A stretch of DNA of 64,000 bases, from NCBI GenBank assembly GCA_050331815.1, contig JBHJGM010000016.1:65653-129652 (forward strand), written 5' to 3'. The position numbers were made by a program, and so were the translations under genes. The first letter of the stretch is position 1; every line of letters starts with the position of its first letter. Below are positions 1 to 64,000 of this stretch, in pieces. Below the pieces are notes generated by a model. The model saw only the letters and a list, made by a program, of their open reading frames with translations. It had not been told where the DNA came from and made no database searches. Source of the DNA: Opitutales bacterium (GTDB taxonomy: Bacteria; Verrucomicrobiota; Verrucomicrobiia; Opitutales; JBHJGM01).

Positions 1-1002
1 CAGGTCCGTGGTGCCGGCTCCGTAACCGCTCAGAGGTGCATCCCCAAAAGCGTGCCAGCCGGTGGTCAGGTAACTCAGGCGCATCCGGTCGGTCCCGAGC
101 AGTTCGCCGCTGAAAAGACTTGCCGCCATTGCCTGCAAACGCGGCGAAACCAGCAGCACCGCAGCCGCGCCCACGACCGCCACCAGCAACCCGCCAAACC
201 GCCGCCTCCGAATCCACGGGATGCCTTCACAGGCCGCAAAAACAACCACGATCGCCAGGCCCAGCAGCGCTCCGCGGCTTTGGCTCGAAAGGATCAGGGC
301 GATTCCCGCAAAGATTCCCAGACCGCCCAGAAGCCAGCCGGCTCGGTTGCGTGAAGTCTCCCACGTCCAGACAACCGCCACCGACAGTAAAAGTAGCCCA
401 AACAGACCCGTCTGGCTGGCGTGCCCAAAAGGGGCCGCGTTGCGGGGCGGACCTGATTCGGTCAACAACGGCAACCAGCGAAGCAGTGAGGCCGCCGCCA
501 CCGCCAAACCAATGCCCAGCAATAGACCCAGAAGCCCGCGACGGTGCGCCGAAGGCTGCGCCGCATCGTTACCCCCGTGCGTGAAGCGCCAAGTCAAAAA
601 CCCTACCGCCACCGCCAGCAAAGGCCCGAGTGCGCCCAGCACCGCCCGCGTGGGAAATGCTGAAGTGAACAGGCCCTGCGTGTAGCCGAGAATCCAGAAC
701 AGGCTGCCCAGACCAACCCACCGCGACAACTGGCCACCTCCCCGAGGGCTCATCGCAAAGGACAGCAGCGCCAGCCAAATGAGCGCATGACCCAAGCCCA
801 GGTGCCAGGCCGTGTGCGGCCACAGGTACAGGCGGGTGCTGCTCTGCGGAAACAGCGCCAGCCCGCAGATCCCTAGCAGAAGGGCGGCGAACAAGCCGTA
901 GTGAGCCCACGCCAGGGCCTCCGGCTGAGGGACACGCGGTGTCGCTTCGACCGCAGGCAAGCGTTCCAGATGACGGACCGGCGGATGGGTCGACGCCTTC
1001 AT
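1..1002 (-). CDS. O-antigen ligase / O-antigen polymerase (Wzy_C-type) family membrane protein; C-terminus lies outside the window
   Basis: Absent from the ORF track because it runs off the left edge. My reverse-strand translation from the ATG at 1002..1000 gives MKASTHPPVRHLERLPAVE... and stays open to position 1. It has many hydrophobic segments. The stretch SSQSRGALLGLAIVVVF preceded by GHASQTGLFGLLLLS resembles the O-antigen-ligase core. Confidence 0.55.
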   Translation of the reverse strand, partial: MKASTHPPVRHLERLPAVEATPRVPQPEALAWAHYGLFAALLLGICGLALFPQSSTRLYLWPHTAWHLGLGHALIWLALLSFAMSPRGGGQLSRWVGLGSLFWILGYTQGLFTSAFPTRAVLGALGPLLAVAVGFLTWRFTHGGNDAAQPSAHRRGLLGLLLGIGLAVAAASLLRWLPLLTESGPPRNAAPFGHASQTGLFGLLLLSVAVVWTWETSRNRAGWLLGGLGIFAGIALILSSQSRGALLGLAIVVVFAACEGIPWIRRRRFGGLLVAVVGAAAVLLVSPRLQAMAASLFSGELLGTDRMRLSYLTTGWHAFGDAPLSGYGAGTTDL

Positions 1003-1197
1003 GACAATCGCCTGGGCTGCTGGTCTGTGGGCACCCCCCTACCATCGACAGCCACGGTATTCGCTTTATCGGCTGGCCGCCCAAAAAGAATTGGACAGCA
1101 CCCGAGCAGATGAGAAAATTTGCCTGCGGTGGGAACGTCCGACTATCCACCCTTGACCGTACAGCTCTCACCTGCATCCAAGCCTTAGCGAATCACC

Positions 1198-1431
1198 ATG
1201 GGACAAGTCTTCTTCATCATTAAGTTTTGCGGCGTTGTCATCCCGCTACTGGTTGCGCTCGCCGTGGTCTTTTTCCCAATGTCAAAAATGCGCGTGGGCG
1301 TTCAGAAGCTCGGGGGCCTCAACGGCGTCGAAATTCCGATCACCCTGATTGTCTTCATCAAGGCGATGACGCTCATCGTCTGCCTGGCTTTCTCTGCCTT
1401 TTGCGCGAAATTCTTCTTTAACTGGATCTAG
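1198..1431 (+). CDS. small hydrophobic membrane protein (77 aa), hypothetical
   Basis: ATG-started ORF in a locally lower-GC stretch. The protein has two clear hydrophobic spans (FFIIKFCGVVIPLLVALAVVFF; LIVFIKAMTLIVCLAFSAF). Its composition differs from the Arg/Ala-rich shadow ORFs around it. Confidence 0.4.
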   Translation: MGQVFFIIKFCGVVIPLLVALAVVFFPMSKMRVGVQKLGGLNGVEIPITLIVFIKAMTLIVCLAFSAFCAKFFFNWI

Positions 1432-1955
1432 GTGGCTGAGGCCCGAGCGGCCGCTCGGGCGAAAAGCCAGAGATAATCCGAGAAGCGGTTCAGGCAGGCC
1501 TTCGTTTCCGGGCGCACCTCTTTGGCCAGCTGCGCCCACAGCTGCGCCTCGGCCCGCCGGACCACCGTCCGCGCCACGTCGACCAGCGCCGGGCCCGGAG
1601 GCAGGTCGACAATCCATTCATCAAAGGCCAGCTCCGGCCCTTCCAACGCGGCACAGGCCTGATCGAGGGAAGCCAGATCCTCGGAACTCACCAGCTTGCC
1701 CTTGGCCTCCAGCGCGGGCCAATGCGCCGGCAAACACGCCAGTTCCGCCGAAAGCTGGATCAGCAAACGCTGGCGCGACTTGAGTGTTTCGGCCCAAGTC
1801 TGTGCCAACTGCGCGCGGGCGGCGGTCAGCAACGCGCCGGCCTCATCCAGCGCCCCGTACACACAGACGCGTGGATGGCCCTTGAACACCTGCTCGCCAA
1901 ATAACAGCCGTGTCGTCCCGCTATCGCCTTTACGCGTCACAATGGATCCAGCCAT
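1428..1955 (-). CDS. ATP:cob(I)alamin adenosyltransferase, PduO type
   Basis: N-terminal MAGSIVTRKGDSGTTRLLFGEQV...VYGALDEAGALL matches the PduO-type motif (TRxGDxGxT...YGxxDE). The ATG at 1955..1953 is preferred over the upstream GVG at 2006 that the track uses. Confidence 0.8.
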   Translation of the reverse strand: MAGSIVTRKGDSGTTRLLFGEQVFKGHPRVCVYGALDEAGALLTAARAQLAQTWAETLKSRQRLLIQLSAELACLPAHWPALEAKGKLVSSEDLASLDQACAALEGPELAFDEWIVDLPPGPALVDVARTVVRRAEAQLWAQLAKEVRPETKACLNRFSDYLWLFARAAARASAT

Positions 1956-2006
1956 GGCTGCAAGCTGCCGGACTCCGCCCCGCCTGGCAAGGATGTGCGC
2001 TACCAC

Positions 2007-3341
2007 CTACGTGCGGTCGAACTGCCGCTCGATAGCCGGCCAGTCCGGCTTGCCTGCCGCGGTCCGGGGTATGGCGTCGACCCAAAGCGCATGCTTCGGG
2101 CGCTCGGCCGGGGCCAGGTGCGGGCTCAGGGCCTCCCGCAGGGCAGACAAGTCCATCGCCGCCGCCTCAGGATACGCCACCAGCAGGGCCGCGACCACGG
2201 CACCCCACTCCGAATCCGCCAGACCCAGCACCACGCAATCCGCAGCCAGCTTCGCCTCCAGAATGGCCGCCTCAACCCGCGCGGCGTCCACTTTTTCGCC
2301 ACCGCTGTTCAAAATGCGGTCCGCACGCCCAAGCAACCGAAGTCGGCCAGCTGTGGTCAGTACCCCGCGATCGTTGGTTACGAAGCGCTCACGGGGGCGC
2401 GGCATTTCCGGATAGTAACCCAAAAAGAGTGACTCCGCCGAGACCACCACACGCTCGTTTTTAACGTCGATCTGCGCGTGTGGGAGGGCTTCGAGCGTGA
2501 GGCCTTCTTTTTCCAGAAACGCATCCGGACGTTGCGCGGCCACCATCGAAGCGGTCTCGGTCATGCCATACACGGGACTTAGCGGCAGACGCGCCTCCCG
2601 CGCTTGAGCGAGCAAAGTGTCGCTGGCTGGTCCGCCCCCCAGAAAAATCAGCGAGCACTTGCGCAGCGCGGGCACCGCCTGGGGCCGTTGCAGCAGTCGG
2701 GTCAGTTGCGTAGGCACCAGTGAAAGCGTGCCCGCTGGGATCGTCGTAGCCGTCAGGGAGGCGACCGGGTCTACCGGATCGCCCAGCATCAGTTCGCCGC
2801 CGGTCGTCAGCGCCCGCACCGCCTGCATCAAACCGCTGACGTGATGCAGCGGCAACAGACAGTGCCCGTGCAGTTGGCCCTGGGCAAAGAAACGCGCGGT
2901 TGCCTCGGCCGAAGCCCGCAGCGTCTCCCAGCGGTGCAGGGCAAACTTAACCCGGCCTCCGGTTCCGCCGGTCGGGATGCCGACGCAGCCATTGAAGCCG
3001 ATCCGCTCGGGCCCTGGCGGCGGATGAAAGGGGATGGGGCTGTCGGAGAGGGTCAACCCCGGTGCAAGCAGCTCCTCGACCTCCGCCCACTGCCGCCGTC
3101 CCCATTTCGGATCGGCCAGAAAAACCGGCACCTCTTCCATGAGCGCCGCCAGCCACGCTGCCAGAAACCGCGCCCGGTCCTCGAAGCAGAGCAGCACGCC
3201 ATCGCCGAGACCCTCTTCGCGCGCTTCGGCAATCTGTTGCGTAGCCTGGGTGAGCGCACCCCGCAAATCGACCGGCCCCTCGACATCGAAAAGCCAGGGC
3301 CGTTTCAACAGGTCGGGCAGCTCGCTTAAAGTCGGTCCCAC
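2007..3341 (-). CDS. menE: o-succinylbenzoate-CoA ligase-like AMP-binding enzyme
   Basis: Adenylate-forming enzyme features are present: the PTGGTGGRVKF P-loop-like motif and YGMTE. The C-terminal GKPD lysine motif is also present. It overlaps menC by 16 nt, which supports a men operon. Confidence 0.7.
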   Translation of the reverse strand: MGPTLSELPDLLKRPWLFDVEGPVDLRGALTQATQQIAEAREEGLGDGVLLCFEDRARFLAAWLAALMEEVPVFLADPKWGRRQWAEVEELLAPGLTLSDSPIPFHPPPGPERIGFNGCVGIPTGGTGGRVKFALHRWETLRASAEATARFFAQGQLHGHCLLPLHHVSGLMQAVRALTTGGELMLGDPVDPVASLTATTIPAGTLSLVPTQLTRLLQRPQAVPALRKCSLIFLGGGPASDTLLAQAREARLPLSPVYGMTETASMVAAQRPDAFLEKEGLTLEALPHAQIDVKNERVVVSAESLFLGYYPEMPRPRERFVTNDRGVLTTAGRLRLLGRADRILNSGGEKVDAARVEAAILEAKLAADCVVLGLADSEWGAVVAALLVAYPEAAAMDLSALREALSPHLAPAERPKHALWVDAIPRTAAGKPDWPAIERQFDRT

Positions 3342-4360
3342 AGCGCTTCAAACTCGTCTGGCCCGTAGCCCGAGGCCTGCAACAGCGGTCCTGGCTCGTG
3401 CACGGAAAACCCATCGTCGGGCGGAAAATACTCGAGCGTGCCAAAGCCCGCCGGTTCGCGTTCGCGGGTGTCGCTGGCGGCCAGGCGCAACACCGCCTCG
3501 AAACCTACGGAGGTCTCGAAGGCCGAGGAGTACACAATCCGGCAAATGCGGGTGGCCCGCCAGGCCCGGAAAAGTGTGATCGGGCCGAGCAAGGCCGGCT
3601 TGATGATCAACGGCCCGGTCCAGCCCCCGGTGGTTAGTTGCCGGATTTGCGTGAACCGCGTGGCCGATTCGTCCAGGGCGATCGGCGTGGCGTAGTACCG
3701 CGAAAGATCCTTCATGGCCGCCTCCTGACCTACCGGCAGGGGCTGCTCCAGGTAATCGACCGGCAATTCATCCAGCACCCGCAGCCAGCGCATAGCCTCG
3801 CTGGTGGAAAAGCAGGCGTTGGCATCGATGCGTAGCCGTCCCGCCGCCGGCAACTTCGCGGCCAGGGCTTGGCAGATTTCGATCTCCCGGTCGGTCGGCC
3901 CGGTGCCCACCTTCCACTTAAAGGAGATGAAGCCGCGTTCCAGCAGGGCGTCCATGCGTGGCAAAGCCGCCTCACCCGCCGGCAGCAAGCCCGCCACAGG
4001 CAGTGCCTGACCGCCCTCGAAACTGTCGCGAGCCCGGTCGCGGCCACGCGCCATTTCGAGCGCGCACTCCAGCGCAAAGCGCGTACAGGCCAACCGATCC
4101 GGCACCCCGGTGATTTCCGACAAGCCGATCGAACCGCGATAATTCTTTAAAAAAACTTCGGCCACGTGCAGGGACTCGGTGCCGAAGGACGGCAGGGGCG
4201 CGACCTCGCCAAAACCAATGCCGGGGCCGCCATCGGCCATGGGCTGTTCGGCCTGCAGGCGCACCAGAATGCCCTCGCGTTCGGTCCATTCGCCCGAGGG
4301 CAGACTCAGGGGCGCTTTGAAGGGGCGGCGGTACTTTTTGAACTGCAGACGGAAACTCAT
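3326..4360 (-). CDS. menC: o-succinylbenzoate synthase (enolase superfamily)
   Basis: Enolase-superfamily pattern: FKWKVG, RLRIDANACFS, YLEQPLP, IALDES. The start is set at MSFRLQFKKYRRPF (ATG 4360..4358). The track's 88-aa N-terminal extension is Arg/Ala-rich and overlaps the neighbouring gene. Confidence 0.8.
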   Translation of the reverse strand: MSFRLQFKKYRRPFKAPLSLPSGEWTEREGILVRLQAEQPMADGGPGIGFGEVAPLPSFGTESLHVAEVFLKNYRGSIGLSEITGVPDRLACTRFALECALEMARGRDRARDSFEGGQALPVAGLLPAGEAALPRMDALLERGFISFKWKVGTGPTDREIEICQALAAKLPAAGRLRIDANACFSTSEAMRWLRVLDELPVDYLEQPLPVGQEAAMKDLSRYYATPIALDESATRFTQIRQLTTGGWTGPLIIKPALLGPITLFRAWRATRICRIVYSSAFETSVGFEAVLRLAASDTREREPAGFGTLEYFPPDDGFSVHEPGPLLQASGYGPDEFEALWDRL

Positions 4361-4431
4361 CGGGCCTCGGGCAAAAGCATCGGCTATCGGCAAATCGGGT
4401 CGAGGTAAAGCCTCAGCCCGCGCCCAAGGCT

Positions 4432-5478
4432 TCAGGCAGGCGCGTTGCCCCGACGCAGCGTGTGCAGCGTGACCTCCGGCGGGCAATTGAATCGCAGCGG
4501 GGCCCCGCAGCCGCCGGTACCGCGCGAGGTGTAACCCACCAGGCTGCGCCACTTCCAGGCTCCGCGCGAAAGAGCCCGTGGCGCTTTCGAGTGCGTGAAC
4601 ACCGGCACGCCACCTGGCAGACAAATCTGCCCGCCATGGGTGTGCCCGCTGAGCATCCAGTCAAAATTCGCGGCGGCCGCTGCACGATAAGTGTCTGGCG
4701 AGTGCGAGAGCAAAATCGAGCACGCCTCCTGCGGAATCATGGCCCGCGCCTTTTGGATGTCCCAAGTCTTGTAAAAAGCCGCGTCATCGATGCCGGACAA
4801 AAAAATTCGCTCCCCGCCGCGTTCGATTTCGACGGTCTCGTTGAGCAGCATGCGGATGCCCATGTCCTCCAGCTGAAAAGTCTTCTCGATGAAGTCATGG
4901 TTGCCCAGCGTGCCATACACCGGCGGCTTGAGGTGCGCGGCGATGCGGCGCATCTGCGCCATCGCTTCAGCGTAGGAACGGCGGGTGCAATTGCGGTAGT
5001 CGCCGGTGATCACGCACAGGTCGTACTTCAGCTGGCTGACAAGCTGCCCGACGATCTCTGCCAGTTCGGTGTCGTTGTCGGCGTGCAGATCGCTCAGGTG
5101 GAGCACGCGAAAGCCCTCGAAAGCTGAAGGCAGGTTGCGCAGGTAGACCAGGTTGTGCTCCAGGCCGAGATCGAGAAAGTTGTAGCGGCCCTGTTCGTAC
5201 TTACCCAGCAGCCAGAAGACTCCCGAAGCCACTGCGTGGATGTTGAGGTAGCGCGTCAGCAAGGCAATTGGGCTGCCACCCTGGTGCTCTTTGTTGTCGC
5301 GGTGACGCTGCTGGCGCAAGCGACGCACCTGCAAATGCTCCGGTCCCAAACGGCGTGCCAGTTCCGCCCACTGAGTTTCAGTCAAAGGGGCGTCCGCTTC
5401 GGCAGATGCATCGCTCGTCTGCGTTTTGGTCTCGGTGGTGGACATCAAGGGAGGTGCTGAAACTCGTGGCCGATTCAA
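4432..5478 (-). CDS. membrane-associated metallophosphoesterase (YkuE/YaeI-like)
   Basis: Calcineurin-like phosphoesterase motifs are present: LHLSDLHAD, ITGDY, LGNHD, SHSPD, SGHTHGGQ. One hydrophobic segment lies upstream of the catalytic domain. Confidence 0.8.
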   Translation of the reverse strand: MNRPRVSAPPLMSTTETKTQTSDASAEADAPLTETQWAELARRLGPEHLQVRRLRQQRHRDNKEHQGGSPIALLTRYLNIHAVASGVFWLLGKYEQGRYNFLDLGLEHNLVYLRNLPSAFEGFRVLHLSDLHADNDTELAEIVGQLVSQLKYDLCVITGDYRNCTRRSYAEAMAQMRRIAAHLKPPVYGTLGNHDFIEKTFQLEDMGIRMLLNETVEIERGGERIFLSGIDDAAFYKTWDIQKARAMIPQEACSILLSHSPDTYRAAAAANFDWMLSGHTHGGQICLPGGVPVFTHSKAPRALSRGAWKWRSLVGYTSRGTGGCGAPLRFNCPPEVTLHTLRRGNAPA

Positions 5479-5561
5479 TTACTAACACCTTATCGGATGC
5501 ACGCAAACGGTTCCCTTCCCGGACTTGTGCCAAAGGCCGTCCAGGCCTTATCATTCCAGCC

Positions 5562-6710
5562 ATGGAATCTCCCCTGAACTTCGAGGAAGCTTCGCGCGCG
5601 CAGGCCTTCGATTCCGTGGAAAACGCGATCGCCGACATTGCCGCCGGTAAGCTCGTCATCGTGACCGATGACGTCTCCCGCGAGAACGAAGGTGATCTGG
5701 TGATGGCCGCCGCCAAAGTCACCCCCGAGGCGGTCAATATGATGATACGACATGCACGGGGCCTAATTTGCGCCCCCACCGTGGCTCATCAACTGCGCCG
5801 CCTCGGCATCAACCAGATGGTTCATGACAATCGCGAGGCCCAGCAGACCGATTTCTCTATCTCCGTCGATGCCGCCGAGGGTATCACCACGGGTATCTCC
5901 GCCTACGACCGAGCCGCCACCCTGCGCATTCTGGCCGATCCCGACGCCACCCCCGAGCAGCTTGTCCAGCCCGGCCACATCTTTCCGCTCAAGGCCAAGG
6001 CCGGTGGCGTTCTCGAGCGCGCCGGTCACACTGAGGCTGCCGTCGATCTGGCCAGCCTGGCCGGTCTGCACCCCAGCGGTGTCATCTGCGAAATCCTCAA
6101 GGAAGACGGCTCGATGGCCCGTCTGCCCGACCTCATCGAATTTAAGAACGCGCACGGTCTGCGCCTCATCTCGATCGCTGCACTCATCGAGTACCGTCAT
6201 CGCCGCGAAAAGCTCGTTGAATGCCTGACCACGCGCCCCTTCGAATGCGAGTGGGGCACCTTCAACCTGCATCTGTTCCGCAGTATCCTCGACGGGCGCC
6301 AGCACATCGCCCTGACCCTCGGCGACCTCGACAGCCGCCCAACCCTGGTGCGCGTCCATAGCGAAAACCTCCTCACCGACATTTTTCGCGCGCGCGCGAT
6401 GGGCTCCGGCTCCAATCTCGACACCGCGCTGACCCGCGTCGCCGAAGCCGGCCACGGCGTGATCCTCTACATCGGTCAGCCCAACATGGGCGTGCGCCTC
6501 AATGCGGAACCCTCCGAGGAAAATCCCGAGATCGCTCCGGCCAAGATGGACTTTCGCGATTACGGCATCGGTGCGCAGATCCTGGCCGACCTGGGCCTGC
6601 AGCAAATCCGCCTCCTGTCCTCTTCACGTCGGCGCGTCGTGGCCCTCGAAGGCTATGGACTGGAAATCGTCGAGCACGTGCCCCTCGCCGCCGACGACGT
6701 ATCCAGCTGA
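5562..6710 (+). CDS. ribB: 3,4-dihydroxy-2-butanone-4-phosphate synthase fused to a degenerate GTP cyclohydrolase II-like domain
   Basis: The N-terminal half carries RibB motifs (VIVTDDVSRENEGDLVMAA, GLICAP, GHIFPL, RAGHTEA). The C-terminal half aligns to RibA but lacks the zinc-binding cysteines (VHSENLLTDIFRARAMGSG). The start is set at MESPLNF (ATG 5562); the track's upstream extension looks spurious. Confidence 0.85.
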   Translation: MESPLNFEEASRAQAFDSVENAIADIAAGKLVIVTDDVSRENEGDLVMAAAKVTPEAVNMMIRHARGLICAPTVAHQLRRLGINQMVHDNREAQQTDFSISVDAAEGITTGISAYDRAATLRILADPDATPEQLVQPGHIFPLKAKAGGVLERAGHTEAAVDLASLAGLHPSGVICEILKEDGSMARLPDLIEFKNAHGLRLISIAALIEYRHRREKLVECLTTRPFECEWGTFNLHLFRSILDGRQHIALTLGDLDSRPTLVRVHSENLLTDIFRARAMGSGSNLDTALTRVAEAGHGVILYIGQPNMGVRLNAEPSEENPEIAPAKMDFRDYGIGAQILADLGLQQIRLLSSSRRRVVALEGYGLEIVEHVPLAADDVSS

Positions 6711-6721
6711 GCTCCCTTTTT

Positions 6722-7273
6722 ATGCCCCCTCCCCTGCGCATTGAACGCCAACCACCCGAACAACTATCGCCTGAAATTCAGGCCCAGGTTGCTGCGGTGA
6801 CCGCCGCCACCTGGCCGGGGCCACATCCGGATATGCTGGAGATGGCTCGGGATTCTGCCCCGGGCGATGATCGCCGCCACCTGCGTTTCATCGGCTGGCT
6901 CGAGGAACGAGTGGCCTGTACCGCACTGATTTTTGAACGCACGATACGTGCCGGTGAAACAGCGCTGCCCATCACCGCGCTGGCAGGGGTGTGCACGCAT
7001 CCGGATCTGCGCGGGCAAGGCCACGGGCTCACCATGATGGGCGAGGTTTTTGCCGAAATGGACGCCGGACGCTATCCGGTCTGCCTGTATCAGACCGACG
7101 TTCCCGGTTTTTACGAAAAGCTCGGGGCCCGCCAGGTACAGAGCACCTTCATCAACTCGCGCAACGCCAGCCAGCCACAACGCAATCCCTTCTGGAGCCA
7201 GATTCAGATGATTTATCCAGGCAACGGCCCCTGGCCCGAGGCCCCCATCGATCTCTGCGGGCCCGGCTACTGA
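6722..7273 (+). CDS. GNAT family N-acetyltransferase
   Basis: The acetyl-CoA-binding motif VCTHPDLRGQGHGLTMM (Q/RxxGxG/A) is present, and the length is typical. Confidence 0.75.
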   Translation: MPPPLRIERQPPEQLSPEIQAQVAAVTAATWPGPHPDMLEMARDSAPGDDRRHLRFIGWLEERVACTALIFERTIRAGETALPITALAGVCTHPDLRGQGHGLTMMGEVFAEMDAGRYPVCLYQTDVPGFYEKLGARQVQSTFINSRNASQPQRNPFWSQIQMIYPGNGPWPEAPIDLCGPGY

Positions 7274-7364
7274 CAACCGCCGCAGTTCCCGGCAAAAACC
7301 ATGGTTGCGGCGCATTGGGCGCTGTGGCATCCTGGGCGGCTTCAGTCATCAAAATTATTTCTGC

Positions 7365-7931
7365 ATGAGCGACGGTAAACCCGATTACGGCGATCTCAAC
7401 GGCAGCGATCTCGTCCTGGGTATCGTGGCCGCCAGCTTTAACGGCGAACTCGTCGAAGGCCTGCTCTCGCGTGTGCGCCTGCAACTGCGTGAGTACAGCG
7501 TCGCGCCTGACAACATCGACGTGCGCCGCGTGCCCGGCTCAGCGGAACTCCCCTACGCCGCCAACATGCTCGCCACCAGCGGCGAGTACGACTGCATCAT
7601 CGCCCTGGGTGTGGTGGTGGCAGGCGACACGCCGCACCACATGATCATTGCGCAAAGCACCGCCAGCGCCCTGCAGTCCATCGCGCTGAGCACGCAGGTG
7701 CCCACCATCAACGGCATCATCGTCACCGAAAACAAGGCACAGGCCCGCGCCCGCACCCTTGGCGAAATCGACCGCGGGACCGAGTTTGCGACCGCCGCCG
7801 TAGCCATGGGCCGCGAAAAGCTCGACCTGTGCGAATTTCTCGAACGGCTGGATGCCGAGGACCTCGAACGCTCGGGCCGCAACCCCGACGAGGACGACTT
7901 CTCCTCGGGCAACCCGTTTAAAAACAACTAG
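7365..7931 (+). CDS. ribH: 6,7-dimethyl-8-ribityllumazine synthase with an acidic C-terminal tail
   Basis: Motifs LGIVAASFNGELVEGLL, VPGSAELP, ALGVVVAGDTPHH and INGIIVTEN are present. The start is set at MSDGKPDYG (ATG 7365). Confidence 0.9.
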   Translation: MSDGKPDYGDLNGSDLVLGIVAASFNGELVEGLLSRVRLQLREYSVAPDNIDVRRVPGSAELPYAANMLATSGEYDCIIALGVVVAGDTPHHMIIAQSTASALQSIALSTQVPTINGIIVTENKAQARARTLGEIDRGTEFATAAVAMGREKLDLCEFLERLDAEDLERSGRNPDEDDFSSGNPFKNN

Positions 7932-7947
7932 GGACTGCCTCCCTCCC

Positions 7948-8454
7948 ATGGCTGACTCTCCCGCCAGTCCCGGCCCTGTCGGCGACGCCGACGATGCGCC
8001 CGAGCGCCCACCCAATCAGCGTCGGGCCAACCGCGTCGCAGCCATGCAGTTTCTCTACATGGCCGACATCAACCCATCCGCCGACGCGGACCACGGCTTG
8101 CAGACCTCGCTGCGCGAATTCTTCGAACACCGCGACCATCCGCGCGAATACTACGCCTTTGGCGAGGAGCTCGCGCACGAAGCCTACCGTCTGCGTGACG
8201 AAGCCGACACCATCGTCGGCAAACACGCCAGCAACTGGCGGCTGGAACGCATCGCCCGCGTGGACCTGGCGATCCTGCGGCTCGCCATCTACGAGTTGCA
8301 CCACCGCCGCGACATCCCGCCCATCGTCACCATCAACGAAGCCATCGACCTGGCCAAGGCCTTCTCCACCCCTGACGCCAAACGCTTCGTCAACGGCATC
8401 CTCGACCGGCTCAAAACCACCCTCGACCGCCCCCTGCGTACCCCGGCCATTTAA
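7948..8454 (+). CDS. nusB: transcription antitermination factor NusB
   Basis: RRANRVAAMQFLY...W.LERIARVDLAILRLAIYEL...PPIVTINEAIDLAKAFS...FVNGILDRL matches NusB. It sits in the classical ribH-nusB order. The start is set at MADSPAS (ATG 7948). Confidence 0.9.
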   Translation: MADSPASPGPVGDADDAPERPPNQRRANRVAAMQFLYMADINPSADADHGLQTSLREFFEHRDHPREYYAFGEELAHEAYRLRDEADTIVGKHASNWRLERIARVDLAILRLAIYELHHRRDIPPIVTINEAIDLAKAFSTPDAKRFVNGILDRLKTTLDRPLRTPAI

Positions 8455-8462
8455 AGGTAAGC

Positions 8463-8646
8463 AACCACAAATAATTTCGAATAGACACAAATCATACAGA
8501 AACGAGGTATTTTGAGTTGAAGCAAAAGGTCCTGCGCGTGGTAATCCACCGGGCACGAAAATTTAGATGAGCTAGAGAAAACACTTCGGCAGAAAAACCG
8601 ATTTTATCACCAACTCATTCATGATTATTTGTGTCCATTCGTGGTT
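8463..8646. repeat. AT-rich element bounded by imperfect inverted repeats (MITE-like or structured RNA)
   Basis: The left arm CGAATAGACACAAATCAT (8478..8495) pairs with the right arm ATGATTATTTGTGTCCATTCG (8621..8641), with one mismatch and a 3-nt bulge. An outer pair AACCAC (8463..8468) / GTGGTT (8641..8646) adds to it. The interior is far more AT-rich than the surroundings. Confidence 0.4.
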
Positions 8647-8691
8647 CCAATCCAAACGCCTTGTCCTCGTGTTAAAACCTAAACATTTGCG

Positions 8692-9630
8692 ATGAAGAGC
8701 TTCTTTTCGAAATTCAAGGACGGCCTCAAGAAGCACTACCCGACCTTCTACAAAGCTTACCAGCAGGTTGGGGAATTTCAGGGCAAGCGCCTTTCCGCCG
8801 ACAGCGTCGACGAACTCGAGGAGGCCCTTTACTCCGCCGACTTTGGCGTGGAAACCGTCAGCGAGATTATCGACGAAATACAGGATTCGCTGAAAAAAGA
8901 GCGCGAACTGCGTGGCAAAGACGCCATGGACATCGCCGCGGCCATCCTTCGCCGGGTACTCACCGGCGCGGAGCAGCCGCTAGAAATCGGCGCGCATCAG
9001 CCCGAGGTCATCTGCTTGGTTGGTGTTAACGGCTCGGGCAAGACGACCAGCACCGCCAAGCTGGGCCACCTCTTTACCGAGGACGGTAAGAGCGTACTTG
9101 TCGGTGCCTGCGACACCTTTCGCGCCGCCGCCAACGAGCAGCTGCGCACCTGGACCGACCGCCTCAACCTGGAATTGGTCTCCAGCCACACCGGGGCCGA
9201 TGCCGCCGCCGTCGCCTTCGACGCCTACACCGCCGCCAAAAATCGCGGTCAGGATGTCCTCCTGCTCGACACCGCCGGGCGCCTCCACACCAAGAGCAAC
9301 CTCATGGAGGAGTTGCGCAAGATCCGCCGCGTCCTGCAGAAGCACGATGCCGCCGCTCCGCACCATGCCTGGCTGGTCGTCGACGGCAGTCTCGGCTCCA
9401 ACTCCATTGAGCAGGCCCGCGTGTTTCACGAGAGCTTCGGCCTGACCGGTCTCATCGTCACTAAGCTCGACGGCACTAGCCGAGGCGGCGCACTGGTCGC
9501 CATTTACCGCGAACTGAAGATCCCCATCTATTTCGTCGGCCTGGGCGAACGCGCCGAGGATCTGCAACCCTTCTCCGTCGACAACTACGTCAACGCCCTC
9601 TTCGGTGCCGAGGAACCCGTGCCGGGCTGA
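8692..9630 (+). CDS. ftsY: signal recognition particle receptor FtsY (short form, NG domain only)
   Basis: SRP-GTPase motifs are present: GVNGSGKTTSTAKL, DTAGRLH, TKLDGTSRGG. Confidence 0.95.
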   Translation: MKSFFSKFKDGLKKHYPTFYKAYQQVGEFQGKRLSADSVDELEEALYSADFGVETVSEIIDEIQDSLKKERELRGKDAMDIAAAILRRVLTGAEQPLEIGAHQPEVICLVGVNGSGKTTSTAKLGHLFTEDGKSVLVGACDTFRAAANEQLRTWTDRLNLELVSSHTGADAAAVAFDAYTAAKNRGQDVLLLDTAGRLHTKSNLMEELRKIRRVLQKHDAAAPHHAWLVVDGSLGSNSIEQARVFHESFGLTGLIVTKLDGTSRGGALVAIYRELKIPIYFVGLGERAEDLQPFSVDNYVNALFGAEEPVPG

Positions 9631-9719
9631 GCGAAGGGCTTACAGAAGGTGAAGCAGATGAGCGCTCCTGGAAAACTCGAAAGTACTCAAAAATCAGGTA
9701 CCGTTGAGGCCCTGCACGG

Positions 9720-10829
9720 ATGAAAACACTGAGCGTTCAACTGGCCGACCGCAGCTACCCCATCCATTTTGGCCGGGGGCTGAAGGGGCTTTTGCGCGAT
9801 ACGTTCGACAGTCTTGAAGGCGACGGACGACGCCTCGCGATGCTGGCCGATGGCGTATTCGACAAAGATAGCTTCAAATACTTCGACGCCCTCGACTTCA
9901 AAATCACCCGCACGCCCCCGCGGGCGGTCCGCTTCGTTCATCCCGGCGAAAAATCGAAGTCCTTGGAGGAGCTGACTGAGAACTACGCCTTTCTCGCCGA
10001 GAACGGGATCGATCGCAAGGGCGCGCTCTTTGCCTTTGGCGGCGGGGTGGTCGGCGACCTCACTGGCTTCACCGCGTCGACCTGGCTGCGCGGCATCGAC
10101 TTTTACCAAATCCCGACCACCCTGCTGGCGATGGTCGACAGCTCCGTCGGCGGCAAGACGGGCATCAACGTGCCCGCCGGCAAAAACCTCGTCGGCGCCT
10201 TCTGGCAGCCACAAGCCGTCTTCATCGACCTGGACCTGCTCCAGACGCTGCCCCCGCGTGAGTTCGCCGCCGGCATGGCCGAGGTGATCAAGTACGGCCT
10301 GCTCCACGACGCCAACCTCTTCGAGAAGCTCGAGTCGCTGCAAACCCCGCTCAATGCCACCGCCCCCGAACTCGAGGGCACCGTGCGTCGCTGCTGCGAA
10401 ATCAAGGCGGAGATTGTCGCTGCCGATGAACGAGAAACCGCCGGCTCCGGTGGCCGCGCGCTACTCAACCTCGGCCACACCTTTGCCCACGCCATCGAGA
10501 AGGTGGCCGGCTATGGCGAATACCTGCACGGCGAGGCGGTCGCCATTGGCCTGGTCCTGGCCGGGCGTCTGTCCGAGCGCCTAGGCTGTATCCAGAAAAA
10601 CGATACACAGCGCATTGTCCGCCTACTGGCAGACTATGATCTGCCAACAGCCCTGCGGCCCCCCTTGAAGACCGACGCCCTCATCGCAGCCATGTACCAG
10701 GACAAGAAAACGCGCGCCGGCAAGCTGCGCTTCGTCACCCTGCAATCCCTGGGCCGGGCCGTCACCACGGACGACGTACCCGAGGACTGGATACGCGAAA
10801 TCTGGGACCGGGCGATGGCCCCACCTTGA
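9720..10829 (+). CDS. aroB: 3-dehydroquinate synthase
   Basis: GGGVVGDLTGF, IPTTLLAMVDSSVGGKTGIN and GKNLVGAFWQP are present, along with the HTFAHAIE metal-binding histidines. Confidence 0.95.
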   Translation: MKTLSVQLADRSYPIHFGRGLKGLLRDTFDSLEGDGRRLAMLADGVFDKDSFKYFDALDFKITRTPPRAVRFVHPGEKSKSLEELTENYAFLAENGIDRKGALFAFGGGVVGDLTGFTASTWLRGIDFYQIPTTLLAMVDSSVGGKTGINVPAGKNLVGAFWQPQAVFIDLDLLQTLPPREFAAGMAEVIKYGLLHDANLFEKLESLQTPLNATAPELEGTVRRCCEIKAEIVAADERETAGSGGRALLNLGHTFAHAIEKVAGYGEYLHGEAVAIGLVLAGRLSERLGCIQKNDTQRIVRLLADYDLPTALRPPLKTDALIAAMYQDKKTRAGKLRFVTLQSLGRAVTTDDVPEDWIREIWDRAMAPP

Positions 10830-10868
10830 GCTTTGCACCACGCCCCAGACACGCTAACTTCTTAGTGA

Positions 10869-11504
10869 ATGGCCGGCATCGACGAGAACATTGTCCGCGA
10901 ATACTTCGAGTCGAACGGCTTCCTTGTGCGCCAGTTGCGCAAGTACACCGTGCAGTCGCGCATGAAGCGCCACGAAGAGGAAATCGATCTGGCGGTGGTT
11001 AATCCCGCCTTCCGCAAGTCCGCTGAGAAGCCCGGCTTTCTGCTCTTTGCCGCCGATTTGAAACTCATCCAGCGCGCCATCGTCTCGGTCAAGGCCTGGC
11101 ACAGCACCCGATTCACCCCGTCGACTCTGCGCAGCAGTTCGGAGATTTTTAAATTCCTCGAAAAAGACGTGCTCAAAAAAGCCGAGGAGCTCTTTGCCCT
11201 GGAAGAAGAGCTGGAGCCCGAGGCCGACGCCTTTGCCAAAATCCTGGTCCTGCCGGGACTACCCACGCACGAGCCCCACCGCTCCCAAAGCATCGCCTTG
11301 CTGCGCGAACACGGCGTCGACGGCATCCTCTCCTTTCGCTCCATGCTGCACGACCTTGTTGTCAAAGTTGAAAACAACTACAACTACTCCAAGTCCGACT
11401 TGTTGCAGCTGCTGCGCATCCTTAAAAACTACGACATGATCAAGTCCCCTCAGATGGAACTCTTCGTCGAAAACGATCAGCGCCCCCGGCGTCGCCGCGC
11501 ATGA
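10869..11504 (+). CDS. conserved hypothetical protein; N-terminal region resembles a YraN/UPF0102-like PD-(D/E)XK fold
   Basis: The composition looks like real coding sequence. Its stop overlaps the lpxA start (ATGA at 11501..11504). ENIVREYFESNGFLV...EEEIDLAVVNP...AIVSVKAW parallels the YraN pattern (GEIDLIA...VEVK), but with Ser replacing the second acidic residue. Confidence 0.6.
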   Translation: MAGIDENIVREYFESNGFLVRQLRKYTVQSRMKRHEEEIDLAVVNPAFRKSAEKPGFLLFAADLKLIQRAIVSVKAWHSTRFTPSTLRSSSEIFKFLEKDVLKKAEELFALEEELEPEADAFAKILVLPGLPTHEPHRSQSIALLREHGVDGILSFRSMLHDLVVKVENNYNYSKSDLLQLLRILKNYDMIKSPQMELFVENDQRPRRRRA

Positions 11505-12319
11505 GCGAACCCGCCACTCGCATCCATCCCACTGCCGTCGTCGAAGACGGCGCGCAACTGGCCGACGACACCAAAGTAGGCCCGTACGCGGTCATCGCCT
11601 CGGGCACCGTCATCGGCCCGGGCTGCGAAATCGGTGCGCACGCCATTCTCCATCCCGGCACCATTCTCGAGGAGAAAATTTTCATCGACGCGCATGCCGT
11701 CATCGGGGGCGATCCGCAGGACATCAAGTTCGACCGTGACACGCCCAGCGGCGTGTACATCGGCGCGGGCACCACCATTCGCGAGCACGTCACCATCAAC
11801 CGCGCTACCCGGCCCAACAAGCGCACCGTCGTCGGCCCCGACTGCTTTCTGCTGGCCACCTGCCACGTGCCGCACGACGCCACCATCGGCCAGGGCACGG
11901 TCATCGCCAACGCGGTTCTGTTCGGCGGCTTCGTGGAAGTCGGCAGCCACTGCTTCATCGGGGGCAGCGCAGTCTTTCACCAGCACGTACGCATCGGCGA
12001 CGGCGTGATGGTCAGCGGCAACGCCTCGCTCAGTCGTGACATCGCGCCCTACATTCTCGTCTCTGAGCGCGATCGCGTCCACGGGCTCAACCACGTGGGG
12101 CTGCGCCGTCGCGGGTTTTCCACCGAAACCGTCAGCGAGTTGAAGCGCCTGTTCCGCGCCGTGCTCGATGCCCCGGGAAACGTGCGCGCACACGCCGCCA
12201 GGCAGACCGCCGAGAGCGCGCCGGGCAAACGTTTCTTGAGTTTCTTCGGGGGTGGCAAGCGCGGCTTCGTTACGCGTTATGAAACGCGGCGACGCACCGG
12301 GGGTCCCGCCGATACATGA
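11501..12319 (+). CDS. lpxA: acyl-ACP--UDP-N-acetylglucosamine O-acyltransferase
   Basis: IHPTAVV followed by hexapeptide repeats. The motifs GDPQDIKF, VTINRAT and HVPHD are present. The C-terminal helical domain includes NHVGLRRRGFS. Confidence 0.9.
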   Translation: MSEPATRIHPTAVVEDGAQLADDTKVGPYAVIASGTVIGPGCEIGAHAILHPGTILEEKIFIDAHAVIGGDPQDIKFDRDTPSGVYIGAGTTIREHVTINRATRPNKRTVVGPDCFLLATCHVPHDATIGQGTVIANAVLFGGFVEVGSHCFIGGSAVFHQHVRIGDGVMVSGNASLSRDIAPYILVSERDRVHGLNHVGLRRRGFSTETVSELKRLFRAVLDAPGNVRAHAARQTAESAPGKRFLSFFGGGKRGFVTRYETRRRTGGPADT

Positions 12320-13272
12320 GCACAGGCTCCGCCAAACCCATCGCGCTGACCTGCGGCGACCCGGCGGGCGTCGGCCCCGAAGTCATCCTGCGCTGGCTTG
12401 AGGAAAACCCTCGCGCCGCTGCCCAGGTCTGCCTGATCGGCCCCGGTAGCTGGCTGGAGGCAGCCCGCGCCGCCGTGGACCCGGCCATCACCACTGTTGA
12501 AGTCGGTGAAGCCGGTTACCGCGCCACGCCGGGTCAGCCCGACGATCCGGGGGCTCGCTGTGCGATGGAGGCCCTCGATGTGGCCAGCAGCGGCTGCGTC
12601 GAAGGCGACTTTCGGGCAGTCGTGACCGGCCCGATCAGCAAGGCCCGCTTCAAAGCCCTCGGCTACGACTTTCCGGGGCAGACCGAGTTCTTTGCCGCCT
12701 GCTGGAACGGTCGGCCCACCATGGCCTTCGCCGGCGGGCGCCTGCGGGTCATCCTCGCCACCTGGCACATCCCGTTTTCCGAGGTACCTGCCGCGCTCGA
12801 TGAAGCCACCCTCACCCTTGCCTGCGAGCGTGCCGACTGGCTGGCCCGGGCCCTCGGGGCCGAATCACCTCGCATCGCCCTGTGCGGACTGAATCCCCAT
12901 GCCAGCGAAGGCGGCATCCTCGGCACGGATGAGACCGTCCGGCTCGACCCCATCGCCGAAAAAATTCGTGAGCGCCTGCCGGGTCTCTCGCGCTGTCTGC
13001 CCGCCGACACCGTGTTTCACCGCCAACTGCAGGGCGAATTCGACGCCGTGGTTGCACTTTACCACGACCAGGGGCTGGCCCCTTTGAAGACCCTCGAATT
13101 CGACCAGGCGGTCAATCTTACGCTGGGCCTGCCCTACATCCGCACCAGCCCCGACCACGGCACCGGTTTCGACATCGCCGGGCGCGGGCTGGCCCGCCAC
13201 ACCAGCTTTGGCAACGCCGTCGAACTCGCCGACCGACTGGCGAAAGCCCTTGCGCAAACGTCCGATGACTGA
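12316..13272 (+). CDS. pdxA: 4-hydroxythreonine-4-phosphate dehydrogenase
   Basis: Motifs GDPAGVGPEV, GLNPHASEGG, LYHDQGL and IRTSPDHGT are present. The ATGA overlap with the lpxA stop implies translational coupling. Confidence 0.9.
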   Translation: MSTGSAKPIALTCGDPAGVGPEVILRWLEENPRAAAQVCLIGPGSWLEAARAAVDPAITTVEVGEAGYRATPGQPDDPGARCAMEALDVASSGCVEGDFRAVVTGPISKARFKALGYDFPGQTEFFAACWNGRPTMAFAGGRLRVILATWHIPFSEVPAALDEATLTLACERADWLARALGAESPRIALCGLNPHASEGGILGTDETVRLDPIAEKIRERLPGLSRCLPADTVFHRQLQGEFDAVVALYHDQGLAPLKTLEFDQAVNLTLGLPYIRTSPDHGTGFDIAGRGLARHTSFGNAVELADRLAKALAQTSDD

Positions 13273-13334
13273 GTCAGGCCATCGTCCTTGAAATATCCGA
13301 AGCGCCTGCGTAATCTATCTTCCGCAACGTCAAG

Positions 13335-13710
13335 TATGACCCAAACCGCCACATCCACCATCGACGCTCCGCGCAATGCGGACGAGCGCCTTATCCGGCT
13401 GACTGAATCCGCCGGCGGCAAAGCATGCGCCCTGATGGAGCGGGAGCAGTCCGGACCCTACCTGCGCGTGGGTATTTCCGGCGGCGGCTGCAACGGTCTT
13501 TCTTACAAGCTCAAGTTCACGGCCAAAACCCGCAAGGGCGACATTCAGGTCGATTCCGCCGGGGTGCCCGTCCTGGTCGACATGAAGAGCGCCCTGTATC
13601 TGCGCGGCACCACCCTCGATTACTCCGACAAAATGGTCGGCGGCGGGTTCAAGTTCGAAAACCCCAACGCCAAATCGAGCTGTTCCTGCGGCGAAAGCTT
13701 TAGTGTATAG
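13335..13710 (+). CDS. erpA: iron-sulfur cluster insertion protein (HesB/IscA/ErpA family)
   Basis: GISGGGCNGLSYKLKF and the C-terminal FENPNAKSSCSCGESF signature are present. The ATG at 13335 is preferred over the TTG at 13288 that the track uses. Confidence 0.85.
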
Positions 13711-13886
13711 GAACGGCTCCGATCGGAGTTTTCGATTGAAAGGCCTCTGCGCTTTGGCTTGAATCTACAGACGCGATTTTTCCCCGACTTTATGCAGCAA
13801 CCGACAGCTAACCGCTTGATGGCGGTACTTCCCTCGCAGGCCCGGCGCGTTGCCGGCTTGCCAAACGCAACCCCCCGCCTCGTCTG

Positions 13887-14669
13887 ATGGGAAACTTTTC
13901 CTTCGCCGGAGGCCGGCCCAATCACCGCAGGCGCTACAATCAGCCGCGCGGTCCACGCAAAAACGAGCGCATCCGTGTTCCCGAGGTCCGCGTGATCGGA
14001 CCCGATGGCAAGCAAATCGGGGTCATCCCCACCCGCAAGGCTCAGTCGATGGCTCGCGACGCCGGACTCGATCTGGTCGAGGTCTCTCCCAGCGCCCAGC
14101 CGCCGGTCTGCCGCATCCTCGACTACGGCAAGTACATGTACGAGGAGAGCAAGAAAAAGCCCAAGAGCGCCAGCACCAGCTCCAAGCTCAAAGAGGTTAA
14201 ATTTCGCGTACGCACCGATAAGCACGACTACGAGGTCAAGCTGCGCCACGCCGAGGAATTTCTCGATAAGGGCAACAAGGTGAAGCTTTCGCTGATGTTC
14301 CGGGGCCGTGAAAACGAGCATAAGGAACTCGGCGTCGAAACCATCAACCGCGCCATCGGCGACCTCGACCACATCGGTGTTTCCGACGGCGACCCCCGCC
14401 TTATGGGCCGTTTCGTTAACGCCACCGTGTCGCCGCTGCCCTCCAACAAGCGCAAGCTCAAGTGGACCCTCCGCGAGGACGGCACCCGCCACGAGCCGTC
14501 CGCCGAGGATCACATCGACGAAGACGATGAGGACGATCACGACGAAGAGGAACACGTGGAGGAAGCCGAAGTCGCCGCAACCAATCACAAGCACCACAAG
14601 AAAAAGCAGCCGGAGGAAACCGGCTCAGCCAATCCTCTGGACGACGACTTTGATCCGCTCCGCGTATGA
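13887..14669 (+). CDS. infC: translation initiation factor IF-3 with a ~70-aa acidic/His-rich C-terminal extension
   Basis: NERIRVPEVRVIGPDGKQIGV, LDLVEVSPSAQPPVCRILDYGKY, VKFRVRTDKHDYEVK and KVKLSLMFRGRE match IF-3. The tail DHIDEDDEDDHDEEEHVEEAE...HKHHKKK is extra. Confidence 0.9.
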   Translation: MGNFSFAGGRPNHRRRYNQPRGPRKNERIRVPEVRVIGPDGKQIGVIPTRKAQSMARDAGLDLVEVSPSAQPPVCRILDYGKYMYEESKKKPKSASTSSKLKEVKFRVRTDKHDYEVKLRHAEEFLDKGNKVKLSLMFRGRENEHKELGVETINRAIGDLDHIGVSDGDPRLMGRFVNATVSPLPSNKRKLKWTLREDGTRHEPSAEDHIDEDDEDDHDEEEHVEEAEVAATNHKHHKKKQPEETGSANPLDDDFDPLRV

Positions 14670-14686
14670 GGCCACGCACGCACCGC

Positions 14687-14713
14687 TCAAGCATTCGCGA
14701 ATCTTGCCTTTTT
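14687..14713 (+). terminator. candidate intrinsic terminator after infC
   Basis: Imperfect hairpin CAAGCATTCG/CGAATCTTG followed by CCTTTTTCG. Confidence 0.4.
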
Positions 14714-14741
14714 CGATAATCCCTGCTGCGATACGCCATTA

Positions 14742-15746
14742 ATGGGAGGGCATTCTTGGCAAGGGCGCGGTCACCGTGGGCCGCACTTCGGGTTGCTTGC
14801 GTTTGTCCTGCTGGCACTTGCTATAAGTAGCCAGGCAGCGATAGCTTCGCCCAGGCTTTCGCTCTACGAATCCGGCCAATACTTAGGCCTGCAGACGGCC
14901 TGGCTTGAACCCGGCAAAACCGCCCAACTCAAGAACCGCTGGGTCTCCCTGGTCTTCGAGCGCAACCAGCGCGCCTTCACCGTCGATGGCCTGCGTGTGC
15001 ACTTGGGCGATCCCGTCGGCGTTGCTTCCGGCCAGTTGACCATCACTCGCACCGATTACGCCCGGACGCTCCTGCCCTTGCTCAGCCCAAAGTCGCTCGG
15101 GCAAGCTCCGGCGCTGAAACACATCGTCATCGACCCGGGACACGGTGGCAAGGACGCCGGCGCCATCAACCGCTCCCTGGGCCTGTTCGAAAAGGAGCTC
15201 GTGCTGGAAGTTTCGCTGCGCTTGGCCAAGCTGCTGCGGGAGGCTGGTTATCAGGTCTCTCTGACCCGCTCCGACGACCGCTTTATCGACCTGCGCGAGC
15301 GCCCGGCCATCGCGAACCGCCTCGGGGCCGACCTCTTCATCAGCGTCCACGCCAACGCCTTCAGCAGCCCGAACGTGCGCGGCATTGAAACCTTTGCCTA
15401 CACGCCCCATGGCCAGCCTTCCACCGGACGGGCTAAGCTGCACAGCTCCGACCAACGCACCTACCCGGCCAACCGCTTCGACGCCTGGAATCTGCTGGCG
15501 GCCTTTTACCTGCAAAAAGGGCTGCTGCAGGGCCTCGGCGCACCCGATCGCGGGGTCAAACGAGCCCGTTTTACCGTGCTGCAGTCGTTGAACTGCCCCG
15601 GGGTCCTCGTCGAGTTGGGCTTCATCAGCAACCCGTCCGAAGGCGCGAAGCTCAAGACCAGCCAATACCGCGATCAAGCCGCCCGTTCCCTGGCGCGCGG
15701 GGTGCTCACCTATGCTACCACCCTTCAGCGCGTTGGCGCGCGCTAG
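14742..15746 (+). CDS. N-acetylmuramoyl-L-alanine amidase (Amidase_3)
   Basis: It has a signal peptide. The Amidase_3 motifs IVIDPGHGGKDAGA, ADLFISVHANA, GIETF and VLVELGFISNP are present. Confidence 0.9.
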   Translation: MGGHSWQGRGHRGPHFGLLAFVLLALAISSQAAIASPRLSLYESGQYLGLQTAWLEPGKTAQLKNRWVSLVFERNQRAFTVDGLRVHLGDPVGVASGQLTITRTDYARTLLPLLSPKSLGQAPALKHIVIDPGHGGKDAGAINRSLGLFEKELVLEVSLRLAKLLREAGYQVSLTRSDDRFIDLRERPAIANRLGADLFISVHANAFSSPNVRGIETFAYTPHGQPSTGRAKLHSSDQRTYPANRFDAWNLLAAFYLQKGLLQGLGAPDRGVKRARFTVLQSLNCPGVLVELGFISNPSEGAKLKTSQYRDQAARSLARGVLTYATTLQRVGAR

Positions 15747-15754
15747 GCGATTTC

Positions 15755-16159
15755 ATGGCCCAGTTCACAACCCTTCTGTGGGTCGGCCTTGGCGGTGCGG
15801 GCGGGGCGATGTTGCGGGCCTGGCTCGGCCTTACCTTCGCGCAGCCCGGGCATTTTCTGCCCTGGCCCACGCTCGTCGCCAATGTCCTGGGCTCGCTCAT
15901 CCTGGGCGGCGTGCTCGCCGTCGAAGCCCACAGCCGCAACCTGCTTCACCCGCACGCCCGAGATCTGCTCGCGATCGGTTTCTGTGGCGGCTTCACCACC
16001 TTTTCCACTTTCAGCTGGCAGACCCTCGACCTCTTGCGCGAAGGCAAGCACGCCGCCGCGCTGACCAACATCGCACTGAACCTGCTGCTGACGCTCGGGG
16101 CCGTCGCCCTGGGCTACTTTGCCGGAAGGTACTTGCTGAGCGCAACTTCCGGACGATAA
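15755..16159 (+). CDS. crcB: fluoride ion channel CrcB/FluC
   Basis: Four hydrophobic helices, plus GGAGGAMLR, TLVANVLGS and GFCGGFTTFSTF. Confidence 0.9.
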   Translation: MAQFTTLLWVGLGGAGGAMLRAWLGLTFAQPGHFLPWPTLVANVLGSLILGGVLAVEAHSRNLLHPHARDLLAIGFCGGFTTFSTFSWQTLDLLREGKHAAALTNIALNLLLTLGAVALGYFAGRYLLSATSGR

Positions 16160-16212
16160 CCCGGCTTTGGAACCGCCCGCCTTTCGCCCCGGTCAACACT
16201 GCGCACCCCGCC

Positions 16213-17874
16213 ATGCTTTTGCTGAAAAAAATCCTTCTTGGCTGCCTCGCCTTTGCTGCGTTGGCTATGCAAGGCCAGGCCCAGAGCAATGACTCCGGGC
16301 CCAATCCGGCCAACGTGGTCGTGGTGGCCAATCGCAATGTGCCGGCCTCCGTCGAAATCGCCCGCTACTACATGCAGCGTCGCGGCATCCCGGAGAAAAA
16401 CCTCCTCTTCGTTGAAGCCTCGGGAAGCGAGGAAATCATCTGGTCGGAGTTCACTGACACCCTCTTCAACCCCCTGCGGCAGCAACTGCTCGAAAAAGGC
16501 TGGATCGATGGCGTGCTCACCGGCGGCAAAGACGCCAACGGCATCCTCGAAGGCACCTTCGCCGGGCACAAAATCGATTTCCTGGTCACCGTCTACGGCG
16601 TGCCGGTCAAAACCACCGGCACCGAAGAACTCACCCAAGGCAGCGCCAACGATCCCGTCGCCCGCCTGGCCGCCGCCGTCGACAGCGAGTTGTGCCTGCT
16701 GCCCGTCGCCGACGCCCCGGCAAACCGCATCATCAGCAACAGCCTCTTCTCGCGCGAAGTTGTGATCGGCCAGGAACACCACGATCTGATGCGCGTTGCC
16801 CGCCTCGACGGACCCGACGTTAAATCGGTCAAGGCCCTTGTCGACAACGCACTGCTGGGTGAAAAATTTGGCCTGCGCGGACGCGCCTACATCGATTTTG
16901 GCGGACGCTACCAGCGCGGCGACACCTGGATGACCAACGCCGGCATCGCCACGGAGACCCTGGGCTTCGAAACCGTCTACGAGCCGACCAAGGGCAAACG
17001 CTTCCTGGCCAAGGACCGTTTCGACGCCGCCGCCATCTACTTTGGCTGGTACACGTTCAAGGCCGAAGGGCCCTTCCTCAGCCCCGATTTTCGCTTTCCT
17101 CCGGGCGCCGTGGCCGCACACCTGCACAGCTACTCGGGTTACACCGTTCGCCACAAAAGCGCCTGGTGGGTCGGCCCGATGATCAACCGCGGCGTCACCA
17201 TCACCTTTGGCAACGCCTACGAGCCCTCGCTCACGCTGGTCCACCGCTACGATCTGTTTCTGGAGGGCCTGGCCCAGGGCAAGACCGCCGGGGAAGCCGC
17301 CTACTTTGCCCTACCCGCCCTCGGCTGGCGGACCTTCATGATCGGCGATCCGCTGTACCGCCCCTTCGCTAAGACGCTCGATGCTCAGATCGCCGACGCC
17401 GTCACCCCGATGGCCCCTGGCGATGAAGATCGCGATCCCTGGCAGCCCTACGCGGTCATCCGGCAGATGTATCTGCACTCACGCGCAGGCGACAACGACG
17501 AAGCCATCAAACTCGGCCAGGCTTACCTCGACGCCCAAAAACCCAACCCGCTGCCGCTCGTACTGACCCTCAAGGACTTCCTCAAGGCCGAAGGACGCGT
17601 AACTGAGGCCATCGAACGCCTCGAAGCCTTTGCCCGCATCGAGCAATTTCCCGCCAGTCTTCATCCTGCCGCCATGGAGGCCGCCCGCTTCCTGAACGAA
17701 AACGGCAAGCCCGCCTCGGCGTTCGCCATTATGAAGGCTGTGATCGAGGACTCCCGGCTGACCGATGAGCGCGCCTTTGCTTGGCTGCCCGAGGCGATCA
17801 CCCTGGCCGAGCGCACCGGTGCCTCCGACACCGCCCGCACCTGGAAGGGCCGACAAAAATCCGGCACGCCTTAG
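16213..17874 (+). CDS. secreted TIGR03790-like protein with a helical-repeat C-terminal region, function unknown
   Basis: It has a signal peptide (MLLLKKILLGCLAFAALAMQGQA). VVVVANRNVPASVEIARYYMQRRGIPEKNL is the N-terminal signature I associate with the TIGR03790 family. The track's upstream 167 aa overlap crcB out of frame and were rejected. Confidence 0.6.
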   Translation: MLLLKKILLGCLAFAALAMQGQAQSNDSGPNPANVVVVANRNVPASVEIARYYMQRRGIPEKNLLFVEASGSEEIIWSEFTDTLFNPLRQQLLEKGWIDGVLTGGKDANGILEGTFAGHKIDFLVTVYGVPVKTTGTEELTQGSANDPVARLAAAVDSELCLLPVADAPANRIISNSLFSREVVIGQEHHDLMRVARLDGPDVKSVKALVDNALLGEKFGLRGRAYIDFGGRYQRGDTWMTNAGIATETLGFETVYEPTKGKRFLAKDRFDAAAIYFGWYTFKAEGPFLSPDFRFPPGAVAAHLHSYSGYTVRHKSAWWVGPMINRGVTITFGNAYEPSLTLVHRYDLFLEGLAQGKTAGEAAYFALPALGWRTFMIGDPLYRPFAKTLDAQIADAVTPMAPGDEDRDPWQPYAVIRQMYLHSRAGDNDEAIKLGQAYLDAQKPNPLPLVLTLKDFLKAEGRVTEAIERLEAFARIEQFPASLHPAAMEAARFLNENGKPASAFAIMKAVIEDSRLTDERAFAWLPEAITLAERTGASDTARTWKGRQKSGTP

Positions 17875-17933
17875 ACAAACCACGCAGACTAACCGGTGCC
17901 GCACAAAGCCGCTTTTGGAGTCCGCACGAAACC

Positions 17934-18512
17934 CTAGACCGACTCAACAATGCGGTCAGCCAGGCCGTAATCAATGGACTGCTGCGCGTTCATGTAGAAG
18001 TCGCGGTCGGTATCTTTTTCGATCTTTTCAAGCGGCTGACCCGATGCCTCCGCCAGGATCTTATTCATCTCCGCGCGAGTTTTTTCCATCTCCTCGGCCT
18101 GAATGTTGATATCCACCGCCGGCGCAACGATGCGGCCCATGATCAGCGGCTGGTGAATCAGTACCCGCGCGTGCGGATAAATCAGCCGGCGGCCTTTCTC
18201 AGGCGCTGACAACAAAATCGACCCCATGCTCGCGGCAAGCCCGGTCACGACCACTGTCACCGGCGAGGTGATCAGTTTCATCGTGTCGTAGACGGCCATC
18301 CCGGCCGTAACTGAACCACCAGGGCTGTTCAGGTAAAAGGTGATGTCCTTGCCCGGTGCGTCTAACTCCAGATACAGCAGCTTTTCGGTGACATCCTTGG
18401 CCGACTCATCGTTGACCTCGCCCCACATGAAAATCTTCCGCTCTTCCAAAAAGCGCTTCTGCATCAGCATCGAAACGCCCCGGCTCTCCTCTTTTTTCTC
18501 GTTCTCCGGCAT
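17934..18512 (-). CDS. clpP: ATP-dependent Clp protease proteolytic subunit
   Basis: Motifs YLNSPGGSVTAG, GLAASMGS and IHQP are present. The start is set at MPENEKK (ATG 18512..18510). Confidence 0.95.
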   Translation of the reverse strand: MPENEKKEESRGVSMLMQKRFLEERKIFMWGEVNDESAKDVTEKLLYLELDAPGKDITFYLNSPGGSVTAGMAVYDTMKLITSPVTVVVTGLAASMGSILLSAPEKGRRLIYPHARVLIHQPLIMGRIVAPAVDINIQAEEMEKTRAEMNKILAEASGQPLEKIEKDTDRDFYMNAQQSIDYGLADRIVESV

Positions 18513-18601
18513 AGCTTGATTGGGTTTAAGACGGGGAACGGAGCACACTCGCCGCCCTAAAGCAACCCCGCAATCGGACCGGCCCGCGGCGCTTATAAGC
18601 C

Positions 18602-20035
18602 CTACTTCTCCAACAGGATGAAGAGCACGTTATCGGTAAAGGCGGGGTCCTTCGTCATGCCCAGGTGGTCGCTGAAGAGAAAGGTCACCGCGTGCCAATC
18701 CACCGGCGAAACCAACCGCACCTGGTCGGCGTTGGCGCGGTCCAAACGCTCGTCCGCCAGCGCGCTCGAACGCAACACTGTGCCATCGCCAGCGGCTTCC
18801 AACACCTCGACCAGCGCACCGGTCTCGCGCTCCAGCACGGCCACTGCCGGAGTGGACGCCGCATCCCCGGCTACCAGGTAAATCGAAGTGCCCTCGGGCG
18901 GGCGGGCCGGTGTGTCCAGCGCCGCATGAAAGGCCTCCGCCTGGGCCAGGCATTTCGCCAGATGCTCCCGGGCGATCGCACGTCGCTGCGATGCGGCGTA
19001 GACGTCCGGCAAAAGGTCCTCCAGCGGTGCCTTCGCCGCCGCATCGGTTAGGCCCCAACTAAAACGCTCCCACGTCGCCACGTCATACAGGCCACGCACG
19101 CCCACTTGCGAGCCCGCCCACTGCCAGGCCCGGTGCCGCTCCCGGGGCAGCAGCTGGTAAATCGATGGAAAGGTCCCCAGCGAAGCCGCCGGATAATTCG
19201 GCAGAGGCCCCGGATAGTCTTTCCCGGTCAGTAACTCCTCAAAGGCCTGTATCGAGCCCGCGCTGGGCGTCCCTACGAGGATCAGGTTATCCACCCGCTG
19301 GGCTCCCGCCCAGTTCAGTGCGGGCGGCGCGGCGGGGTCGAGCCTCTGATCGCCGTAGCGCAAATAATACCTGGCGACCAGCCCACCCATCGAATGCGCT
19401 ACGATGTCGAACTTTACCGGCCCTTCGTACCCGTACCGGCGCTTGCGCTCGGCGGCAACGTAGGCGGCCTTCTCCTCAATAAAGGCCGAGAGCTTGGCCG
19501 CGTTCTCGGCATTATCGCGCCGCCAGTCGTAGGCAAACTGGAAACTGGTAAAATGCGCGTCACCGTAATCGACGCCGCGGCTGCCTTCCGTCTCATCGCG
19601 GTAGCCACCCACCCCCAGCGACATCAGCACATCCCGATACGCCCGCAGACGCACGGGCAGCCCCAGAAAGCGCACCTCCACGTCGTCCAGCGGGCCGTCC
19701 GCCACCACCGAATCGGTCAGCGCGCTCAGCGGCTGGCCCTGTTCCATCGGCAGCGAAAACGTCCGCAGCCCATCGGCCTCCCGCGGGTTGGCAAATTTCG
19801 AATCGAAAGACCCCCAGACCCGCTGCCCGGTCTGCGCGTCCACCAGCCGCGAGCCGAGAATCCCCGGAATCACGATCACCGGATTGCGCAGATCCTCCCC
19901 GCGCTGGGCCACGTCGCTATAAATTTCGTCGAGATTGGGCCCGGGTCGCGGCGCAGTGTTGGAGGTGCAGCCGCCCAAAATCGCGGTAAGGGCACAAACG
20001 GGTGCAAGAAGTCGAAGTCGGGGCAGGCACAACAT
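18602..20035 (-). CDS. alpha/beta-hydrolase lipoprotein, LCAT/PGAP1-like lipase/acyltransferase
   Basis: It has a lipobox (LTAILGGCTS) and the nucleophile elbow IVAHSMGGLVARYY. The overall architecture is LCAT-like. The start is set at MLCLPRL (ATG 20035..20033). Confidence 0.7.
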   Translation of the reverse strand: MLCLPRLRLLAPVCALTAILGGCTSNTAPRPGPNLDEIYSDVAQRGEDLRNPVIVIPGILGSRLVDAQTGQRVWGSFDSKFANPREADGLRTFSLPMEQGQPLSALTDSVVADGPLDDVEVRFLGLPVRLRAYRDVLMSLGVGGYRDETEGSRGVDYGDAHFTSFQFAYDWRRDNAENAAKLSAFIEEKAAYVAAERKRRYGYEGPVKFDIVAHSMGGLVARYYLRYGDQRLDPAAPPALNWAGAQRVDNLILVGTPSAGSIQAFEELLTGKDYPGPLPNYPAASLGTFPSIYQLLPRERHRAWQWAGSQVGVRGLYDVATWERFSWGLTDAAAKAPLEDLLPDVYAASQRRAIAREHLAKCLAQAEAFHAALDTPARPPEGTSIYLVAGDAASTPAVAVLERETGALVEVLEAAGDGTVLRSSALADERLDRANADQVRLVSPVDWHAVTFLFSDHLGMTKDPAFTDNVLFILLEK

Positions 20036-20235
20036 GCATACAGAGTGCTTGCTCCACCGTATCAGGCGAGCCCCGAATCTTTCTTCCACCTACCCAGCCG
20101 CAGCGGCCACCTGCTTGTTGAATCCCTCGGAATTTTGGCCCCCTGGGTGCATGTTTTCTGACCAAGGCCCGGTCTGATTGCCTTTGACACCGGCGGCCCA
20201 TTGTCCGATTTTACTAGGCTTCCCAACATACATTT

Positions 20236-20310
20236 CGGGGCGTAGCGCAGCCTGGTTAGCGCACCTGCTTTGGGAGCAGGGGGTCGTGCGTTCGAATCGC
20301 ACCGCCCCGA
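20236..20310 (+). tRNA. tRNA-Pro (anticodon TGG)
   Basis: A hand-folded cloverleaf fits. The acceptor is CGGGGCG/CGCCCCG and the D arm is GCGC...GCGC. The anticodon arm is CCTGC-TTTGGGA-GCAGG and the T arm is GTGCG-TTCGAAT-CGCAC. The discriminator is A, and CCA is not encoded. Confidence 0.9.
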
Positions 20311-20459
20311 CTTTTTTCAAGTTCAAACGCGCGTTTCAATTCCCAAAACGCGTGCCGAATACACACTTGACCCTCTGAGGGTCGCCCACATCCTTAACAA
20401 AATTCTGACCGGCGACACGTCGCTCGCCGCGCTCACGCATCCGCCCTCTGCCTCCCGTT

Positions 20460-21728
20460 ATGAATTTTTGGAAGCTGTTGTTCGCGGCGCTCGCCCCGGT
20501 TTGTCTGTTCAGTTCGGTTCGTGCCGAAATGATCGAGCCCGGGCCGGCAGCCCCCTCAAATCCCGCCACGTCCGCCACCTCAAACGCTCAGCGTGGGGTC
20601 AAGGTCGCCGCCATCTTCGTTAAGAATCGCGGCGAGGACAGCCTCGACACCCTGCTGCCTTCCTTTGAGGACCAGCTCGTTACCGAGCTGACCAACCGCG
20701 GACTGCGCATCATCAGCTCCGAGGACACCACCCGTGCGGTGCGCTCCTTCCTCGGCAGCCAGAACGAGGGTGGTCTCACCGCCGACCCGCTCGATGCCCT
20801 GCTCGAAAACAGCACCTCGGCCACCCGGCTTGCCCAGAACCTCGGCGCGGACTTTCTCGTCATGGGCTCGTTGCTATCGACCGGGGTGCAGGTCCAGCAG
20901 ATCAACCGGCCCGATCTCGGCATCAACCGCTCGGTCTCCGACCACCAACTGCGCGCCAGCTACAAGATTCTCAGCGCGGTCAACGGCGAAAGCCTGGCCG
21001 CCGGTACCGTCCTCGCCTCCAAGCGCTCGCAGCAGTCCGGGTCCTTGCAAAATTCCAGCCCGCTTCTGGAGGATCTCATCGCCGACGCCGCCGTGAAAAT
21101 CGGCCAGAACATCCAGGCCAAGGGCGGGGCGAACATTCTGCCCGCACCCGCCACGCTGCCGGGCGATGTTGGCTTCACCGTCGTTTGCAGCGTGCAGGAC
21201 ATGACCGTCCCGGAGGTCACCCGTGACGACGATGGCAATTTCATCCTGACCGCCAATCGCTACAAACTCGAGCCTCTCGCCGTGGTTGTAGAGCTCAATG
21301 GCGTGGTCATCGGCTCGGCGCCCGGTCGTTTCACCGCTGCTCCCGGGCTCCATCGGCTGCGCCTGACCCGCGAGGGCTTCGAAACCTGGGAACGCACCAT
21401 CAACATCCGCGAAGGCCTCACCCTGAACGTGGCCATGACGCTCAACCCACAGGGCCGCCAGTACTGGATGGAGATGGCCGAGTTTTTTGCCAACCTTAAG
21501 CAGAACGAGCAGATGGCCGAAGCACAGGCCGAACAGGTCAAGGCCATCGCCCAGATGATGCGCCAAAGCGGCCTGCGCATCGACCGCCGTTCCGACGTCA
21601 ACATCAACACCACCGAAGCGCCGGGCGTCATCAACGAAGGTGGCATCACCGGTGCCACCGACAACGACGTCGTCTGGCCCATCACCAACGTCCTTTCCAA
21701 CACCGCGTCCGAAGCCGCCGCACCCTAA
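20460..21728 (+). CDS. secreted protein: CsgG/LpoB-like N-terminal module + PEGA domain + coiled-coil tail
   Basis: It has a signal peptide. LVTELTNRGLRIISSED...LGADFLVMGSLLS is CsgG/LpoB-like. The PEGA-like block is VVVELNGVVIGSAPGRFTAAPGLHRLRLTREGFETWERTINIREG. Confidence 0.75.
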   Translation: MNFWKLLFAALAPVCLFSSVRAEMIEPGPAAPSNPATSATSNAQRGVKVAAIFVKNRGEDSLDTLLPSFEDQLVTELTNRGLRIISSEDTTRAVRSFLGSQNEGGLTADPLDALLENSTSATRLAQNLGADFLVMGSLLSTGVQVQQINRPDLGINRSVSDHQLRASYKILSAVNGESLAAGTVLASKRSQQSGSLQNSSPLLEDLIADAAVKIGQNIQAKGGANILPAPATLPGDVGFTVVCSVQDMTVPEVTRDDDGNFILTANRYKLEPLAVVVELNGVVIGSAPGRFTAAPGLHRLRLTREGFETWERTINIREGLTLNVAMTLNPQGRQYWMEMAEFFANLKQNEQMAEAQAEQVKAIAQMMRQSGLRIDRRSDVNINTTEAPGVINEGGITGATDNDVVWPITNVLSNTASEAAAP

Positions 21729-21756
21729 CCGCCTCCAGCCTTTCCAGTTTCCCGTC

Positions 21757-22659
21757 ATGAAAACTGCCCGGATACTCTCAGCCCTTTCCATTCTGCTCGC
21801 CGGAGCCGTCACGCTGCCGGCCCAAAGCGGCTTGCTCTCGATCGGCATTCAGGAGGTCGAGGTCGTCGACTCCGTGATGGTGGCCACCACCGCCGCCGGT
21901 GCCGACAAGGCCATTTCCCTGCAGCGCGTGGCCGACTCGATGGGCCAGCAGCTGATCGACCGCGTGCACAACACCCGCAAGTTCAAGGTCGTCTCCCGCA
22001 GCGACCTCGAGACCATGCTCAAGGAGCAGGAACTGCAACAGGTCTTTGCCGATCCGACCGACACTCAGGTCGCCCAGGCCTTCAAAATGGCCGGCTGCAA
22101 ATACGCCCTGATCACCACCATCGACGACTTTCAGGACATCCAGCAGCAGCTGCGTGCCGAAGGCGGCCAGGTCCTCGCCACCAAGCGCATCGTGCGACTT
22201 TCCGCCGTCGCCAAGATTTACGACACCACGGACTTCACCCTGCTGGAAACCGCCAACTTTCAGATGACCAACAAGGACGCCGAGGAGGCGCAGTTTGGAG
22301 TCATTGGTGACGGCGACGACAGCGACGCGCTGCTCACCATCATGGCCCGCGAAATGTCTTACAAGGCGGCCAACCGCGTGCTCGACGTCATCTTCCCGGC
22401 CAAGGTTATCGCCATGACCGGCAGCGTAGTCACCATCAACCGCGGTGACGGCACCGGCATCCAAGAAGGCCAGGTCTGGAATGTCTATGCGCTCGGCGAA
22501 GCCCTCATCGACCCCGACACCGGCGAGAGCCTCGGTGCCGAGGAAGTGCTGATGGGCAAGGTCGAGGTCATCGGCGTGACCCCAAAGTTCGCGCGTGCCA
22601 AAGTTCTCGAAGACTACGGCGTCGACAAGCTCCAGGTCCTTCGCCTGGCCGATTCCTGA
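21757..22659 (+). CDS. secreted CsgG/LpoB-like protein with a FlgT_C-like beta domain
   Basis: It has a signal peptide and no lipobox. MGQQLIDRVHNTRKFKVVSRSDLETMLKEQELQ...AGCKYALITTIDDF fits the CsgG-family pattern. The C-terminal GSVVTINRGDGTGIQEGQVWNVY is beta-barrel-like. Confidence 0.7.
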   Translation: MKTARILSALSILLAGAVTLPAQSGLLSIGIQEVEVVDSVMVATTAAGADKAISLQRVADSMGQQLIDRVHNTRKFKVVSRSDLETMLKEQELQQVFADPTDTQVAQAFKMAGCKYALITTIDDFQDIQQQLRAEGGQVLATKRIVRLSAVAKIYDTTDFTLLETANFQMTNKDAEEAQFGVIGDGDDSDALLTIMAREMSYKAANRVLDVIFPAKVIAMTGSVVTINRGDGTGIQEGQVWNVYALGEALIDPDTGESLGAEEVLMGKVEVIGVTPKFARAKVLEDYGVDKLQVLRLADS

Positions 22660-22735
22660 GACCGAAACGGTAACCAACTCTTTCGTTCGAACCGTCCAGT
22701 TTGCTGCCTGCTTTCCGTCCTACGTCTGAACTTCC

Positions 22736-24244
22736 ATGAAGCCGCCTGCCCGCTCTGCTTCGTTTCTCGCCTCCAGCCAACGCATACTTCGCGTTGGGCT
22801 GCCGCTGTTGCTGCTGGGCCTCGTTGCCGGTTGTCAGCACAACGCCTCCCTGCTGGAAGCTCAAGAGGCTTACCGAGCCGGTGACATCGCTCTGGCCAAA
22901 ACCAGCATCCAGGGCTACGTCCAGGACGACGGCGATGGCCGCGACCGCCTTATCGCGCACCTCGAGGAAGGCTCGATCCTGCGCACCGCCGGCGACATCG
23001 AGCTGTCCAATGCCGCCTTCGAACTGGCCGACCAGTACGTCGAAGAGTTCGACCAGATGGCCAGCGTCTCCGTCACCAAAGAAGGCACCGCCCTCTTCAC
23101 CAACCTCAACTTCCTGCCTTACCGGGGGATGCACTACGACCGCATCATGCTCAGCATGTACCGGGCGATGAACTTCCTTTCCCTGGGCGACGCCGACTCC
23201 GCCCGCGTGGAGCTGTTCCGTGTTTACGACCGCCAGCAAATCGCCGTCGAGGCCAACGCCAAGCGCATCGCCAAAGCACAGGAAGAGCTCGAAGACGCCA
23301 ACCAACAGAAAACATCCAACGAGCGCTACGATGTCGATCGCGCCCGCCAGGACCCCGGCTTCCAGTCCGGCCTGGATTCAGCCTACAACAACCTCGAGCA
23401 GTTCAACGCCTACGAGGCCTACGTAAATCCCTACGCGGAATTCTTTCAGGCGCTCTATTTTATGGCCAACCCGGCTGACGCCAACGACCTCGAGCGTGGG
23501 CGCGTCTCCATGGAGCGGGTCAACGGTATGGTGCCCGAAAACGCCTACCTCGCCGAGGACCTCGACTTGGCCACCCAGCGCGCGCGCGGCGCACCGATGC
23601 CGAACCTGACCTACGTCATCTTCGAGACCGGCGTGGCCCCGCACCGTGAAACCATCCGCATCGATATCCCGCTCTTTCTGGTCAACAACGAAGTCGATTA
23701 CGTCGGCGCTGCCTTTCCCAGGCTGGAAACGCACGACGGCTTTGCTCGCAGCATGCGCGTCGTCGCCGAGGGCGAACCCTACGACACCTCCATTCTGGCC
23801 GATATCGATACCATTGTCATTCAGGAGTTTAAGAACGAGCTGCCGCTCATCATCACCAAGACGCTGATCGCCAGCGGCACCAAGGCGCTCGCCGCCTACG
23901 TGGCCAAGGAAGCCGTCAAGGACCAGGACCCCTGGGTGCAACTGGCCACGCGGATCGCAACCACCACCTATCAAGTTTCGCAAAACCAGGCCGACTTGCG
24001 CACCTGGGCCACGCTGCCCAAGCAGGTTCAGTACGCACGCTTGCCGACGCCGGCTGGCGGTCTCATCCTGGTCTCAACTCCCGGAACCCCGCAGCCCGAG
24101 CCCGTGTCCGTAAATCCCGAAGGCGTCAACGTCGTGCTCGTACGCAGCGTCCATACTTACGCTCCGCTGCAAATCTACACTTTTAACCTCGTACCAGGCG
24201 CACAATGGCAAACAACCGCATCGTACTCTCCATCGGCACGCTGA
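22736..24244 (+). CDS. COG3014-like lipoprotein, function unknown
   Basis: It has a lipobox (LLGLVAGCQ). GRDRLIAHLEEGSILRTAGDIELSNAAFELAD and YRGMHYDRIMLSMYRAMNFLSLGDADSARVELFR match my recollection of the COG3014 family pattern. Confidence 0.6.
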   Translation: MKPPARSASFLASSQRILRVGLPLLLLGLVAGCQHNASLLEAQEAYRAGDIALAKTSIQGYVQDDGDGRDRLIAHLEEGSILRTAGDIELSNAAFELADQYVEEFDQMASVSVTKEGTALFTNLNFLPYRGMHYDRIMLSMYRAMNFLSLGDADSARVELFRVYDRQQIAVEANAKRIAKAQEELEDANQQKTSNERYDVDRARQDPGFQSGLDSAYNNLEQFNAYEAYVNPYAEFFQALYFMANPADANDLERGRVSMERVNGMVPENAYLAEDLDLATQRARGAPMPNLTYVIFETGVAPHRETIRIDIPLFLVNNEVDYVGAAFPRLETHDGFARSMRVVAEGEPYDTSILADIDTIVIQEFKNELPLIITKTLIASGTKALAAYVAKEAVKDQDPWVQLATRIATTTYQVSQNQADLRTWATLPKQVQYARLPTPAGGLILVSTPGTPQPEPVSVNPEGVNVVLVRSVHTYAPLQIYTFNLVPGAQWQTTASYSPSAR

Positions 24245-24639
24245 GCTTCGCGCTCGCGCTGTTTTCGGGCTGCAAAAGCCAGACCGTGAACACCACCGAC
24301 CCGGCTTTCTCCAACGCCAACCCGACCAACGTCACCATCGACCAGGTCGAGACCGACAGTTCGCTGAGCAACAAGGCCGGCATCCTGGGCGTGCGTGAAT
24401 CGCGCACCCCGGGCGGCTTGCTGCGCATTCAGGCCGAGATCTTCAACTCGACCAACAAGCGCCAGGAGGTGAACTACCGCGTGGACTGGTTCGACCAAGA
24501 CGGCATCGTCATCGACTCGCCCATGTCCAGCTGGAAGCGCATCTCGCTCGCCGGCAAGGACACCCAGCCGATCACCGCCACGGCCCCCTCGCCCAACGCC
24601 GCCGACTTCCGCATCAAGCTCGTCGAGCCCGGCTCCTAA
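24205..24639 (+). CDS. ycfL: YcfL (DUF1425) family lipoprotein
   Basis: It has a lipobox (LALFSGCKS). GGLLRIQAEIFNSTNKRQEVNYRVDWFDQDGIVI...APSPNAADFRIKL fits the YcfL pattern. It overlaps the upstream gene by 40 nt. Confidence 0.7.
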   Translation: MANNRIVLSIGTLSFALALFSGCKSQTVNTTDPAFSNANPTNVTIDQVETDSSLSNKAGILGVRESRTPGGLLRIQAEIFNSTNKRQEVNYRVDWFDQDGIVIDSPMSSWKRISLAGKDTQPITATAPSPNAADFRIKLVEPGS

Positions 24640-24681
24640 CACACACACCTTTACCGACCAACGCCCACGCACGCACGAACC

Positions 24682-25308
24682 ATGAAGACACAATACGCTT
24701 GCCGAATCCTTCTGGCCTCGCTTTTTGCCGGTGGCCTCTTCGCCCTGAGTGGCTGCACCAGCTCCGAAGGCGCCCGCCGCATCGAATCCGGTGGCACCGA
24801 GTCCATCACCACCGTCAACCAGCTCGACACCAAGGACGCCGTGGACGCCGCCGCCAAGATGTCCGAGTCGCTGCTCAATTCGGGCGTACTCGGCACCCAG
24901 GGCCGGCCCTCCTACATCGCCATTTCCAATTACGTTAACAACACCGGCATCCACCTGGACCGCGATCTGGTCGTCAAGCAGATCCGCGTGAGCCTCAACA
25001 AGGCCGGGGTGGCCCAGACCATCACGACCATCGGTGCTGCCGGCACCGCCGCCAATTCCGAGGATACCCTCGCCACCAATCGCGCCCAGATCAACGACTT
25101 CCTCAACGAGGGCAGCGGCCAGACCACCGTCAAGCCGGAGTACTCGCTGACCTACAAGGCCCTTCGTCAAAGCGCCCGCGCCGGCAACGTCAGCGAAAAC
25201 ACCTTCATCTTCCAGATGTCGCTGACCGAAATCGCCACCGGGCTCGCCGTCTGGGAAGACCAGACCATGATCACCAAGCAGGGCAAGAAGCCCTCGGTCG
25301 GCTGGTAA
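24682..25308 (+). CDS. lpoB: LpoB / LPP20 (COG3417) family lipoprotein
   Basis: It has a lipobox (LFALSGCTS). DTKDAVDAAAKMSESLLNSG...PSYIAISNYVNNTGIHLDRDLVVKQIRVSLNKAG fits the LpoB-family pattern. Confidence 0.7.
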   Translation: MKTQYACRILLASLFAGGLFALSGCTSSEGARRIESGGTESITTVNQLDTKDAVDAAAKMSESLLNSGVLGTQGRPSYIAISNYVNNTGIHLDRDLVVKQIRVSLNKAGVAQTITTIGAAGTAANSEDTLATNRAQINDFLNEGSGQTTVKPEYSLTYKALRQSARAGNVSENTFIFQMSLTEIATGLAVWEDQTMITKQGKKPSVGW

Positions 25309-25336
25309 ACTTACGTACCTAAGTTTTTAATACACC

Positions 25337-25371
25337 ACGCCTCCGGCCTGCCGCCGGGGGCGTTTTTGTTT
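25337..25371 (+). terminator. intrinsic terminator closing the five-gene operon
   Basis: GC-rich hairpin CGCCTCCGG-CCTGC-CGCCGGGGGCG followed by TTTTTGTTT. Confidence 0.65.
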
Positions 25372-25533
25372 GCGCACCGAAGCCTTCACGCAGGGAAGCA
25401 AAATTCACAGGAACAAAAGGGGCGCACACCTGGATCTTGGATACGAAACGCCTCAAGTGGCTACGTTCGCGCCACAGGCAAATCGGGCTCCAGCCCATGG
25501 CCCGCGCTAGCCTTTTAATCATAAAGCGCCAGC

Positions 25534-25905
25534 TTATTCCTCCAGCCGGTGCGCTTCAAGGGCTGTCTGATCGACAAACTCAATGGCCGCCTCCGCCGTA
25601 GCTTCAAGAATTACCGGCGGCGCGACACCCGCCTCGTAAGCCTCCTGCCAGCGTTGCGCACAGAGGCACCAGCGGTCGCCCGGCATCAGCCCCGGAAAGT
25701 GATACTCCGGACGCGGCGTGCTCAAATCGTTGCCGCGGCCTTGGGAAAATTCCAGAAACTCAGCCGTCACCTGCGCGCAGACCACGTGCACGCCGAGATC
25801 ATCACGCCCGGTCCGGCAGCAGCCATCGCGAAAAAAGCCCGTCATCGGGTCGGTGGAACAAGGCACCAGCCCAGTGCCCAAAACGTTGCGTCCGCTTGTC
25901 GCCAT
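25534..25905 (-). CDS. DUF2237 family protein
   Basis: GTGLVPCSTDPMTGFFRDGCCRTG...HVVCAQVTAEFLEFS...PGDRWCLCAQRW is the typical DUF2237 pattern. The start is set at MATSGRN (ATG 25905..25903). Confidence 0.8.
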   Translation of the reverse strand: MATSGRNVLGTGLVPCSTDPMTGFFRDGCCRTGRDDLGVHVVCAQVTAEFLEFSQGRGNDLSTPRPEYHFPGLMPGDRWCLCAQRWQEAYEAGVAPPVILEATAEAAIEFVDQTALEAHRLEE

Positions 25906-25987
25906 ACAGGCATCCTCGCCACCTTCGTGCCGGTGTCCAGCGCGCGGACTATTTTTGACAGACTCCCGCTTTCGGGCAGGTTGCTGC

Positions 25988-27022
25988 ATGACGCAATCCG
26001 CCGCCCAAGCGCCCGCCCGTCCCGAACTCGATGCCCAGCCCGCCGGCATGCTCGCCGGTCTTTTCATCGGCGACGCCCTGGCCATGCCGGTGCACTGGTA
26101 CTACGACCCCGAAGCCCTTCGCAAGGACTACGGAGAGGTGCGCGCATACCTGGCCCCGCGCAACCCACACCCCTTCAGCATTCTCTGGCGCTCCAGCTAC
26201 AAAGCGCCCAATCCGCGCGGCGAAATCCTGCATGACCAGGTACGCTACTGGGGCCAGCGCGACGTGCACTATCACCAGTTTCAAAAGGCCGGCGAAAACA
26301 CCCTCACCGCCAAGCTTTGTCGCCTGCTTTGGCAGAGCCTGCACGAGGACGGCGGCTGGAATCCGGATGCCTACCTCCAGCGCTACATCGCCTATTTGAC
26401 GACGCCGGGCACCCACAACGATACCTACCTCGAGGAATGCCACCGCGACTTTTTCGCCAACTACGCTCGCGGTGCTGAACCCCGCCAGTGTGCCACCGAG
26501 GAGAAACACATCGCCGGGCTCGCCGCGCTCTTCCCCATCCTCGCCCACGAAACCAGCGACCTTGCGTCCGCTCGCGCCCATGCCCTCGAACGCCTGGAGT
26601 TGACCCACCCGGGCCACCGCATGCGCTGGGCAGCCAACCTGATGCTCGACCTCTTTGATCGCGTGCACCAAGGCACCCACATTCAGGAGGCCGCAACTCA
26701 GCTGCTGCCCAGAGTTGCAAAAAGTGTCTCCGCCGACCAGTGGCAGCACCTGCTGAGTCAGAACACCACCGCCGTGCTCAACCGCGCCATCGGCACGGTC
26801 TGCTACGTGGAGCAAGCAGTGCCCGCCATACTGTACCTGCTCTGCAAGCATGGCGAAGATCCCGAACAGGCCCTTATTGAAAATACCCACGCAGGCGGCG
26901 ACAACGTGCACCGAGGCGCAGTGCTCGGCGCGCTGCTGGGGTACGCGCACGGCATCGATGCCTGGCCCCAGCGCTGGCGAGAGGGTCTGGTTGAAGGCCT
27001 ACCCTTTTCTACGCAAACTTAG
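25988..27022 (+). CDS. ADP-ribosylglycohydrolase family protein
   Basis: MLAGLFIGDALAMPVHWYY near the N-terminus and GGDNVHRGAVLGALLG near the C-terminus match the family. The start is set at MTQSAAQ (ATG 25988). Confidence 0.8.
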   Translation: MTQSAAQAPARPELDAQPAGMLAGLFIGDALAMPVHWYYDPEALRKDYGEVRAYLAPRNPHPFSILWRSSYKAPNPRGEILHDQVRYWGQRDVHYHQFQKAGENTLTAKLCRLLWQSLHEDGGWNPDAYLQRYIAYLTTPGTHNDTYLEECHRDFFANYARGAEPRQCATEEKHIAGLAALFPILAHETSDLASARAHALERLELTHPGHRMRWAANLMLDLFDRVHQGTHIQEAATQLLPRVAKSVSADQWQHLLSQNTTAVLNRAIGTVCYVEQAVPAILYLLCKHGEDPEQALIENTHAGGDNVHRGAVLGALLGYAHGIDAWPQRWREGLVEGLPFSTQT

Positions 27023-27045
27023 CCGGTCGCAGGTGGGCGCGCGGT

Positions 27046-29871
27046 TTATCCACGCAGCACCACGTACAGGGCGTCCTCCGGCAGCGTCAGCTTCATCCAG
27101 TCTCCCTCGGCTTTCACGAAGTCCGCTTCACCGCGCGGCAGGCCATTAGCATCCAAAACGACTGCTTCCTTCAGGCCGGCGTTGCGTATCCACAAAACCC
27201 CTTCAGCCCGGCGAATCATCCAGGGAGTCTCGCCAGTCTCCATAATGCGCTGAGCCGCCATCGGCTTGCCCTCGATCTTCAAGTTAATCTTCTCGGTCTT
27301 CCACCCGTTAGGCTCCTGATACGTGCCGATCTGAACCAGCACCTTTTTCGAAGCCTTCAGCGGCTGCTCGTCAAGCGCAACGGTCGTGATGGCCGCGTAT
27401 TCATTTTTCACGGACAGCTTCACGTCGCCCAAGTCAATGCCCTCGGCTTTGCCCAGGTAGCCGCTGGCCGCCTGCACGCGCGGCGATTTGATCAGGTACA
27501 GCCCACGCTCGTGGTGTATCTCCACCTCGCCGGTCGAACTGCGCACCATCGCCTTTTCGTGGTCGATGTGCTCGCGATAGCTCTCGTCGATTTCGGTCTC
27601 GGAGGGGTCCGCCCCGTACTCGACGAGGACCGGTCCCACTAGAAAGGCCAGCGGATCGATCGGCGACTCCAGCTTCAAGTCCGGCGCCATCAGCCCCTGG
27701 TCCCGATTCGGGTCAAAGGAAGCGCTTTCGGCCGTCAGGGGCAGGGTCTCATCCCAGATGTTTTCCAGGCTGCGTCGCTCCACGATCACCGGGTCGGCTT
27801 CCTGCAGCATTCCGGTACGGTAGAGCAGGGCCGACGCCGGGAATTGTCCCAGTTGCATCGGCGTCGCGAAGGTCCACTTGGTCAGGCTGCTGTTGCGCCC
27901 GCCCTGCACGGCGGGAATCCACTCGGGCTTGCCGGTGGCGAACCAGAAAAACGCATCCACCCCGTTGACCGACTGCTGCGAGGCTACCACCAGCGGGCCC
28001 TCGCTTTCGTAGCGATTCGGCGGCACCCACAAGCTCTCCGGAATGATGAACGGGTGCCCCCAGGTTTGACGCGCGTTGGTCGGAAACTCCCGCGGGCTGA
28101 GCGCACCCAGCTTGTTGGTGTAAATATGGTCAGGTAGAATCTGCCAGCCGCGCGTACGGCCGGTATGCAGCGCACCAAAGTAGTGGTTCTTCCCGCTGAC
28201 CTCATTGGCCGTGTAGCTCCAGCGCTCGGCGTCGCTCACCAAAACCGGGTCTACTGTTTTCCAGTTGCCGGCGTTGATCAACTGCGGCGCGCCGAGATCC
28301 TCACGCAAAAAGCGCGCGATCTCCGTATTGAAGTTGTACATCGTGCGCGCGAAAAATTCGAGCTGGTCGGCCCGTCGCTTGAGAAAACCAGCGTTGTCGC
28401 CCTTCGACTCCACGCCGCCCTGCGAAAACTCCCACACCAGCATGATGGCTGGTAGACCGTCTTTCCAGTCCTCGCCGCGGAAGTCGTAACGATAGCCGTG
28501 CCAGGCCTCCTTGGTCTTCTCAATCGAGCCGTACTTCTCGATCAGCCAGTCGCGAAACTGCTGCTTCAAAAGTACCTCTGCCTCGCCCCGCACATTCTGA
28601 AAGGTGAAGAAGAGCATGCTGTCCTCGTTCTGCAGCTGAATGACCGCCACCGCTGGCTCGTCCTTCAGAGGAACGCCCGTGTACGGATTCGGACGCGTGT
28701 ACAACGCCCGCAGGTAGCCCTTGTACGCCTCCTGAACTTCCGGCACAAAGAAGACCAGCCCGGCCAGGTTGCCGTTCACCGGGTTGGGAATCTCCCAATT
28801 GGCTTCCCGGCGCGTATGCGATCCCCAGTAAGGCGAGAGGATGGTGTAAATCCCGGCTTCCTTCATCCCCGCCACCAGCTTGAACGCCTCGTCCAGCTCC
28901 TTTTCGTCGACGTCATTCAGTTCAACGGTTTTTCCGTCACGGCGTTCCCGGCGTGAAACCTGAGGTGCCAGATCGCCATGCCAGCGTATCACGTTGACGC
29001 CGCGCTTCGCCAAAAACTCCGCGTGGCGCTTCATCTCGTCGATGGACAGGCTGCGCTGATTGTAATTTGTACCCGCCCAAAACCGCAGCGGCTGCCCGTC
29101 GGCGCGGACAAAGCTGTGGCCATCCTCGCTCAACCGCACGAAGCCGCTCTGGCCGGCCACGTCCTCGTTGAGGTAGCGCAAATCGAGCAGCGACTCCTCT
29201 GAGAGCGGGTCCGTACTCGGCTCAAAGGGCCACATCTTGGACGCATCCTGGGTGATGACATTCGGGTTCGTCTCGCCCGGTCGGTACTGCCCGTTGGGCT
29301 CAAAACCTTCCGTGGTCAGCACGAAGCAATCGATCGCTGCGTGTGGCTTTTCGTTCTCCGGGTCGCCTAGCAAAAAGGTTAACGTGTGCGTGCCGGCATC
29401 CAGATCGTGAGAGCCAAACTTCAGCCAGGCGTAATGCTTGCCGCCGGTACCGCCGTCGAGGGCCAGGTTGCGCTCATCGCGAAAACGCCGCACATACCCC
29501 TCGGTGCGGCGATTGCGGTTGTCCTCCCCGCGCAGTGCCCGCGGCTTGATAACACCGGCTTCCTCCCCGTTGACCGCGTAAGTAAAACCGTTGCCGGCCC
29601 CGCGGACCCACAACGTATACGAACCGCTCTCGGGGATCTCGACCGAGTAAGTCACTCGACCCATCGCCTGGTCCGGCTCCTTGAAGCTCGCGACCTTGGC
29701 ACCTCCCGACAGGCCGTCTTTACGCACGGCTTCCCACCACGCGTTGGAGGTGGTCTCCGCCGAGTCATGGGCCTCGCCTTCGATCCAGAGAAAAGCGCCA
29801 AGACTGGCCGGAGCTAGACCTGCAAGGCAGGCCAACGTTACAGAACAAGAGAGAAGCGTGCGTGGTTTCAT
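27046..29871 (-). CDS. secreted glycoside hydrolase, clan GH-A-like TIM barrel with an N-terminal beta-sandwich module (family not assigned)
   Basis: It has a signal peptide. The N-terminal region is CBM-like (WIEGEAHDS...YTLWVRG). The catalytic-type blocks are RGVNVIRWHG and VIQLQNEDSMLFF, which carries the NE motif. Confidence 0.7.
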   Translation of the reverse strand: MKPRTLLSCSVTLACLAGLAPASLGAFLWIEGEAHDSAETTSNAWWEAVRKDGLSGGAKVASFKEPDQAMGRVTYSVEIPESGSYTLWVRGAGNGFTYAVNGEEAGVIKPRALRGEDNRNRRTEGYVRRFRDERNLALDGGTGGKHYAWLKFGSHDLDAGTHTLTFLLGDPENEKPHAAIDCFVLTTEGFEPNGQYRPGETNPNVITQDASKMWPFEPSTDPLSEESLLDLRYLNEDVAGQSGFVRLSEDGHSFVRADGQPLRFWAGTNYNQRSLSIDEMKRHAEFLAKRGVNVIRWHGDLAPQVSRRERRDGKTVELNDVDEKELDEAFKLVAGMKEAGIYTILSPYWGSHTRREANWEIPNPVNGNLAGLVFFVPEVQEAYKGYLRALYTRPNPYTGVPLKDEPAVAVIQLQNEDSMLFFTFQNVRGEAEVLLKQQFRDWLIEKYGSIEKTKEAWHGYRYDFRGEDWKDGLPAIMLVWEFSQGGVESKGDNAGFLKRRADQLEFFARTMYNFNTEIARFLREDLGAPQLINAGNWKTVDPVLVSDAERWSYTANEVSGKNHYFGALHTGRTRGWQILPDHIYTNKLGALSPREFPTNARQTWGHPFIIPESLWVPPNRYESEGPLVVASQQSVNGVDAFFWFATGKPEWIPAVQGGRNSSLTKWTFATPMQLGQFPASALLYRTGMLQEADPVIVERRSLENIWDETLPLTAESASFDPNRDQGLMAPDLKLESPIDPLAFLVGPVLVEYGADPSETEIDESYREHIDHEKAMVRSSTGEVEIHHERGLYLIKSPRVQAASGYLGKAEGIDLGDVKLSVKNEYAAITTVALDEQPLKASKKVLVQIGTYQEPNGWKTEKINLKIEGKPMAAQRIMETGETPWMIRRAEGVLWIRNAGLKEAVVLDANGLPRGEADFVKAEGDWMKLTLPEDALYVVLRG

Positions 29872-29939
29872 AGGGGATTGCTGATTAAATGTTTAAGCCA
29901 ATAAAGTCCGATTTCGCAGCCCGAGGTTCCCTCGGGAAC

Positions 29940-30899
29940 TCAGGGCAGGCGGCGTCCGCGTCCGGCCACCCACAGCGCGTACCAATCCTCGCGCGAGAGC
30001 TCCAACCCGGCAGCCTGTGCAGCGTTGCGGATGCGCTCCGGCCCGGTCGTGCCAATCAGCGGCTGAAACCGTCCCGGGTGACGCAACAGCCAGCCCACCA
30101 CCACGGCTTCGTTCGGCACGTCGTACTTCGCGGCCATCTCCGTCACCTTTTCCCGCGCACCCTGGATGCGGTCATTGTCGTCAGGAGATTCCCTGCCAGA
30201 GAGCTTTCCCTTGGCCAGCGGCCCCCACGGCTGCGGCGTGATTCCATGCAGCCGACAGTAATCCAGACAGCCGTGCTGCCGCGTCGGATTCACCTCGTCG
30301 ATGTCACGATTGAAATCCACGCCCTCATCCAACATCTGCGTGTGCAGCAAACTCAACTCCACCTGATTGAAGCGCAGCGGCTGCTTCACAAATTGTCGCA
30401 GCAGGGCCATCTGCCCGGCGGTCTGATTACTCACCCCAAAATGGCGCACCTTGCCCGACTGCTCCAGATCCTCAAAAGCGCGGGCCACTTCCTCTGGCTC
30501 CATCAACGCGTCCGGTCGGTGCAGCAGCAGCGAGTCCAGGTACCCGGTCTCCAGTCGTTTCAGGCAGCCTTCGACAGCCTCCACGATATGCGCATGGCTG
30601 AAATCAAAGCCGAATCCCGGTCGGATGCCCACCTTGCCCTGAATCCAGAGCGACTCCCGTTGCAGCCCCAGGTCCGTGACCGCCGCCGCGAAAACCTCCT
30701 CGCTCCGGCCCCGGCAATAAATATCCGCGTGATCGAAGAAGTTGATTCCGCTCTCCACGGCAGCTTCCAGAGCGGCTCGGCCACGCGGCAGCAGCTCGGC
30801 CACGGGCGTCTGACCATCCCAGGTTTTACCAAAGGTCATGCAGCCCAGCCCGATACGGGAAGGCTTCAACCGGCTTTCGAAGTGCTCCAGAAACTGCAT
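29940..30899 (-). CDS. aldo/keto reductase
   Basis: IGLGCMTFG, INFFDHADIY, HRPD and FGVSN are present. The start is set at MQFLEHF (ATG 30899..30897). Confidence 0.9.
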   Translation of the reverse strand: MQFLEHFESRLKPSRIGLGCMTFGKTWDGQTPVAELLPRGRAALEAAVESGINFFDHADIYCRGRSEEVFAAAVTDLGLQRESLWIQGKVGIRPGFGFDFSHAHIVEAVEGCLKRLETGYLDSLLLHRPDALMEPEEVARAFEDLEQSGKVRHFGVSNQTAGQMALLRQFVKQPLRFNQVELSLLHTQMLDEGVDFNRDIDEVNPTRQHGCLDYCRLHGITPQPWGPLAKGKLSGRESPDDNDRIQGAREKVTEMAAKYDVPNEAVVVGWLLRHPGRFQPLIGTTGPERIRNAAQAAGLELSREDWYALWVAGRGRRLP

Positions 30900-30953
30900 C
30901 CCGCAATGCCAAGGCCCAATCATGAGCCAAGGCAAGGCTGGGTTCCAGCTTCG

Positions 30954-33900
30954 CTATTCGTCATCTACCAGTTCCGTTAGCACGAAGATGAACAGCCGGG
31001 GCACGTCGCCCACCGCCTGCACGCTGCGATACTGCACACGCTCGTAGCCCGGGGCCACGCCCGCCTGACTTTGCGCGGGCTCGGTCACCAGCACCGTGCC
31101 GTTGGCATCGCTGGGTCCGCGCCATGCACTGGCATCGTCGAGCACCTCGGTCACGAACGCCGCTCGCGAGACATTCGCATCGTCGTTGCGACGGATGAAG
31201 GTCGCGTAGAGGAAATTGCCGACCACCTCGATAGTCTCCTCCGGAACGGAATTGAAGTCGTCTGGATCGGAGCCTCCGGCATACTCGCCGGCGTTATTCA
31301 CGCCGTCCATGTCGGGGTCAGCGTCCGGGTCGGCATCCGAACCCGACAGGCCATTGTCGAGCGCCCACTGGTCGTAGCCGGCCGGACCACCAAAGATAGA
31401 CGGCACCACCGAGCTGAAGGTCTCCCCAAAACGAAAGTCATCGGCCTCGGCCTGATTCGCGCCAGTTGAGCCATACCATCCGTACCCACGCAGTAGCAAG
31501 TCGACCGCACCGTTGGTGGTCAATTCGGCATCAGGCGTGGCGGGTGGCTGGAAGGTCACCGGCGGATCGACGTAGAGGCGCAGCGTGTCGCTGGTTGCAC
31601 CGAAATCAATCGCTGCCACAACCAGCTGGACCGTGTTGGTCAGGCGCGCCTTCGAGGACGTGACCACCGTCTGGCTGTTGCTCTCGGCCGCGCTGTCGCG
31701 AGCCGTCAACGACCAGAAGCCATCCGTAACGCTGACCGTGGCCAGGCGTTGGTCCGTCAGCTGCGTCTGGTTTCCGCTCGCGAGCACGAGGATGCGCGTG
31801 TTGGGTGCCCCCGGGGCAAAGCGCGCCAGGAAACTCACCCAAAGGGTCGTGCCAGGCTCGCCGATGGCAGTGCTGTCCGCCGTCGAAACCAGCGGCCCAA
31901 ACGCGCTGACATCCAGGAGCCGGCTGGCGGACCGGAACTGGTCGCCGCCCACCACGTATTGCCCGCCCGAGGTGATCAGGTCCGGGTAGCTGAAGGGGGT
32001 GATGTCCGCGATGACAAAGCCCGGGGAGTTAGCCTGCACCACCCATTCACCGGAGAAACCGGTTCCGGTTGTTTGCGCGTCGAGCACGCCGACGGTGCCG
32101 GACTCAAAATCCTCGAAGGCGATCGGATCTTCCGACGGAGGAGGGGGTGGAGGCGGCGGAGACGGATCCATCACCAACGCGCCGAAACTGTCAGCGAAGA
32201 CAAAGTCATCGGCCGCTGCCTGATTGGACCCGGATCCACCAAACCAGCCCAGGCTGCGGAAAAGCATATCGACCGCGCCATTGGTAGTCAGCGTCGCGTC
32301 GGCGGTCAACGGAGCCGTCATATCCAGCGGCGGATCTACGTAGAGTCGCAGCGTGTCGCTGTCCGTGCCAAACTCAACCGCCACAGCGATCAGTTGCACC
32401 GTGTCCACCAGCGCCGGTTTGGTCGATTCGGCAACGGTGCGGCTGTTCGCGTCGCTAGCGCTGTCGCGCGCGCTCAAGGCCCAGTTCCCATTTTGGATAT
32501 CGATCGTGGCCAGGCGCTGCGACGAATTTTGAGTGGTGCTCCCGTCGGCCAAAACGACTACGCGGCGGTCCGTCACGGCGTTCATCCGGATGAGGAAACG
32601 CATCCAGAGCGTCGTACCGGTTTGGCCAATGGCCGTGTCGTCGGCCGAAGCGATCAGCGGTCCAAAGCCCGACACATCCAACAGGTGCGTCGCGGAGCGG
32701 AAACTGTCGCCGCCCACCACGTACTGGCCGCCTGAAGTGGTCAGGCCCGGATACGTCAGCGGGGTATCGTCTTCGATGGCGAAGCCGGGAGAATTGCTGC
32801 CGTTTTGCACATTCCATTCCTCGGCAAAGCCCACGCCCGTGACTTGTTCGTGCAACAATCCGAGCGCGCCCAGCTCAAAGTCGTCCGAGGCAAAAATTTG
32901 GTCGGACGGTGCGGACAACGCGAAACAGTTAAAGATGCGGTAGGCCGGGTCCCCGTCGGGATCGAGTGCGCGCAGCAGGATGGTTTCCGAAGATGCTGCG
33001 GTCGGCGTGCCGCTGATCGTAATCAGTGGCGCGGTGCCGGAGGTCAGGCTCAGACTCAGTCCTTCCGGCAAAAAGCCGCCGATCTGCTCCAGTTCAATCG
33101 AACCGTCGCCGGTGATTTCAATCTCAACAAAATAAGGCGTACCCACGGTGGCCGGCGGCAGCTCGGTCTCGGTCAGAAATTCGGGCACGGTGCCCACCGG
33201 GTCGTCGATGTGGTTGATGCTTGCCTGCTCCTGCACCCAGTCCAGCAGGAAGCGCCACTTTACCGCGTAGCCGGGCACGAGCGGATCGATTGGTTGGTCA
33301 AGGTACTCCAGGTGACCCCAAAAGCCAAACTTGCCCCAAAGCGACACATCGACAAAGGCATCGTGCGTGCGCAGGCCCAACTGCTTGGCCAGCGTCAGGT
33401 GGATCCGGTACATCTCCGCAATGCGCGGATGCCGATTCAGTGCCGCCATAAAGTCGGTGATGCCGTCGTCGTCCGGACTGCCCAAGTCGAGCGCATCGGT
33501 GGGATTGTTCGGGCCGCCCTCATAGGCCACGATCGGCACGTTGAAATCCAGTGCGATGTTGCGATTCTTCTGACCGAATCCACCACCGGCACCGGTTTGG
33601 TCCACCCCGGAGGTGACCGGCGTCAGGCTCAGCAAACGCCGCTCCCACTCGTCAAAGGCCAGGTTGAGGTTCGCCTCGCTCGGGTCGTCTTCGATCCCTT
33701 CGTCACGCACCCAAAACTGCATGCTCTGGCCAAAATACGTCGTGACAGCCAACACGTCCGGCTGGGTCGCCTGTGTGTAGCCGCCGTCACCTACGATGGT
33801 GTTGCCGGATGTCGCCGTCGGCAGCATCGGACCGTAGGCAAACGCCTCCGTCAGAAATCCGCGTGTGTAATTCTCACCGGTTGTATTTGCGCCCGTCCAG

Positions 33901-35120
33901 GCGCTGGCCACGCGCACCAAGCGATCCGTCCCACCGAAGACCTCTTGAAAAATACTCCAGATCTCGCTCGCACGCCGGGCGTTGAATACCCGTCGGTTGA
34001 TACCCATGGTGTTGGCCTGATCTTGCGCCCAATTGCCCTGCGCGAAGTTGCTGCCGTTACTCCAAATCTCGTTGGAATACTCGATGTAGAGCTTCAGCGA
34101 CGGGTCCAGCGGCGCGTAGTACGGGTCGACCTGCGGACTGGTGTAGGGCGTGCCATTGATGTCGGACCCAAACAGAATCAGATTGGCCAGATTGCGCACG
34201 TAGGTGTCCGTGGCCATGTGGGGTAAGCTGATCCACATATTCGTGTTGGTCTCGTTGCTCAGCGCGACCATGTACTCCCAGGCGACACCGGTGCGACGAT
34301 CGCCGCTGAAACCATTGGCCGGCGGACGACTGTTGATTCTGCCGGCCATGAAAACGTGGTTGGGTGGGCGGCGGTCCGACCAGGTCATCTGGGGGCTGGC
34401 GTTAGTGGCGTTCCAGTCCATAAAGCGGATGGTCGCGATTTCCGGATCGTCCAGACGATCGATGTAGACCGGGTTGAAAATCGGCTCGGGGTCTCCGGGT
34501 GCCGGCTCCAGCGACTGATTCTGCGGATCAGCCGGGTCCGGCGCCCAGACTCGGATTTTTGTTACGGGGTCAGTGGGATCCAGTTCCAGAATCTCGATCC
34601 GCATGCCGAGGCCGCTGCCACTAAAATCGTAGACCCGCCGGCCATCGGTGCGCAGGCCCGTGGCAGGGTCCCCGCCCACGTAGCTACCATTCGTGAATTG
34701 CACGTCACCGCGACCTTCCCAGGTAACCACAATGCGTCCTTCCAGCAGATCGTTGCGGTTGCTGCGCATGTTCTGCCCTGGCTGCGCGTAAAAGGTCTCG
34801 TCCGGATTGAGAAAGAGCGGGTAACCGTTGGCGTCGAGCTGGCTGACCGGCGGCCGGTCCCCGGTGTAGGCGCCATCGATCCGCAGCCGCCAGTCTCGTG
34901 ACTCGATAAAGAGCAGGTTGGCAAAAACCGGCGCATTAAAATAAGTAACGCCACCGGCACCGACGCCCATCTCGGGCAGCGTGCTGGGGTCGAAGGCGGC
35001 CGAGGCCGAAGGCGCTGCGAATCCGCTACTGAGCACGAGCCCAAGGGCGCAAGCACCTAAAGCTTTTGGCGCGCCACGCGTACGCAAGAAAACACGGTTG
35101 AGAAAGAGTTCGGAAAGCAT
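30954..35120 (-). CDS. 1388-aa secreted multidomain protein: unassigned TIM-barrel-like (clan GH-A-like) module + Ig-like domain + 2 LamG/concanavalin-like repeats + Asp-rich Ca-binding-type repeat
   Basis: It has a signal peptide. RFMDWNATNASPQ, YIEYSNEIWSNGSNFAQGNWAQDQAN and VAYEGGPN are candidate catalytic Glu motifs. It also has a poly-Pro linker (PSPPPPPPPPSE) and the Asp-rich stretch DADPDADPDMDGVNNAGEY. It is a paralog of 51454..54528. Confidence 0.8.
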   Translation of the reverse strand: MLSELFLNRVFLRTRGAPKALGACALGLVLSSGFAAPSASAAFDPSTLPEMGVGAGGVTYFNAPVFANLLFIESRDWRLRIDGAYTGDRPPVSQLDANGYPLFLNPDETFYAQPGQNMRSNRNDLLEGRIVVTWEGRGDVQFTNGSYVGGDPATGLRTDGRRVYDFSGSGLGMRIEILELDPTDPVTKIRVWAPDPADPQNQSLEPAPGDPEPIFNPVYIDRLDDPEIATIRFMDWNATNASPQMTWSDRRPPNHVFMAGRINSRPPANGFSGDRRTGVAWEYMVALSNETNTNMWISLPHMATDTYVRNLANLILFGSDINGTPYTSPQVDPYYAPLDPSLKLYIEYSNEIWSNGSNFAQGNWAQDQANTMGINRRVFNARRASEIWSIFQEVFGGTDRLVRVASAWTGANTTGENYTRGFLTEAFAYGPMLPTATSGNTIVGDGGYTQATQPDVLAVTTYFGQSMQFWVRDEGIEDDPSEANLNLAFDEWERRLLSLTPVTSGVDQTGAGGGFGQKNRNIALDFNVPIVAYEGGPNNPTDALDLGSPDDDGITDFMAALNRHPRIAEMYRIHLTLAKQLGLRTHDAFVDVSLWGKFGFWGHLEYLDQPIDPLVPGYAVKWRFLLDWVQEQASINHIDDPVGTVPEFLTETELPPATVGTPYFVEIEITGDGSIELEQIGGFLPEGLSLSLTSGTAPLITISGTPTAASSETILLRALDPDGDPAYRIFNCFALSAPSDQIFASDDFELGALGLLHEQVTGVGFAEEWNVQNGSNSPGFAIEDDTPLTYPGLTTSGGQYVVGGDSFRSATHLLDVSGFGPLIASADDTAIGQTGTTLWMRFLIRMNAVTDRRVVVLADGSTTQNSSQRLATIDIQNGNWALSARDSASDANSRTVAESTKPALVDTVQLIAVAVEFGTDSDTLRLYVDPPLDMTAPLTADATLTTNGAVDMLFRSLGWFGGSGSNQAAADDFVFADSFGALVMDPSPPPPPPPPSEDPIAFEDFESGTVGVLDAQTTGTGFSGEWVVQANSPGFVIADITPFSYPDLITSGGQYVVGGDQFRSASRLLDVSAFGPLVSTADSTAIGEPGTTLWVSFLARFAPGAPNTRILVLASGNQTQLTDQRLATVSVTDGFWSLTARDSAAESNSQTVVTSSKARLTNTVQLVVAAIDFGATSDTLRLYVDPPVTFQPPATPDAELTTNGAVDLLLRGYGWYGSTGANQAEADDFRFGETFSSVVPSIFGGPAGYDQWALDNGLSGSDADPDADPDMDGVNNAGEYAGGSDPDDFNSVPEETIEVVGNFLYATFIRRNDDANVSRAAFVTEVLDDASAWRGPSDANGTVLVTEPAQSQAGVAPGYERVQYRSVQAVGDVPRLFIFVLTELVDDE
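31404..32114 (-). repeat. internal coding repeat, unit B (second LamG-like domain)
   Basis: EDFESGTVGVLDAQTTGTGFSGEW...LRLYVDPP...EADDFRFGETFSSVV is colinear with unit A. The similarity is also visible at the DNA level, for example GACGTAGAGGCGCAGCGTGTCGCTG versus TACGTAGAGTCGCAGCGTGTCGCTG. Confidence 0.85.
32172..32885 (-). repeat. internal coding repeat, unit A (first LamG-like domain)
   Basis: DDFELGALGLLHEQVTGVGFAEEW...LRLYVDPP...AADDFVFADSFGALV. It is separated from unit B by the poly-Pro linker. Confidence 0.85.
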
Positions 35121-35587
35121 CGAGCAAGCCTGGGTTAGGGTGTTTCTGAGTGAACTTGAACATGTATCACGTCACCCACGCTGGCAACACCCGCAAAGTT
35201 TCAGCACCTTCAAAGTCGGCATCAACGTAACTTATGAGTGACGCTTCCTCGGGCGTCACCCAGTACTTATAAATCACAAAACCGCCGGCCCGCGGCGAGC
35301 AGCCAAACCGCCAATTTAGGCAGTAGAAATCCACGAGCAAAACGCGCAAATGCGTCCCTGCGAGAGCAGTCAAGGGTCATTACGATTTAAAAAGAGAGCG
35401 TTAGCGGAGAGATTTCCGTCGAATGAATTACATACAGCAGAAAAACGCCGGGATTGCCCCCGAATCTGCAGTTGTTAAGTCAAGAATCTGTCGACAGCAT
35501 CCGACTTTCCCCAGCACCGATTTTTCGCTAAATCAGCCGGCCTCATCTCGCTGATTAGACCTGCTGACACCACACCGACCTGACGCC

Positions 35588-36343
35588 ATGTTCCTCAACT
35601 ACCGGGAAGTCTTTCAAAAACGCGGGGCCGCCTACCATGAAGCCATGCAACGCTGGCCCAAGGCCCGTGGCAACGAACTCCAAACCATCATCGACTGGGC
35701 CCAGCCTCGGCCCGAAGACCTGGTGCTGGATCTGCCCAGCGGCGGCGGATATCTGCGACCGCTTCTGCCCGAAGGCGCGCGGCTGATCGCCATCGATGAG
35801 TCGGAAAACTTCCTGCACTCCGGCCCGCATGCCGGCAGCGTCGAAGCGCGCTGCGCGCCGCTGGACGCCACGGGCCTGCCTGCAAACCACGCCAATGTGG
35901 CCATCAGCCTTGCCGGGCTGCACCACGTACCGGACCGTGTGACCGTCTTTGCCGAAGTCTTCCGTGTGCTCAAACCGGGGGGCGTCTTTTGTGTCGCTGA
36001 TGCGCTCGCTGGCGGCGCAGTCGCGCGCTTTCTGGATGGTTTTATCGACCAGCACAATTCATCCGGACACGAGGGCCGCTACCTCACGCAGGCCTCGTCC
36101 GAGGAACTTCGCCGAGCCGGCTTTGAGGTCGAGCGTGCCGAATCCGTGGACTATCCCTGGGTGTTCCCCGACCGCGAGGCTCTTGGCGGCTACTGCAAGC
36201 TGCTGTTCGGCCTCGATCTCGCCGGCGACGAGGCTTCCGTGGCAGAAGGCATCGCCGAGTGGCTCCCCGTCCACGAACGCGACGGCCAAACCCACCTGGA
36301 CTGGAGCCTCTACTTCCTGCGCGCCCGTAAACCGGCGGCTTGA
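35588..36343 (+). CDS. class I SAM-dependent methyltransferase
   Basis: Motif I is VLDLPSGGGY. The post-I and later motifs include LHHVPD and LKPGGVFCV. Confidence 0.85.
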   Translation: MFLNYREVFQKRGAAYHEAMQRWPKARGNELQTIIDWAQPRPEDLVLDLPSGGGYLRPLLPEGARLIAIDESENFLHSGPHAGSVEARCAPLDATGLPANHANVAISLAGLHHVPDRVTVFAEVFRVLKPGGVFCVADALAGGAVARFLDGFIDQHNSSGHEGRYLTQASSEELRRAGFEVERAESVDYPWVFPDREALGGYCKLLFGLDLAGDEASVAEGIAEWLPVHERDGQTHLDWSLYFLRARKPAA

Positions 36344-36350
36344 GGCATCC

Positions 36351-37580
36351 CTACGGCTGACCCTTGCCGAGCAGACCCAGATCCAGCCCCGCTTTTTCCG
36401 CGTAAGCGATGTTCTTCGTAGCCAGATCGACCCGCTGCTTGACGCACCCGGCCGAGGTGAGCGGATCCTCTGGGGTATTTTTCACGTAATCGACCAGCTT
36501 CTCGACAGTGGTGGTCGCCACATGACTACGCGTGTCCGAGGAGGCGTAGTAGATAAATACTTCACCGCTGTCGCGCGTGATCACACCGTTGGTGAACACC
36601 ACGTTGGAGACATCGCCGATGCGCTCTTCGCCCATCGGTGCGATCAGGTGGCCGCCCGGGCGATGCGTCTGCTTCCAGGGCTCGTCGAGCGCGCACATAA
36701 ATGCATAAACCACGTAGCGCAGCCCCGCCGCGCAATTGCGCACACCATGGGCGATGTGCAGCCAGCCCTCGTCCGTCTTGATCGGCGCAGCGCCAGCCCC
36801 GTTCTTCACTTCCTTCATCGTGTGGTAAATCCTTTCGTCGACGATGTGCTCGCCCATGACCTCGGCTCCGTCGATTTTCTCCGAAAACCCGAAGCCAATG
36901 CCGCCTCCGGAACCGGTCGTGGTGAAGCCATCCTGGGGACGGGTGTAAAAGGCGTATTTGCCGTCGATCAGCTCTGGCAACAGGACCGCGTTGCGCTGCT
37001 GCGGCGAGGAGGTTTTCAAATCCGGCAGGCGGTCCCAATGGACCAGGTCCTTGGTGCGGGCGATGCCGCACTGGGCCATGGCGGCAGAGGTATCGCTGGC
37101 GGGCGCATCGGGGTCTTTGCGTTCGGTGCAAAAGATGCCGTAAATCCAGCCGTCGGCATGCTGAACGAGCCGCATGTCGTACACGTTGACGTCCGGGTCG
37201 TCCGTCTCCGGCATGACAACCGGAAAATCCCAAAAGCGAAATCCGTCGACCCCGTTGTCACTCTCGGCCACCGCGAAGAAGCTCTTCCGGTCAACGCCTT
37301 CGACCCGCACCATCATCAGGTATTTGCCGTCGTGGTATATCGCGCCCGGATTGAACGCCGCATTCATGCCCATGCGCTCGAGCAGGTGCGGGTTGCGCTC
37401 CGGGTCAAAGTCGTAGCACCAGTGCGGCGGCACGGATTCATGAGTCAGTACCGGGTGCTGATAGTACGTAAGCACCCCGTTGAGCGACCGCGCTTCGTCA
37501 ACCGGGTTATTGCGGCCCAGCACGGACTCGTAGTGGGCGTAGATGGCTTTCAGGCGGGCGTCGTAATCGGAAGCAGGCAT
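36351..37580 (-). CDS. GH130 family beta-mannoside phosphorylase (4-O-beta-D-mannosyl-D-glucose phosphorylase-like)
   Basis: It has no signal peptide. [57 protein letters not shown] and IYYASSDTR are typical of five-bladed GH130 enzymes. Confidence 0.8.
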
Positions 37581-37689
37581 GCCCTAAGTCCATGCCACGC
37601 CCCCAGCCTCGCAAGCAAGCGCGGAATCAGTTCGTTGGCTCGGGCTGGCGGCAGCGTTGGGGACACTTCGCCCACATCGCCCGTCGAAG

Positions 37690-37856
37690 GTGTGGCAGGG
37701 AACGTCCAGGTCCTCCGCCAGCGCCACAAACTCACGGTCGTAGCTGGCCAATCCCGAGCGCAGCGACGACCTTGGTATCCGCAACAAGCACATTTATTCG
37801 CACCCTTCTTCCACTGCGGCCAAAATTTCATCCATCGAAGGCGACACGCCGGCAGC
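37690..37856 (-). pseudogene. decayed PIN-domain (VapC/FitB-like) toxin remnant
   Basis: It lies directly downstream of the RHH antitoxin. Two different frames encode VLVADTKVVAALGIGQ and SYDREFVALAEDLDVP. Both resemble the C-terminal D..IAA.A...LvT.D.dF part of PIN toxins. The N-terminal ~80 residues are missing and a frameshift is required. Confidence 0.35.
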
Positions 37857-38048
37857 CTAGTGCCGCTCAATCGAGGCGTCGATCCGTGCCAGCAGCGCTT
37901 GTTCTTCCTCCTGAGTGCGGCGCCGTACCTGCGACGCCTGCGAGAGCATCCGGATTACTTCCTGGCTCAGCGAGCGCTGATTCCGCTTGGCCCGCTCCTT
38001 GAGGCGCTGGTGCACTGCATCCGGCAACCCTTTGATTGTGATATTCAT
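37857..38048 (-). CDS. ribbon-helix-helix antitoxin (FitA/VapB/Arc-like)
   Basis: MNITIKGLPDAVHQRLKERAKRNQRSLSQEVIRML is a typical RHH antitoxin N-terminus. The start is set at ATG 38048..38046. Confidence 0.7.
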   Translation of the reverse strand: MNITIKGLPDAVHQRLKERAKRNQRSLSQEVIRMLSQASQVRRRTQEEEQALLARIDASIERH

Positions 38049-38125
38049 GGAACCAAATTGCCACCGTAGCGGTTTCACGTTAAGCGGACCGCTGGCCGCG
38101 TAAATTTCTTAATGCTTGTAGCGCT

Positions 38126-39493
38126 TTAGATGTCTTTCGGCAGCGCAAAGCAATCCCCGGTGTCGGTGATCCACTGCGCGAGCCGATCCTGCAACGCCCG
38201 GCGCTTCTGCCGGTAGGCCGAGTTATGCGCCAGATTCATCTGCTCGTACGGATCGTCATTAAGGTTAAACAGCATCAGCGGCTGGTGCTCAATGCAGACG
38301 TATTTCCAGCCGTCGGTCGTCACCACCCCACGCCAGGCGCGGTCGAGACTGTGCGCGTGCCCGGTCGGCACAACCAGTTGGATGAACGCGCTGTCCGGAT
38401 CCGGCTGGCTAGGCTCGCACCCCCAGACGCGGTGGTGCGCGTAGTCCGTGCCCTCCATCCACTCCGGGATCGGCAGTCCACACAGGCCCAGCGAGGTCGG
38501 CGCGTAATCGACGTGGTTAAACAGGATCGCATTGTCCGCGTGGCTGCGCTTACCGCTGTAGTAGGTGTCGCCCATGCCGTACAGCACGCAGGGCACCCGC
38601 AGCGATTCCTCCCACGGCGAGGTCTTGCGAAACTGCCCGTGACTGCCGTGCATGTCGCCATGGTCCGAGAAAAACAGCACGTGCGTGTCCTCGTCCAGCC
38701 CGGCTTCCTTCAGCGCGTCGTTGATGCGCCCGACGTTCCAGTCGAGGTTCTCGATCATCGCGTAGTAGCCGGCCAATTCCCGCGCGGCTTGCTGACGCAC
38801 CCAATCAATCTCGGGTACGTTGGCCCGAAACTCCACCGAGGCCGCATTGTGCCCCTCCATAAACTCCGCCGGAGCCCCGTAAGGGTCGTGCGGCGGCTGC
38901 ACGCTGAGCACCGCAAAGAACGGCTCCGCCTCGGGATTGTTTTTCAACGCCTCGCCCCGGTCGCGGAGGTACTCCAGGAGCAAGTTGGTCAGCTCGTCGG
39001 TCTCGTATCCAGGAAGCCGATACATCTCGACCTCTGCTTCCTCCATGTGCCCGTGCACCCAGCAGTCCCATGGCGCGTTGTTGTTCTCATAGCCGACCCA
39101 GTCGGTAAATCCGCCGCGTCGCTCCCAGGGGATCGTGTGCGTGCCTCCGCGCCCATCACGCTCGTGCCAGCCGTCCACATGCCACTTGCCAAAATAGCTC
39201 GTGCGGTAGCCGTGGGCGTTGAAGGCGGTCGCCACCGTCGGCAGCGCCGGGTCCAGTGGGTACTCGTGCCCGGGCACTGCGTTGTGCGGATAACGCCCAC
39301 TCAGTAGCGAACCGCGAAACGGACAGCACAGCGGGCAGCCGCCCACCGCACCGCCAAAGACCACGCCGGTCTCGGCCTTGGTGTCGAGGTTGGGCGTGTA
39401 GACATTCGGATCACCCGCGTAGCCCAGAGCCTGGGCGCGGTGCTGATCGCCAAAAATCCACAAAACATTGGGACGACGCGATGAAGTCGGCAT
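38126..39493 (-). CDS. Cys-type sulfatase (arylsulfatase A family), no signal peptide
   Basis: PNVLWIFGDQH is present, and the FGly motif is CCPFRGSLLSGRY (C-x-P-x-R). The metal-binding motif DHGD is also present. The start is set at MPTSSRRPN (ATG 39493..39491). Confidence 0.9.
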   Translation of the reverse strand: MPTSSRRPNVLWIFGDQHRAQALGYAGDPNVYTPNLDTKAETGVVFGGAVGGCPLCCPFRGSLLSGRYPHNAVPGHEYPLDPALPTVATAFNAHGYRTSYFGKWHVDGWHERDGRGGTHTIPWERRGGFTDWVGYENNNAPWDCWVHGHMEEAEVEMYRLPGYETDELTNLLLEYLRDRGEALKNNPEAEPFFAVLSVQPPHDPYGAPAEFMEGHNAASVEFRANVPEIDWVRQQAARELAGYYAMIENLDWNVGRINDALKEAGLDEDTHVLFFSDHGDMHGSHGQFRKTSPWEESLRVPCVLYGMGDTYYSGKRSHADNAILFNHVDYAPTSLGLCGLPIPEWMEGTDYAHHRVWGCEPSQPDPDSAFIQLVVPTGHAHSLDRAWRGVVTTDGWKYVCIEHQPLMLFNLNDDPYEQMNLAHNSAYRQKRRALQDRLAQWITDTGDCFALPKDI

Positions 39494-39595
39494 ACCGGCA
39501 TCGTCCACACCTGCCTCGCTTACGAAAAGGAAAATCGCACCCACCACTTAAGCCCGAGCGTGACAGCCCGAACCGTGAGCCCCATTCTGATTCTT

Positions 39596-40981
39596 ATGTC
39601 CAGTGCGGCCCCTCCCAACATCCTGTTTCTCACCTGGCATGATGCCGGACGCTGGTTCAACTGCTACGGCGTCGACACCGTAGACACCCCCGGCATCGAC
39701 CGCATCGCCGCCGAGGGCTGCCGTTTCACCCAGGCCCATTCGGCCTGCGCGATCTGCTCGCCTTCGCGCGCTGCCATGATGACCGGGCGCACCTGCCAGG
39801 CCGCCGGGGTCATGAGCCTCACCAACAACGTTTTTTCCAACCGCATCCATCCCTCCATTCGACACCTGGCCCGTCTGCTCAAGGAGGATCACGGTTACCG
39901 CACCGCGCTCTTTGGCGTGCAGCACGAGGCCGCGCACGAACATATCTGGCGGGTGCAGCAATTTGACGAGGCGCACCGTACCGACCCGTGGCCCACGGCC
40001 GATGTCTCCTGCGACGCGCTCATCGACTGGCTCGAGCAGCGAAAGACTGACACCGCACCCTGGTACGCGCAGATCGGATTCTTCGAAGGTCACCTGGGCG
40101 CGTTTTACAACGCACAGACGAATCCCGCGTATCCACAAGAGGACTACACCGAGAAAGGCCTGCATCTGCCGCCTTACCTGGCCGATGACGCACCCGGTCG
40201 CGCGACCGTGGCCAACCTCCAGGGCCTGCTGACCCGCGCCGGACGCGCCTTCGACCGCGTACTCGACGCCCTCAAGGCCAATGGCCAGGAGTCTAACACC
40301 CTGGTAGTGGTCTGCGTCGACCACGGCGTCGGGCTCGCCCGGGCCAAGACAACCTGCTACGACCCCGGCACTGCGGTCGGCTGGCTCATGCGCCTGCCCG
40401 GACGAGTCCCCACCAACCACACGGTCGAAAATCTGACCACGCACATCGACGTGTTTCCAACCGTCCTCGAACTCGCCGGCCATCCCGTCCCCGACGCCAC
40501 TCAGGGCCTCAGCTTTGCCCCGCACGCCTGCGGCCAGGCCGACCACGAACAAAACAAGGCCATCTTTGCCCACATGGTGGAAACCATCCGCTCCGTCCGC
40601 ACCCAGCGCTGGAAGCTGATCCGCAACTTCCAACCCTCCAATCGCGGCAAACTCTTCCCGGCCCGCGCGGGCTGGCTCTGGCGCTCCCGTCCTGATGAAA
40701 GACCCCCGGCCACCGATCCTAAAAACGCGCCTCACCTCGAACTGTACGATCTCCAGAAGGCTCCCGACGAGCACCAGAACCTCGCCAGCGACCCACAACA
40801 CCACGCCACCCTCGCGGAACTCGATGCCCGCCTCTGGGCCTTTTTATACGACGAAGGCGACCCGCTGATCCATCAGCCGGTGCGCACCCAGTACGACGTC
40901 GAGACCCGCGCCTCGCTCGAGGCTTTTTGTAAAAAAACAAGTCGAGTGCTTACCCAAGCCATCGGCCCGCGAGCATCGTAG
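39596..40981 (+). CDS. Cys-type sulfatase, no signal peptide
   Basis: PNILFLTWHD, CSPSRAAMMTGR and VCVDHG are present. The start is set at MSSAAPPN (ATG 39596). Confidence 0.9.
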   Translation: MSSAAPPNILFLTWHDAGRWFNCYGVDTVDTPGIDRIAAEGCRFTQAHSACAICSPSRAAMMTGRTCQAAGVMSLTNNVFSNRIHPSIRHLARLLKEDHGYRTALFGVQHEAAHEHIWRVQQFDEAHRTDPWPTADVSCDALIDWLEQRKTDTAPWYAQIGFFEGHLGAFYNAQTNPAYPQEDYTEKGLHLPPYLADDAPGRATVANLQGLLTRAGRAFDRVLDALKANGQESNTLVVVCVDHGVGLARAKTTCYDPGTAVGWLMRLPGRVPTNHTVENLTTHIDVFPTVLELAGHPVPDATQGLSFAPHACGQADHEQNKAIFAHMVETIRSVRTQRWKLIRNFQPSNRGKLFPARAGWLWRSRPDERPPATDPKNAPHLELYDLQKAPDEHQNLASDPQHHATLAELDARLWAFLYDEGDPLIHQPVRTQYDVETRASLEAFCKKTSRVLTQAIGPRAS

Positions 40982-41036
40982 GCAATCCAGCAGCACTCCC
41001 GACGAACGCACTTAAGCACATTGATTACGGGTTTGC

Positions 41037-41094
41037 CCAAAAACCAAGTGCGCAGCACTTGAGTCCTCCCGCGGTCACGCGGGTCCGCCGACCA
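41037..41094 (-). terminator. 58-bp two-hairpin terminator-like module, copy 1
   Basis: It is identical to 41205..41262. Read on the minus strand it gives CCCGCG-TGAC-CGCGGG, then AAGTGC-TGC-GCACTT, then GGTTTTTGG. Confidence 0.5.
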
Positions 41095-41100
41095 CGCCGC

Positions 41101-41136
41101 CATTGCGAGCGAGCGCAGCGACCGTCGCAATCCAGG
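41101..41136 (-). repeat. REP-like palindromic element, copy A (inverted orientation)
   Basis: The reverse complement of CATTGCGAGCGAGCGCAGCGACCGTCGCAATCCAGG is TGGATTGCGACGGTCGC...TCGCAATG. This matches the copies at 58864 and 61269. Confidence 0.75.
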
Positions 41137-41204
41137 CGCACGTCTGCACACAGCGCGATTTGAGGCTCACCTCATACAGGCTACACGACACGACATCTGG
41201 CCTG

Positions 41205-41262
41205 CCAAAAACCAAGTGCGCAGCACTTGAGTCCTCCCGCGGTCACGCGGGTCCGCCGACCA
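41205..41262 (-). terminator. 58-bp two-hairpin terminator-like module, copy 2 (overlaps the stop codon of 41243..42295)
   Basis: Same 58 bp as copy 1. The TGA stop of the upstream gene sits in the loop of the first hairpin. The second hairpin is followed by T5 on the minus strand. Confidence 0.6.
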
Positions 41263-42295
41263 TGTTTTTGACCAGGTTGAAAAAGCCCAGCTTGCGCTCA
41301 GTCGTGGGCATCCACTGCACGGGCGGGCATTGATAGCCATCGAGGTAATTACTTTGGCCCGGGTCAAAATAGCCCCAACTGGCATACTCGCTGACCGCCG
41401 CCACAAAATTGTTCATCGGTTGGTCGAAATCGAAGTGGTCGTCCTCGTTGAAAACGATGGGCATCGGTCGGTAGCCTTCGACCGCGCGCGTCTCGCGCAC
41501 CATCGCGGCAATCCGGTTCGGGTCGCCCACGTCGTTACCATGCAGCAGCAGATAATCCGAGGCCTTCACGACGTTGGGCAGCGGCACGGTTCCCCCGCCG
41601 TAGCTGGTGCTGACCCACAGCCGTCGTCCGTCTGCAGCCTGCGTCGCCTTTACGCGCTCGATCAGTTCGTGCACACGCGGCGGCTGCAAAATCGGGTGCG
41701 TGTAGCGCACGTTGCACTCGTTGTTCACCTCCAGCAGCAGGTTTTGATAGCCGGTCTGCAGGAGCCACTCCACGGCGTTGTCGACCGCGCGGATAACCGC
41801 CGCCTCGTCCGTCAGCCGGTGGTCCTGCCCAAAGTAAAACAGCCCCAGATTCACGACGAGGCCCAGCCGGTCGGCTTCCGCCAGAATCTTCGAAAGCCGC
41901 GCCAGGTACTCCGGTCGCAACGAGCCGTCGGCCTCAAAAGTGGAGTTATGCCAGGGTTGCTCCCGGCTGTACCCCTGCGGGCTGCCTCCCTGCAGATTGA
42001 AGCAGAGGCAGCGCAGCCCGTAGTCCTTCCAGACTGGCATCGCTTCGATAAACTCGCGCGTATTGCGGTCGGGGTCCCACTCGCCGGTGTCCGGGTAATT
42101 CCACCGCGAGCGCGTCTCGGGATTCAAATCGTCAAAAATCGCCTGCACCACCCGTGCGTTCAGCAGGAGACCCTCAATCTTGTGGCCGTTCCATTCGCGG
42201 CCCGGGTAGGTGGGCGTTCCGTTCAGGTAAAAAGCGTCGTCGACAATTGAGATTTCCGTCTGGGGCATGTCGGGCAGCCTGTCGGTTTGGGCCAT
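41243..42295 (-). CDS. cytoplasmic clan GH-A-like (cellulase-like TIM barrel) protein, family unassigned
   Basis: It has no signal peptide. LLLEVNNECN (NE motif) and PIVFNEDDH are candidate catalytic glutamates. The start is uncertain: GTG 42304, ATG 42295 or ATG 42268. Confidence 0.6.
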   Translation of the reverse strand: MAQTDRLPDMPQTEISIVDDAFYLNGTPTYPGREWNGHKIEGLLLNARVVQAIFDDLNPETRSRWNYPDTGEWDPDRNTREFIEAMPVWKDYGLRCLCFNLQGGSPQGYSREQPWHNSTFEADGSLRPEYLARLSKILAEADRLGLVVNLGLFYFGQDHRLTDEAAVIRAVDNAVEWLLQTGYQNLLLEVNNECNVRYTHPILQPPRVHELIERVKATQAADGRRLWVSTSYGGGTVPLPNVVKASDYLLLHGNDVGDPNRIAAMVRETRAVEGYRPMPIVFNEDDHFDFDQPMNNFVAAVSEYASWGYFDPGQSNYLDGYQCPPVQWMPTTERKLGFFNLVKNMVGGPA

Positions 42296-42327
42296 GGTTT
42301 GCACGCCTCTTCCCTGCCGACGTATCT

Positions 42328-42370
42328 CAAAAATAAAGCAGGGCCGCCAGCACTCGGTCTGGCGGCCCCT
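42328..42370 (-). terminator. intrinsic terminator after the CHRD/PEP-CTERM gene
   Basis: On the minus strand, GGGGCCGCCAG-ACCGAGTG-CTGGCGGCCC is followed by TGCTTTATTTTTGAG. Confidence 0.65.
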
Positions 42371-42412
42371 CTTTATAAAAGCAGCAATTCAGGAATCAGC
42401 CTTTGACGTCGT

Positions 42413-43063
42413 TCAGGCCTTCTTGCGGCGCAACAGTACGACCGCCGTCAGCAGCCCGATACCCACCAGACCGTAGGTCGAGGGCTCGGGAACGGCCGTG
42501 ATCTGCCCGCGGATGAGGCCCGCCGGATCGTTCTCACCGTGCAGGTTGAAGTAGAACTCCGTGTCCGCGCCCTGGGGCACGCTCAGGAAGTCCTGCGCGA
42601 TGTCGTTGATCGACTCGTTGGTCGGATCGCCACCGTCAAACGAACCGAAAACGGTGGTGGTGTTGTCGCTGTTGAGCACGATCTGCGCTTCGGGATCCTG
42701 GTCGGGGCCGAAGATACCCAGCGAGATCGGGCCGTTGGTGCCGCGTTCGCCGCGGTGGATGTGCAGCACCACGTCGTCGCGCACGATCTCCGAACCGCCA
42801 TTGTCCAGACCTTCGCCCGGAAACGCGTTGTCGAAGTTCACCGACGCGTCGAACACCAGTTCATAGTGCAACACGAAGCCCTCGGCTTCGGAACCGCTGA
42901 GAAACAGCGAACCGAATCCGGTGCCCGTTGAGTTGGTCTGCCCGCCCGGAGCGACTTCCTGCGCCGAGTCCAGAAAGGCCTGGAAACTCTGCGCCGTCAG
43001 CACCGACGGAACAACTAGAAGCGCTCCTAAGGTAACGCTTTGGAGGGTCTTTAACTTACTCAT
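42413..43063 (-). CDS. CHRD domain protein with a PEP-CTERM sorting signal
   Basis: It has a signal peptide. CHRD-like blocks are present (LDSAQEVAP...GTGFGSL; LHIHRGERGTNGPI; NLHGENDPAGLIRGQI). The C-terminal VPEPSTYGLVGIGLLTAVVLLRRKKA is a PEP-CTERM anchor. Confidence 0.8.
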   Translation of the reverse strand: MSKLKTLQSVTLGALLVVPSVLTAQSFQAFLDSAQEVAPGGQTNSTGTGFGSLFLSGSEAEGFVLHYELVFDASVNFDNAFPGEGLDNGGSEIVRDDVVLHIHRGERGTNGPISLGIFGPDQDPEAQIVLNSDNTTTVFGSFDGGDPTNESINDIAQDFLSVPQGADTEFYFNLHGENDPAGLIRGQITAVPEPSTYGLVGIGLLTAVVLLRRKKA

Positions 43064-43283
43064 GGTTGTGAGGTGTTTCTTGTTTCAAGCGCCACGATGA
43101 ATTCACAGCGCGACTACAGACCATAAGCACACCGCGCCCGCACACCCAGACGAAACAATCCGGCAACCTGCGGACAAGGATTTCCCTGACCCCAGCTCGG
43201 GGATAATCCCCTAAGAAACCTTCAGGATTGCGCGATTGTGAGATTAAGGCCCAGTGTGTTGATAAGAATCGCTCATTTTGCAC

Positions 43284-44639
43284 ATGCCCGAAAAGCCCCT
43301 CAATATCCTCTACTTTGTCGTACACGACCTCGGCAAACATCTCGGTTGCTACAACGGCGGACTCATCCACTCGCCCCGTCTCGACGCCTTCGCCCGCGAG
43401 TCCTTCCGCTTTCACAACGCCTTCACCAACGCCGCCTGCTGTAGCCCCTCGCGCGGCTGCGCCATGACGGGCCAGTACTCCCACGTCAACGGCCAGATTG
43501 GGCTCGCGCACATGGGCTGGTCCCTCCCGCAGTCCGCCAAAACCATTGTCGATTACTTCAACGAGGCCGGGCGCACCACGGTCCACTGCGGACTCAATCA
43601 CGAACGCCACGCCGGCGAAAATCACTACCAGCACGACTTCGAGGAACACTGGGACGACTGGGACGCCGCCAACGCCGTAACCAAGGCCCTCACCTGGCTC
43701 GAAAAACGCCCGGCGGATGCGGACCCCTTTTACCTCAACATCGGCACCCACGATGTGCACGCCTCGCGCTTCACCAAGGAACCCGCCGCCTATGCCCCCT
43801 ACAAGCCCGCGCCGGAAGACGTCTTCGTACCGCCCTGGCTACACGACACCCCGCAAATCCGGGCCTTTCTGGCCAACTTCCAAAGCGCCATCGGCTACCT
43901 CGATGTACAGTTCGGGCGGCTTCTGGACGGCCTCGACCGCCTGGCCTTGCGCGAGACGACCCTCGTCGTCTTTACCACCGCCCACGGCATCGCCGTGCCC
44001 CCGCGCCTTGCGAAGGGGACCTGCTACGACCGCGGCATGGAGATTGCGCTGCTGGCCCGCATGCCCGGCCCAAGCGCGCCCGGCAGTGACGTCCATCACC
44101 TCATCCAGAATATCGACTTCACGCCCACCTTCCTCGAATTGACCGGCGCGCCCGTCCCCGATTCCATCAACGGACGCTCCTTCGCCCCGCTCCTGCAAGG
44201 GCAGCCGTATCAGCCGCACGAATACATTTTTGTCGAGCGCAACTGCCACGGCGAACACAACCCCGAAGGCCCGGGCTTTCGCGACGTTTACGATCCCGTG
44301 CGCTCGGTCCGCACAAGCGACTTCCACCTGATCCGCCACTGCCACCCGGAACTGAAGGACCGCCCCCTGCGCCGCCACGAAGCCCCGCCGCCGCCGGACG
44401 CCAACGAGCGCACTTGGCCGACTTCCGGCGTCCCCCGCGCCGAAACGGAACTCTACTACATCGCGCAGGATCCCCTCGAGCTCTTCGATGTGGTGAACCA
44501 GCCCGAGTACGCTCCCGTGCGTGACCGCCTTTCCACGCTCATCGACACGTGGATGCGCGACACCGACGACCTCGCGCTGAGTAGCACCGCGCCTACGCCC
44601 CCCGAAAAGCCCGGCTGGGGCCCCTGGGAAAATCTTTGA
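43284..44639 (+). CDS. Cys-type sulfatase, no signal peptide
   Basis: LNILYFVVHDLG and CCSPSRGCAMTGQY (C-x-P-x-R) are present. The ATG at 43284 is preferred over the TTG at 43278. Confidence 0.9.
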   Translation: MPEKPLNILYFVVHDLGKHLGCYNGGLIHSPRLDAFARESFRFHNAFTNAACCSPSRGCAMTGQYSHVNGQIGLAHMGWSLPQSAKTIVDYFNEAGRTTVHCGLNHERHAGENHYQHDFEEHWDDWDAANAVTKALTWLEKRPADADPFYLNIGTHDVHASRFTKEPAAYAPYKPAPEDVFVPPWLHDTPQIRAFLANFQSAIGYLDVQFGRLLDGLDRLALRETTLVVFTTAHGIAVPPRLAKGTCYDRGMEIALLARMPGPSAPGSDVHHLIQNIDFTPTFLELTGAPVPDSINGRSFAPLLQGQPYQPHEYIFVERNCHGEHNPEGPGFRDVYDPVRSVRTSDFHLIRHCHPELKDRPLRRHEAPPPPDANERTWPTSGVPRAETELYYIAQDPLELFDVVNQPEYAPVRDRLSTLIDTWMRDTDDLALSSTAPTPPEKPGWGPWENL

Positions 44640-44713
44640 TCGCCGCATTTTCGGTCGCGAACCCATGCTTGCGGGCCGGCTTCCCAGCCCTAAGGTAAAG
44701 CCACCGGCCAGTC

Positions 44714-45427
44714 ATGTCTCAAGACGACGAACCCAACGTCCGCACGCAAGCGCCCCGGCGCAGCGTCACGCGCTCCTCGCTCTTTAGCGACAGCGCCCCC
44801 ACCGACGACTCGGGCGGCATCCTCAGCGGCGCACACCCCCTGGTCTGGCTCGCCCTGCTGATTGCTCTGGTCGCCTGCGGGCTGGCGGTCTTCCTGGGCT
44901 CCGGGCCCAGCGATCCGGAAACCCCACTGGCCACCCAGGCCGAGGTCGACTCCCTCAACCAGCAGATCGAAGCACTCCGCGCCGACCTGGGCGACCGCTC
45001 CCAGCGGCTCGACCAGCTCGTCACTCTCATCCAGGCCATCGACCAGAAGTCCCTGCCCACCCTGCGCACCGACATCCGCAACCTCCAGGGTGCCTTCCAA
45101 CTCACCGACAAGGACCTGCTCAAGCTCAAGCGCGCCGTCGAGGAGATGCAGGCCGCCGTGCCCGCCGCCCCCGTCGATAATTTCGCAGGCTCGGACCCGC
45201 CACCGGCCGCCACGCCCGTGGCTCCCGTCGACGCCGGGCGCGCCGCTCCGCCACCCCCACCACCGGCCCCCGTCGCGACCTGCAGCTACACGATTCGCTC
45301 GGGCGACACCCTCTGGCATGTCGCCAGCCGGCTGGGCATCCCTTTAAGAGATCTCCTCGACCTCAACCCGGAACTCGACCCCGACCGCCTCCAGCCCGGC
45401 ATGGTCATCAAGGTCCCCGCCAACTAG
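44714..45427 (+). CDS. membrane-anchored coiled-coil protein with a C-terminal LysM domain
   Basis: It has one TM segment (LVWLALLIALVACGLAVFL), a coiled-coil-like middle and a Pro-rich linker. The LysM block is YTIRSGDTLWHVASRLGIPLRDLLDLNP. Confidence 0.8.
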   Translation: MSQDDEPNVRTQAPRRSVTRSSLFSDSAPTDDSGGILSGAHPLVWLALLIALVACGLAVFLGSGPSDPETPLATQAEVDSLNQQIEALRADLGDRSQRLDQLVTLIQAIDQKSLPTLRTDIRNLQGAFQLTDKDLLKLKRAVEEMQAAVPAAPVDNFAGSDPPPAATPVAPVDAGRAAPPPPPPAPVATCSYTIRSGDTLWHVASRLGIPLRDLLDLNPELDPDRLQPGMVIKVPAN

Positions 45428-45436
45428 ACACTGCCG

Positions 45437-46009
45437 ATGGCCCAACCGCCTGCGCTCTGGGAAAACCTGGGCGAAAAACTCCACGCTCCCTGCTACGTCT
45501 ACGACGTGTACACCCGGCGTGTCCGCCATCCCGAATCCGGCGAAGAGGCCGAGTTCTACATCCAAAAAGCGCCCGACTGGGTGCAGGCCATCGCCCTGAC
45601 GCCGGACCGGCAACTGGTCCTCGCCCACCAGTATCGCCACGCCGCGCACGCCCTCAGCTGGGAATTTCCCGGGGGCGTGGTCGATCCCGGCGAAGCCCCC
45701 GAAGCCGCAGCCGTGCGCGAGCTGCGCGAGGAAACCGGCTACACCGGCCAACCGCCTAAGTACCTCGGCAAGGTCATGCCCAACCCAGCCCTCATCGACA
45801 ACTGGTCCCATTTCGTCCTGATCGAGGAGTGCCACCTCACCGACACCCTCGAGTTTGATGCCCACGAGGAGATCGTTGCCCGCACCGCCCCCCTCGACGA
45901 AGTGCGCCAGATGATCCTCGCTGGCGAAGTTCACCACTCCCTCATGGTCGCCGCCTTCTTCTTCCTCGAAAAACACCTCCAAGCGTCCGGTACACTTAAG
46001 AACCCGTAG
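45437..46009 (+). CDS. NUDIX hydrolase (ADP-ribose pyrophosphatase-like)
   Basis: The Nudix box GGVVDPGEAPEAAAVRELREETGY is present. Confidence 0.85.
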   Translation: MAQPPALWENLGEKLHAPCYVYDVYTRRVRHPESGEEAEFYIQKAPDWVQAIALTPDRQLVLAHQYRHAAHALSWEFPGGVVDPGEAPEAAAVRELREETGYTGQPPKYLGKVMPNPALIDNWSHFVLIEECHLTDTLEFDAHEEIVARTAPLDEVRQMILAGEVHHSLMVAAFFFLEKHLQASGTLKNP

Positions 46010-46286
46010 AAAAATCAAATGGTTTCCAGCGGTCGCCAAACACGAGGCGGTGTAGTGGCCGTAGCCAAAAAATCGAAAGCGCTTCTTTGCTACGCGCTGT
46101 AAGCTGGGGAAACCGCTCGACAGTGCAGCCGTGCCCCGCGCATTCTCCTGACCTTTCACACAGCGCGCCACCCCAGCCATCCCGGCGGATTACCACCATC
46201 CACCACGCATCCCGCACGACATACTACGTACTATTTATTAGCACCAAGCCCTAAGTATAAGTACCAGGCACCAAGTACTTAACCCC

Positions 46287-46307
46287 AAGCACTAAGCACT
46301 AAGCACT
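46287..46307 (+). repeat. heptamer AAGCACT x3 immediately upstream of a start codon
   Basis: AAGCACTAAGCACTAAGCACT is followed by AAAAAAC and then the ATG at 46315. Related CACCAAG and AAGTAC motifs lie just upstream. Confidence 0.8.
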
Positions 46308-46314
46308 AAAAAAC

Positions 46315-47265
46315 ATGATCCGCATTGGAGTCATCGGAGCCGGCAAAAACGGCCAGGGACACGTCAGAAAATTCACCGAGCTGAACGACCGCTGCCAGGT
46401 CGTCGCGGTTGCCGATCCGCAAACCGCCCTGGCCGAGCAAGCCGCCGCCCTTGCCCCGGGCGCCAAAGCCGTCGATGATTGCCAACAGTTTCTCGACGAT
46501 GTCGATATGGTCGTCATCTCCTCACCCAACTGGATGCACGTGGACCACCTGACGCAGGTGGTCGCCGCCGGCAAACACGTCTGGGTGGAGAAACCTGTGG
46601 CCGTCAATCGCGCCGAATCCGAGCGCGCCCTGAAGATTCTGGAAGGCAGCGATGTGAAGTCCTTTGTCGGGGTCTCCGTGCGCTTCGGCTGGAAGCACCG
46701 TGTCCTGCAGCGCTACCTCAAGGAGGGCAAGCTCGGCGAGCCGATCAATGCCTTTTCGCGCAGGCTGCATTTCTACCCGCCCGGCACCCTCGATGGCTGG
46801 CGTGGCGACGCCGAGCGCTCCGGCGGCGTCATCCACGAGCTCATCACGCACGAGCTCGACTGGATCACCTGGCTTTTCGGCCCGCCCAAACGCGCGCACT
46901 GCCACGCCTACTCCCTCAAAAAGGACCACCCACGGGCCAACGATTACGTCAGCATCCTGATGGGCTTCGACGGCGGGGTCAGCGGCTCCATCGAAGGCAG
47001 CCACGCCGCCACCGCCCCCGAGTTTCGCGTCGGCATCATGGGGCGCGAAGCCGCTCTCTACACTGACCAGTGGAGCCGCTACCTGTATTTCCAAAAGGCC
47101 AACGAAAAGAGCGCCGTCCAGCTCGACGAAGAGCCCGACTTCAACAAACACGCGCACTTCCTCGACGCCATCGAAGGCAAGGTCACCTGCGAAGCCGATG
47201 GCATCCACGGCTGCAAGCTCGCGCTGCTCATCGAGGATATGCTCGATGAAAACAGCCGAACTTGA
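46315..47265 (+). CDS. Gfo/Idh/MocA family oxidoreductase
   Basis: MIRIGVIGAGKNGQGH is a Rossmann N-terminus, and VEKPVA is present. The length is typical. Confidence 0.9.
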   Translation: MIRIGVIGAGKNGQGHVRKFTELNDRCQVVAVADPQTALAEQAAALAPGAKAVDDCQQFLDDVDMVVISSPNWMHVDHLTQVVAAGKHVWVEKPVAVNRAESERALKILEGSDVKSFVGVSVRFGWKHRVLQRYLKEGKLGEPINAFSRRLHFYPPGTLDGWRGDAERSGGVIHELITHELDWITWLFGPPKRAHCHAYSLKKDHPRANDYVSILMGFDGGVSGSIEGSHAATAPEFRVGIMGREAALYTDQWSRYLYFQKANEKSAVQLDEEPDFNKHAHFLDAIEGKVTCEADGIHGCKLALLIEDMLDENSRT

Positions 47266-47285
47266 AGCTAACTACGTAGCAACGC

Positions 47286-48134
47286 CTAGCCGGCGCGATC
47301 CATCGCCTCCGGCGTCTGTGTATCGTGACCTTCCGAAGCCCGCACCACGTCGATGCCATGGCGCAAGAGGCGCTGATGCGTTTCTTCGGGCAGGTAATCG
47401 TCAGTCACCACTGTGTGAGCCAGTTCCGGCAGGGCCTGCTGGGTTATATCCAGGCGACTGAGATCGCCGCTTTCGGCCAGCAATACGTTACGCTCCGAGG
47501 ATCGCATCATCGCCTTGTTGATGCGATCCAGGCTGTGACGCGCCGCGGATGAACGCGTCTGCCCGACTTGCAGACTCAGGAAATAGCAATCCGAGTGCAG
47601 GCGCGTGAAAAAGGCCTCCGCCTCCGCGCCGCGAAACGTCAACAGTTCCGAGTCCAGGACCCCGCCACAACTGAAGACCTCTTGGTCCGCGTTGCGCCGG
47701 GCCAGTAGCGCCAGCATGCCCAGGCTTGGGCTGGCCAGCCGCAACTCACTGTGGTGCAGCAAGTTCGGGATTCGACGCGTGATCGGGCCATCCTCCAACA
47801 CGAGGGTCTGCCCGTCGCGCACGTACAATTCCACCGCGCGGCGCGCGATGCTCAAACGACGTTCGTCAACGCGCGGATCGTCAACTGAGGGGTCCGCAGT
47901 CATCTGATGACGCCCGGAAAAGCCCTGCAGATTGAAGTTGGTGGAGAGCGCGCCACCGCGCGTGCGTTTGATCAGGCTGTTGTCTTCGAGCCAGGCAAGG
48001 TCGCGCCAGAGAGTCATCGGCGAGACATCGAGTTTTTGCAGCAGCGCACCAGTCGTAACGTTTCCGTCCGCTTCAACCCATTCCAGGATCTGGCGCCGCC
48101 GCTCCTCCGATAGGAGACGTCGGGGCTTTGGCAT
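47286..48134 (-). CDS. DeoR family transcriptional regulator
   Basis: The N-terminal HTH region is RRRQILEWVEADGNVTTGALLQKLDVSPMTLWRDLAWLE. The C-terminal domain is a DeoR-type sugar-phosphate-binding domain. The start is set at MPKPRRL (ATG 48134..48132). Confidence 0.85.
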   Translation of the reverse strand: MPKPRRLLSEERRRQILEWVEADGNVTTGALLQKLDVSPMTLWRDLAWLEDNSLIKRTRGGALSTNFNLQGFSGRHQMTADPSVDDPRVDERRLSIARRAVELYVRDGQTLVLEDGPITRRIPNLLHHSELRLASPSLGMLALLARRNADQEVFSCGGVLDSELLTFRGAEAEAFFTRLHSDCYFLSLQVGQTRSSAARHSLDRINKAMMRSSERNVLLAESGDLSRLDITQQALPELAHTVVTDDYLPEETHQRLLRHGIDVVRASEGHDTQTPEAMDRAG

Positions 48135-48389
48135 ATCGAGATAAGTAGGAGTTTTTGTCGTGAACCAGGGTAACAGCCAGTACGGCGCGGGGCAGCGCCG
48201 GTGACTCCGACTCAAAGCAGGCAAGCAACCACCTGCTTCTACGAAACACTAACCCTCCCGCGATCACGCCAGCAATACTTTTTATACCACGCGCACGCTC
48301 AAATATGATTTTTTTACGGCTTTTGTTAACGCCTCGTTAACAGTGGCCTATGCATGAAAATGAACTACTTTTCCCACCGTGCGCAAAGC

Positions 48390-48881
48390 CTAATTGACGC
48401 ATCCCAAATACCCCGCGTAATCCAGCGGCTGTCCCAGGCGGCAGCGTCCCTGAATGGCCTCCGGGAAGAAGCGCACCTGGGCCAGCGCCGCCGCGTCGAG
48501 CCAGCGTACGGCCACCTGCCGCGTGTCCGGGCTTTGCGCTTGCGCTTGGCCATTGAGCTCGCCCTCCAGCTCGCCCGCAAAAACCACCTCCACCTGGTGA
48601 AATCGGCGGTGCGCCGGGTTGTCGTGACGGGCCCCGATGTAATCGCGCACGTACAAAAGCGCGCCGATGCGTATATTCAGCCCGGTTTCTTCCAAAGCTT
48701 CGCGCCGTGCCGCCTCCGCCAGCGATTCGCCATGGTGCTGCCCGCCACCCGGCAAAATGTAGAAGTCACCCCGCGCATCGCGCATGTGAATCGCCAGCAG
48801 CTTGCTTTCGTGCTGCACCACGACCCGAGCCGCCACCCGCACCGGCGGGGCACCTCCTGCATGATAATCCGGTGGCAACAT
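48390..48881 (-). CDS. NUDIX hydrolase
   Basis: The Nudix box GGGQHHGESLAEAARREALEETGL is present. The start is uncertain (ATG 48881 or the upstream codon at 48944). Confidence 0.8.
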   Translation of the reverse strand: MLPPDYHAGGAPPVRVAARVVVQHESKLLAIHMRDARGDFYILPGGGQHHGESLAEAARREALEETGLNIRIGALLYVRDYIGARHDNPAHRRFHQVEVVFAGELEGELNGQAQAQSPDTRQVAVRWLDAAALAQVRFFPEAIQGRCRLGQPLDYAGYLGCVN

Positions 48882-49050
48882 CCAGACGTCATCCAAACCG
48901 CTACCAAACCCATGGGGCAAGGCCTCAAATGAGCCCGAGAGCAAGTTCCCGCCCCTGATTCAATTTGCGAAGTCGCTGGATATGAGCTTGAAAGGTTCTT
49001 TGACGGAACCCGCCGCGCTCTTTCCTGACTGACCACCCATTCGCTCCTCG

Positions 49051-49809
49051 GTGGACCTTTATTTTCAAAAACTCCTTTCTCGGCTGCTCGTTGTAACGAC
49101 GACGGCCTTTTTGCTTGGCGCTCTGCCTGTCTTGGAACTCGGCGCGCGCCCGCTTTCCCTGACGCTACGAACCGATAGCCCGCCCGACGCTGCAGCGTCC
49201 GACGTTTCCGAGCCGTCTGCCGCACTTCCCAGCGATGCCGGCAACGCAGCGGATGCCTCGCTGGACACCTCGCCTAATTACCGTTTGCGCGCCTTCGACT
49301 ACATCCGCATGACCATGACCTACGAAAACAACATGGTCACCCTTAGCCGCCTCGACCAGGACGGCCGGATTATCGTCCCGTTTTTGGGCACGGTCGAGGT
49401 CGCCGGCATGTCGATCTTCGAGGTCGAGACCGAGCTCGAGCGCCGCTATTTCGAAGGCGACTTTTTCCAAAAGCCGGATGTCTCCATCGACGTGATTCAA
49501 TACGCCGACCGTCGCGTCAAGGTCCTCGGCTCCATCACCAGTCCGGGGCTCTACAACTTTCCTCACGAGAAAGACATGACCCTGAGCAGCGTTGTCAGTC
49601 GAGCCGGCGGTGTCGGCCCTGTGGGCGACCCGCGCAAAATCTCTTTGATCCGCACCCTGCCTTCCGGAGGGCGCGTCACCACGCGCTACGATTTGCGCGA
49701 CATCGTCCAGCGCGGCAAGGAGGATCCCGTCCTGATGTCCGGCGATATCATTTTTGTCCCAGAGGACCCCTTCCTCGTCCACTACGGCGGCGCCACCGGC
49801 GAACGCTGA
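49051..49809 (+). CDS. polysaccharide export protein (Wza-like Poly_export + SLBB domains)
   Basis: It has a GTG start and an N-terminal hydrophobic segment. YRLRAFDYIRM..., DGRIIVPFLGTVEVAGMS..E.E.EL and VKVLGSITSPGLYNF...GDIIFVPE are typical. Confidence 0.8.
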   Translation: MDLYFQKLLSRLLVVTTTAFLLGALPVLELGARPLSLTLRTDSPPDAAASDVSEPSAALPSDAGNAADASLDTSPNYRLRAFDYIRMTMTYENNMVTLSRLDQDGRIIVPFLGTVEVAGMSIFEVETELERRYFEGDFFQKPDVSIDVIQYADRRVKVLGSITSPGLYNFPHEKDMTLSSVVSRAGGVGPVGDPRKISLIRTLPSGGRVTTRYDLRDIVQRGKEDPVLMSGDIIFVPEDPFLVHYGGATGER

Positions 49810-49856
49810 GGTTTTTATTCGCTCGATTGACTGCGGTGAACGCAGTGGGCTCAGAC

Positions 49857-50912
49857 TCAGCCCAGCTCCGCCGCCACCTGCTCAATGGTCGAGCGCAGCG
49901 CCCAGACCACCTCGGCAAACGGCCCGTAGGTCAGACGGTCGGCGGTGTCACTCACCCGGTGGTAGTGGCGCGAACGCACATAAGCCGTGTCCGTCACAAT
50001 CAGTCCGGGTATGTCGAACTGCCAGTAGGCCCAGTCATCTGACCAGCCCCGCCCCATCGTCGGGAACGCACGCGTAATCCCCCGCACGGTGCCATTCTTT
50101 GCATAAGCGCGGTGCACTTGCTTCAAGAACCCCCGCGAATCCCGGTTGCTCATAAAGGCAACGTAATCGCCCGCCTTCGGAAAGAGCGCCCGCATAGCCA
50201 GGCGCCGCAGCCAGCTCTGCGCATCCAGGGCATCCGCATCACGCGCGCGATACGTCCCCAGGGTGTCCAGCGCGATGGCCCCGCAAATCTGTTCATCTCC
50301 CGCGGACAGCTGCTTGGCGTGGTGGTAGCTGCCCATGCCTTCTGCGAAAAATTCCGCGCCCGCCTTGTCGGCTTCTGCCCACCCATTCCGGAAAAACGGA
50401 TACTCCTCGTTCGCCCAGGCCACCAGCCGCACGGTGATCGGCAGCCGGGACTGGCGCAGCCCATGCGCCAGCGCCAGCAACGTCGCGATGCCCGAGCCGT
50501 TGTCGTTGGCCCCGGGTGTGTCCTGAAACTCGCGTACCGCCGCCGGCTGCCCTTCCCACTCAAAGCACGGCACCGTGCCCTGCTGCGAGGCCATGCCTAC
50601 CCGCGAATCATAGTGCGCCCCAACAATCAGCACGCGCTCCGGATGCGCCTGCCCAGGGAAATCAACAATCAGGTTACGACAACGGTGCGTGCCAACCTCC
50701 CGCTGGGCGTTGCGCCAAAAACATGCCTGGTACGGCTCTGTCTGCACCGGCAAACCAGCGGCCTCCAGCTCCGCCTGAACGTACGCCGCCGCCCCGTCCA
50801 AACCCTCGGGATTCCAGACATGCCGCCGCGGGTAACCCTCCGTTAAGCCACGCACCTTCGCTTCCAAATACGCCTCCAGCGACGCGAGATCTCCAAAAGG
50901 TTGATGGCTCAT
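49857..50912 (-). CDS. M28 family metallopeptidase
   Basis: VGAHYDS, GANDNGSGIATLLALA and WANEE metal-ligand motifs are present. Confidence 0.85.
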   Translation of the reverse strand: MSHQPFGDLASLEAYLEAKVRGLTEGYPRRHVWNPEGLDGAAAYVQAELEAAGLPVQTEPYQACFWRNAQREVGTHRCRNLIVDFPGQAHPERVLIVGAHYDSRVGMASQQGTVPCFEWEGQPAAVREFQDTPGANDNGSGIATLLALAHGLRQSRLPITVRLVAWANEEYPFFRNGWAEADKAGAEFFAEGMGSYHHAKQLSAGDEQICGAIALDTLGTYRARDADALDAQSWLRRLAMRALFPKAGDYVAFMSNRDSRGFLKQVHRAYAKNGTVRGITRAFPTMGRGWSDDWAYWQFDIPGLIVTDTAYVRSRHYHRVSDTADRLTYGPFAEVVWALRSTIEQVAAELG

Positions 50913-51453
50913 ACGGAAAGATGATTAAGGTGTTTGAGTATCCGATAATGCAGCGCGGAGCACCCTGCAAGCAATCGCCATTGCTCGGGACACCGCTCAG
51001 CCGGCGAAATCGAACTGCCTTCGCGCGGGTGCTAAAACACGCGGTTGAAACACGCCGCCAATGAATCTGGAAAGTCCCTATGGAGGGATGAAACAGGTGT
51101 ACTGTCATCTACTTAAGTGTACGTATCGCTAATTAATAATGACAGATCATTTCCGTTATTCGCTTGACATGACAAGTAGCTGAAGTGTGATCTGTTTCAG
51201 CCATTAGCAACTGCTATGGAACGGCCCCTACCTCCTTGATGGAGGTTTCTATCTCGTAATCTCAACTCCACGCTTACCCTCGGCATGCGCCGGGTCTTTT
51301 CCGTTTTCAGGCTTCGGCCTCAACGGATACGGCTCCGCCAGTGCTGTTAGTTTTTGCTACTTCGTAATTGGCAAACGCTGCTGTCTCCCTGAACCCCGCT
51401 TTCGCTGATCCTCGGCGAAATCAAAGACATAAACGCAACTACTAAGTCTCAAA

Positions 51454-54400
51454 ATGTATCCTACTAAGTCATATCCCACCTTCATGGATTGGCGGTTGTC
51501 CGTCCGGTCCCTGTCCGCTTCCCGCCTGCGCGTGCTGCGCTGGCTGTTCCTGTTGCTGCTACCCTCGATGCTTCAGGGCGCGGACACGCCTGTCTCTTAC
51601 GGCCTGGGCGGCTACGCCTACTATGATGCGCCTCGCTTCGGCAACTTCCTCTGGAATGAAAGCCGCAACTGGCGCGACCAGGCCACCAACCAGACCATCC
51701 ACCGCTTCAACCCGGATGGTTCCGACAACGCGCAGATCAACAGCCTCGGCTTCCCCACCTTTCTGAACTCGGGGCAGGTTCTGGTCGCCAAGCCCGGACA
51801 AAACGCCGTGCCTCAAACCCGCCAGCTCTTTGAGGGGCAGTTCGTACTCGAATGGCAGGGTGCCGCCGACATTCGCGTCGTGGGCCATTCTTTCGTTGCC
51901 TCCAAATCCAACACCGGCTCCACCGGCGTGAAAAACAACGGACGGCGCGTCTACAAGGTCAACACCAGCAACGCCAACGGCGTCGAGGTACAGATTCACG
52001 CGCTCGGGGGCAGCCAGCTCACCGGCATTCAGTTGTGGATGCCCGACCCCTCCGACCCGCAGAACAAATCCCTCGAAGACAAGACCTTCCACCCGGCCTT
52101 CTTGGACCTCATCGCCGACCGCAACTGGCGCGCCCTGCGTTTCATGGACTGGGGCAAGACCAACGCCAGCCCGCAGCGCAACTGGTCGGACCGACGGCGG
52201 CCCGCCGACTGCTTCGCCAGCGGCATCATCAACCGGCGCAGCCCTGCCGAGGGCCTCGTCTGGTACGTCAATGGCGCCGGGCAAAACGTCTACTTCGCAG
52301 GCGACCGCCGCACCGGCATCGCCTACGAGCACATGATCGCCCTGTGCAACCAGACCGCTCGCGACATGTGGGTCTGCGTGCCGCACCTGGCCACCGACGA
52401 CTACATCAACAAACTCTGCAATCTCATCGCCTACGGCTCCGACGGCAGCACCCCCTACACCAGCCCGCAGGCCAACCCGGTCTATCCTCCGCTCAACGCC
52501 AACCGTAAGGTCTACTTCGAGTTCTCCAACGAAATCTGGAGCAACGGAGGCAACTTTCCGCAAGGCAACTGGGCTCAGGACCAGGCCAACCAGCAGGGCA
52601 TTTCCAAGCCTCAGTTCAACGCGCGGCAGTTCTCGAAGATCTGGAACCGGCTCGAAGCGCGCATCGGTGCCAGCCGGGTCATCCGCACCGCCGCCATCTG
52701 GACCGGCAGCGAAAACTACACCCGCGCCTTCATCGACGAGTTCTACAACAACTCCAGCCTGCTCAAGCCCGAGAACATCTCACCCACGACCTACTACGGC
52801 CAGGGCATTCAATTCTGGGTGCACGACAACTTCCCGAATCTGCCCGGCAGCCCCAACGACCCGTATTGGAGCAGCGCGCAGTTTGCAGCCGACAAGCAAG
52901 CCACCTTCGACCAGTGGAATTTCTTCGTGCTGTCGGGTACCAAGTACGGCAACGCTGGTAACACCGGCCCGGACAACATCGGTAACTTCCCCGCCTACGT
53001 CACTGACGTCGCCCAGGAGCGCAACCTCGACATGATCGCCTACGAAGGCGGGCCCTCGCTCTACACCGATGCCCTCGATGTCGGCGGCAGCGCCGATGAC
53101 GGCATCACCACCTTCGTCATGGATCTGAACCGCGAGCCGCGCTTTGCCGATATCTACGACATCGTGCTCAACCAGTCCTTCGAGCGTGGACTCAAGGCTC
53201 ACTCGCTCTTCACCGACGTCAGCAAGTGGGGCAAATTCGGGCAATGGGGGCACAACGAATACCTCGGCCAGGACCTGAACACCTCGGTCAAGTGGCAGCT
53301 GATTCGCCAGGCCTTCGACGAGCACAACAGCTTCACCCACATCTTCGACACCCCCCAGGGCAGCCGCCCGAGCTTCTCGACGCCCGCCGTCCTGCCCGGC
53401 GTCGAAGTCGGTAACAGCGTCAATCAGACCATCGCTATCTCAGGCGGCAACGGCACGCGCACGGTCGACCTCATCGGCAAGTCGCTGGTCGACGGCCTGA
53501 GCTTCAACCTTAACCAACTGCGCCTCTCCGGCACGCCCACCGAAAGCGGCTCCAGTTTCGTTTACCTGCGCGTGCACGACAGCGATGGCGACGTGAACTG
53601 GCGCAACTTCAGCCTCCTGTCGATTCAGCGCTCGGCCTATCCCAAAAAGACGATCGACTTCGAGAACCAGACGGTCAGCACCCACGGCGTAGGCGAGCCC
53701 GAGCCCATGACCTTTGGCGCCTACGCGTTCACCTCCAACAACGGCAGCTCCCTCTACATCAACGCGCCCTCGGGTGGCCCCTGGCCCGCCGGCTGGCCCA
53801 GCAAGGTCCTGCACGGAAGAAACTGGGGCACCTCGCTCTACCTGGCGCGCACCGACGGCAACCCCTTCGACCTCACCGAGTTCGATGCCGGGACCAATGC
53901 CGGCGAAAGCCTCGAACTCACCGTCACCTACGCGGATGGCAGCAGCGAGATCGCCATCTACGATCTGCCCAAGCAAGTCGGCCTGACCCTCATCGAGCCT
54001 GACTTCGTCGGCATCGTCGAGGCGCGCTTCCAGTTCAAACAGAATAGCGGTGGCCAGGGTGACAATCGCTACGGCGCCATCGACAACGTCGTGCTCAATG
54101 GCATCGCCCCCGGCGGCGGCGGCAGCGGCGGCGGAGGCAGCAACGAAGGCCCCCGTTACCAGGCCGAAAACGCCACCGTCACCGGAGCGCAGGTAAAAAC
54201 CGGCGGCAACGCCAATGGCGGCAGCTACGTCGACTTCCAAAGCGCCGGCGACCGCATCGAGTTCACCTCCGTCGACATGGCCTCCGCCGGCAATGTCACG
54301 GTGACCATGCGCTACGCCAACGGCCGCCAATGGGGCTCGGGTACGGACGTATACGTCAACGGCTCCTTCGCCAAAACCGTCTATGACTCACCCACCGGCA

Positions 54401-54528
54401 GCTGGACCACCTGGCAAAACAAAACCTTCTCGCTCAACCTGAGCGCGGGGACCAACGTGATTCGCCTCCAGGCCCGCTACAGCCACAGCCCGAACATCGA
54501 TTACCTCGATGTGCCCGGAGGCAGCTGA
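51454..54528 (+). CDS. 1024-aa secreted protein: same unassigned TIM-barrel-like module as 30954..35120 + Ig-like domain + beta-sandwich + Gly/Ser linker + CBM6/CBM35-like module
   Basis: It has a signal peptide. RFMDWGKTNASPQ, YFEFSNEIWSNGGNFPQGNWAQDQAN and IAYEGGPS are present. The linker is GGGGSGGGGS. The C-terminal YQAENATVTGAQV...GSYVDF...NVIRLQA...PNIDYLDV is CBM6/35-like. Confidence 0.8.
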   Translation: MYPTKSYPTFMDWRLSVRSLSASRLRVLRWLFLLLLPSMLQGADTPVSYGLGGYAYYDAPRFGNFLWNESRNWRDQATNQTIHRFNPDGSDNAQINSLGFPTFLNSGQVLVAKPGQNAVPQTRQLFEGQFVLEWQGAADIRVVGHSFVASKSNTGSTGVKNNGRRVYKVNTSNANGVEVQIHALGGSQLTGIQLWMPDPSDPQNKSLEDKTFHPAFLDLIADRNWRALRFMDWGKTNASPQRNWSDRRRPADCFASGIINRRSPAEGLVWYVNGAGQNVYFAGDRRTGIAYEHMIALCNQTARDMWVCVPHLATDDYINKLCNLIAYGSDGSTPYTSPQANPVYPPLNANRKVYFEFSNEIWSNGGNFPQGNWAQDQANQQGISKPQFNARQFSKIWNRLEARIGASRVIRTAAIWTGSENYTRAFIDEFYNNSSLLKPENISPTTYYGQGIQFWVHDNFPNLPGSPNDPYWSSAQFAADKQATFDQWNFFVLSGTKYGNAGNTGPDNIGNFPAYVTDVAQERNLDMIAYEGGPSLYTDALDVGGSADDGITTFVMDLNREPRFADIYDIVLNQSFERGLKAHSLFTDVSKWGKFGQWGHNEYLGQDLNTSVKWQLIRQAFDEHNSFTHIFDTPQGSRPSFSTPAVLPGVEVGNSVNQTIAISGGNGTRTVDLIGKSLVDGLSFNLNQLRLSGTPTESGSSFVYLRVHDSDGDVNWRNFSLLSIQRSAYPKKTIDFENQTVSTHGVGEPEPMTFGAYAFTSNNGSSLYINAPSGGPWPAGWPSKVLHGRNWGTSLYLARTDGNPFDLTEFDAGTNAGESLELTVTYADGSSEIAIYDLPKQVGLTLIEPDFVGIVEARFQFKQNSGGQGDNRYGAIDNVVLNGIAPGGGGSGGGGSNEGPRYQAENATVTGAQVKTGGNANGGSYVDFQSAGDRIEFTSVDMASAGNVTVTMRYANGRQWGSGTDVYVNGSFAKTVYDSPTGSWTTWQNKTFSLNLSAGTNVIRLQARYSHSPNIDYLDVPGGS

Positions 54529-54736
54529 ACGCCCTTGCACGGATTGCAACCGACCCAAGCGCCGACTCGGTAGCCGCAATCGGCCCGGGTAAAGCGCTGA
54601 GCACACGGCCGGGCCTTCGACCGCCATCGCCGCGGATTCGAGGGCCCGGCTTCTTTGCGGCCGCGCCGCCGCTCCCTCCACAAAAATCTGATTCCCGAAG
54701 GTTGCCAGCCGCCAAGAATATGCGCATACGTTCACT

Positions 54737-55963
54737 ATGTCCCTGCGCTCCCTGTTCATCGATTTCGACGCCTACTTCGCCAGCTGCGAGCAGCACCTGC
54801 AGCCCGAGCTACGCGGCCGCTCCGTCGGCGTGGCCCCCGTCCAGTCCCCCGGAGGCTCCTGCATCGCCGCCAGCTACGAGGCCCGCGCCCACGGCATCAA
54901 GGTCGGCACCCGCGTGGCCGAAGCCCGCGAGCGTTGCCCCGGCATCGCCATCGTGCCTTCGCGCCCGGAGCTCTACGTCAAGCTCCACCACGAGGTGAAG
55001 CGCATCATCGACAGCTGCATGTACGTCGAGAAAGTTTTCTCCATCGACGAGATGACCTGCCCGCTGACCGGTCGCTGGCGTCAACCCGACCAGGCCCTCA
55101 AGCTCGCCCGTCAGATCAAGGCGCGCCTGGCGGCCTTCGGGCCCGCGCTCAAGGCCTCCATCGGCCTTGCCCCCAACACCTGGCTCGCCAAGGTCGCCAC
55201 CGAGATGCGCAAGCCCAACGGCCTCGTCTTGCTCCAGGAGGCGGACCTGCCGCACGCGCTCGAAGGGCTCGCCCTGAAGGACCTGCCGATGATCGCCGAG
55301 GGCATGCGCCGCCGCCTCGCCTGCCAGAACGTTCACACCATCCGCCAGCTCTACGAGTTACCTATCGAGCGCATGCGCGCCATCTGGGGCGGCATCGACG
55401 GGGAACGCTTCTGGGGCTGGCTCCATGGCAAGGAAGTCCCCCCGGTGGAAACGCGCCGCCAGCACATGGGCCACAGCCGGGTGCTGCCCCCCGATCGCCG
55501 CAACCCGGCCGGCGTGCGCGCCACGCTCTTTCGACTCCTCCAGCGCGCCGCCATTCGACTGCGCGCCGAGGGCTACTACGCCGGCTGCCTGAACTTCCAA
55601 ATCCGCTTCTACAATGGCCACGAATGGGCCGACAAAATGACCCTCGCGCACACCCGCGAAACACCCGCCTTCATCGAGGCCCTGCGCACACTGTGGGAAC
55701 GCGTGCCTGCGGTCCTCTGGGGTGCCACCCCGCAAAGCTGCAGCATCATCCTCTGCGATCTGGAACCAGCCGCCAACCACACCCCCTCCCTCTTTCAACG
55801 CGCCGAAAAACGCGACGAAGCCCTTGCCAGCGCCCTGGACAACGTCACCCGGCGCTTCGGCCAAAAGAGCCTCTACTTCGGCTGCGCCCACGGCGGCTTC
55901 GACGAAGCCACCGCCGTCCGCATCGCCTTTAACCGCATCCCCAACCTCACCTTCGAAAACTAA
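54737..55963 (+). CDS. Y-family DNA polymerase (DinB/Pol IV-like)
   Basis: LFIDFDAYFASCEQ contains the catalytic Asp pair and SIDEMT contains the catalytic D-E. The helix-hairpin-helix-like block is GLAPNTWLAKVAT. Confidence 0.85.
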   Translation: MSLRSLFIDFDAYFASCEQHLQPELRGRSVGVAPVQSPGGSCIAASYEARAHGIKVGTRVAEARERCPGIAIVPSRPELYVKLHHEVKRIIDSCMYVEKVFSIDEMTCPLTGRWRQPDQALKLARQIKARLAAFGPALKASIGLAPNTWLAKVATEMRKPNGLVLLQEADLPHALEGLALKDLPMIAEGMRRRLACQNVHTIRQLYELPIERMRAIWGGIDGERFWGWLHGKEVPPVETRRQHMGHSRVLPPDRRNPAGVRATLFRLLQRAAIRLRAEGYYAGCLNFQIRFYNGHEWADKMTLAHTRETPAFIEALRTLWERVPAVLWGATPQSCSIILCDLEPAANHTPSLFQRAEKRDEALASALDNVTRRFGQKSLYFGCAHGGFDEATAVRIAFNRIPNLTFEN

Positions 55964-56312
55964 CCCACCCTCGAGGCCGCAACGCCGCCTGCCCGCGCAG
56001 AAACAAAACAGCCCCCACCTCCAACCAGTAGCCAACGCCCTCGCCCAGGTAAATCAGAGACCCCGATGCTCCAAAATTACCCGAAGCGCCCATCCCCACC
56101 TCCTGAGCGTTAAAGTGCCCAGCAACCAAAAGCCTCCACGCGAAAATCTCCGACCAGAAACTTCCGCACAAAGATCTACAGCCAAAATCTCATCACAGCG
56201 ATCCGCGTCCAGAAACTTACATACCTAGACCTCCGCCAAAAACTTCCACACGGATGGCCTGCGCTGGAAACTTCCATATGGATGGCCTGCCATCCGTAGC
56301 TTCAGCGAAGGA

Positions 56313-56388
<76 letters not shown>

Positions 56389-56573
56389 GTTGGGCGGGTT
56401 TCTTACGTAGTTAACAGAGTAGAGCAAGTCTGCGCAGGGGCGCGAACCCGGAATCGGGTTAGGGTGTTCAGGCGACGCACCCTAACCAATCTGCCAGTGC
56501 GTGCCATTGACACGCAATCGGCGACGCAAGTACCTTATTGTGTATCCATTGTACTTGTAGATTCAACAATTCT

Positions 56574-56780
56574 ATGGCCAGATATTACGTAAATGAAATT
56601 GCCCAGAGCAACGGCGACCACGAGGTCCACCGCGAGGGCTGCAAGTTCATGCCAGACCAGGAGCACCGGATCTACCTGGGCGACTACGACTCGTGCCGGC
56701 CCGCGGTGCAGAAAGCCCGCGAGTATTTCAGCCAGGTCAATGGATGCGCGCACTGCTGCGCGGAATGCCACACGCAGTGA
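56574..56780 (+). CDS. small Cys/His-rich conserved hypothetical protein (68 aa)
   Basis: MARYYVNEIAQSNGDHEVHREGC...CRPAV...NGCAHCCAECH has a non-shadow composition and a plausible metal-binding Cys/His pattern. I recall similar small proteins in other phyla. Confidence 0.55.
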   Translation: MARYYVNEIAQSNGDHEVHREGCKFMPDQEHRIYLGDYDSCRPAVQKAREYFSQVNGCAHCCAECHTQ

Positions 56781-56799
56781 ACGCTGGACGCCGCGCTAG

Positions 56800-58320
56800 T
56801 TAAAGCGCGACGCAGACCGCTTTCTTCTCGGTGTACAGGTCGACGGCGTCGTGGCCCATCTCGCGGCCCCACCCCGACTCCTTGTAACCGCCGAAGGGCA
56901 GCGCCGCATCGAACACATTGTAGCAATTGATCCAGACGGTGCCCGCCCGCAGCTTTTCGGCCAGGGCGTGCGCCTTGGAAATATCGCGCGTCCAGATGCC
57001 GGCAGCCAGGCCGTAGCGCGTCGCGTTGGCATCGTTGGCGATCTCGTCGAGGTCGTCGTAGGCGTGGCAGGTCACCACCGGCCCGAAGATTTCCTCGCGC
57101 ACCACGCGCATCTGCTCGCTGACGTCGGTCAGCACGGTCGGCTGCACAAAGTAACCGCGGTCGCCGTGGCGATTGCCGCCGGCCGCCGCGTGCGCACCTT
57201 GCTCACGTCCACTGTCGAGGAAACCCGTCACACGCTCGAACTGCTCCTGCGAGACCAGCGGCCCCATCTGCGTGTCTTCCTCAAGACCGGGGCCGATTTT
57301 CATGCCCTTGGCTACTTCGGCGATGCCTTCGACAACGCGGTCAAAGTGCTTTTTGGGCGCAAACAGGCGCGAGCCCGCGGCGCAGCACTGCCCGTGGTTA
57401 AAAAAGATGGCGTTGGCGGCGCCGGGGATGGCCGCATCGAAATCCGCGTCGGGCAGAATGATGTTCGGCGACTTGCCGCCAAGTTCGAGCGTGACCTTTT
57501 TCAGATTTCCCGCGGCAGCCTTGACGATGATTTTACCGACTTCGGTGGAGCCTGTGAAGGCAATCTTGTCGACGTCTTCGTGGTTGGCCAGGGCGGCCCC
57601 CGCGGTTTCGCCGAAGCCGGTCACGATGTTGACGACGCCTTCGGGGAAGCCGGCTTCGCAAATCAGTTCGCCCAGGCGCAGGGCGGACAGCGGCGTCTGC
57701 TCGGCAGGCTTGAGGACCACGCAGCAACCGGCGGCAAGCGCAGGCGCCAGCTTCCACGCAGCCATCAAAAGTGGGAAGTTCCAGGGGATGATTTGTCCGG
57801 CCACGCCAATCGGCTCGCGGCGGGTGTACGCGTGGAAACGCTGCGCGCGCTGCGTATACGGCACGGTAATGTCGATGGTGTTGCCCTCGAGCTTGGTGGC
57901 CCAGCCCGCCATGTACTGAAACATTTCGGCGGCCAGCGGCACATCGGCGACGCGGGCCACGGTGACCGGCTTGCCGTTGTCGAGTGCCTCGAGTTGGGCG
58001 AATTCCTCAAGATGCGCGGTGAGCAGGTCGCCCAGTTTCCAGACGAGGCGCTGGCGTTCGGCGGCTTTCATCTGACGCCAGGGGCCATGGTCGAAGGCCT
58101 TGCGCGCGGCGGCCACAGCGCGGTTGATATCTTCCTGCTCGCCCTTGGCGACGTGGGCGATGACCTCGCCGGTGGAGGGGTCGAAGACCTCAAAGGTCTG
58201 GCCGCTGGCGGCCTCGACCCACTGGCCGTTGATCAGGTTTTTGCCGGGGTGGCTGAGGAAGTCGCGGACGGGGGCAACGAGACGGTCGGCGGCAGGCGCG
58301 GGAATGGTAGCGGTCGTCAT
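56800..58320 (-). CDS. NAD(P)+-dependent aldehyde dehydrogenase
   Basis: FTGSTEVGK, LELGGKSP, the catalytic FFNHGQCCAAGSR and EEIFGPV are present. Confidence 0.95.
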   Translation of the reverse strand: MTTATIPAPAADRLVAPVRDFLSHPGKNLINGQWVEAASGQTFEVFDPSTGEVIAHVAKGEQEDINRAVAAARKAFDHGPWRQMKAAERQRLVWKLGDLLTAHLEEFAQLEALDNGKPVTVARVADVPLAAEMFQYMAGWATKLEGNTIDITVPYTQRAQRFHAYTRREPIGVAGQIIPWNFPLLMAAWKLAPALAAGCCVVLKPAEQTPLSALRLGELICEAGFPEGVVNIVTGFGETAGAALANHEDVDKIAFTGSTEVGKIIVKAAAGNLKKVTLELGGKSPNIILPDADFDAAIPGAANAIFFNHGQCCAAGSRLFAPKKHFDRVVEGIAEVAKGMKIGPGLEEDTQMGPLVSQEQFERVTGFLDSGREQGAHAAAGGNRHGDRGYFVQPTVLTDVSEQMRVVREEIFGPVVTCHAYDDLDEIANDANATRYGLAAGIWTRDISKAHALAEKLRAGTVWINCYNVFDAALPFGGYKESGWGREMGHDAVDLYTEKKAVCVAL

Positions 58321-58863
58321 GGGTATGGCAGTGTGTGCGGGTTGAAGAACGAGAGGGGCTGCATGCGAAGATGCATTTCCCAGTAGTGTCGTTAATAGTG
58401 CCCAACTGCGCTGCTGATGGCAAGCGCTTGCGCACTACCGTGGGAAGGGACTGTCTGGATTGAAGCGGGCAGTTGCGCTTGCGGGAGACAAAACCTTTTG
58501 AGTCGATGCCGGCTGCCGGAGGTCACTTATAGCTATGCGTGTGCGAAACAGCCGGGCTTCTTCGCTTGTGGAGGCTTCTGTCTTGTGGATGCGAAGATTA
58601 GGGCGGGCGTGTTTTGGAAGACATGATGCTTTAAGTTTAGCAGAAAGCCAATGAGGGCGCAACGGATGGGTTGGGTCGGTTGGTTACGGTGGAAAGTTTT
58701 TTCGTTTTTTTGGTTTTGGGGAACGGGAGGGTGGATTGGTTAAGATGATAATATTGAACGGGAAGGAGCAGAGATAGGGAGGAGAATCAGGGGTAATAGA
58801 ATGAGTAGGTGGGTTGGTAGCTTAGGGTTGGTCCAAATATGTTGGAGTGCGTGGTAGCTTTGG

Positions 58864-58898
58864 TGGATTGCGACGTCGCTGTGCTCCTCGCAATGACG
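58864..58898 (+). repeat. REP-like palindromic element, copy B
   Basis: TGGATTGCGACGTCGCTGTGCTCCTCGCAATGACG has the stem ATTGCGA/TCGCAAT. Confidence 0.75.
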
Positions 58899-58939
58899 TA
58901 AGTGGGAAATGTTGCGTAAATAGCTTCCTAAATACGTTT

Positions 58940-59122
58940 TTAGTCTCTCTGTGTGCTCCTGTTCCAGTTCTTAACGCTAGCTAACTGCGCATAGGCTCGT
59001 TGAATCGCACAGCGATTACGGTAGTATGACCTGTCTTTGAAGGCTTTTGCGAGTTCACACAGTTTCATCACCTTACAAATGCCAAAGCAGTAAGGAACTC
59101 CATCTGCCAGAGAGGCGGCCAT
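58940..59122 (-). CDS. possible small basic protein (60 aa), hypothetical
   Basis: ATG-started ORF 9 nt downstream of the metW stop, in a locally AT-rich stretch where a 60-codon open frame is less likely to arise by chance. I recognise no family. Confidence 0.25.
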   Translation of the reverse strand: MAASLADGVPYCFGICKVMKLCELAKAFKDRSYYRNRCAIQRAYAQLASVKNWNRSTQRD

Positions 59123-59131
59123 CCAATGATT

Positions 59132-59737
59132 CTAGCGGCTGAGTTCGTAGATGGCGTAGCCGGCCAGGAGGCTGGGCCAGTAGCGTTGGGGGGATTCCCA
59201 GTCGGCGGAGAGGTAGAGGCGGCGAGCGATGGTGATGGCGTGCTGTGCGCAGAATTCCTCGAAGTCCGCGATGGAGACTGGATTGGTCGGGCGCGACTCG
59301 TACCAGCGTTCAGGGAAGACGTCGTTGCGAATCCGACGGCCCTCCAGCAGCATGTTCAGGCGATTTTTCCAGAAGCCGTGATTCACGAAGCCGATGGCCA
59401 CATGGCGTCCCACCCGCAGCGCCTCGTCGAGAACGTGGGCCGGGCGGCTGAGTTCGGGGAGCGTGCGCGAGCAGACTACCCAGTCGAAAAAGTCGTCAGG
59501 GAACTCGGCCAGAATTTTTTCGATGTCGCCCTGATAGGCCGGGACACCACGCCGAACGCAGCCAGCGATCTTTTCCGGGTTTAGATCGACGCCCAGTCCG
59601 TAGATGCTTTTGAGCTGCTTGAGATCGTGCAGCAAGACACCGCGCCCACAGCCCAGATCGAGCACGCGCTCACCTTCGCCGACCCATTCACGCAGGGCGG
59701 CGAAGTCGACTTTGCGCTTCTGCTCAAGAGGTTTCAT
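59132..59737 (-). CDS. metW: methionine biosynthesis protein MetW
   Basis: VLDLGCGRGVLL, GLGVDLN, FDWVVCSRTL and the C-terminal region are typical of MetW. It lies directly downstream of metX. The ATG at 59737 is preferred over the TTG at 59746. Confidence 0.85.
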   Translation of the reverse strand: MKPLEQKRKVDFAALREWVGEGERVLDLGCGRGVLLHDLKQLKSIYGLGVDLNPEKIAGCVRRGVPAYQGDIEKILAEFPDDFFDWVVCSRTLPELSRPAHVLDEALRVGRHVAIGFVNHGFWKNRLNMLLEGRRIRNDVFPERWYESRPTNPVSIADFEEFCAQHAITIARRLYLSADWESPQRYWPSLLAGYAIYELSR

Positions 59738-59823
59738 CGGATGCAAATCAAACCCGGAGCTACATATACATAACCACGAACATGAAGAGAGACGGAATTA
59801 TTCATGGTTCTAATTTACTTAAA

Positions 59824-60966
59824 TCAAATGAGAAAGGCGCGGATGAGGTCACCGAGTTCGGGAGCGTCGACGAGAAAAGAGTCGTGGCCGAGGGGCATAT
59901 CGACTTCGGCATAGGTGGCGTCCTTGCGACAACGCAGCAAAGCGTGGACGATTTCGCGGTTTTGGCTGGGCGGGAAGAGCCAGTCGGTGGAGAAGCCCAC
60001 GACAAGCGTGCGGGCCTGAATGCGCGCGAGGGTGTCTTCAAGGCTGCCGGTTTCGCCGTAGAGGTCGAAGCGGTCGAGGGCCTTGGTGAAATAGAGATAG
60101 GTGTTGGCGTCGAAGCGGTTGACGAAGCTCTGGCCCTGGTAGCGCAGGTAGGATTCGACCTCGAACTCGACGTCGAAGAACTCGCGAGAGCGGGCTTCGC
60201 GACGGCTGCGGCCAAACTTTTCTTCCAGACCCTGGTCGGAGAGGTACGTGATGTGCGCCATCATGCGGGCGATGGCGAGGCCCACGTCGGGGCCCTCGCC
60301 CGGGGCGTAGTGACCCTCGTTCCAGCCGGCGTCGCGGATGATCGCCTGGCGCCCCACCTCGTTAAAGGCGATGGCCTGGGCGCTTTGGCGGGCGGTGGTG
60401 GCCAGACCTAGAATCTGTCGCACGCGCTCCGGAAAATCGATGCCCCATTGGAGCACCTGCATGCCACCCATCGAGCCGCCCACCACGCAGCGCAACGTGT
60501 CGATGCCGAGGTGATCGATCAGTCGCGCCTGGGCGGCCACCATGTCGCGGATGGTGAGCGCGGGGAAATCGAGCGCGAAGGGTTCGCCGGTGGCGGGGTT
60601 GGTCGAGGAGGGGCCGGTGGAGCCCTGGCAGCCGCCGATGCTGTTCGAGCAGATGATGAAAAACTTGTCGGTATCGAGGGGCTTGCCAGGGCCGATCAGG
60701 TTGTTCCACCAGCCGGGTTTGCGGTCGTCGAGCGAGTAGTAGCCAGCGCAGTGGTGGTCGCCGCTGAGGGCATGGCAAACGAGGATGGCGTTGTCGCGCG
60801 CAGCGTTGAGGCGCCCGTATGTTTCGTAGCGCAAGGTGAAGCTTTCGAGGCGTCCGCCGCGTTCGAACTCCAGAGGCTGGCGACATTCGAAGTCCTGCCA
60901 GCGCACGAGGCCAACCTCGCCGGGAGGCACGGTTTCACCCGCGGGGAGTTGTTCGGTGCTGTTCAT
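59824..60966 (-). CDS. metX: homoserine O-acetyltransferase
   Basis: NAILVCHALSGDHH, WWNNLIGPGKPLDTDKFFIICSN and the nucleophile motif GGSMGGMQ are present. Confidence 0.95.
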   Translation of the reverse strand: MNSTEQLPAGETVPPGEVGLVRWQDFECRQPLEFERGGRLESFTLRYETYGRLNAARDNAILVCHALSGDHHCAGYYSLDDRKPGWWNNLIGPGKPLDTDKFFIICSNSIGGCQGSTGPSSTNPATGEPFALDFPALTIRDMVAAQARLIDHLGIDTLRCVVGGSMGGMQVLQWGIDFPERVRQILGLATTARQSAQAIAFNEVGRQAIIRDAGWNEGHYAPGEGPDVGLAIARMMAHITYLSDQGLEEKFGRSRREARSREFFDVEFEVESYLRYQGQSFVNRFDANTYLYFTKALDRFDLYGETGSLEDTLARIQARTLVVGFSTDWLFPPSQNREIVHALLRCRKDATYAEVDMPLGHDSFLVDAPELGDLIRAFLI

Positions 60967-61095
60967 GCGGCCAGGTCGGGCGGTGACGATCGCGGCGGCT
61001 GCAGCTTGTGCCTTTTAGATAACCCATCCATCGCCCGGTTAGCTCTTGATTAAACCGGCCAGAATGCGGAGGGCCAGCGCGCAATGCGAGCCTAA

Positions 61096-61210
61096 GGTCG
61101 GGTGGCCCCGACAGGACCGGGTAACCCCGGCAGGACTATCTTTTGGGGCAAGCCTGGTCGGGTGACCCCAGCAGGACCGGGTGACCCCGGCGGGACCATC
61201 TTGGGGGGGC
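61096..61210. repeat. 60-bp tandem repeat (2 copies) built from four ~20-bp mini-hairpin units
   Basis: Copy 1 (61096..61149) is GGTCGGGTGGCCCCGACAGGACCGGGTAACCCCGGCAGGACTATCTTTTGGGGC. Copy 2 (61156..61210) is GGTCGGGTGACCCCAGCAGGACCGGGTGACCCCGGCGGGACCATCTTGGGGGGGC. The sub-unit is CGGGTRRCCCCRRCRGGAC. Confidence 0.85.
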
Positions 61211-61268
61211 GAACCAGTTGGCGGGATATCGGGGGGCGCGTAGTTAGCGCTGCGTGAGCACCTTCTGC

Positions 61269-61305
61269 TGGATTGCGACGGTCGCTTGGCTCCGTCGCAA
61301 TGACG
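61269..61305 (+). repeat. REP-like palindromic element, copy C
   Basis: TGGATTGCGACGGTCGCTTGGCTCCGTCGCAATGACG has a 10-bp stem ATTGCGACGG/CCGTCGCAAT. It lies 19 nt past the stop of the DUF3108 gene. Confidence 0.8.
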
Positions 61306-61323
61306 CAGGGAAGATGGGCCTCT

Positions 61324-62439
61324 TTAGCGGCGGGGGCCGGTTTCGATTTCCTTGGGGTCGGGGGGGCCATTGTAGGCCATGCCTTCGGGGATGCCGCGTT
61401 GGGCCTCGACCTCGATGGCACGGAGTTCGGCGGAGAAGTCACCAACCACGACGGAGGAGGCCATCTTGACGGGGATATGGTAGCGGTCGTTGGACAGCCA
61501 GATGAGGACCTCGGCGTTGGGGCTTTTTTTGAAGACGCCGCCGGCATCGCCCACGTCCGGGCGGACGAGGAGGGCATCGAATTTGCCGAGTGGGACCTCA
61601 ACTTCCTCATAACGCAGAGCATCGATGGAGCCGTCGACCCACTTTTTGCCGTCGGTGAGCGGGACGTAATAATTCTGGCCGGGGCGCAGATCGAGGGTGC
61701 GGAAAAAGTAGACCGCGGAGATGGGGTCGAAGCCGTCTTCCTTGAGATCGACGGCGGGTTTGTGCGGTCGGTTCCAGTTGGTGTAGTGGCTGGTTTTGCC
61801 GTCCCAGTCGAACGTGACGCGCACGTCGCGGTTGGTTTTGCCCTCGATCTGGCGCTTGGTGTAGAGCAACGAGCGCTGCATGTTTAGCTGGGCCCAGCCG
61901 TAGATGCGGGTGCGGACCTTGTAGACCAGATCGATGACGGGGTCGGTGCGGATGGTGAGCGAGAGCTTGTAGCAGGGGATGCCGTCGATCTCCTCGGGGC
62001 CTTCGACCATCATGAGGCCCTCGCCGACTTTGAGGGCTTCCCACTTGAGGTCGTAGTAGAGGCGCTCGGAAATGCGGAAGGGCGGTGCCTCGCCCTGCAG
62101 GCCGGGGGCGCGGGGAGCGTTGGTGTGGTCGGCGGCCGGCAGATCGCCGTCGTCAATCACCGGGGCGGGCGCATCGGCCAGGCCCACGTTTGCGGCAGTT
62201 TCGGACGACGCTAATTCGCCCGAAGGTGTCGTCGAGTCAGTTTGGCTAGGCGGGTCGGCTTCGGAGAAAACGACCGGCGCTTCGTCCGGAGCGGAGGGTC
62301 CGAAGTCGGCATCCGACGGGAGCGCGGGATCGACCTCGGAAAGGACGATGGGATCGGTGCTGAGTTCGGAACTGGTGCAGGCGGCAAAGCAAAGCGCCGA
62401 CAGCAACCAGCCGGCTATGGCGAGGGATTTCTTCGGCAT
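61324..62439 (-). CDS. DUF3108 domain lipoprotein
   Basis: It has a lipobox (LSALCFAACTS) and a low-complexity linker. The following region fits the DUF3108 pattern as I recall it: ERLYYDLKWEALKVGEGLMMVEG...YKLSLTIRT...IWLSNDRYHIPVKM. Confidence 0.7.
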   Translation of the reverse strand: MPKKSLAIAGWLLSALCFAACTSSELSTDPIVLSEVDPALPSDADFGPSAPDEAPVVFSEADPPSQTDSTTPSGELASSETAANVGLADAPAPVIDDGDLPAADHTNAPRAPGLQGEAPPFRISERLYYDLKWEALKVGEGLMMVEGPEEIDGIPCYKLSLTIRTDPVIDLVYKVRTRIYGWAQLNMQRSLLYTKRQIEGKTNRDVRVTFDWDGKTSHYTNWNRPHKPAVDLKEDGFDPISAVYFFRTLDLRPGQNYYVPLTDGKKWVDGSIDALRYEEVEVPLGKFDALLVRPDVGDAGGVFKKSPNAEVLIWLSNDRYHIPVKMASSVVVGDFSAELRAIEVEAQRGIPEGMAYNGPPDPKEIETGPRR

Positions 62440-62498
62440 CTGATGTGAATGGATTTATCACAGACAGCCGGTGGTGGCCAGCGGTTCCGCCGCGTAAA

Positions 62499-64000
62499 TC
62501 ACTTCACCTGAACGGGTTTGAGATTCCAGATCTGTTCGGCGTATTCGCCGATGGTGCGGTCGGAGGAGAATTTGCCGACACGAGCGGTGTTGAGGGCAGC
62601 CATGCGCACCCAGTGGTCCGCGTTCTGATAGGCGTCGCTGACCTGAGCCTGGCAATCGATGTAGGCCTGGAAGTCAGCGAGGACGAGGAACGGGTCGCCC
62701 CCGTCGAGGAGGCTGTGGCGGAGGCTGTCAAAAGCGCCGGGATCGCCTTCGCAGAAGTAGCCCGAGGTGAGCCAGTCGAGGCAGGCCTTGAGTTCCTCGT
62801 TGCTGTTGTAGAGGTCCCACGGGTTGTAACCGCTCGCGCGAAGGGCTTCAACCTCCTCGACCGTCTTGCCGAAGATAAAGATGTTTTCGTCGCCGACCTC
62901 CTCGCGAATCTCGACGTTGGCGCCGTCGAGGGTGCCGATGGTGAGCGCACCGTTGAGCGCGAGCTTCATGTTGCCGGTGCCGGAGGCTTCCTTACCCGCG
63001 GTAGAAATCTGCTCGGAGAGATCGGCGGCGGGGATGATGTGCTCGGCCAGCGTGACGCTGTAGTTAGGCAGGAAGCAGACCTTCAGGCGGTCGCCGACGC
63101 GCTGGTCGTTGTTGACGCGCGCGGCCACGGCGTTGATCGCGTGAATGATGGTCTTGGCCAGCTCGTAGCCCGGGGCGGCCTTGGCCGCGAAAACGTACAC
63201 GCGCGGCGCGTAGTTGTAATCGGGCTGGTGAAGGATGCGGCGGTAGTGGCTGAGGATGTGCAGGAGGTTCAGGTGCTGGCGCTTGTACTCGTGCAAGCGC
63301 TTGATCTGCACGTCGAAGAGCGCGCCGGGATCGACTGAAATGTCCATGCACTCCTGGATAACGCCGGCGAGGCGAATCTTGTTCTGGCGCTTGACCGCAG
63401 CGTATTCCTTGCGGAAGCCGGCGTCCTCGATGAGCGGCTCAAGCTGGCGGAGGCGGTCGAGGTCCTTGACCCAGTTTTCGTCGCCGAGGGAGTCGGTGAT
63501 GAGACGGCTCAGGCGCGGGTTGCAGGCCTTGAGCCAGCGACGCGGCGTGATGCCGTTGGTCTTGTTCTGCAGCTTGCCCGGGAAGAGCTGGTCGAAGGCG
63601 TTAAAAAGGTCCTCGCGCAGCAAGCGGGTGTGCAGGGCGGCCACACCGTTCACGGCATGGCTGGCAACCACGGAAAGGTAGGCCATGCGAATCATCTTGG
63701 GTTCGCCTTCCTCGATGATGGACAGCGCGGACTTGCGGGCGTCGTCACCGGGCCAGTGCGCCTCGACCTCGTCTTCGAGGAAGCGGCGATTGATCTCGTA
63801 GATGATCTGCAGGTGGCGCGGGAGCAGGCGCTCAAACAGTGGCACCGACCATTTTTCCAGCGCCTCGGGCAGAAGGGTGTGGTTGGTGTAAGCGAAGACC
63901 TTGCGGCAGATGCCCCAGGCGGCGTCCCATTCGATGCCGTATTCGTCGAGGAAGATGCGCATCAACTCGGGGACGGCGACGGCGGGGTGCGTGTCGTTGA
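62499..64000 (-). CDS. glgP: glycogen/alpha-glucan phosphorylase, N-terminus outside the window
   Basis: [15 protein letters not shown] is present, and the PLP site is [36 protein letters not shown]. The frame stays open upstream of the track's internal Met to the window edge (...[13 protein letters not shown]). Confidence 0.95.

Follow-up and report, generated by a model that had tools for sequence, protein, structure and literature searches.

A conserved envelope operon of Planctomycetota, Verrucomicrobiota and Kiritimatiellota couples a lipoprotein trio to two secreted FlgT-like paralogues

Five genes, g1 to g5, in the 64-kb window of Opitutales DNA (the whole stretch analysed here) make up a genuine operon whose products belong to the cell envelope; in Planctomycetota, Verrucomicrobiota and Kiritimatiellota it is conserved with a synteny far beyond chance. 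Our literature search found no paper that describes the five-gene system. The most likely reading, with roughly even chances, is that its products make up a lipoprotein-tethered, multi-protein scaffold in the periplasm, placed at the interface of outer membrane and peptidoglycan and tied to wall synthesis or remodelling and to envelope integrity.

The anatomy given in the original prediction was reproduced throughout: five co-directional plus-strand ORFs, bordered by tRNA-Pro on one side and by a strong hairpin with a T-run on the other (Table 1). The intergenic gaps from g1 to g5 are 28, 76, -40 and 42 nt, g3 and g4 overlapping by 40 nt. ORF calling opens g2 earlier, at a GTG in position 21640; because the 300-aa product from 21757 matches an NCBI protein (P0121) with 100% identity and coverage, we take the latter start as correct. 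Eight terminator-like sites occur in the 10-kb region against a chance expectation of 8.8; the hairpin is the strongest of them, and the case for it rests on quality and position and not on count. The 72-nt region has a folding energy of -23.9 kcal/mol (z = -1.8), and the hairpin with TTTTTGTTT is likely the 3' end of the operon. Tight spacing, the 40-nt overlap and the single strong terminator together argue for one operon. The plus-strand genes have GC3 values of 0.79-0.92, and the long minus-strand ORFs beneath them, in which this pattern is mirrored, are shadows. All five products carry N-terminal export signals, those of g1 and g2 being cleavable and free of a lipobox and those of g3 to g5 containing one, as had been predicted. 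A Pfam search detected no LysM, OmpA_C or other peptidoglycan-binding domain in the five proteins, and no penicillin-binding protein was present among the ORFs scanned in the window.

Table 1. Positions of the operon genes and bordering features in the window.
Feature	Position	Strand	Description
tRNA-Pro(tgg)	20236..20311	+	ARAGORN; upstream limit of the unit, outside the conserved module
g1	20460..21728	+	422 aa, secreted, PEGA protein
g2	21757..22659	+	300 aa, secreted, FlgT-like
g3	22736..24244	+	502-aa lipoprotein (Cys33), COG3014 family
g4	24205..24639	+	144-aa lipoprotein (Cys23), YcfL/DUF1425 family
g5	24682..25308	+	208-aa lipoprotein (Cys25), Pfam LpoB family
Terminator-like hairpin	25337..25371 (stem-loop 25337-25363)	+	11-bp stem, 9 G-C, 5-nt loop, then TTTTTGTTT
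DUF2237 gene	25534-26085	opposite to operon	next gene downstream

Both the profile-HMM searches and the comparison of gene neighbourhoods returned what the prediction anticipated, significant family matches and co-occurrence of the five genes in related genomes. All five families lie collinearly in 66 of 83 related loci, which come almost entirely from Planctomycetota, Verrucomicrobiota and Kiritimatiellota. The order is g1-g2-g3-g4-g5 in 47 of them and g2=g1-g3-g4-g5, with g2 and g1 fused, in the other 19; loci that fall short of the full order are mostly cut by contig ends. At least 273 species hits were obtained, and the best 80 include 36 from Verrucomicrobiota, 30 from Planctomycetota, three from Kiritimatiellota and one from Methylomirabilota. 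The flanks vary, and the five families alone are conserved: across the 83 loci neither secretin, pilus nor flagellar genes (flgO/flgP, motX/motY) are conserved neighbours, nor is any CsgE/F-like, porin, glycosyltransferase or export-substrate gene. Some genomes split the set, with g1-g2 standing alone in two loci (L008 and L055) and g3 missing from another (L006), which casts some doubt on a single assembly.

The g2 protein has a signal peptide (aa 1-23, ending …LPAQS) in which no cysteine is conserved among 16 aligned orthologues. A TolB_N/FlgT_M-like alpha/beta module (~aa 26-212) is followed by an FlgT_C/TsaP-like beta-barrel (~aa 216-297). Searched with Foldseek against the PDB, its AF2 model (pLDDT 77.8) was best matched by the Vibrio flagellar protein FlgT (3w1e, E 6.2e-15), also as part of the LPHT ring (8z5n, E 1.1e-14 over 295 columns), and more weakly, at about 1e-5 to 1e-3, by TolB, CsgG, PelC, GNA1162, HpaA and CT253. 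The pair FlgT_M plus FlgT_C is thus present by structure and, faintly, by Pfam (FlgT_M in 5/16 and FlgT_C in 4/16 family members), whereas FlgT_N is absent, the mature protein opening directly with the M-like module (from about residue 26). A profile of the C-terminal domain matches the TsaP chain 6ve2_O (E 5.7e-6), with the motifs NRG..G and DP.TGE..G in common. The FlgT_C-like domain foreseen for g2 is therefore borne out by the FlgT fold match and the TsaP profile match. These matches to FlgT and TsaP, with the weaker ones to CsgG, PelC and TolB_N, suggest kinship with ring-forming proteins.

In Vibrio, FlgT assembles into a ring of C26 symmetry, and two lipoproteins, FlgO and FlgP, use their N-terminal lipidation to anchor the H-ring to the outer membrane (bioRxiv 10.64898/2025.12.02.691832). 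The logic is alike, a soluble ring-former of TolB_N-like fold held beneath the outer membrane by lipoproteins, and the FlgT match covers both the M-like and the C-like domain of g2; the lipoproteins differ, however, being FlgO and FlgP there and COG3014, YcfL and LpoB relatives here, and no flagellar genes lie near the operon. TsaP (PDB 6ve2), which forms a ring at the secretin of type IV pili, has repeated FlgT_C-like domains homologous to the C-terminal domain of g2. One could accordingly picture g1 and g2 as an accessory ring around a trans-envelope machine encoded elsewhere, for instance a secretin of the type II secretion or type IV pilus kind, with the lipoproteins as its outer-membrane anchors, on the pattern of TsaP at PilQ and of FlgT at the flagellar LP-ring. 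The FlgT match of the whole model, the TsaP profile match to a PilQ-TsaP complex, the fact that FlgT with FlgO and FlgP rings another machine (bioRxiv 10.64898/2025.12.02.691832) and the reported presence in Verrucomicrobiota of type IV-like pilus loci that include a secretion channel protein (PMC13174399) are all consistent with such a ring. We nevertheless regard it as unlikely: no secretin is encoded nearby and no such machine is a conserved neighbour, g2 lacks both the LysM domain of TsaP and an FlgT_N domain, and the lipoprotein trio as found in E. coli, Aeromonas and Campylobacter shows no link of this kind.

In the prediction g2 had been labelled CsgG-like. The label is formally earned, as the Pfam CsgG profile passes its threshold (25 bits, cut-off 20.8) and does so in 16/16 family members, but it is misleading: the match covers only profile positions 34-101 of 210, which leaves the barrel-hairpin region unmatched, the protein is not a lipoprotein, and FlgT beats CsgG (Foldseek E 1.7e-5) by about nine orders of magnitude. 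All three observations make a pore improbable. What g2 has in common with CsgG, HfaB and PelC, which are oligomeric outer-membrane lipoproteins, is the superfamily fold of their N-terminal alpha/beta domain. We rejected identity with the CsgG curli channel on the partial profile match, the missing lipidation and the lack of csgE/csgF/csgA-type partners in the 83 loci. A broader version, in which g2 forms or supports an outer-membrane channel that exports or anchors a polymer (amyloid, holdfast-like adhesin or exopolysaccharide, for example) and the other four proteins are accessory, could draw on the CsgG/HfaB annotation of g2, on the resemblance of its fold to CsgG and to dodecameric PelC (E about 1e-5 to 1e-4) and on the glycosyltransferase or cellulase genes beside some proteobacterial versions described below; with neither a lipobox nor conserved substrate or channel-partner genes, we give it little credence.

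The g1 protein (MGF1485144.1, named 'PEGA domain-containing protein' at NCBI) also starts with a signal peptide (aa 1-22, ending …SSVRA/EM), followed by a low-complexity linker, an FlgT_M/TolB_N-like module (~aa 46-230), a PEGA beta-sandwich, a helical segment at ~aa 336-385 that alignment conservation suggests, and a variable tail. The PEGA assignment (PF08308, aa 277-330) is significant at E 4.8e-10 (39.6 bits against a gathering score of 20.8) and recurs in 17/19 family members; FlgT_M is matched in 3/19 (best 2.4e-5). Both peptide motifs quoted in the prediction were located, one in g2 and the other in g1, and the N-terminal module that the two proteins were said to have in common is confirmed by hhalign, which aligns g1 59-230 with g2 52-216 at 96.3% probability (E 1.7e-9). 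By sequence comparison g1 and g2 are paralogues and the only pair demonstrably so. The claim of three paralogous modules holds for these two and not for g5, for which profile-profile comparison with g1 and g2 gave no significance; faint Pfam LpoB matches on g1, and LpoB and CsgG matches that overlap on proteobacterial g2 relatives, would relate g5 to them at superfamily level at most. Among the top 146 family representatives are 22 full-length g2-g1 fusions, seven g2-g2 proteins and three g2-g2-g2 proteins, which argue for direct contact between g1 and g2 and for side-by-side oligomerisation.

The remaining genes are three adjacent, co-directional lipoprotein genes. Their lipoboxes read LVAGC (g3), LFSGC (g4) and LSGC (g5), and the cysteine is invariant or nearly so among orthologues (74/74, 72/73 and 74/74, respectively). 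The g3 protein has no Pfam or NCBIfam match; the COG3014 label proposed for it agrees with the NCBI name of a 100% identical protein, 'COG3014 family protein [Opitutales bacterium]'. In its AF2 model (pLDDT 80.7, pTM 0.81), aa 37-283 form a TPR-like helical domain and aa 291-484 a C-terminal beta domain into which a helical hairpin is inserted. Foldseek against the PDB gave weak TPR matches alone (e.g. NlpI, BamD and PilF, all E >= 3e-3), no solved relative of the beta domain was found, and a PDB profile search returned nothing. A g3 relative (P0090) is a fusion of COG3014 with DUF1425, the family to which g4 belongs (Pfam, E 9.3e-22). NCBI names g4 'YcfL family protein'; it matches E. coli YcfL by BLASTP (E 2e-5) and, in the PDB, 3o0l (E 1e-8) and 4gio (E 0.007), the latter listed as 'Putative lipoprotein' and presumably Cj0090.

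For g5, a 'hypothetical protein' at NCBI, membership of the LpoB family was likewise upheld: its globular domain (aa 53-197), which follows a short linker of about 28 aa, matches Pfam LpoB (PF13036) over its full length (positions 2-147 of 147, E 2.4e-16), and the family profile matches E. coli LpoB (2mii and 4q6z, E 2e-6; query 44-193 against LpoB 59-197). E. coli LpoB is the outer-membrane lipoprotein activator of PBP1b, and the homology extends over the whole globular domain. It differs in its longer linker, and g5 scores below the equivalog cut-off of NCBIfam TIGR02722 (62.4 bits against 110.55) and has no pairwise BLASTP match to E. coli LpoB. The E201R substitution in E. coli LpoB abolishes PBP1b binding (PMC12279963); the residue aligned with E201 is leucine in both g5 and the family consensus, and the one aligned with Y178, another residue of the PBP1b-binding surface, is not aromatic. 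Alignment confidence is low in this stretch, however, and interfaces co-evolve. We read g5 as an LpoB-family homologue, a designation that stops short of LpoB proper.

The parallels drawn in the prediction with E. coli ycfL-lpoB and C. jejuni cj0089-cj0090-cj0091 stand. The Campylobacter genes are also three consecutive lipoprotein genes (453/122/207 aa against 502/144/208 aa here), and their order of TPR-type, YcfL/DUF1425 and LpoB/COG3417 proteins is that of g3 to g5, g3 being a putative counterpart of Cj0089 judged by its NCBI family name, the TPR-like half of its model and the position of its homologues. The H. pylori proteins HP0018/HP1457 and the E. coli pair are grouped with this operon. 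Neither the Campylobacter operon as described nor the E. coli locus contains the two secreted FlgT-like paralogues or their fusion, which always precede the trio here. The Aeromonas arrangement COG3014-ycfL-lpoB-thiK is syntenic with ycfL-lpoB-thiK-nagZ of E. coli, so that the E. coli pair looks like a remnant of a COG3014-YcfL-LpoB trio. Loss of HP0018, the Cj0089 homologue, causes hypervesiculation in H. pylori, and the protein co-immunoprecipitates with MltD and AmiA (PMC11394524). In C. jejuni, by contrast, Cj0089 was recovered in the inner-membrane fraction and an adhesin role is reported for Cj0091 (PMC3100323), which fits a cell-wall role poorly, and a clean ycfL deletion in K. pneumoniae left the MIC unchanged (PMC13436387).

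Homologues of g3 lie upstream of ycfL-lpoB in both Azospirillum and Aeromonas. Clusters of COG3014-(YcfL)-LpoB-DUF6844-FlgT-like type were found in Azospirillum, in Endozoicomonadaceae and at two other loci; those of the Azospirillum plasmid NZ_CP039640 and of an Endozoicomonadaceae genome encode homologues of g3 (E 1e-87 to 1e-121), g5 (about 1e-46 to 1e-52) and g2 (1e-23 to 1e-31). Gene order is different there, with the FlgT-like gene last and YcfL often absent, the PEGA paralogue is replaced by a DUF6844 protein, a homologue of FTT_1539c from Francisella (PDB 4qvr), and the FlgT-like protein has an N-terminal extension of about 100 aa relative to g2. Some of these versions adjoin glycosyltransferase or cellulase genes. 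The link between an FlgT-like protein and the trio thus extends beyond the Planctomycetota–Verrucomicrobiota–Kiritimatiellota group. That the five are merely co-transcribed envelope proteins with separate jobs and no common complex (an LpoB-like protein acting alone on a penicillin-binding protein, say, and the others adhesins or chaperones) would accommodate the partial gene sets and the different behaviour and fractionation of Cj0091 and Cj0089 mutants (PMC3100323), but is improbable given a collinearity near-invariant over three phyla while the flanks change, the recurrent g2=g1 and g3-g4 fusions, and the recruitment of an FlgT-like gene beside the trio, in another order, in Proteobacteria.

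We therefore return to the scaffold, which is suggested by the tightness of the operon, its conservation over 83 loci, the g2-g1 and COG3014-DUF1425 fusions, the kinship of g2 with ring-formers and the pairing of an FlgT-like protein with the trio in Proteobacteria; the fusions, tandem g2 proteins included, strengthen the originally proposed idea of an outer-membrane-anchored scaffold, which we still hold as an inference. We envision that the five products would come together as one assembly, located in the periplasm and on the inner face of the outer membrane. Its soluble part would be g1 and g2, bound to each other and probably lined up laterally as an oligomeric array or a ring, like FlgT in the Vibrio H-ring or TsaP around secretins. 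The lipoproteins g3 to g5, presumably in the outer membrane, would anchor this array from beneath, and these anchors would be the old trio of COG3014 (TPR), YcfL (Ig-like) and LpoB-like proteins also seen in Campylobacter, Aeromonas and Azospirillum. Within it, the TPR lipoprotein g3 may serve as an adaptor and g5 as a partner of cell-wall enzymes, such that the assembly helps link the outer membrane with wall synthesis or remodelling and with envelope integrity. The homology of g5 to LpoB, the Aeromonas/E. coli synteny, the HP0018 data and the weak likeness of g3 to NlpI point to peptidoglycan; the distance of g5 from functional LpoB, the lack of a detectable peptidoglycan-binding domain, the unchanged MIC after ycfL deletion and the Cj0089/Cj0091 data count against it.

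Taken together, the system is peculiar neither to the source genome nor to Verrucomicrobiota, as it spans the loci recovered from Planctomycetota, Verrucomicrobiota and Kiritimatiellota and has a proteobacterial variant. Its operon joins an old lipoprotein trio, a relative of LpoB included, to two secreted proteins that resemble the flagellar ring protein FlgT.

The operon is a compact, terminator-closed set of five genes, g1 to g5 in gene order, that encodes two secreted FlgT-like paralogues followed by three lipoproteins. All five genes lie on the + strand at precisely the coordinates and gaps (28, 76, −40 and 42 nt) of the original prediction, the closing hairpin and T-run were found where expected, and the first gene downstream is on the opposite strand (see table). 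Codon-position GC supports coding on the + strand (GC3 0.79–0.92), with the long minus-strand ORFs being shadows. Export signals had been proposed for all five products and lipoboxes for three, and this is what we see: g1 and g2 carry ordinary cleavable signals, and the lipobox cysteines of g3, g4 and g5 are invariant among orthologues. A sigma-70 promoter scan upstream of g1 gave no match. Between tRNA-Pro and the g1 start lies a perfect palindrome, which overlaps a TTGACC hexamer at 20367 and may serve the operon as an operator or a promoter element. Elsewhere in this contig of an Opitutales MAG, the LCAT/PGAP1-like hydrolase gene adjoins clpP, and three long ORFs gave no or marginal Pfam matches (DPBB_PEX6, E 7e-6, on the 1388-aa ORF).

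Features of the operon and its surroundings in the window
Feature	Position	Strand	Description
Amidase gene	14742-15746	+	N-acetylmuramoyl-L-alanine amidase (Amidase_3, E 5e-49)
ORF	15712-17874	+	720 aa
clpP	17934-18548	-	
Hydrolase gene	18602-20089	-	495 aa; LCAT/PGAP1-like alpha/beta hydrolase; N-terminal 'ILGGC' lipobox-like signal
tRNA-Pro	20236-20311		upstream of g1
Palindrome	20369-20383		GACCCTC-T-GAGGGTC
g1	20460-21728	+	422 aa; NCBI name PEGA domain-containing protein
g2	21757-22659	+	300 aa; NCBI name CsgG/HfaB family protein
g3	22736-24244	+	502 aa; NCBI name COG3014 family protein
g4	24205-24639	+	144 aa; NCBI name YcfL family protein
g5	24682-25308	+	208 aa; NCBI name hypothetical protein
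Hairpin	25337-25371		11-bp, 9-GC, then TTTTTGTTT; 3' of g5
ORF	27046-29871	-	941 aa
ORF	30954-35120	-	1388 aa

The PEGA domain anticipated in g1 is significant (E 4.8e-10), occurs in 17 of 19 orthologues and is followed by a conserved helical segment. With family HMMs built without fusion proteins (L044 and L054 left out), the N-terminal modules of g1 and g2 proved homologous (hhalign probability 96.3%, E 1.7e-9, 158 columns). The description of g2 as CsgG-like stands in part: the protein passes the Pfam CsgG threshold, but the match is confined to profile positions 34–101 of 210 and FlgT is far closer. The best match of the g2 AF2 model (pLDDT 77.8) is Vibrio FlgT (3w1e, E 6e-15, 295 columns), and the FlgT of 8z5n, a cryo-EM entry of the LPHT ring, is matched at E 1e-14, again over 295 columns; weaker matches, from 1e-5 to 1e-3, are to TolB, CsgG, PelC, GNA1162, HpaA and Chlamydia CT253. 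The C-terminal domain, expected to be FlgT_C-like, has homologues in the FlgT_C-like domains of TsaP, a secretin-associated protein (6ve2, E 5.7e-6). The FlgT match of the model, the partial CsgG match and the TsaP-like C-domain together argue that g2, as modelled, is a soluble FlgT(M+C)-type protein rather than a CsgG pore. The same matches could be read as a collar of the TsaP/FlgT kind that surrounds a secretin or other machine encoded elsewhere, which we consider rather unlikely. We also hold out little hope for an export or anchoring device of the CsgG/HfaB/PelC kind: both CsgG and PelC are among the model matches, but the CsgG profile match is partial, g2 lacks lipidation and the partner genes are absent. 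As a separate observation, the Chlamydia trachomatis hypothetical protein CT253 (PDB 6uxc), from the Chlamydiae, a group within the same superphylum, has the fold of the g2 N-module (E 5e-5; target-normalised TM-score 0.57).

The trio g3–g4–g5 comprises lipoproteins of the COG3014, YcfL and LpoB types. The g3 protein has no match in Pfam or NCBIfam; its model (pLDDT 80.7, pTM 0.81) combines a TPR-like helical half with a beta domain bearing a helical hairpin, and fold and profile searches against the PDB found no solved relative of this beta domain. The family identities proposed for the other two were borne out: g4 is a DUF1425/YcfL protein (E 9e-22) that matches E. coli YcfL and PDB entries 3o0l and 4gio, the latter presumably the structure of Cj0090, and g5 belongs to Pfam LpoB over the full profile length (E 2.4e-16), its family profile recovering the structures of E. 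coli LpoB (E 2e-6). To our knowledge, YcfL and COG3014 proteins are widespread, including in the pathogens Campylobacter and Helicobacter, yet have no assigned function. LpoB itself is a gammaproteobacterial regulator of PBP1b. The g5 protein scores 62 bits, short of the 110.6-bit equivalog cut-off for LpoB in NCBIfam, and pairwise comparison with E. coli LpoB revealed no similarity. In the alignment, which is of low confidence in this stretch, g5 has Leu at the position of E. coli LpoB E201, where an E201R change abolishes PBP1b binding (PMC12279963). The proposal of three paralogous modules is true for two, g1 and g2, since profile-profile comparison detected no relation of g5 to either; g5 as a third paralogue was rejected at the sequence-profile level (hhalign probabilities 1.4% and 0.2%). 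What ties g5 to the pair is at the superfamily level, through faint LpoB matches on g1 and through proteobacterial g2 relatives in which Pfam matches to LpoB and CsgG overlap.

A scan with the g2 family profile, limited to one genome for each species, identified loci in at least 273 species. The best 80 of these come from Verrucomicrobiota (36), Planctomycetota (30, including anammox Brocadiaceae and Kuenenia), Kiritimatiellota (3) and Methylomirabilota (1), with 10 unlabelled or dubiously labelled. These 80 and three loci fetched earlier were searched with the five window proteins, and the co-occurrence check came out clearly: all five genes are collinear in 66 of the 83 loci, 47 in the order g1-g2-g3-g4-g5 and 19 as a fused g2=g1 followed by g3-g4-g5, while contig ends cut most of the others. 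Synteny is near-invariant across three phyla. All-against-all clustering of the 83 loci found no further gene family conserved around the cluster, so the five genes travel as an autonomous module. Against a 1.84-billion-protein representative library, the g2 profile retrieved 4140 proteins at E ≤ 1e-3, of which 310 reach E ≤ 1e-30. Incomplete sets also occur on intact contigs: a Kiritimatiellia MAG (L006) has g1-g2-g4-g5 without g3, and two Opitutales/Puniceicoccaceae MAGs (L008, L055) have g1-g2 and no trio within 8 kb downstream. Several MAG labels are apparently wrong (L061, L030, L038, L083): some records labelled 'Bifidobacteriaceae' and 'Enterobacteriaceae' carry clusters of verrucomicrobial type, and the name 'Akkermansia muciniphila' on L061 is unreliable because its proteins cluster with those of Pedosphaera and Opitutia freshwater MAGs. 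An identity of the cluster with the Akkermansia mucin utilisation loci was rejected: MUL1 is described as Sus-like and MUL2 as type IV pilus-like (amuc_1099-1102).

Fusions among these proteins recur, as g2=g1, g2–g2 and g3–g4. In many Planctomycetota, g2 and g1 form one gene of about 705–780 aa (e.g. P0346, P0367, P0368; loci L043, L044, L047, L050, L053, L054, L056, L058 and 13 further), with g2 leading and g1, which lacks a signal peptide of its own, following; this order is the inverse of the separate g1-g2 genes of Verrucomicrobiota. Whole-g2 tandems of two or three copies measure about 610–640 aa (P0337, P0348, P0351, P0357, P0363) or about 885–920 aa (P0456, P0479, P0481), and P0090 joins COG3014 to DUF1425. 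The top 146 representatives include 22 complete g2–g1 fusions, 7 g2–g2 tandems and 3 g2–g2–g2 proteins. The best evidence at hand for contact between g1 and g2, for g2 protomers lying side by side and for joint action of g3 and g4 comes from these 'Rosetta-stone' fusions; the tandem sequences hint that g2 protomers pack laterally. That five unrelated envelope proteins merely share one transcript is very doubtful, given these fusions and the synteny.

An FlgT-like protein is recurrently associated with COG3014/LpoB lipoproteins in unrelated lineages as well. A tblastn search of plasmids with g3 found a replicon of Azospirillum bearing the annotation hypothetical-YcfL-LpoB-DUF6844-hypothetical; the final gene of this series is a clear g2 homologue (E 6.6e-25) whose relatives are mostly annotated as CsgG or TolB-like. 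COG3014-LpoB-DUF6844-FlgT-like clusters, with highly significant g3 and g5 homology, occur in one Endozoicomonadaceae genome and two other assemblies. In this proteobacterial version, the PEGA paralogue is replaced by a DUF6844 protein (L085 7304-8650; L087 5282-6982; L088 5628-7001) homologous to the uncharacterised Francisella tularensis FTT_1539c of solved structure (4qvr, E 6.6e-19). The parallel drawn with E. coli also holds: Aeromonas COG3014-ycfL-lpoB-thiK is syntenic with E. coli hinT-ycfL-lpoB-thiK-nagZ, and by this gene order E. coli ycfL-lpoB would most simply be a remnant of the trio, making bona fide LpoB part of an old module.

The Campylobacter parallel holds too. C. jejuni cj0089-90-91 is an operon of three lipoproteins (453, 122 and 207 aa), of which Cj0089 is reported to be inner-membrane associated and Cj0091 to be an outer-membrane protein required for adherence (PMC3100323). 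Loss of the H. pylori Cj0089 homologue HP0018, a TPR lipoprotein, causes hypervesiculation; HP0018 co-immunoprecipitates with MltD and AmiA and is linked in other Helicobacter species to the LpoB homologue HP1457 (PMC11394524). In the light of the reported HP0018–AmiA interaction, the amidase gene lying 4.7 kb ahead of the operon is suggestive, but related loci do not conserve it as a neighbour. In Klebsiella Tn-seq, ycfL tracks lpoB and mrcB, and a clean ycfL deletion leaves the MIC unchanged (PMC13436387), so that a polar effect is possible and the phenotype uninformative. In Vibrio, soluble FlgT forms a C26 ring, and C58 rings of the lipoproteins FlgO and FlgP fasten the H-ring to the outer membrane via lipidation (bioRxiv 10.64898/2025.12.02.691832).

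We envision that the five products would assemble into a hetero-oligomeric scaffold, probably ring- or lattice-like, hung from the outer membrane through its three lipoproteins, with the H-ring as the closest analogy. That this scaffold may act on peptidoglycan or outer-membrane coupling is suggested by LpoB homology, by a lipoprotein resembling TPR adaptors, and by the phenotype and partners of HP0018. We give this reading as a whole about an even chance, its composition and complex part being much firmer than its cell-wall part. A bolder view, speculative and on balance improbable, is that the trio and the FlgT-like proteins constitute an old complex of the diderm envelope, non-flagellar, anchored by lipoproteins and built as a ring or lattice; it would be the main coupler of the outer membrane to cell-wall growth in Planctomycetota, Verrucomicrobiota and Kiritimatiellota, and the source of both enterobacterial LpoB, as a stripped-down remnant, and Vibrio H-ring FlgT, by exaptation.

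The component families are known, and the lipoprotein trio is a known, functionally obscure operon. The literature searched held no description of the five-gene system, in line with the original prediction, or of its proteobacterial variant; the obligatory coupling of the trio to two FlgT-like paralogues, the fusions, and the two lineage-specific versions with a PEGA paralogue or a DUF6844 protein appear undescribed. Taken together, the system is well-founded, broadly conserved and experimentally tractable, and its mechanism is inferred. The lock of the trio to FlgT-like proteins across three phyla, often by fusion, and the proteobacterial parallel yield a testable picture of a scaffold under the outer membrane. 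If true, it would give several orphan families a role at once, inform envelope organisation in Planctomycetota, Verrucomicrobiota and their relatives, and suggest origins for the flagellar H-ring protein FlgT and for LpoB.

Follow-up and report, generated by a model that had tools for sequence, protein, structure and literature searches.

We consider it likely that the gene at 30954..35120 (minus strand) of the 64,000-nucleotide stretch of DNA analysed here (the window) encodes a Sec-exported, modular glycoside hydrolase (GH) that uses the machinery of clan GH-A and belongs to a family that is unnamed in the libraries searched. The coding sequence is complete (1388 aa, ATG start) and corresponds to NCBI MGF1485153.1, which comes from an Opitutales MAG and is labelled 'hypothetical protein ACFBZ8_12405 [Opitutales bacterium]'. 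It is a genuine reading frame, as the first-pass annotation had proposed, and the motifs quoted there were all recovered in the translation: YIEYSNEIWSNG at aa 345–356, VAYEGGPN at aa 531–538, PSPPPPPPPPSE at aa 986–997 and DADPDADPDMDG at aa 1262–1273. A hydropathy scan indicated a putative Sec signal peptide (aa 1–41; 34998..35120, minus strand) in which the basic residues R9, R13, R15 and K19 are followed by a hydrophobic core (aa 20–34) and by A-S-A before A42; the junction ...SASA/AFDP is identical in an orthologue (P0001). The protein would be secreted by means of this typical Sec signal.

Fold and predicted active site

The N-terminal ~640 aa had originally been read as one GH-A barrel. 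A barrel is indeed present, according to both the AF2 model and its Foldseek matches, but the region is not a single domain. An all-beta, jelly-roll-like domain (aa ~42–215; 34476..34997, minus strand; AF2 DSSP strands at model residues 12–153, pLDDT mostly 80–97) precedes a (beta/alpha)8 barrel (aa ~225–640; 33201..34448, minus strand). This beta-sandwich is part of a conserved core of ~550 aa and is also covered by compact relatives of ~515–600 aa. For the whole catalytic module (aa ~42–640) the AF2 model has a pLDDT of 86.6 and a pTM of 0.91, and the barrel is built of eight alternating strand/helix units with strands at aa 230–232, 261–263, 294–298, 344–347, 401–406, 456–463, 530–537 and 583–588. 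When this model was compared with the PDB using Foldseek the nearest solved folds were all clan GH-A glycosidases: these account for each of the 21 matches at E ≤ 1e-3 and for all of the top 25 (GH51, GH5, GH26, GH79, GH10, GH1 and GH2), and include GH51 2vrq (E = 8e-6), a GH5 mannosidase and GH5 mannanases, GH26, GH79 heparanase and GH10 enzymes. It should be noted that these matches are distant (TM 0.3–0.4, none above 0.40; identity 10–13%; rmsd 7–14 Å).

The Asn-Glu acid/base and Glu nucleophile that had been proposed from the sequence occupy the expected positions in the model, at strands 4 and 7. Asn350-Glu351 (34068..34073, minus strand) lies three to four residues past strand 4, and Glu534 (33519..33521, minus strand), in the motif IVAYEGGP, lies inside strand 7 (model residues 491–498). 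Given clan GH-A machinery with these two glutamates, a retaining double-displacement mechanism is predicted. The nucleophile would be Glu534, where strand 7 ends, and the general acid/base Glu351, which comes directly after Asn350 beyond strand 4; the glycoside cleaved would have an equatorial linkage (beta-D- or its stereochemical equivalent). Conservation was scored in ~380 aligned relatives, which form two deep branches (hundreds of sequences, 28–80% identity). The candidate pair is essentially invariant: N350 is kept in 382/382 relatives, E351 in 381/382 and E534 in 371/371, with Y533 in 369/372, and E347, in the same strand-4 motif as Asn350-Glu351, is also invariant (382/382). R232, E282, N289, W296, E347, N350, E351, W353, Y462 and E534 are each kept in 379 or more of the ~380 relatives, and the conservation of the two glutamates is well above chance in relatives down to ~28% identity. 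The block RFMDWNATNASPQMTWSDRR (aa 232–251; 34368..34427, minus strand) runs from the last part of strand 1 of the barrel into the next loop; within it R232 is kept in 380/380 relatives and W247 in 365/382. Its first gap had been given one residue too many (RFMDW-x3-TNASPQ), the sequence reading RFMDW-x2-TNASPQ-x2-WSDRR.

As adhesin-type modules make up over half of the protein (aa 650–1388), the barrel might be inactive or not a glycosidase at all, the protein being mainly a surface adhesin or lectin of Ig, LamG and TSP3-like modules; the Ig domain is like the adhesin modules of SraP, and Laminin_G_3 proteins flank one homologue. We regard this as very improbable, because near-absolute conservation of the complete GH-A constellation across hundreds of sequences at 28–80% identity argues that the active site is maintained, and because the compact relatives of ~515 aa consist of the beta-sandwich and the barrel alone.

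A very large family unnamed in the libraries searched

The core shares with the clan GH-A glycosidases used for comparison (GH51 alpha-L-arabinofuranosidases, 2vrq; GH5 beta-mannanases and mannosidases, 4nrr, 6tn6 and 8gf3; GH26, GH79 and GH10) the (beta/alpha)8 barrel, the Asn-Glu after strand 4, the strand-7 Glu, a surrounding set of conserved Arg, His, Tyr and Trp residues, and fusion to carbohydrate-binding modules (CBMs). Its strand-4 motif, x-E-x-x-N-E-hydrophobic, is of the GH5 style. It is unlike those families in its lack of detectable sequence similarity to them, its obligatory N-terminal beta-sandwich, its long insertions after strands 5–7 with 183 residues between the two glutamates, and its distinctive RFMDW..TNASPQ..WSDRR and WGK(F/Y)GxWGHLEY blocks.

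The family that this core represents is very large (metagenomes contain 4,528 cluster representatives) and is unnamed in Pfam, NCBIfam and the PDB. No GH Pfam match was obtained at E ≤ 1 for any of 58 members (the 1388-aa protein, 47 relatives and 10 remote relatives), and NCBIfam gave no match for the catalytic module. A phmmer search of the PDB with the module returned 0 matches, and two PDB profile searches matched the Ig domain only. Alignment of the family profile to a Pfam-Cellulase GH5 sequence with hhalign gave no signal (probability 0.3%). The first-pass annotation had been unable to place the module in a known family and had named a clear match to an established GH family as grounds for abandoning its reading; the Pfam, NCBIfam and PDB sequence searches yielded none. 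On sequence criteria the core thus appears distinct from every GH family represented in those three resources. All named relatives are labelled 'hypothetical protein' except two, one bearing the uninformative UniRef name 'Cellulose-binding protein' and the other called 'thrombospondin type 3 repeat-containing protein', which names an accessory module only. The modules that accompany the core in relatives comprise CBM6, CBM35, CBM13/RicinB, dockerin, fn3, He_PIG and T9SS tails. No characterised member of the module family was found.

CAZy families are by now numbered to GH195 or beyond, so many recent families fall outside the libraries used, and a family with this many cluster representatives is an obvious target for CAZy curators. 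The module could therefore belong to an established CAZy family that has neither a Pfam or NCBIfam model nor a solved structure, candidates being clan GH-A families without structures or families numbered from about GH175 to GH200, and the finding would then amount to an ordinary, annotatable CAZyme. We think this unlikely. The 'hypothetical protein' labels include NCBI PGAP calls made in 2023–2025, and there is no close PDB entry for the catalytic module among entries to April 2026. Nothing in the literature on GH174 and GH187–GH196 matched the module, the newest families described there (GH188, GH189, GH191–195, GH174 and GH187) having other folds or relatives, and the strings YSNEIW, RFMDW and AYEGGP were absent from the literature searched.

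Accessory modules and C-terminal tail

Behind the core the proposed enzyme would carry an Ig-like spacer and then two LamG-like modules on a rigid poly-proline linker. The probable He_PIG/cadherin-like spacer (aa ~650–742; 32895..33173, minus strand) scores below the Pfam gathering threshold in the protein itself (PF05345, E = 0.0027, 18.6 bits against a threshold of 24), but the homologous domain of relatives matches He_PIG at E = 8.7e-14 and the family profile matches the cadherin-like module of Staphylococcus aureus SraP (4m03) at E = 3.8e-13, so that the Ig-like domain noticed downstream of the barrel is supported. As in SraP, to which it is linked by profile-level homology, it would serve to space functional modules apart, and it differs from He_PIG/SraP modules in being present as a single copy with a sub-threshold Pfam score.

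LamG/concanavalin-like unit 1 (aa 746–983; 32172..32885) and unit 2 (aa 1003–1239; 31404..32114) flank the poly-proline linker MDPSPPPPPPPPSEDPIAF (aa 984–1002; 32115..32171), all on the minus strand; the boundaries first assigned to the units were exact, as was the placing of the linker between them. The AF2 model of the C-terminal half is of moderate quality (pLDDT 62.6, rising to 70–87 in the cores of the units), and the LamG-like nature of the repeats is borne out by its Foldseek matches to tandem laminin LG4-5 (5ik8, E = 4.3e-10) and neurexin L2-L3 (2e-8), with galectins and CBM40 also among the top matches (TMt 0.4–0.52 for single-domain LG, CBM40 and TSPN). The units thus have the same beta-sandwich fold as laminin alpha2 LG4-5, neurexin LNS, CBM40 and the thrombospondin N-terminal domain, and share the tandem layout of laminin-G modules, but differ from these in that neither unit gives a Pfam match to Laminin_G, Laminin_G_2 or Laminin_G_3. 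The only Pfam matches, one per unit, were to DPBB_PEX6; at 18.6 and 17.4 bits they fell short of the cut-off (22) and were judged spurious. In the window a 1024-aa paralogue (51454..54528, plus strand; BLASTP E = 2e-160, 40% identity over 720 aa), which has FSNEIW, AYEGGP and the Ig domain as in the 1388-aa protein, carries at its C-terminal end (aa 901–1020) CBM_6 (E = 1.4e-12) and CBM_35 (E = 4.1e-7) matches. As the LamG-like modules stand in the corresponding place behind the catalytic domain they are probably glycan-binding modules.

The two units align over their full length with 58% protein and 63% DNA identity. These values do not fit the relatively recent duplication that had been suggested: synonymous sites are near saturation (third codon positions agree at 44.5%, where composition by itself would give 33%), both units already occur in an orthologue (L007) with only 82% identity in its catalytic module, and pairwise identities among unit 1, unit 2 and the one unit of P0001, a 79% orthologue, are all about equal (58–61%). 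This ~237-aa version of the module was found only in the 1388-aa gene, two Opitutales orthologues and one other relative (P0002), and the two-unit cassette seems to have been recently exchanged with a related lineage.

At its C-terminal end the protein would carry a segment rich in Asp that probably binds Ca2+, followed by a conserved tail with a beta-sandwich fold. The segment, SGSDADPDADPDMDGVNNAGEYAGGSD (aa 1259–1285; 31266..31346, minus strand), is present as originally described, but its calcium-type assignment holds only at the level of the DxDxDxDG motif: TSP3_bac (PF18884) gave no match at E ≤ 10 to the 149-aa tail of the protein and was found in only two relatives (best E 2.6e-4), and there is a weak Amuc_1099 NCBIfam match over aa 1251–1294. 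By this motif the segment is similar to TSP type-3 repeats, and it may bind Ca2+. The all-beta tail proper (aa 1286–1388; 30957..31265, minus strand; AF2 pLDDT 83–91, strands at aa ~1295–1384) has no PDB or Pfam match. It was detected by local phmmer in 16/120 relatives and is common to many verrucomicrobial family members of ~1050–1130 aa.

Genomic context and possible role

A 467-bp intergenic spacer (35121..35587) separates the gene from a divergent methyltransferase gene. As had been observed it is richer in AT than its surroundings (GC 51–54%, against 60–65% in flanking genes), and it presumably holds promoters. It gave no Rfam match and no sigma-70-type promoter match, and its terminator-like hairpins occur at chance frequency. 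Further upstream lies a GH130-family gene (36351..37580, minus strand; Pfam Glyco_hydro_130 E = 6.9e-21), a neighbour conserved in three Opitutales genomes. Downstream, co-oriented and conserved with the orthologues, are an aldo/keto reductase gene (29940..30935, minus strand) and a gene for an unannotated 941-aa protein (27046..29871, minus strand) that can be aligned to GH5 mannanases as far as their acid/base NE motif. The conserved local synteny is GH130 – 1388-aa gene – aldo/keto reductase – GH5-like 941-aa protein. In Anaerobaca lacustris a remote member of the family follows a GH78 gene at a distance of 23 bp; the co-directional cluster to which it belongs also includes GH97 and a GH120-like protein with CBM6, and a GH5 gene is on the opposite strand. 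For the majority of the distant homologues the surroundings are uninformative and no neighbour recurs, the commonest over ~80 loci being histidine kinases (8), LacI (8) and sulfatases (7).

Some of these contexts bring to mind polysaccharide synthesis or export. Immediately upstream of one homologue (L005) are a secretin and a GT4, another (L006) has Wzy_C, GT and Bac_transf within 6–8 kb, the paralogue in the window is ~1.6 kb from a Poly_export/SLBB gene, and the conserved C-terminal tail could hold the enzyme at the cell surface. The protein might accordingly be a glycan-remodelling enzyme or transglycosylase whose target is exopolysaccharide or surface glycan made by the cell itself, like the PslG-type GH-A enzymes of EPS loci, and not an enzyme for the catabolism of exogenous polysaccharides. 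This seems to us quite improbable, as such neighbours do not recur across the ~80 loci and the flanks of the closest orthologues are of catabolic type (GH130, sulfatase, aldo/keto reductase and the GH5-like protein); fusions to CBM6, CBM35, CBM13 and dockerin are likewise typical of catabolic CAZymes, as are neighbours of LacI type and the cluster with GH78, GH97 and GH5. For the exported GH-A-type hydrolase that we favour, a beta-mannoside-type glycan may be put forward, as a weak guess, as the substrate.

The catalytic module: fold and predicted active site

The gene at 30954..35120 (minus strand, ATG start) encodes a protein of 1388 aa, as the first-pass annotation had it, and exactly this protein is recorded as MGF1485153.1, left unnamed by the NCBI annotation pipeline. 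The motifs quoted from it earlier were all found at the expected places, YIEYSNEIWSNG at aa 345–356, VAYEGGPN at aa 531–538, the block RFMDWNATNASPQMTWSDRR at aa 232–251, the linker PSPPPPPPPPSE at aa 986–997 and the Asp-rich DADPDADPDMDG at aa 1262–1273; in the block at aa 232–251 the spacing after RFMDW is two residues, not three as had been written. The N-terminus resembles a Sec signal (basic residues within positions 9–19, a hydrophobic core at aa 20–34 and A-S-A preceding A42), suggesting that the protein is secreted. The 467-bp spacer upstream of the gene is AT-richer, as had been noticed (GC 51–54% versus 60–65% in the adjoining genes); it gave no Rfam match and no match to a sigma-70-type promoter, and terminator-like hairpins occur in it at chance level only.

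The N-terminal module had been proposed to be a clan GH-A-like barrel with a candidate acid/base Glu after Asn and a candidate nucleophile Glu. An AlphaFold2 model of aa 40–690, built from an input alignment of 54 sequences, is confident (pLDDT 86.6, pTM 0.91) and has an all-beta domain (aa ~42–215) followed by eight alternating strand/helix units, with barrel strands 1–8 at aa 230–232, 261–263, 294–298, 344–347, 401–406, 456–463, 530–537 and 583–588. A Foldseek search against PDB entries to April 2026 gave 21 matches at E<=1e-3, every one a clan GH-A glycosidase: GH51 arabinofuranosidases (2vrq, E=8e-6), a GH5 beta-mannosidase and mannanases, a GH26 mannanase, GH79 heparanase and a GH10 xylanase. 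These matches are weak (TM 0.3–0.4, identity 10–13%), so the fold class is clear but a close relative is absent among solved structures. The candidate Glu pair lies at the clan GH-A positions for acid/base and nucleophile: N350-E351 is just past strand 4 and E534 is within strand 7. Both glutamates are near-invariant in an HMM alignment of 389 sequences that takes in both branches of the family, at identities down to ~28% (E351 in 381/382 and E534 in 371/371), as are N350 (382/382), E347 (382/382), R232 (380/380), Y462 (371/372), W353 (383/383) and E282 (379/383). In fold and in conserved predicted catalytic residues the module matches the retaining glycosidases of clan GH-A. By this analogy the barrel would act on a glycosidic bond through double displacement, E534 being the predicted nucleophile and E351 the predicted acid/base; N350 presumably contacts the 2-OH of the −1 sugar, and Y462, R232 and H301 are taken to position the nucleophile, as in other GH-A enzymes.

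Family size and classification

The module had been left unplaced among the CAZy families, and the sequence libraries did not recognise it either. Pfam and NCBIfam searches with aa 1–700 and a phmmer search of the N-terminal module against all PDB sequences gave zero matches. A word-indexed search found 391 relatives of the module; almost all carry the label ‘hypothetical protein’, and in none does a Pfam domain cover the module. Against 1.84 billion cluster representatives, phmmer found 4,528 family members (clusters at 50% identity) at E<=1e-3, 2,438 at E<=1e-10 and 181 at E<=1e-30. Species-representative genomes held 426 family loci, the best 80 of which are all from MAGs and belong to Verrucomicrobiota, Sumerlaeota, Acidobacteriota (Thermoanaerobaculia, Vicinamibacteria), Planctomycetota, Myxococcota and a few Gammaproteobacteria. 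More than 1,600 further members, mainly from Planctomycetota, are compact proteins of ~515 aa that make up a remote branch, all labelled ‘hypothetical’ save for one uninformative UniRef ‘Cellulose-binding protein’.

Further comparisons gave the same picture. GH Pfam models at E<=1 found nothing in 48 aligned sequences (the module and 47 relatives) or in 10 remote ones, two family profiles run against PDB sequences matched the Ig-like domain and nothing else, and hhalign of the family profile with a genuine Pfam-Cellulase GH5 gave no signal (probability <1%). Sequence similarity is therefore lacking to all families covered by Pfam, NCBIfam or the PDB. Within the coverage of these three collections the module is accordingly a candidate new GH-A family, large and wholly uncharacterised. 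The alternative, that it is already listed in CAZy, we consider unlikely although a real chance; the literature on the newest GH families (GH174, GH187–GH196) held nothing similar to the family, and that on its motifs nothing matching.

The C-terminal half and its LamG cassette

The Ig-like domain that had been placed downstream of the barrel lies at aa ~650–742 and is supported by He_PIG matches (E=0.0027 and below the model's cut-off in this protein, 8.7e-14 in relatives) and by a match of the family profile to the SraP cadherin-like modules (4m03, E=3.8e-13). The two LamG/concanavalin-like units that follow (unit 1, 32172..32885, aa 746–983; unit 2, 31404..32114, aa 1003–1239) were likewise recovered in a model of aa 690–1388, in which overall confidence is moderate (pLDDT 62.6) and the unit cores reach 70–87; the best Foldseek matches were tandem laminin LG4-5 (E=4e-10), neurexin L2-L3, tandem galectins, tetanus-toxin Hc, CBM40 and the thrombospondin N-terminal domain. 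A Pfam match of both units to DPBB_PEX6 (aa 831–923 and 1090–1180) was rejected as a repeat-driven false positive, because its 26.7 bits (cut-off 22) are a sum of two sub-threshold matches (18.6 and 17.4) and because model and Foldseek give a LamG-type sandwich. The Asp-rich segment described as a calcium-binding-type repeat is present and resembles TSP type-3 repeats at motif level only, with no Pfam match in this protein. The C-terminal ~100 aa are modelled with confidence (pLDDT 83–91) as a beta-sandwich tail that is common to many verrucomicrobial family members of ~1050–1130 aa and for which no known relative was found outside the family. In the arrangement we propose, the Sec pathway would export the protein, the Ig spacer, proline-rich rod and two LamG modules would provide multivalent targeting to a glycan, and the Asp-rich segment and tail may bind Ca2+ or hold the enzyme at the cell surface.

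The LamG duplication had been called relatively recent since the units can still be aligned as DNA. They can be (63% identity, with 58% at protein level), but a recent date is not supported. Identity at third-codon positions is 44.5%, where composition by itself would give 33%, so that synonymous sites are near saturation. Both units and the same linker are already present in the orthologue of another Opitutales MAG (L007), whose catalytic module is 82% identical to this one, the 79% orthologue (P0001, locus L008) has a single unit, and unit 1, unit 2 and the P0001 unit show mutual identities of 58–61%. From the near-saturation, the L007 units and this equidistance, the duplication dates from about the time at which these Opitutales lineages diverged. 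The distribution of the unit was assessed among 120 fetched proteins. A word-indexed search with unit 1 (32172..32894) returned no homologue, and that index also misses the P0001 unit, which is 61% identical to unit 1 (302 bits in a local phmmer search); the empty result is a gap in tool sensitivity, not a biological absence.

A different history is suggested for the cassette as a whole. Against L007 the gene is 71–83% identical in nucleotides over most of its length, with third positions mostly 42–67% identical (74–76% over aa 251–350), and the surrounding synteny block is 72–76% identical. Over codons ~720–1250, which cover both LamG units and the linker (31400..32960 against L007:10030..11600), identity is 89–97% (91–97% from aa 751) and third positions are 72–94% identical (76–94% from aa 751). 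As this high synonymous-site identity is limited to ~1.6 kb, it suggests that the double-LamG cassette was recently exchanged by recombination, rather than conserved by selection.

Carbohydrate context and significance

Accessory modules and gene neighbourhoods support a role on carbohydrates. Modules fused to the family in relatives include CBM6, CBM35, RicinB/CBM13, dockerin, fn3, He_PIG and T9SS tails. A paralogue lies 16 kb away at 51454..54528 (plus strand; 1024 aa, 40% identity over 720 aa, E=2e-160); it keeps FSNEIW and AYEGGP, has a CBM6/CBM35 (E=1.4e-12) at the C-terminus in place of the LamG units, and its exact sequence is absent from the protein collection. About 1.6 kb upstream of it is a Wza-like polysaccharide export gene (Poly_export/SLBB, 49051..49809, plus strand). 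In the cultured planctomycete Anaerobaca lacustris a 513-aa member (WP_349243152.1) is encoded 23 bp downstream of a GH78 rhamnosidase gene, in a largely co-directional cluster (L087:5249..17542, JASCXX010000002.1) of GH78, the family gene, a GFO/IDH/MocA oxidoreductase, an unknown gene, a GH120-like beta-helix protein with CBM6 and GH97; an adjoining GH5 gene is on the opposite strand.

The closest orthologues share the order GH130, family gene, aldo/keto reductase, ~940-aa protein and ADP-ribosylglycohydrolase. Here a class-I SAM methyltransferase gene (35588..36343, plus strand) stands between GH130 (36351..37580, minus strand) and the family gene, as in L007. The locus of the 79% orthologue (L001/L008) lacks it, and there the orthologue follows GH130 after 190 bp. 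Against L007, GH130 and the methyltransferase gene together show 85% identity, which exceeds the 72–76% baseline. The 941-aa neighbour (27046..29871, minus strand), downstream in 3/3 Opitutales genomes, has no Pfam or NCBIfam match. It is not a paralogue of the family gene (BLASTP E=0.87) and is GH5-like instead: it aligns with GH5 mannanases (8gf3, E=3.3e-4; 9m20) up to the acid/base NE motif, which argues that it is probably a further unannotated GH-A enzyme. An hhalign comparison of the family profile with it gave no signal. The window also holds a run of co-oriented ORFs by a sulfatase gene (39548..40804, 41243..42304 and 43056..46180, all minus strand; 418, 353, 234, 275, 209 and 278 aa), which gave no Pfam match and, for the two scanned, no NCBIfam match, and a CHRD-domain protein with a PEP-CTERM sorting signal (42413..43063, minus strand). 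We surveyed six further annotated loci and clustered all flanking ORFs at ~80 loci. No neighbour recurred in more than 8 of these, and the recurrent ones (histidine kinase 8, LacI 8, sulfatase 7, ABC ATPase 6, aldo/keto reductase 4) are generic, so that neighbourhood enrichment yields no substrate inference. One weak guess is a beta-mannoside-type substrate, since GH130 and a GH5-mannanase-like protein are encoded nearby and mannanases are frequent among the fold matches.

Taken jointly, we would give an even chance to the following reading: that these 4,528 clusters at 50% identity, spread across Verrucomicrobiota, Planctomycetota, Acidobacteriota, Sumerlaeota and Myxococcota, form a new unclassified clan GH-A family, which may target an abundant environmental glycan without an assigned enzyme family, and whose targeting end in Opitutales is a swappable cassette, its tandem LamG modules exchanged by recombination between genomes otherwise ~25% divergent. 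The exchange, if real, would be an example of CAZyme targeting modules shuffled between related genomes. New GH families turn up regularly; this one stands out because it is unusually large, has a broad spread among poorly understood phyla and can be tested directly. It is tractable through its compact ~515-aa core and clear predicted catalytic residues for mutagenesis, and has at least one cultured host, A. lacustris, in which it could be studied. Expression and assay of a single member would be enough to establish the family and to give a specificity. If the prediction is right, thousands of ‘hypothetical proteins’ from soil, freshwater, marine and engineered-system metagenomes could be annotated as one GH family. 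The polysaccharide-degrading capacity of PVC-group bacteria, Acidobacteriota and Sumerlaeota has so far been inferred from known CAZy families only, and in that case the family would close a gap in the carbon-cycling models of these groups.

Follow-up and report, generated by a model that had tools for sequence, protein, structure and literature searches.

What is the function of two large proteins, encoded in one stretch of bacterial DNA, that share an N-terminal core and end in unrelated C-terminal regions? The stretch in question, hereafter the window, comprises 64,000 nucleotides of a contig from an Opitutales bacterium (JBHJGM010000016.1, positions 65,653 to 129,652). A sequence-only reading had regarded the two genes as divergently tailored copies of one uncharacterized catalytic module in a sulfatase-rich region, a case of substrate-targeting diversification of a possibly new enzyme family. 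How far are the two proteins alike? What fold does the common part have, and does it belong to a known family? Did the two genes arise by duplication in place? Our analysis leads to the view that both are likely to be secreted multi-modular retaining glycoside hydrolases (GHs) sharing a core that lies outside all the libraries tested.

Two Paralogs with a Common Core

ORF A (51454..54528, plus strand) encodes a putative secreted multi-modular GH of 1024 amino acids (aa) and its paralog ORF B (30954..35120, minus strand) a protein of 1388 aa, and both are found in the ORF list just where they had been read. The NCBI start for ORF A is 51484, 10 codons later, which gives a protein of 1014 aa (P0001) that is identical to ORF A and recorded as 'MAG: carbohydrate-binding protein [Opitutales bacterium]'. 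The hydrophobic N-terminus of ORF A, ending in LLLLPSMLQGA, may be a signal peptide, judging by eye.

Pairwise alignment, which had been proposed as a check, reveals extensive similarity: BLASTP aligns residues 50-724 of A with residues 54-735 of B over 720 columns, with 290 identities (40%) and an E-value of 3e-160. The aligned region of B (32916..34961, minus strand) comprises a beta-sandwich, a barrel and an Ig-like domain, and the SGTPT-containing Ig-like domain that had been pointed out in both proteins lies within it. The paralogy is thus established over the N-terminal core and the Ig-like domain. The motifs quoted earlier all occur in both proteins, except for a small slip in one of them, for which A has PDPSDPQNKSLE and B has PDPADPQNQSLE. 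The C-terminal regions of A and B have no similarity to each other, as had been noticed, and tblastn detects no third copy in the window.

Predicted Fold and Catalytic Residues of the Core

An AF2 model of the core of A (mdf03bc7798a6; pLDDT 89.1, pTM 0.91; model numbering is protein numbering minus 42) consists of two parts. The first is an N-terminal beta-sandwich (around aa 47-200; 51592..52053, plus strand), with strands at model positions 5-153 and with the invariant residues G128, W134, G136, D139, R165 and Y167. The second is a predicted (beta/alpha)8 barrel (around aa 215-632; 52096..53349, plus strand) of eight alternating strand/helix units. In a Foldseek search of the PDB, the best matches of the core are the GH51 structures 3ug3, 2y2w, 6d25 and 1pz3 (E 1e-6 to 1e-4, probability 1.00), followed by GH164, GH10, GH5, GH1 and GH2, and all the top matches are TIM-barrel glycosidases, mostly of clan GH-A. 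The relationship to these solved glycosidases is remote (TM 0.30-0.40, 10-13% identity), and among PDB chains up to April 2026 none comes nearer to the core than TM 0.4.

The conserved residues are placed in the model as would be expected of such an enzyme. Asn359-Glu360 in the motif FSNEIW (52528..52533, plus strand), the predicted acid/base pair, shows 100% conservation across 221 catalytic modules, no two of them identical, and comes right after the barrel strand at positions 311-315 of the model, which is taken as beta-4. Glu531 in the motif AYEGGP (53044..53046, plus strand), the predicted nucleophile, is likewise 100% conserved in the 221 sequences and is situated in the strand at 489-492 (after the one at 484-486), taken as beta-7. 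Little or no variation is seen at R229, H311 (97%), Y447 and W598 (98%) either, as also in the smaller set of 36 family members. Together with Asn359-Glu360 and Glu531, these residues are placed at strands 1, 3, 4, 6, 7 and 8 of the model, an arrangement that reproduces the classical Arg/His/Asn-Glu/Tyr/Glu/Trp constellation of GH5 and clan GH-A. Around 15 residues besides the Asn-Glu pair and the second Glu are absolutely conserved across these divergent sequences; two further invariant acids of the core, E292 and E356, fall outside this constellation.

The core is therefore predicted to carry the clan GH-A signature of a retaining glycosidase: a GH-A barrel with Asn-Glu and Glu, the conserved Arg, His, Tyr and Trp, and a beta-sandwich together predict double displacement with retention. 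In outline, the beta-sandwich would be packed onto the barrel, the general acid/base would be Glu360, which comes after Asn359 where strand 4 ends, and Glu531 on strand 7 would attack as the nucleophile in the double-displacement reaction.

How does this core compare with its nearest structural relatives? Like members of clan GH-A, of which the GH51 alpha-L-arabinofuranosidases are nearest, followed by GH164, GH10 and GH5, it has a predicted (beta/alpha)8 barrel, Asn-Glu after strand 4 and Glu on strand 7 (predicted, by strand position), conserved Arg, His, Tyr and Trp at strands 1, 3, 6 and 8, and an accessory beta-sandwich. Unlike GH51, in which a C-terminal jelly-roll follows the barrel, A has its beta-sandwich before the barrel (model 1-160) and an Ig-like domain after it, and a long helical insertion is present between strands 6 and 7 (model 428-480). 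No sequence or profile similarity connects the two: GH51-related Pfam matches are absent from all of 36 family members at E<=10, as are sequence or profile matches to GH51 in the PDB.

The Core and Its Family

Does the core belong to a family that already has a name? The claim that the catalytic module is uncharacterized is borne out, in that the core shared by A and B has no sequence match in Pfam 2025, NCBIfam 20 or the PDB chains up to April 2026, the libraries on which its unclassified status is based. When each of the 36 aligned family members was scanned against Pfam and NCBIfam at E<=10, their core had no match; a family profile (A1) searched against PDB sequences matched only in the Ig domain; and divergent subfamily members also lack a catalytic Pfam domain. 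No sequence-profile link of the core to any GH family was obtained. A link to GH5 by way of a neighboring 941-aa GH5-like family was considered and dropped, as hhalign against the family of A gave a probability of 0.35%, which indicates no relation.

The family is large: its proteins fall into at least 923 clusters (90% identity), its genes occupy 475 loci in a set of 185,579 species genomes, and it occurs mostly in uncultured PVC, Acidobacteriota and Sumerlaeia lineages. The representative search counts of 18813 (E<=1e-3), 9729 (1e-10) and 2391 (1e-30) are raised by proteins with He_PIG repeats and do not represent family size.

One alternative is that the core is a member of a recent CAZy GH family, with a known substrate, that is still missing from the libraries named above. 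A Pfam model is lacking for many CAZy families with numbers higher than about GH150, and an assignment of this kind could have been missed in that way. However, the named homologs are called 'hypothetical protein' or, in the case of A itself, 'carbohydrate-binding protein', the nearest PDB chain is as distant as described above, the best 80 genomic loci are almost all from uncultured metagenome-assembled genomes (MAGs), and the full-text literature contains no paper that describes a matching new GH family or prints the motifs of the core. We regard this alternative as unlikely, while still giving it real weight. The core of A and B is thus a solid candidate for a new GH family, as judged by Pfam, NCBIfam, the PDB and the literature as proxies for CAZy's own models. 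The earlier phrase "possibly new enzyme family" stands to this extent; the mechanism is not mysterious, being that suggested by a clan GH-A barrel and its catalytic signature, and what is proposed is not a new kind of biology.

The C-Terminal Modules

The part of A that follows the core (aa 640-1024) was modeled by AlphaFold with a pLDDT of 83.9. It begins with an all-beta Ig-like domain of the He_PIG or SraP-like type (aa 640-725; 53371..53628, plus strand). The match to He_PIG (Pfam PF05345) is weak in A itself, 17.6 bits with a cut-off of 24; He_PIG matches nine of the 36 family members (E<=10, best 7.3e-09), and the family profile matches the Ig-like repeats of SraP (4m03) at 1.2e-8. By BLAST, the domain is present in 118 of 122 family proteins. 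The next domain of A (aa 729-884; 53638..54105, plus strand) is all-beta in the model (strands at positions 92-243 of the tail model) and has no Pfam or PDB sequence match and no assigned family; it is restricted to A's own clade (P0002-P0006, P0008, P0079 and L004). A glycine-rich linker, GGGGSGGGGS, then follows (aa 886-898; 54109..54147, plus strand), which is disordered, with a pLDDT below 50 at positions 247-259.

The last module of A (aa 899-1024; 54148..54525, plus strand) is a genuine CBM35/CBM6 module, which confirms the CBM6/35-like module of the earlier description. At residues 901-1020, Pfam CBM_6 scores 48.4 bits (cut-off 28.9; 1.4e-12) and CBM_35 30.8 bits (cut-off 28; 4.1e-07); phmmer matches CBM35 structures at 5e-14 to 1e-12; and the model superimposes on 2w1w/2w47, 4qb2 and 2vzr in Foldseek with TMt 0.82-0.88, an rmsd of 1.6-2.4 Å and 31-38% identity. 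Its closest solved relatives, 2w47, 2vzr and 4qb2, are binders of glucuronate or delta-4,5-GalA. In the HMMER alignment to 2w47, the stacking Trp (TGSWTTW in A, TGAWTTW in 2w47) and the basal Asn (SPNIDYL in A, GPNVDYL in 2w47) are retained, as is the RYANG motif. The binding site of CBM35 includes conserved regions A (Trp) and C (Asn; PMC9843283). The stacking Trp and the basal Asn of A correspond to these two regions. The uronate-specific subgroup is marked by Ca-dependent binding of GlcA or delta-4,5-GalA, with an Asn in region B and a His in region D2; the positions of the uronate-specific regions B, D2 and E in A are uncertain. A His of 2w47 (YVNYHN) is aligned to Gln in A (YVDFQS), and therefore uronate specificity is not assured. 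Specificity varies among CBM35 modules. By analogy with its nearest neighbors, the CBM35 of A would most likely recognize an epitope containing uronic acid. It resembles Rhe-CBM35 (2w47), Chi-CBM35 (2vzr) and Xyn30D-CBM35 (4qb2) in its fold, stacking Trp, basal Asn and RYANG motif, and differs in being attached to an unclassified core, whereas those modules are attached to a GH30, CE or GH2 enzyme.

The tail of B is built differently. A repeat of about 245 aa occurs twice in tandem (aa 738-983 and 1000-1239; 31404..32909, minus strand), the two copies being 57% identical and set apart by a poly-Pro linker. Pfam and PDB searches with the repeat were negative or spurious, a match to DPBB_PEX6 being dismissed as implausible, and a large protein search returned no homologs. 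A lectin- or LamG-like jelly-roll fold is a guess from the sequence pattern. The C-terminal module of B (aa 1240-1388; 30957..31403, minus strand) consists of an Asp-rich, Ca-binding-like stretch and a terminal domain. Its match to the NCBIfam Amuc_1099 family is weak (8e-05, under the cut-off), and the module is common to the closest relatives of A (P0002, P0006, P0010 and P0011), with 27-37% identity.

These tails suggest how the two proteins might be deployed: the Ig-like domain would be a spacer between the core and paralog-specific targeting or anchoring modules, the CBM35 of A on its flexible Gly linker would keep the enzyme attached to its polysaccharide, and in B two lineage-specific repeats would be followed by an Asp-rich terminal module, probably for surface attachment. 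Among relatives, the tails include CBM6/35, CBM96, Golvesin_C, dockerin, a T9SS sorting domain (Por_Secre_tail) and FG-GAP; the founding CBM96 is an alginate binder (PMC9971899). Such wide variation in the appended modules across the family fits targeting to a substrate or a location.

The same architecture could be read otherwise. Surface adhesins have similar Ig-like domains, repeats and C-termini of the anchoring type, and He_PIG is common in giant adhesin-like proteins, so that the barrel might be a scaffold at the surface for carbohydrate binding or adhesion, with no catalytic activity; alternatively it might be a transglycosylase, as some retaining GH-A enzymes are. However, absolute conservation of the Asn-Glu pair, the second Glu and the further residues described above in so divergent a set argues for catalysis, and CBMs and dockerins are typically appended to degradative enzymes. 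A barrel that is not a hydrolase is hence very improbable, and a retaining hydrolase is the reading that we prefer.

Origin of the Pair

Did A and B arise when a gene was duplicated locally not long ago, with their C-terminal modules swapped afterwards? The two genes are 16 kb apart in one genome and have the core and the Ig domain in common, as such an event would produce. However, for each of the two proteins, dozens of proteins of other organisms are closer to it than its partner is: B ranks 51st among the hits of A, and A 66th among those of B. In a neighbor-joining tree of the homologs, the clades of A and B meet only near the root, the last common node spanning 206 of 221 sequences. Orthologs of B in syntenic positions occur in two further MAGs of Opitutales (L016 and L011), the one in L011 with only one copy of the 245-aa repeat, and A has none; the locus of B in these MAGs has no adjacent A-type gene, and the A-like gene found there (L004) is on another contig. 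We thus give hardly any credence to a local duplication. A and B are, by these sequence comparisons, deep paralogs. The idea of substrate-targeting diversification survives in part: different C-terminal modules on one core, varying family-wide, are consistent with it, but the two copies in the window did not diversify there.

Genomic Context

ORF A is a stand-alone gene located between genes for an M28 peptidase and a DinB-type polymerase, among housekeeping genes. The 541 bp upstream of it, earlier described as an AT-richer leader, are indeed lower in GC (45-55%) than the flanking coding sequence (59-70%), but they form a divergent intergenic region (50913..51453) shared with the M28 peptidase gene on the minus strand. 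This region has no Rfam match, and promoter- or terminator-like sites are no more frequent in it than in shuffled sequence.

The description of the region as sulfatase-rich was an overstatement, since the window has only three sulfatase genes (38.1-44.6 kb), all adjoining the locus of B. That locus, which has a GH130 and a GH5-like protein besides the three sulfatases, is conserved. An aldo/keto reductase gene and the gene of the 941-aa protein are also adjacent. Elsewhere, sulfatases flank relatives of the family in five of 83 loci and LacI regulators in ten, and no conserved partner gene was found in the neighborhoods of three long contigs and the 83 loci. As gene neighborhoods are not conserved, the context says little about function. 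Diatom glucuronomannan, a substrate that the GH130 and the sulfatases, along with a CBM of uronate type, had brought into consideration, was judged too specific, the family being abundant in soil and freshwater lineages. Reuse of one core with interchangeable C-terminal modules is also seen in the multi-modular polysaccharidases of PVC bacteria and Bacteroidota; unlike those, which are encoded in PUL-like clusters, the genes of the present family mostly stand alone.

Possible Roles of the Family

What might these enzymes degrade? We propose, as a tentative view held with less confidence than the assignment to retaining GHs, that the core founds a new clan GH-A family of CAZy with an N-terminal beta-sandwich, broadly distributed among uncultured members of Verrucomicrobiota, Kiritimatiellia, Planctomycetota, Acidobacteriota, Sumerlaeia and Myxococcota. 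Its substrate would be an anionic polysaccharide, containing uronic acid, sulfate or both, for which there is currently no known hydrolase, and the lineage-specific tails would direct paralogs to different substrates or cell-surface locations. Neither the fold nor the chemistry predicted here is unusual, and what would be gained is a new family or a new specificity rather than a new principle.

'Hypothetical' secreted proteins are abundant in genomes of PVC bacteria and Acidobacteriota, which limits prediction of glycan degradation from them. The present family is a practical target in this respect, being large, almost entirely annotated as hypothetical, and equipped with a sharply conserved putative active site and carbohydrate-binding tails. 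Characterization of one member would give names to many 'hypothetical' genes and could reveal a missing activity on soil and ocean polysaccharides that are sulfated or rich in uronates.

Two old paralogs with a common core

Two genes of the window, A (51454..54528, forward strand, 1024 aa) and B (30954..35120, reverse strand, 1388 aa), lie exactly where they were placed by the sequence-only reading, which had taken them for paralogs with swapped C-terminal modules. For A, NCBI's own gene call (P0001, "MAG: carbohydrate-binding protein [Opitutales bacterium]") has its start 10 codons further downstream. A pairwise BLASTP comparison confirmed the proposed colinearity of the N-terminal parts, aligning A 50-724 with B 54-735 in a single stretch of 720 columns (40% identity, 57% positives, E 3e-160), and found no further significant similarity beyond A 724 and B 735, as expected of unrelated C-terminal regions. 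The quoted shared motifs are all genuine, but PDPSDPQN occurs in A only, B reading PDPADPQN. The observation behind the sequence-only reading is confirmed, and its interpretation is partly supported: the two tailored copies of one module are indeed paralogs with different tails, but a local duplication is very improbable, since B ranks 51st among A's matches and A 66th among B's, and their common node in a neighbour-joining tree spans 206 of 221 leaves. With the two genes in one window, a recent duplication in place might have been supposed; these ranks and this tree effectively refute it. The nearest relative of A, at locus L004 of another Opitutales MAG, is 52% identical in the core; no syntenic ortholog of A was found, and tblastn found no third copy in the window, two copies only. 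Judged by sequence, A and B are best read as deep paralogs, old ones whose tails were exchanged independently of each other.

A core of predicted clan GH-A type

The core (about residues 44-640) of A and B has no match in Pfam, NCBIfam or PDB sequences, the cores of 36 aligned family members have none in Pfam or NCBIfam at E<=10, and those of more divergent subfamily members are likewise without a match, so that the catalytic module is as uncharacterised as had been supposed. When the family profile was compared with PDB sequences, the Ig-like domain alone was matched (SraP 4m03, 1.2e-8). The core stands outside every existing sequence family in Pfam, NCBIfam and PDB; that it belongs to an existing CAZy family beyond these libraries is an unlikely, though not negligible, alternative.

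A confident AlphaFold model of A 43-644 (pLDDT 89.1, pTM 0.91) predicts a beta-sandwich at the N-terminus and, after it, a (beta/alpha)8 barrel. Foldseek matched this model only to TIM-barrel glycosidases, chiefly of clan GH-A (PDB, entries to April 2026): GH51 arabinofuranosidases rank first (E 1e-6 to 1e-4, probability 1.00), followed by GH164, GH10, GH5, GH1 and GH2, and the likeness to solved glycosidases is remote (TM 0.30-0.40, identity 10-13%). Across 221 aligned catalytic modules, none identical to another, R229, W244, E292, N299, W306, P310, E356, N359, E360, W362, Y447, Y530, E531, G532 and G596 are 100% conserved, H311 is conserved in 97% and W598 in 98%. In the model, N359-E360 immediately follows barrel strand 4, H311 follows strand 3 and W598 strand 8, while Y447 lies on strand 6 and E531 on strand 7. 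Retaining clan GH-A enzymes carry the acid/base Glu after an Asn on beta-4 and the nucleophile Glu on beta-7. From what is known of GH5 and clan GH-A, we take the residue set of the core to be the classical constellation of such an enzyme. Because of this match, we assign the core to clan GH-A by predicted fold and catalytic signature; a non-hydrolytic role for a core so conserved seems very improbable.

Family spread and variable tails

The catalytic region alone retrieved at least 923 clusters at 90% identity (E<=1e-3), the named ones all being "hypothetical protein"; the counts that an exhaustive representative search gave are swollen by Ig-repeat giants and are no measure of family size. 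When genomes, one for each species, were scanned from motif seeds, 475 loci were obtained, the best 80 of which are nearly all from MAGs (Verrucomicrobiota, Kiritimatiellae, Planctomycetota, Acidobacteriota/Thermoanaerobaculia, Sumerlaeia and Myxococcota), to which a few Gammaproteobacteria are added; Nitrincola sp. A-D6 is the single isolate. In several MAGs the gene occurs two or three times. The C-terminal modules vary, including CBM35/6, CBM96 (the founding member of which binds alginate; PMC9971899), Golvesin_C, dockerin, a T9SS sorting domain, FG-GAP and an Asp-rich terminal module. No conserved gene neighbourhood was found around 83 loci, LacI regulators adjoining 10 and sulfatases 5 of them.

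For A 640-1024, an AlphaFold model from eight input sequences (pLDDT 83.9) comprises an Ig-like domain (640-725), a second all-beta domain (729-884), the disordered linker GGGGSGGGGS (886-898) and a CBM (899-1024). The last is the only module of A that Pfam recognises, CBM_6 (48.4 bits) and CBM_35 (30.8 bits) both passing the cut-offs; He_PIG matches 642-715 below threshold, and the PDB sequences matched by phmmer are CBM35 and CBM6 modules only. The predicted CBM superposes on the uronate-binding CBM35s 2w1w/2w47, 4qb2 and 2vzr/2vzp (Foldseek; rmsd 1.6-2.4 Å, TMt 0.82-0.88, identity 31-38%), which bears out the CBM6/35-like module seen earlier, and a HMMER alignment keeps the stacking Trp and basal Asn of the 2w47 binding site, corresponding to regions A and C in PMC9843283. 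The L004 protein (JBHJGQ010000004.1, 5740..9414, forward strand) has two tandem CBM35 modules, 60-64% identical to the one in A, so CBM copy number varies within the clade.

The tail of B contains two tandem repeats of ~245 aa (31404..32909, reverse strand; aa 738-1239), 57% identical to each other and separated by the linker PPPPPPPP. B and its ortholog at L016 have two copies and that at L011 one; a homolog search found none outside the orthologs, and a DPBB_PEX6 Pfam match on the repeat is probably spurious. The C-terminal module (30957..31403, reverse strand; aa 1240-1388) consists of an Asp-rich stretch (DADPDADPDMDG...GSDPDD) and a ~100-aa terminal domain. B has it in common with A's nearest relatives, and it recurs C-terminally in family members of different clades (P0002, P0006, P0010, P0011; 27-37% identity). 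The NCBIfam model 'Amuc_1099 family pilus-like system protein' matches it weakly, below threshold. A role in surface anchoring or sorting, peculiar to Verrucomicrobia, is possible for this module.

Genomic context

The window does hold three sulfatase genes (38126..39547, reverse; 39560..40981 and 43278..44639, forward), but all of them are on B's side. Between these genes lies that of a small CHRD-domain protein with a PEP-CTERM sorting motif (42413..43063, reverse). The genes from the last sulfatase to A encode a LysM protein, two NUDIX proteins, an oxidoreductase, a DeoR regulator, a Wza-like exporter and an M28 peptidase; those on the downstream side of A include genes for a DinB-type polymerase and an aldehyde dehydrogenase. 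The 541 bp upstream of A, described as an AT-richer leader, are lower in GC (45-55%) than the flanking coding sequence (59-70%), but are the intergenic stretch from which A and the M28 gene diverge. They have no Rfam match, and promoter-like and terminator-like sites upstream of A occur at chance level only (terminator-like sites over the scanned region: 5 observed, 4.2 expected from shuffled controls). Two terminator-like stem-loops, each followed by a T-run, lie at 51230..51294 (forward).

The gene order at the B locus is two sulfatases, GH130, methyltransferase, B, aldo/keto reductase and a 941-aa protein, and this block (27046..40981) is syntenic in L016 and L011, from two other Opitutales MAGs (72-85% DNA identity). 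The 941-aa protein (27046..29871, reverse), directly downstream of B and the reductase, has no Pfam match and 461 homologs, all 'hypothetical' and chiefly from PVC lineages, with cultured hosts including Phycisphaera mikurensis and Paludisphaera. Weak matches of its family profile to five GH5 mannanases (best 5.8e-05) centre on an invariant QNE motif, and hhalign did not relate it to the A/B family; from sequence it seems to be another putative enzyme of clan GH-A that lacks annotation. Together with GH130 and the sulfatases, this GH5-mannanase-like protein offers speculative hints of a (sulfated) mannan-type substrate at the B locus.

Proposed function

A and B are quite probably secreted retaining glycosidases, in which the conserved core would catalyse and the tails would target or anchor. 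An anionic glycan is a tentative candidate for the target of A, because its CBM35 resembles uronate-binding ones, relatives carry CBM96, and sulfatase genes lie near B and near some relatives. With a predicted fold and chemistry that are conventional, the core makes a good candidate for a new GH family.
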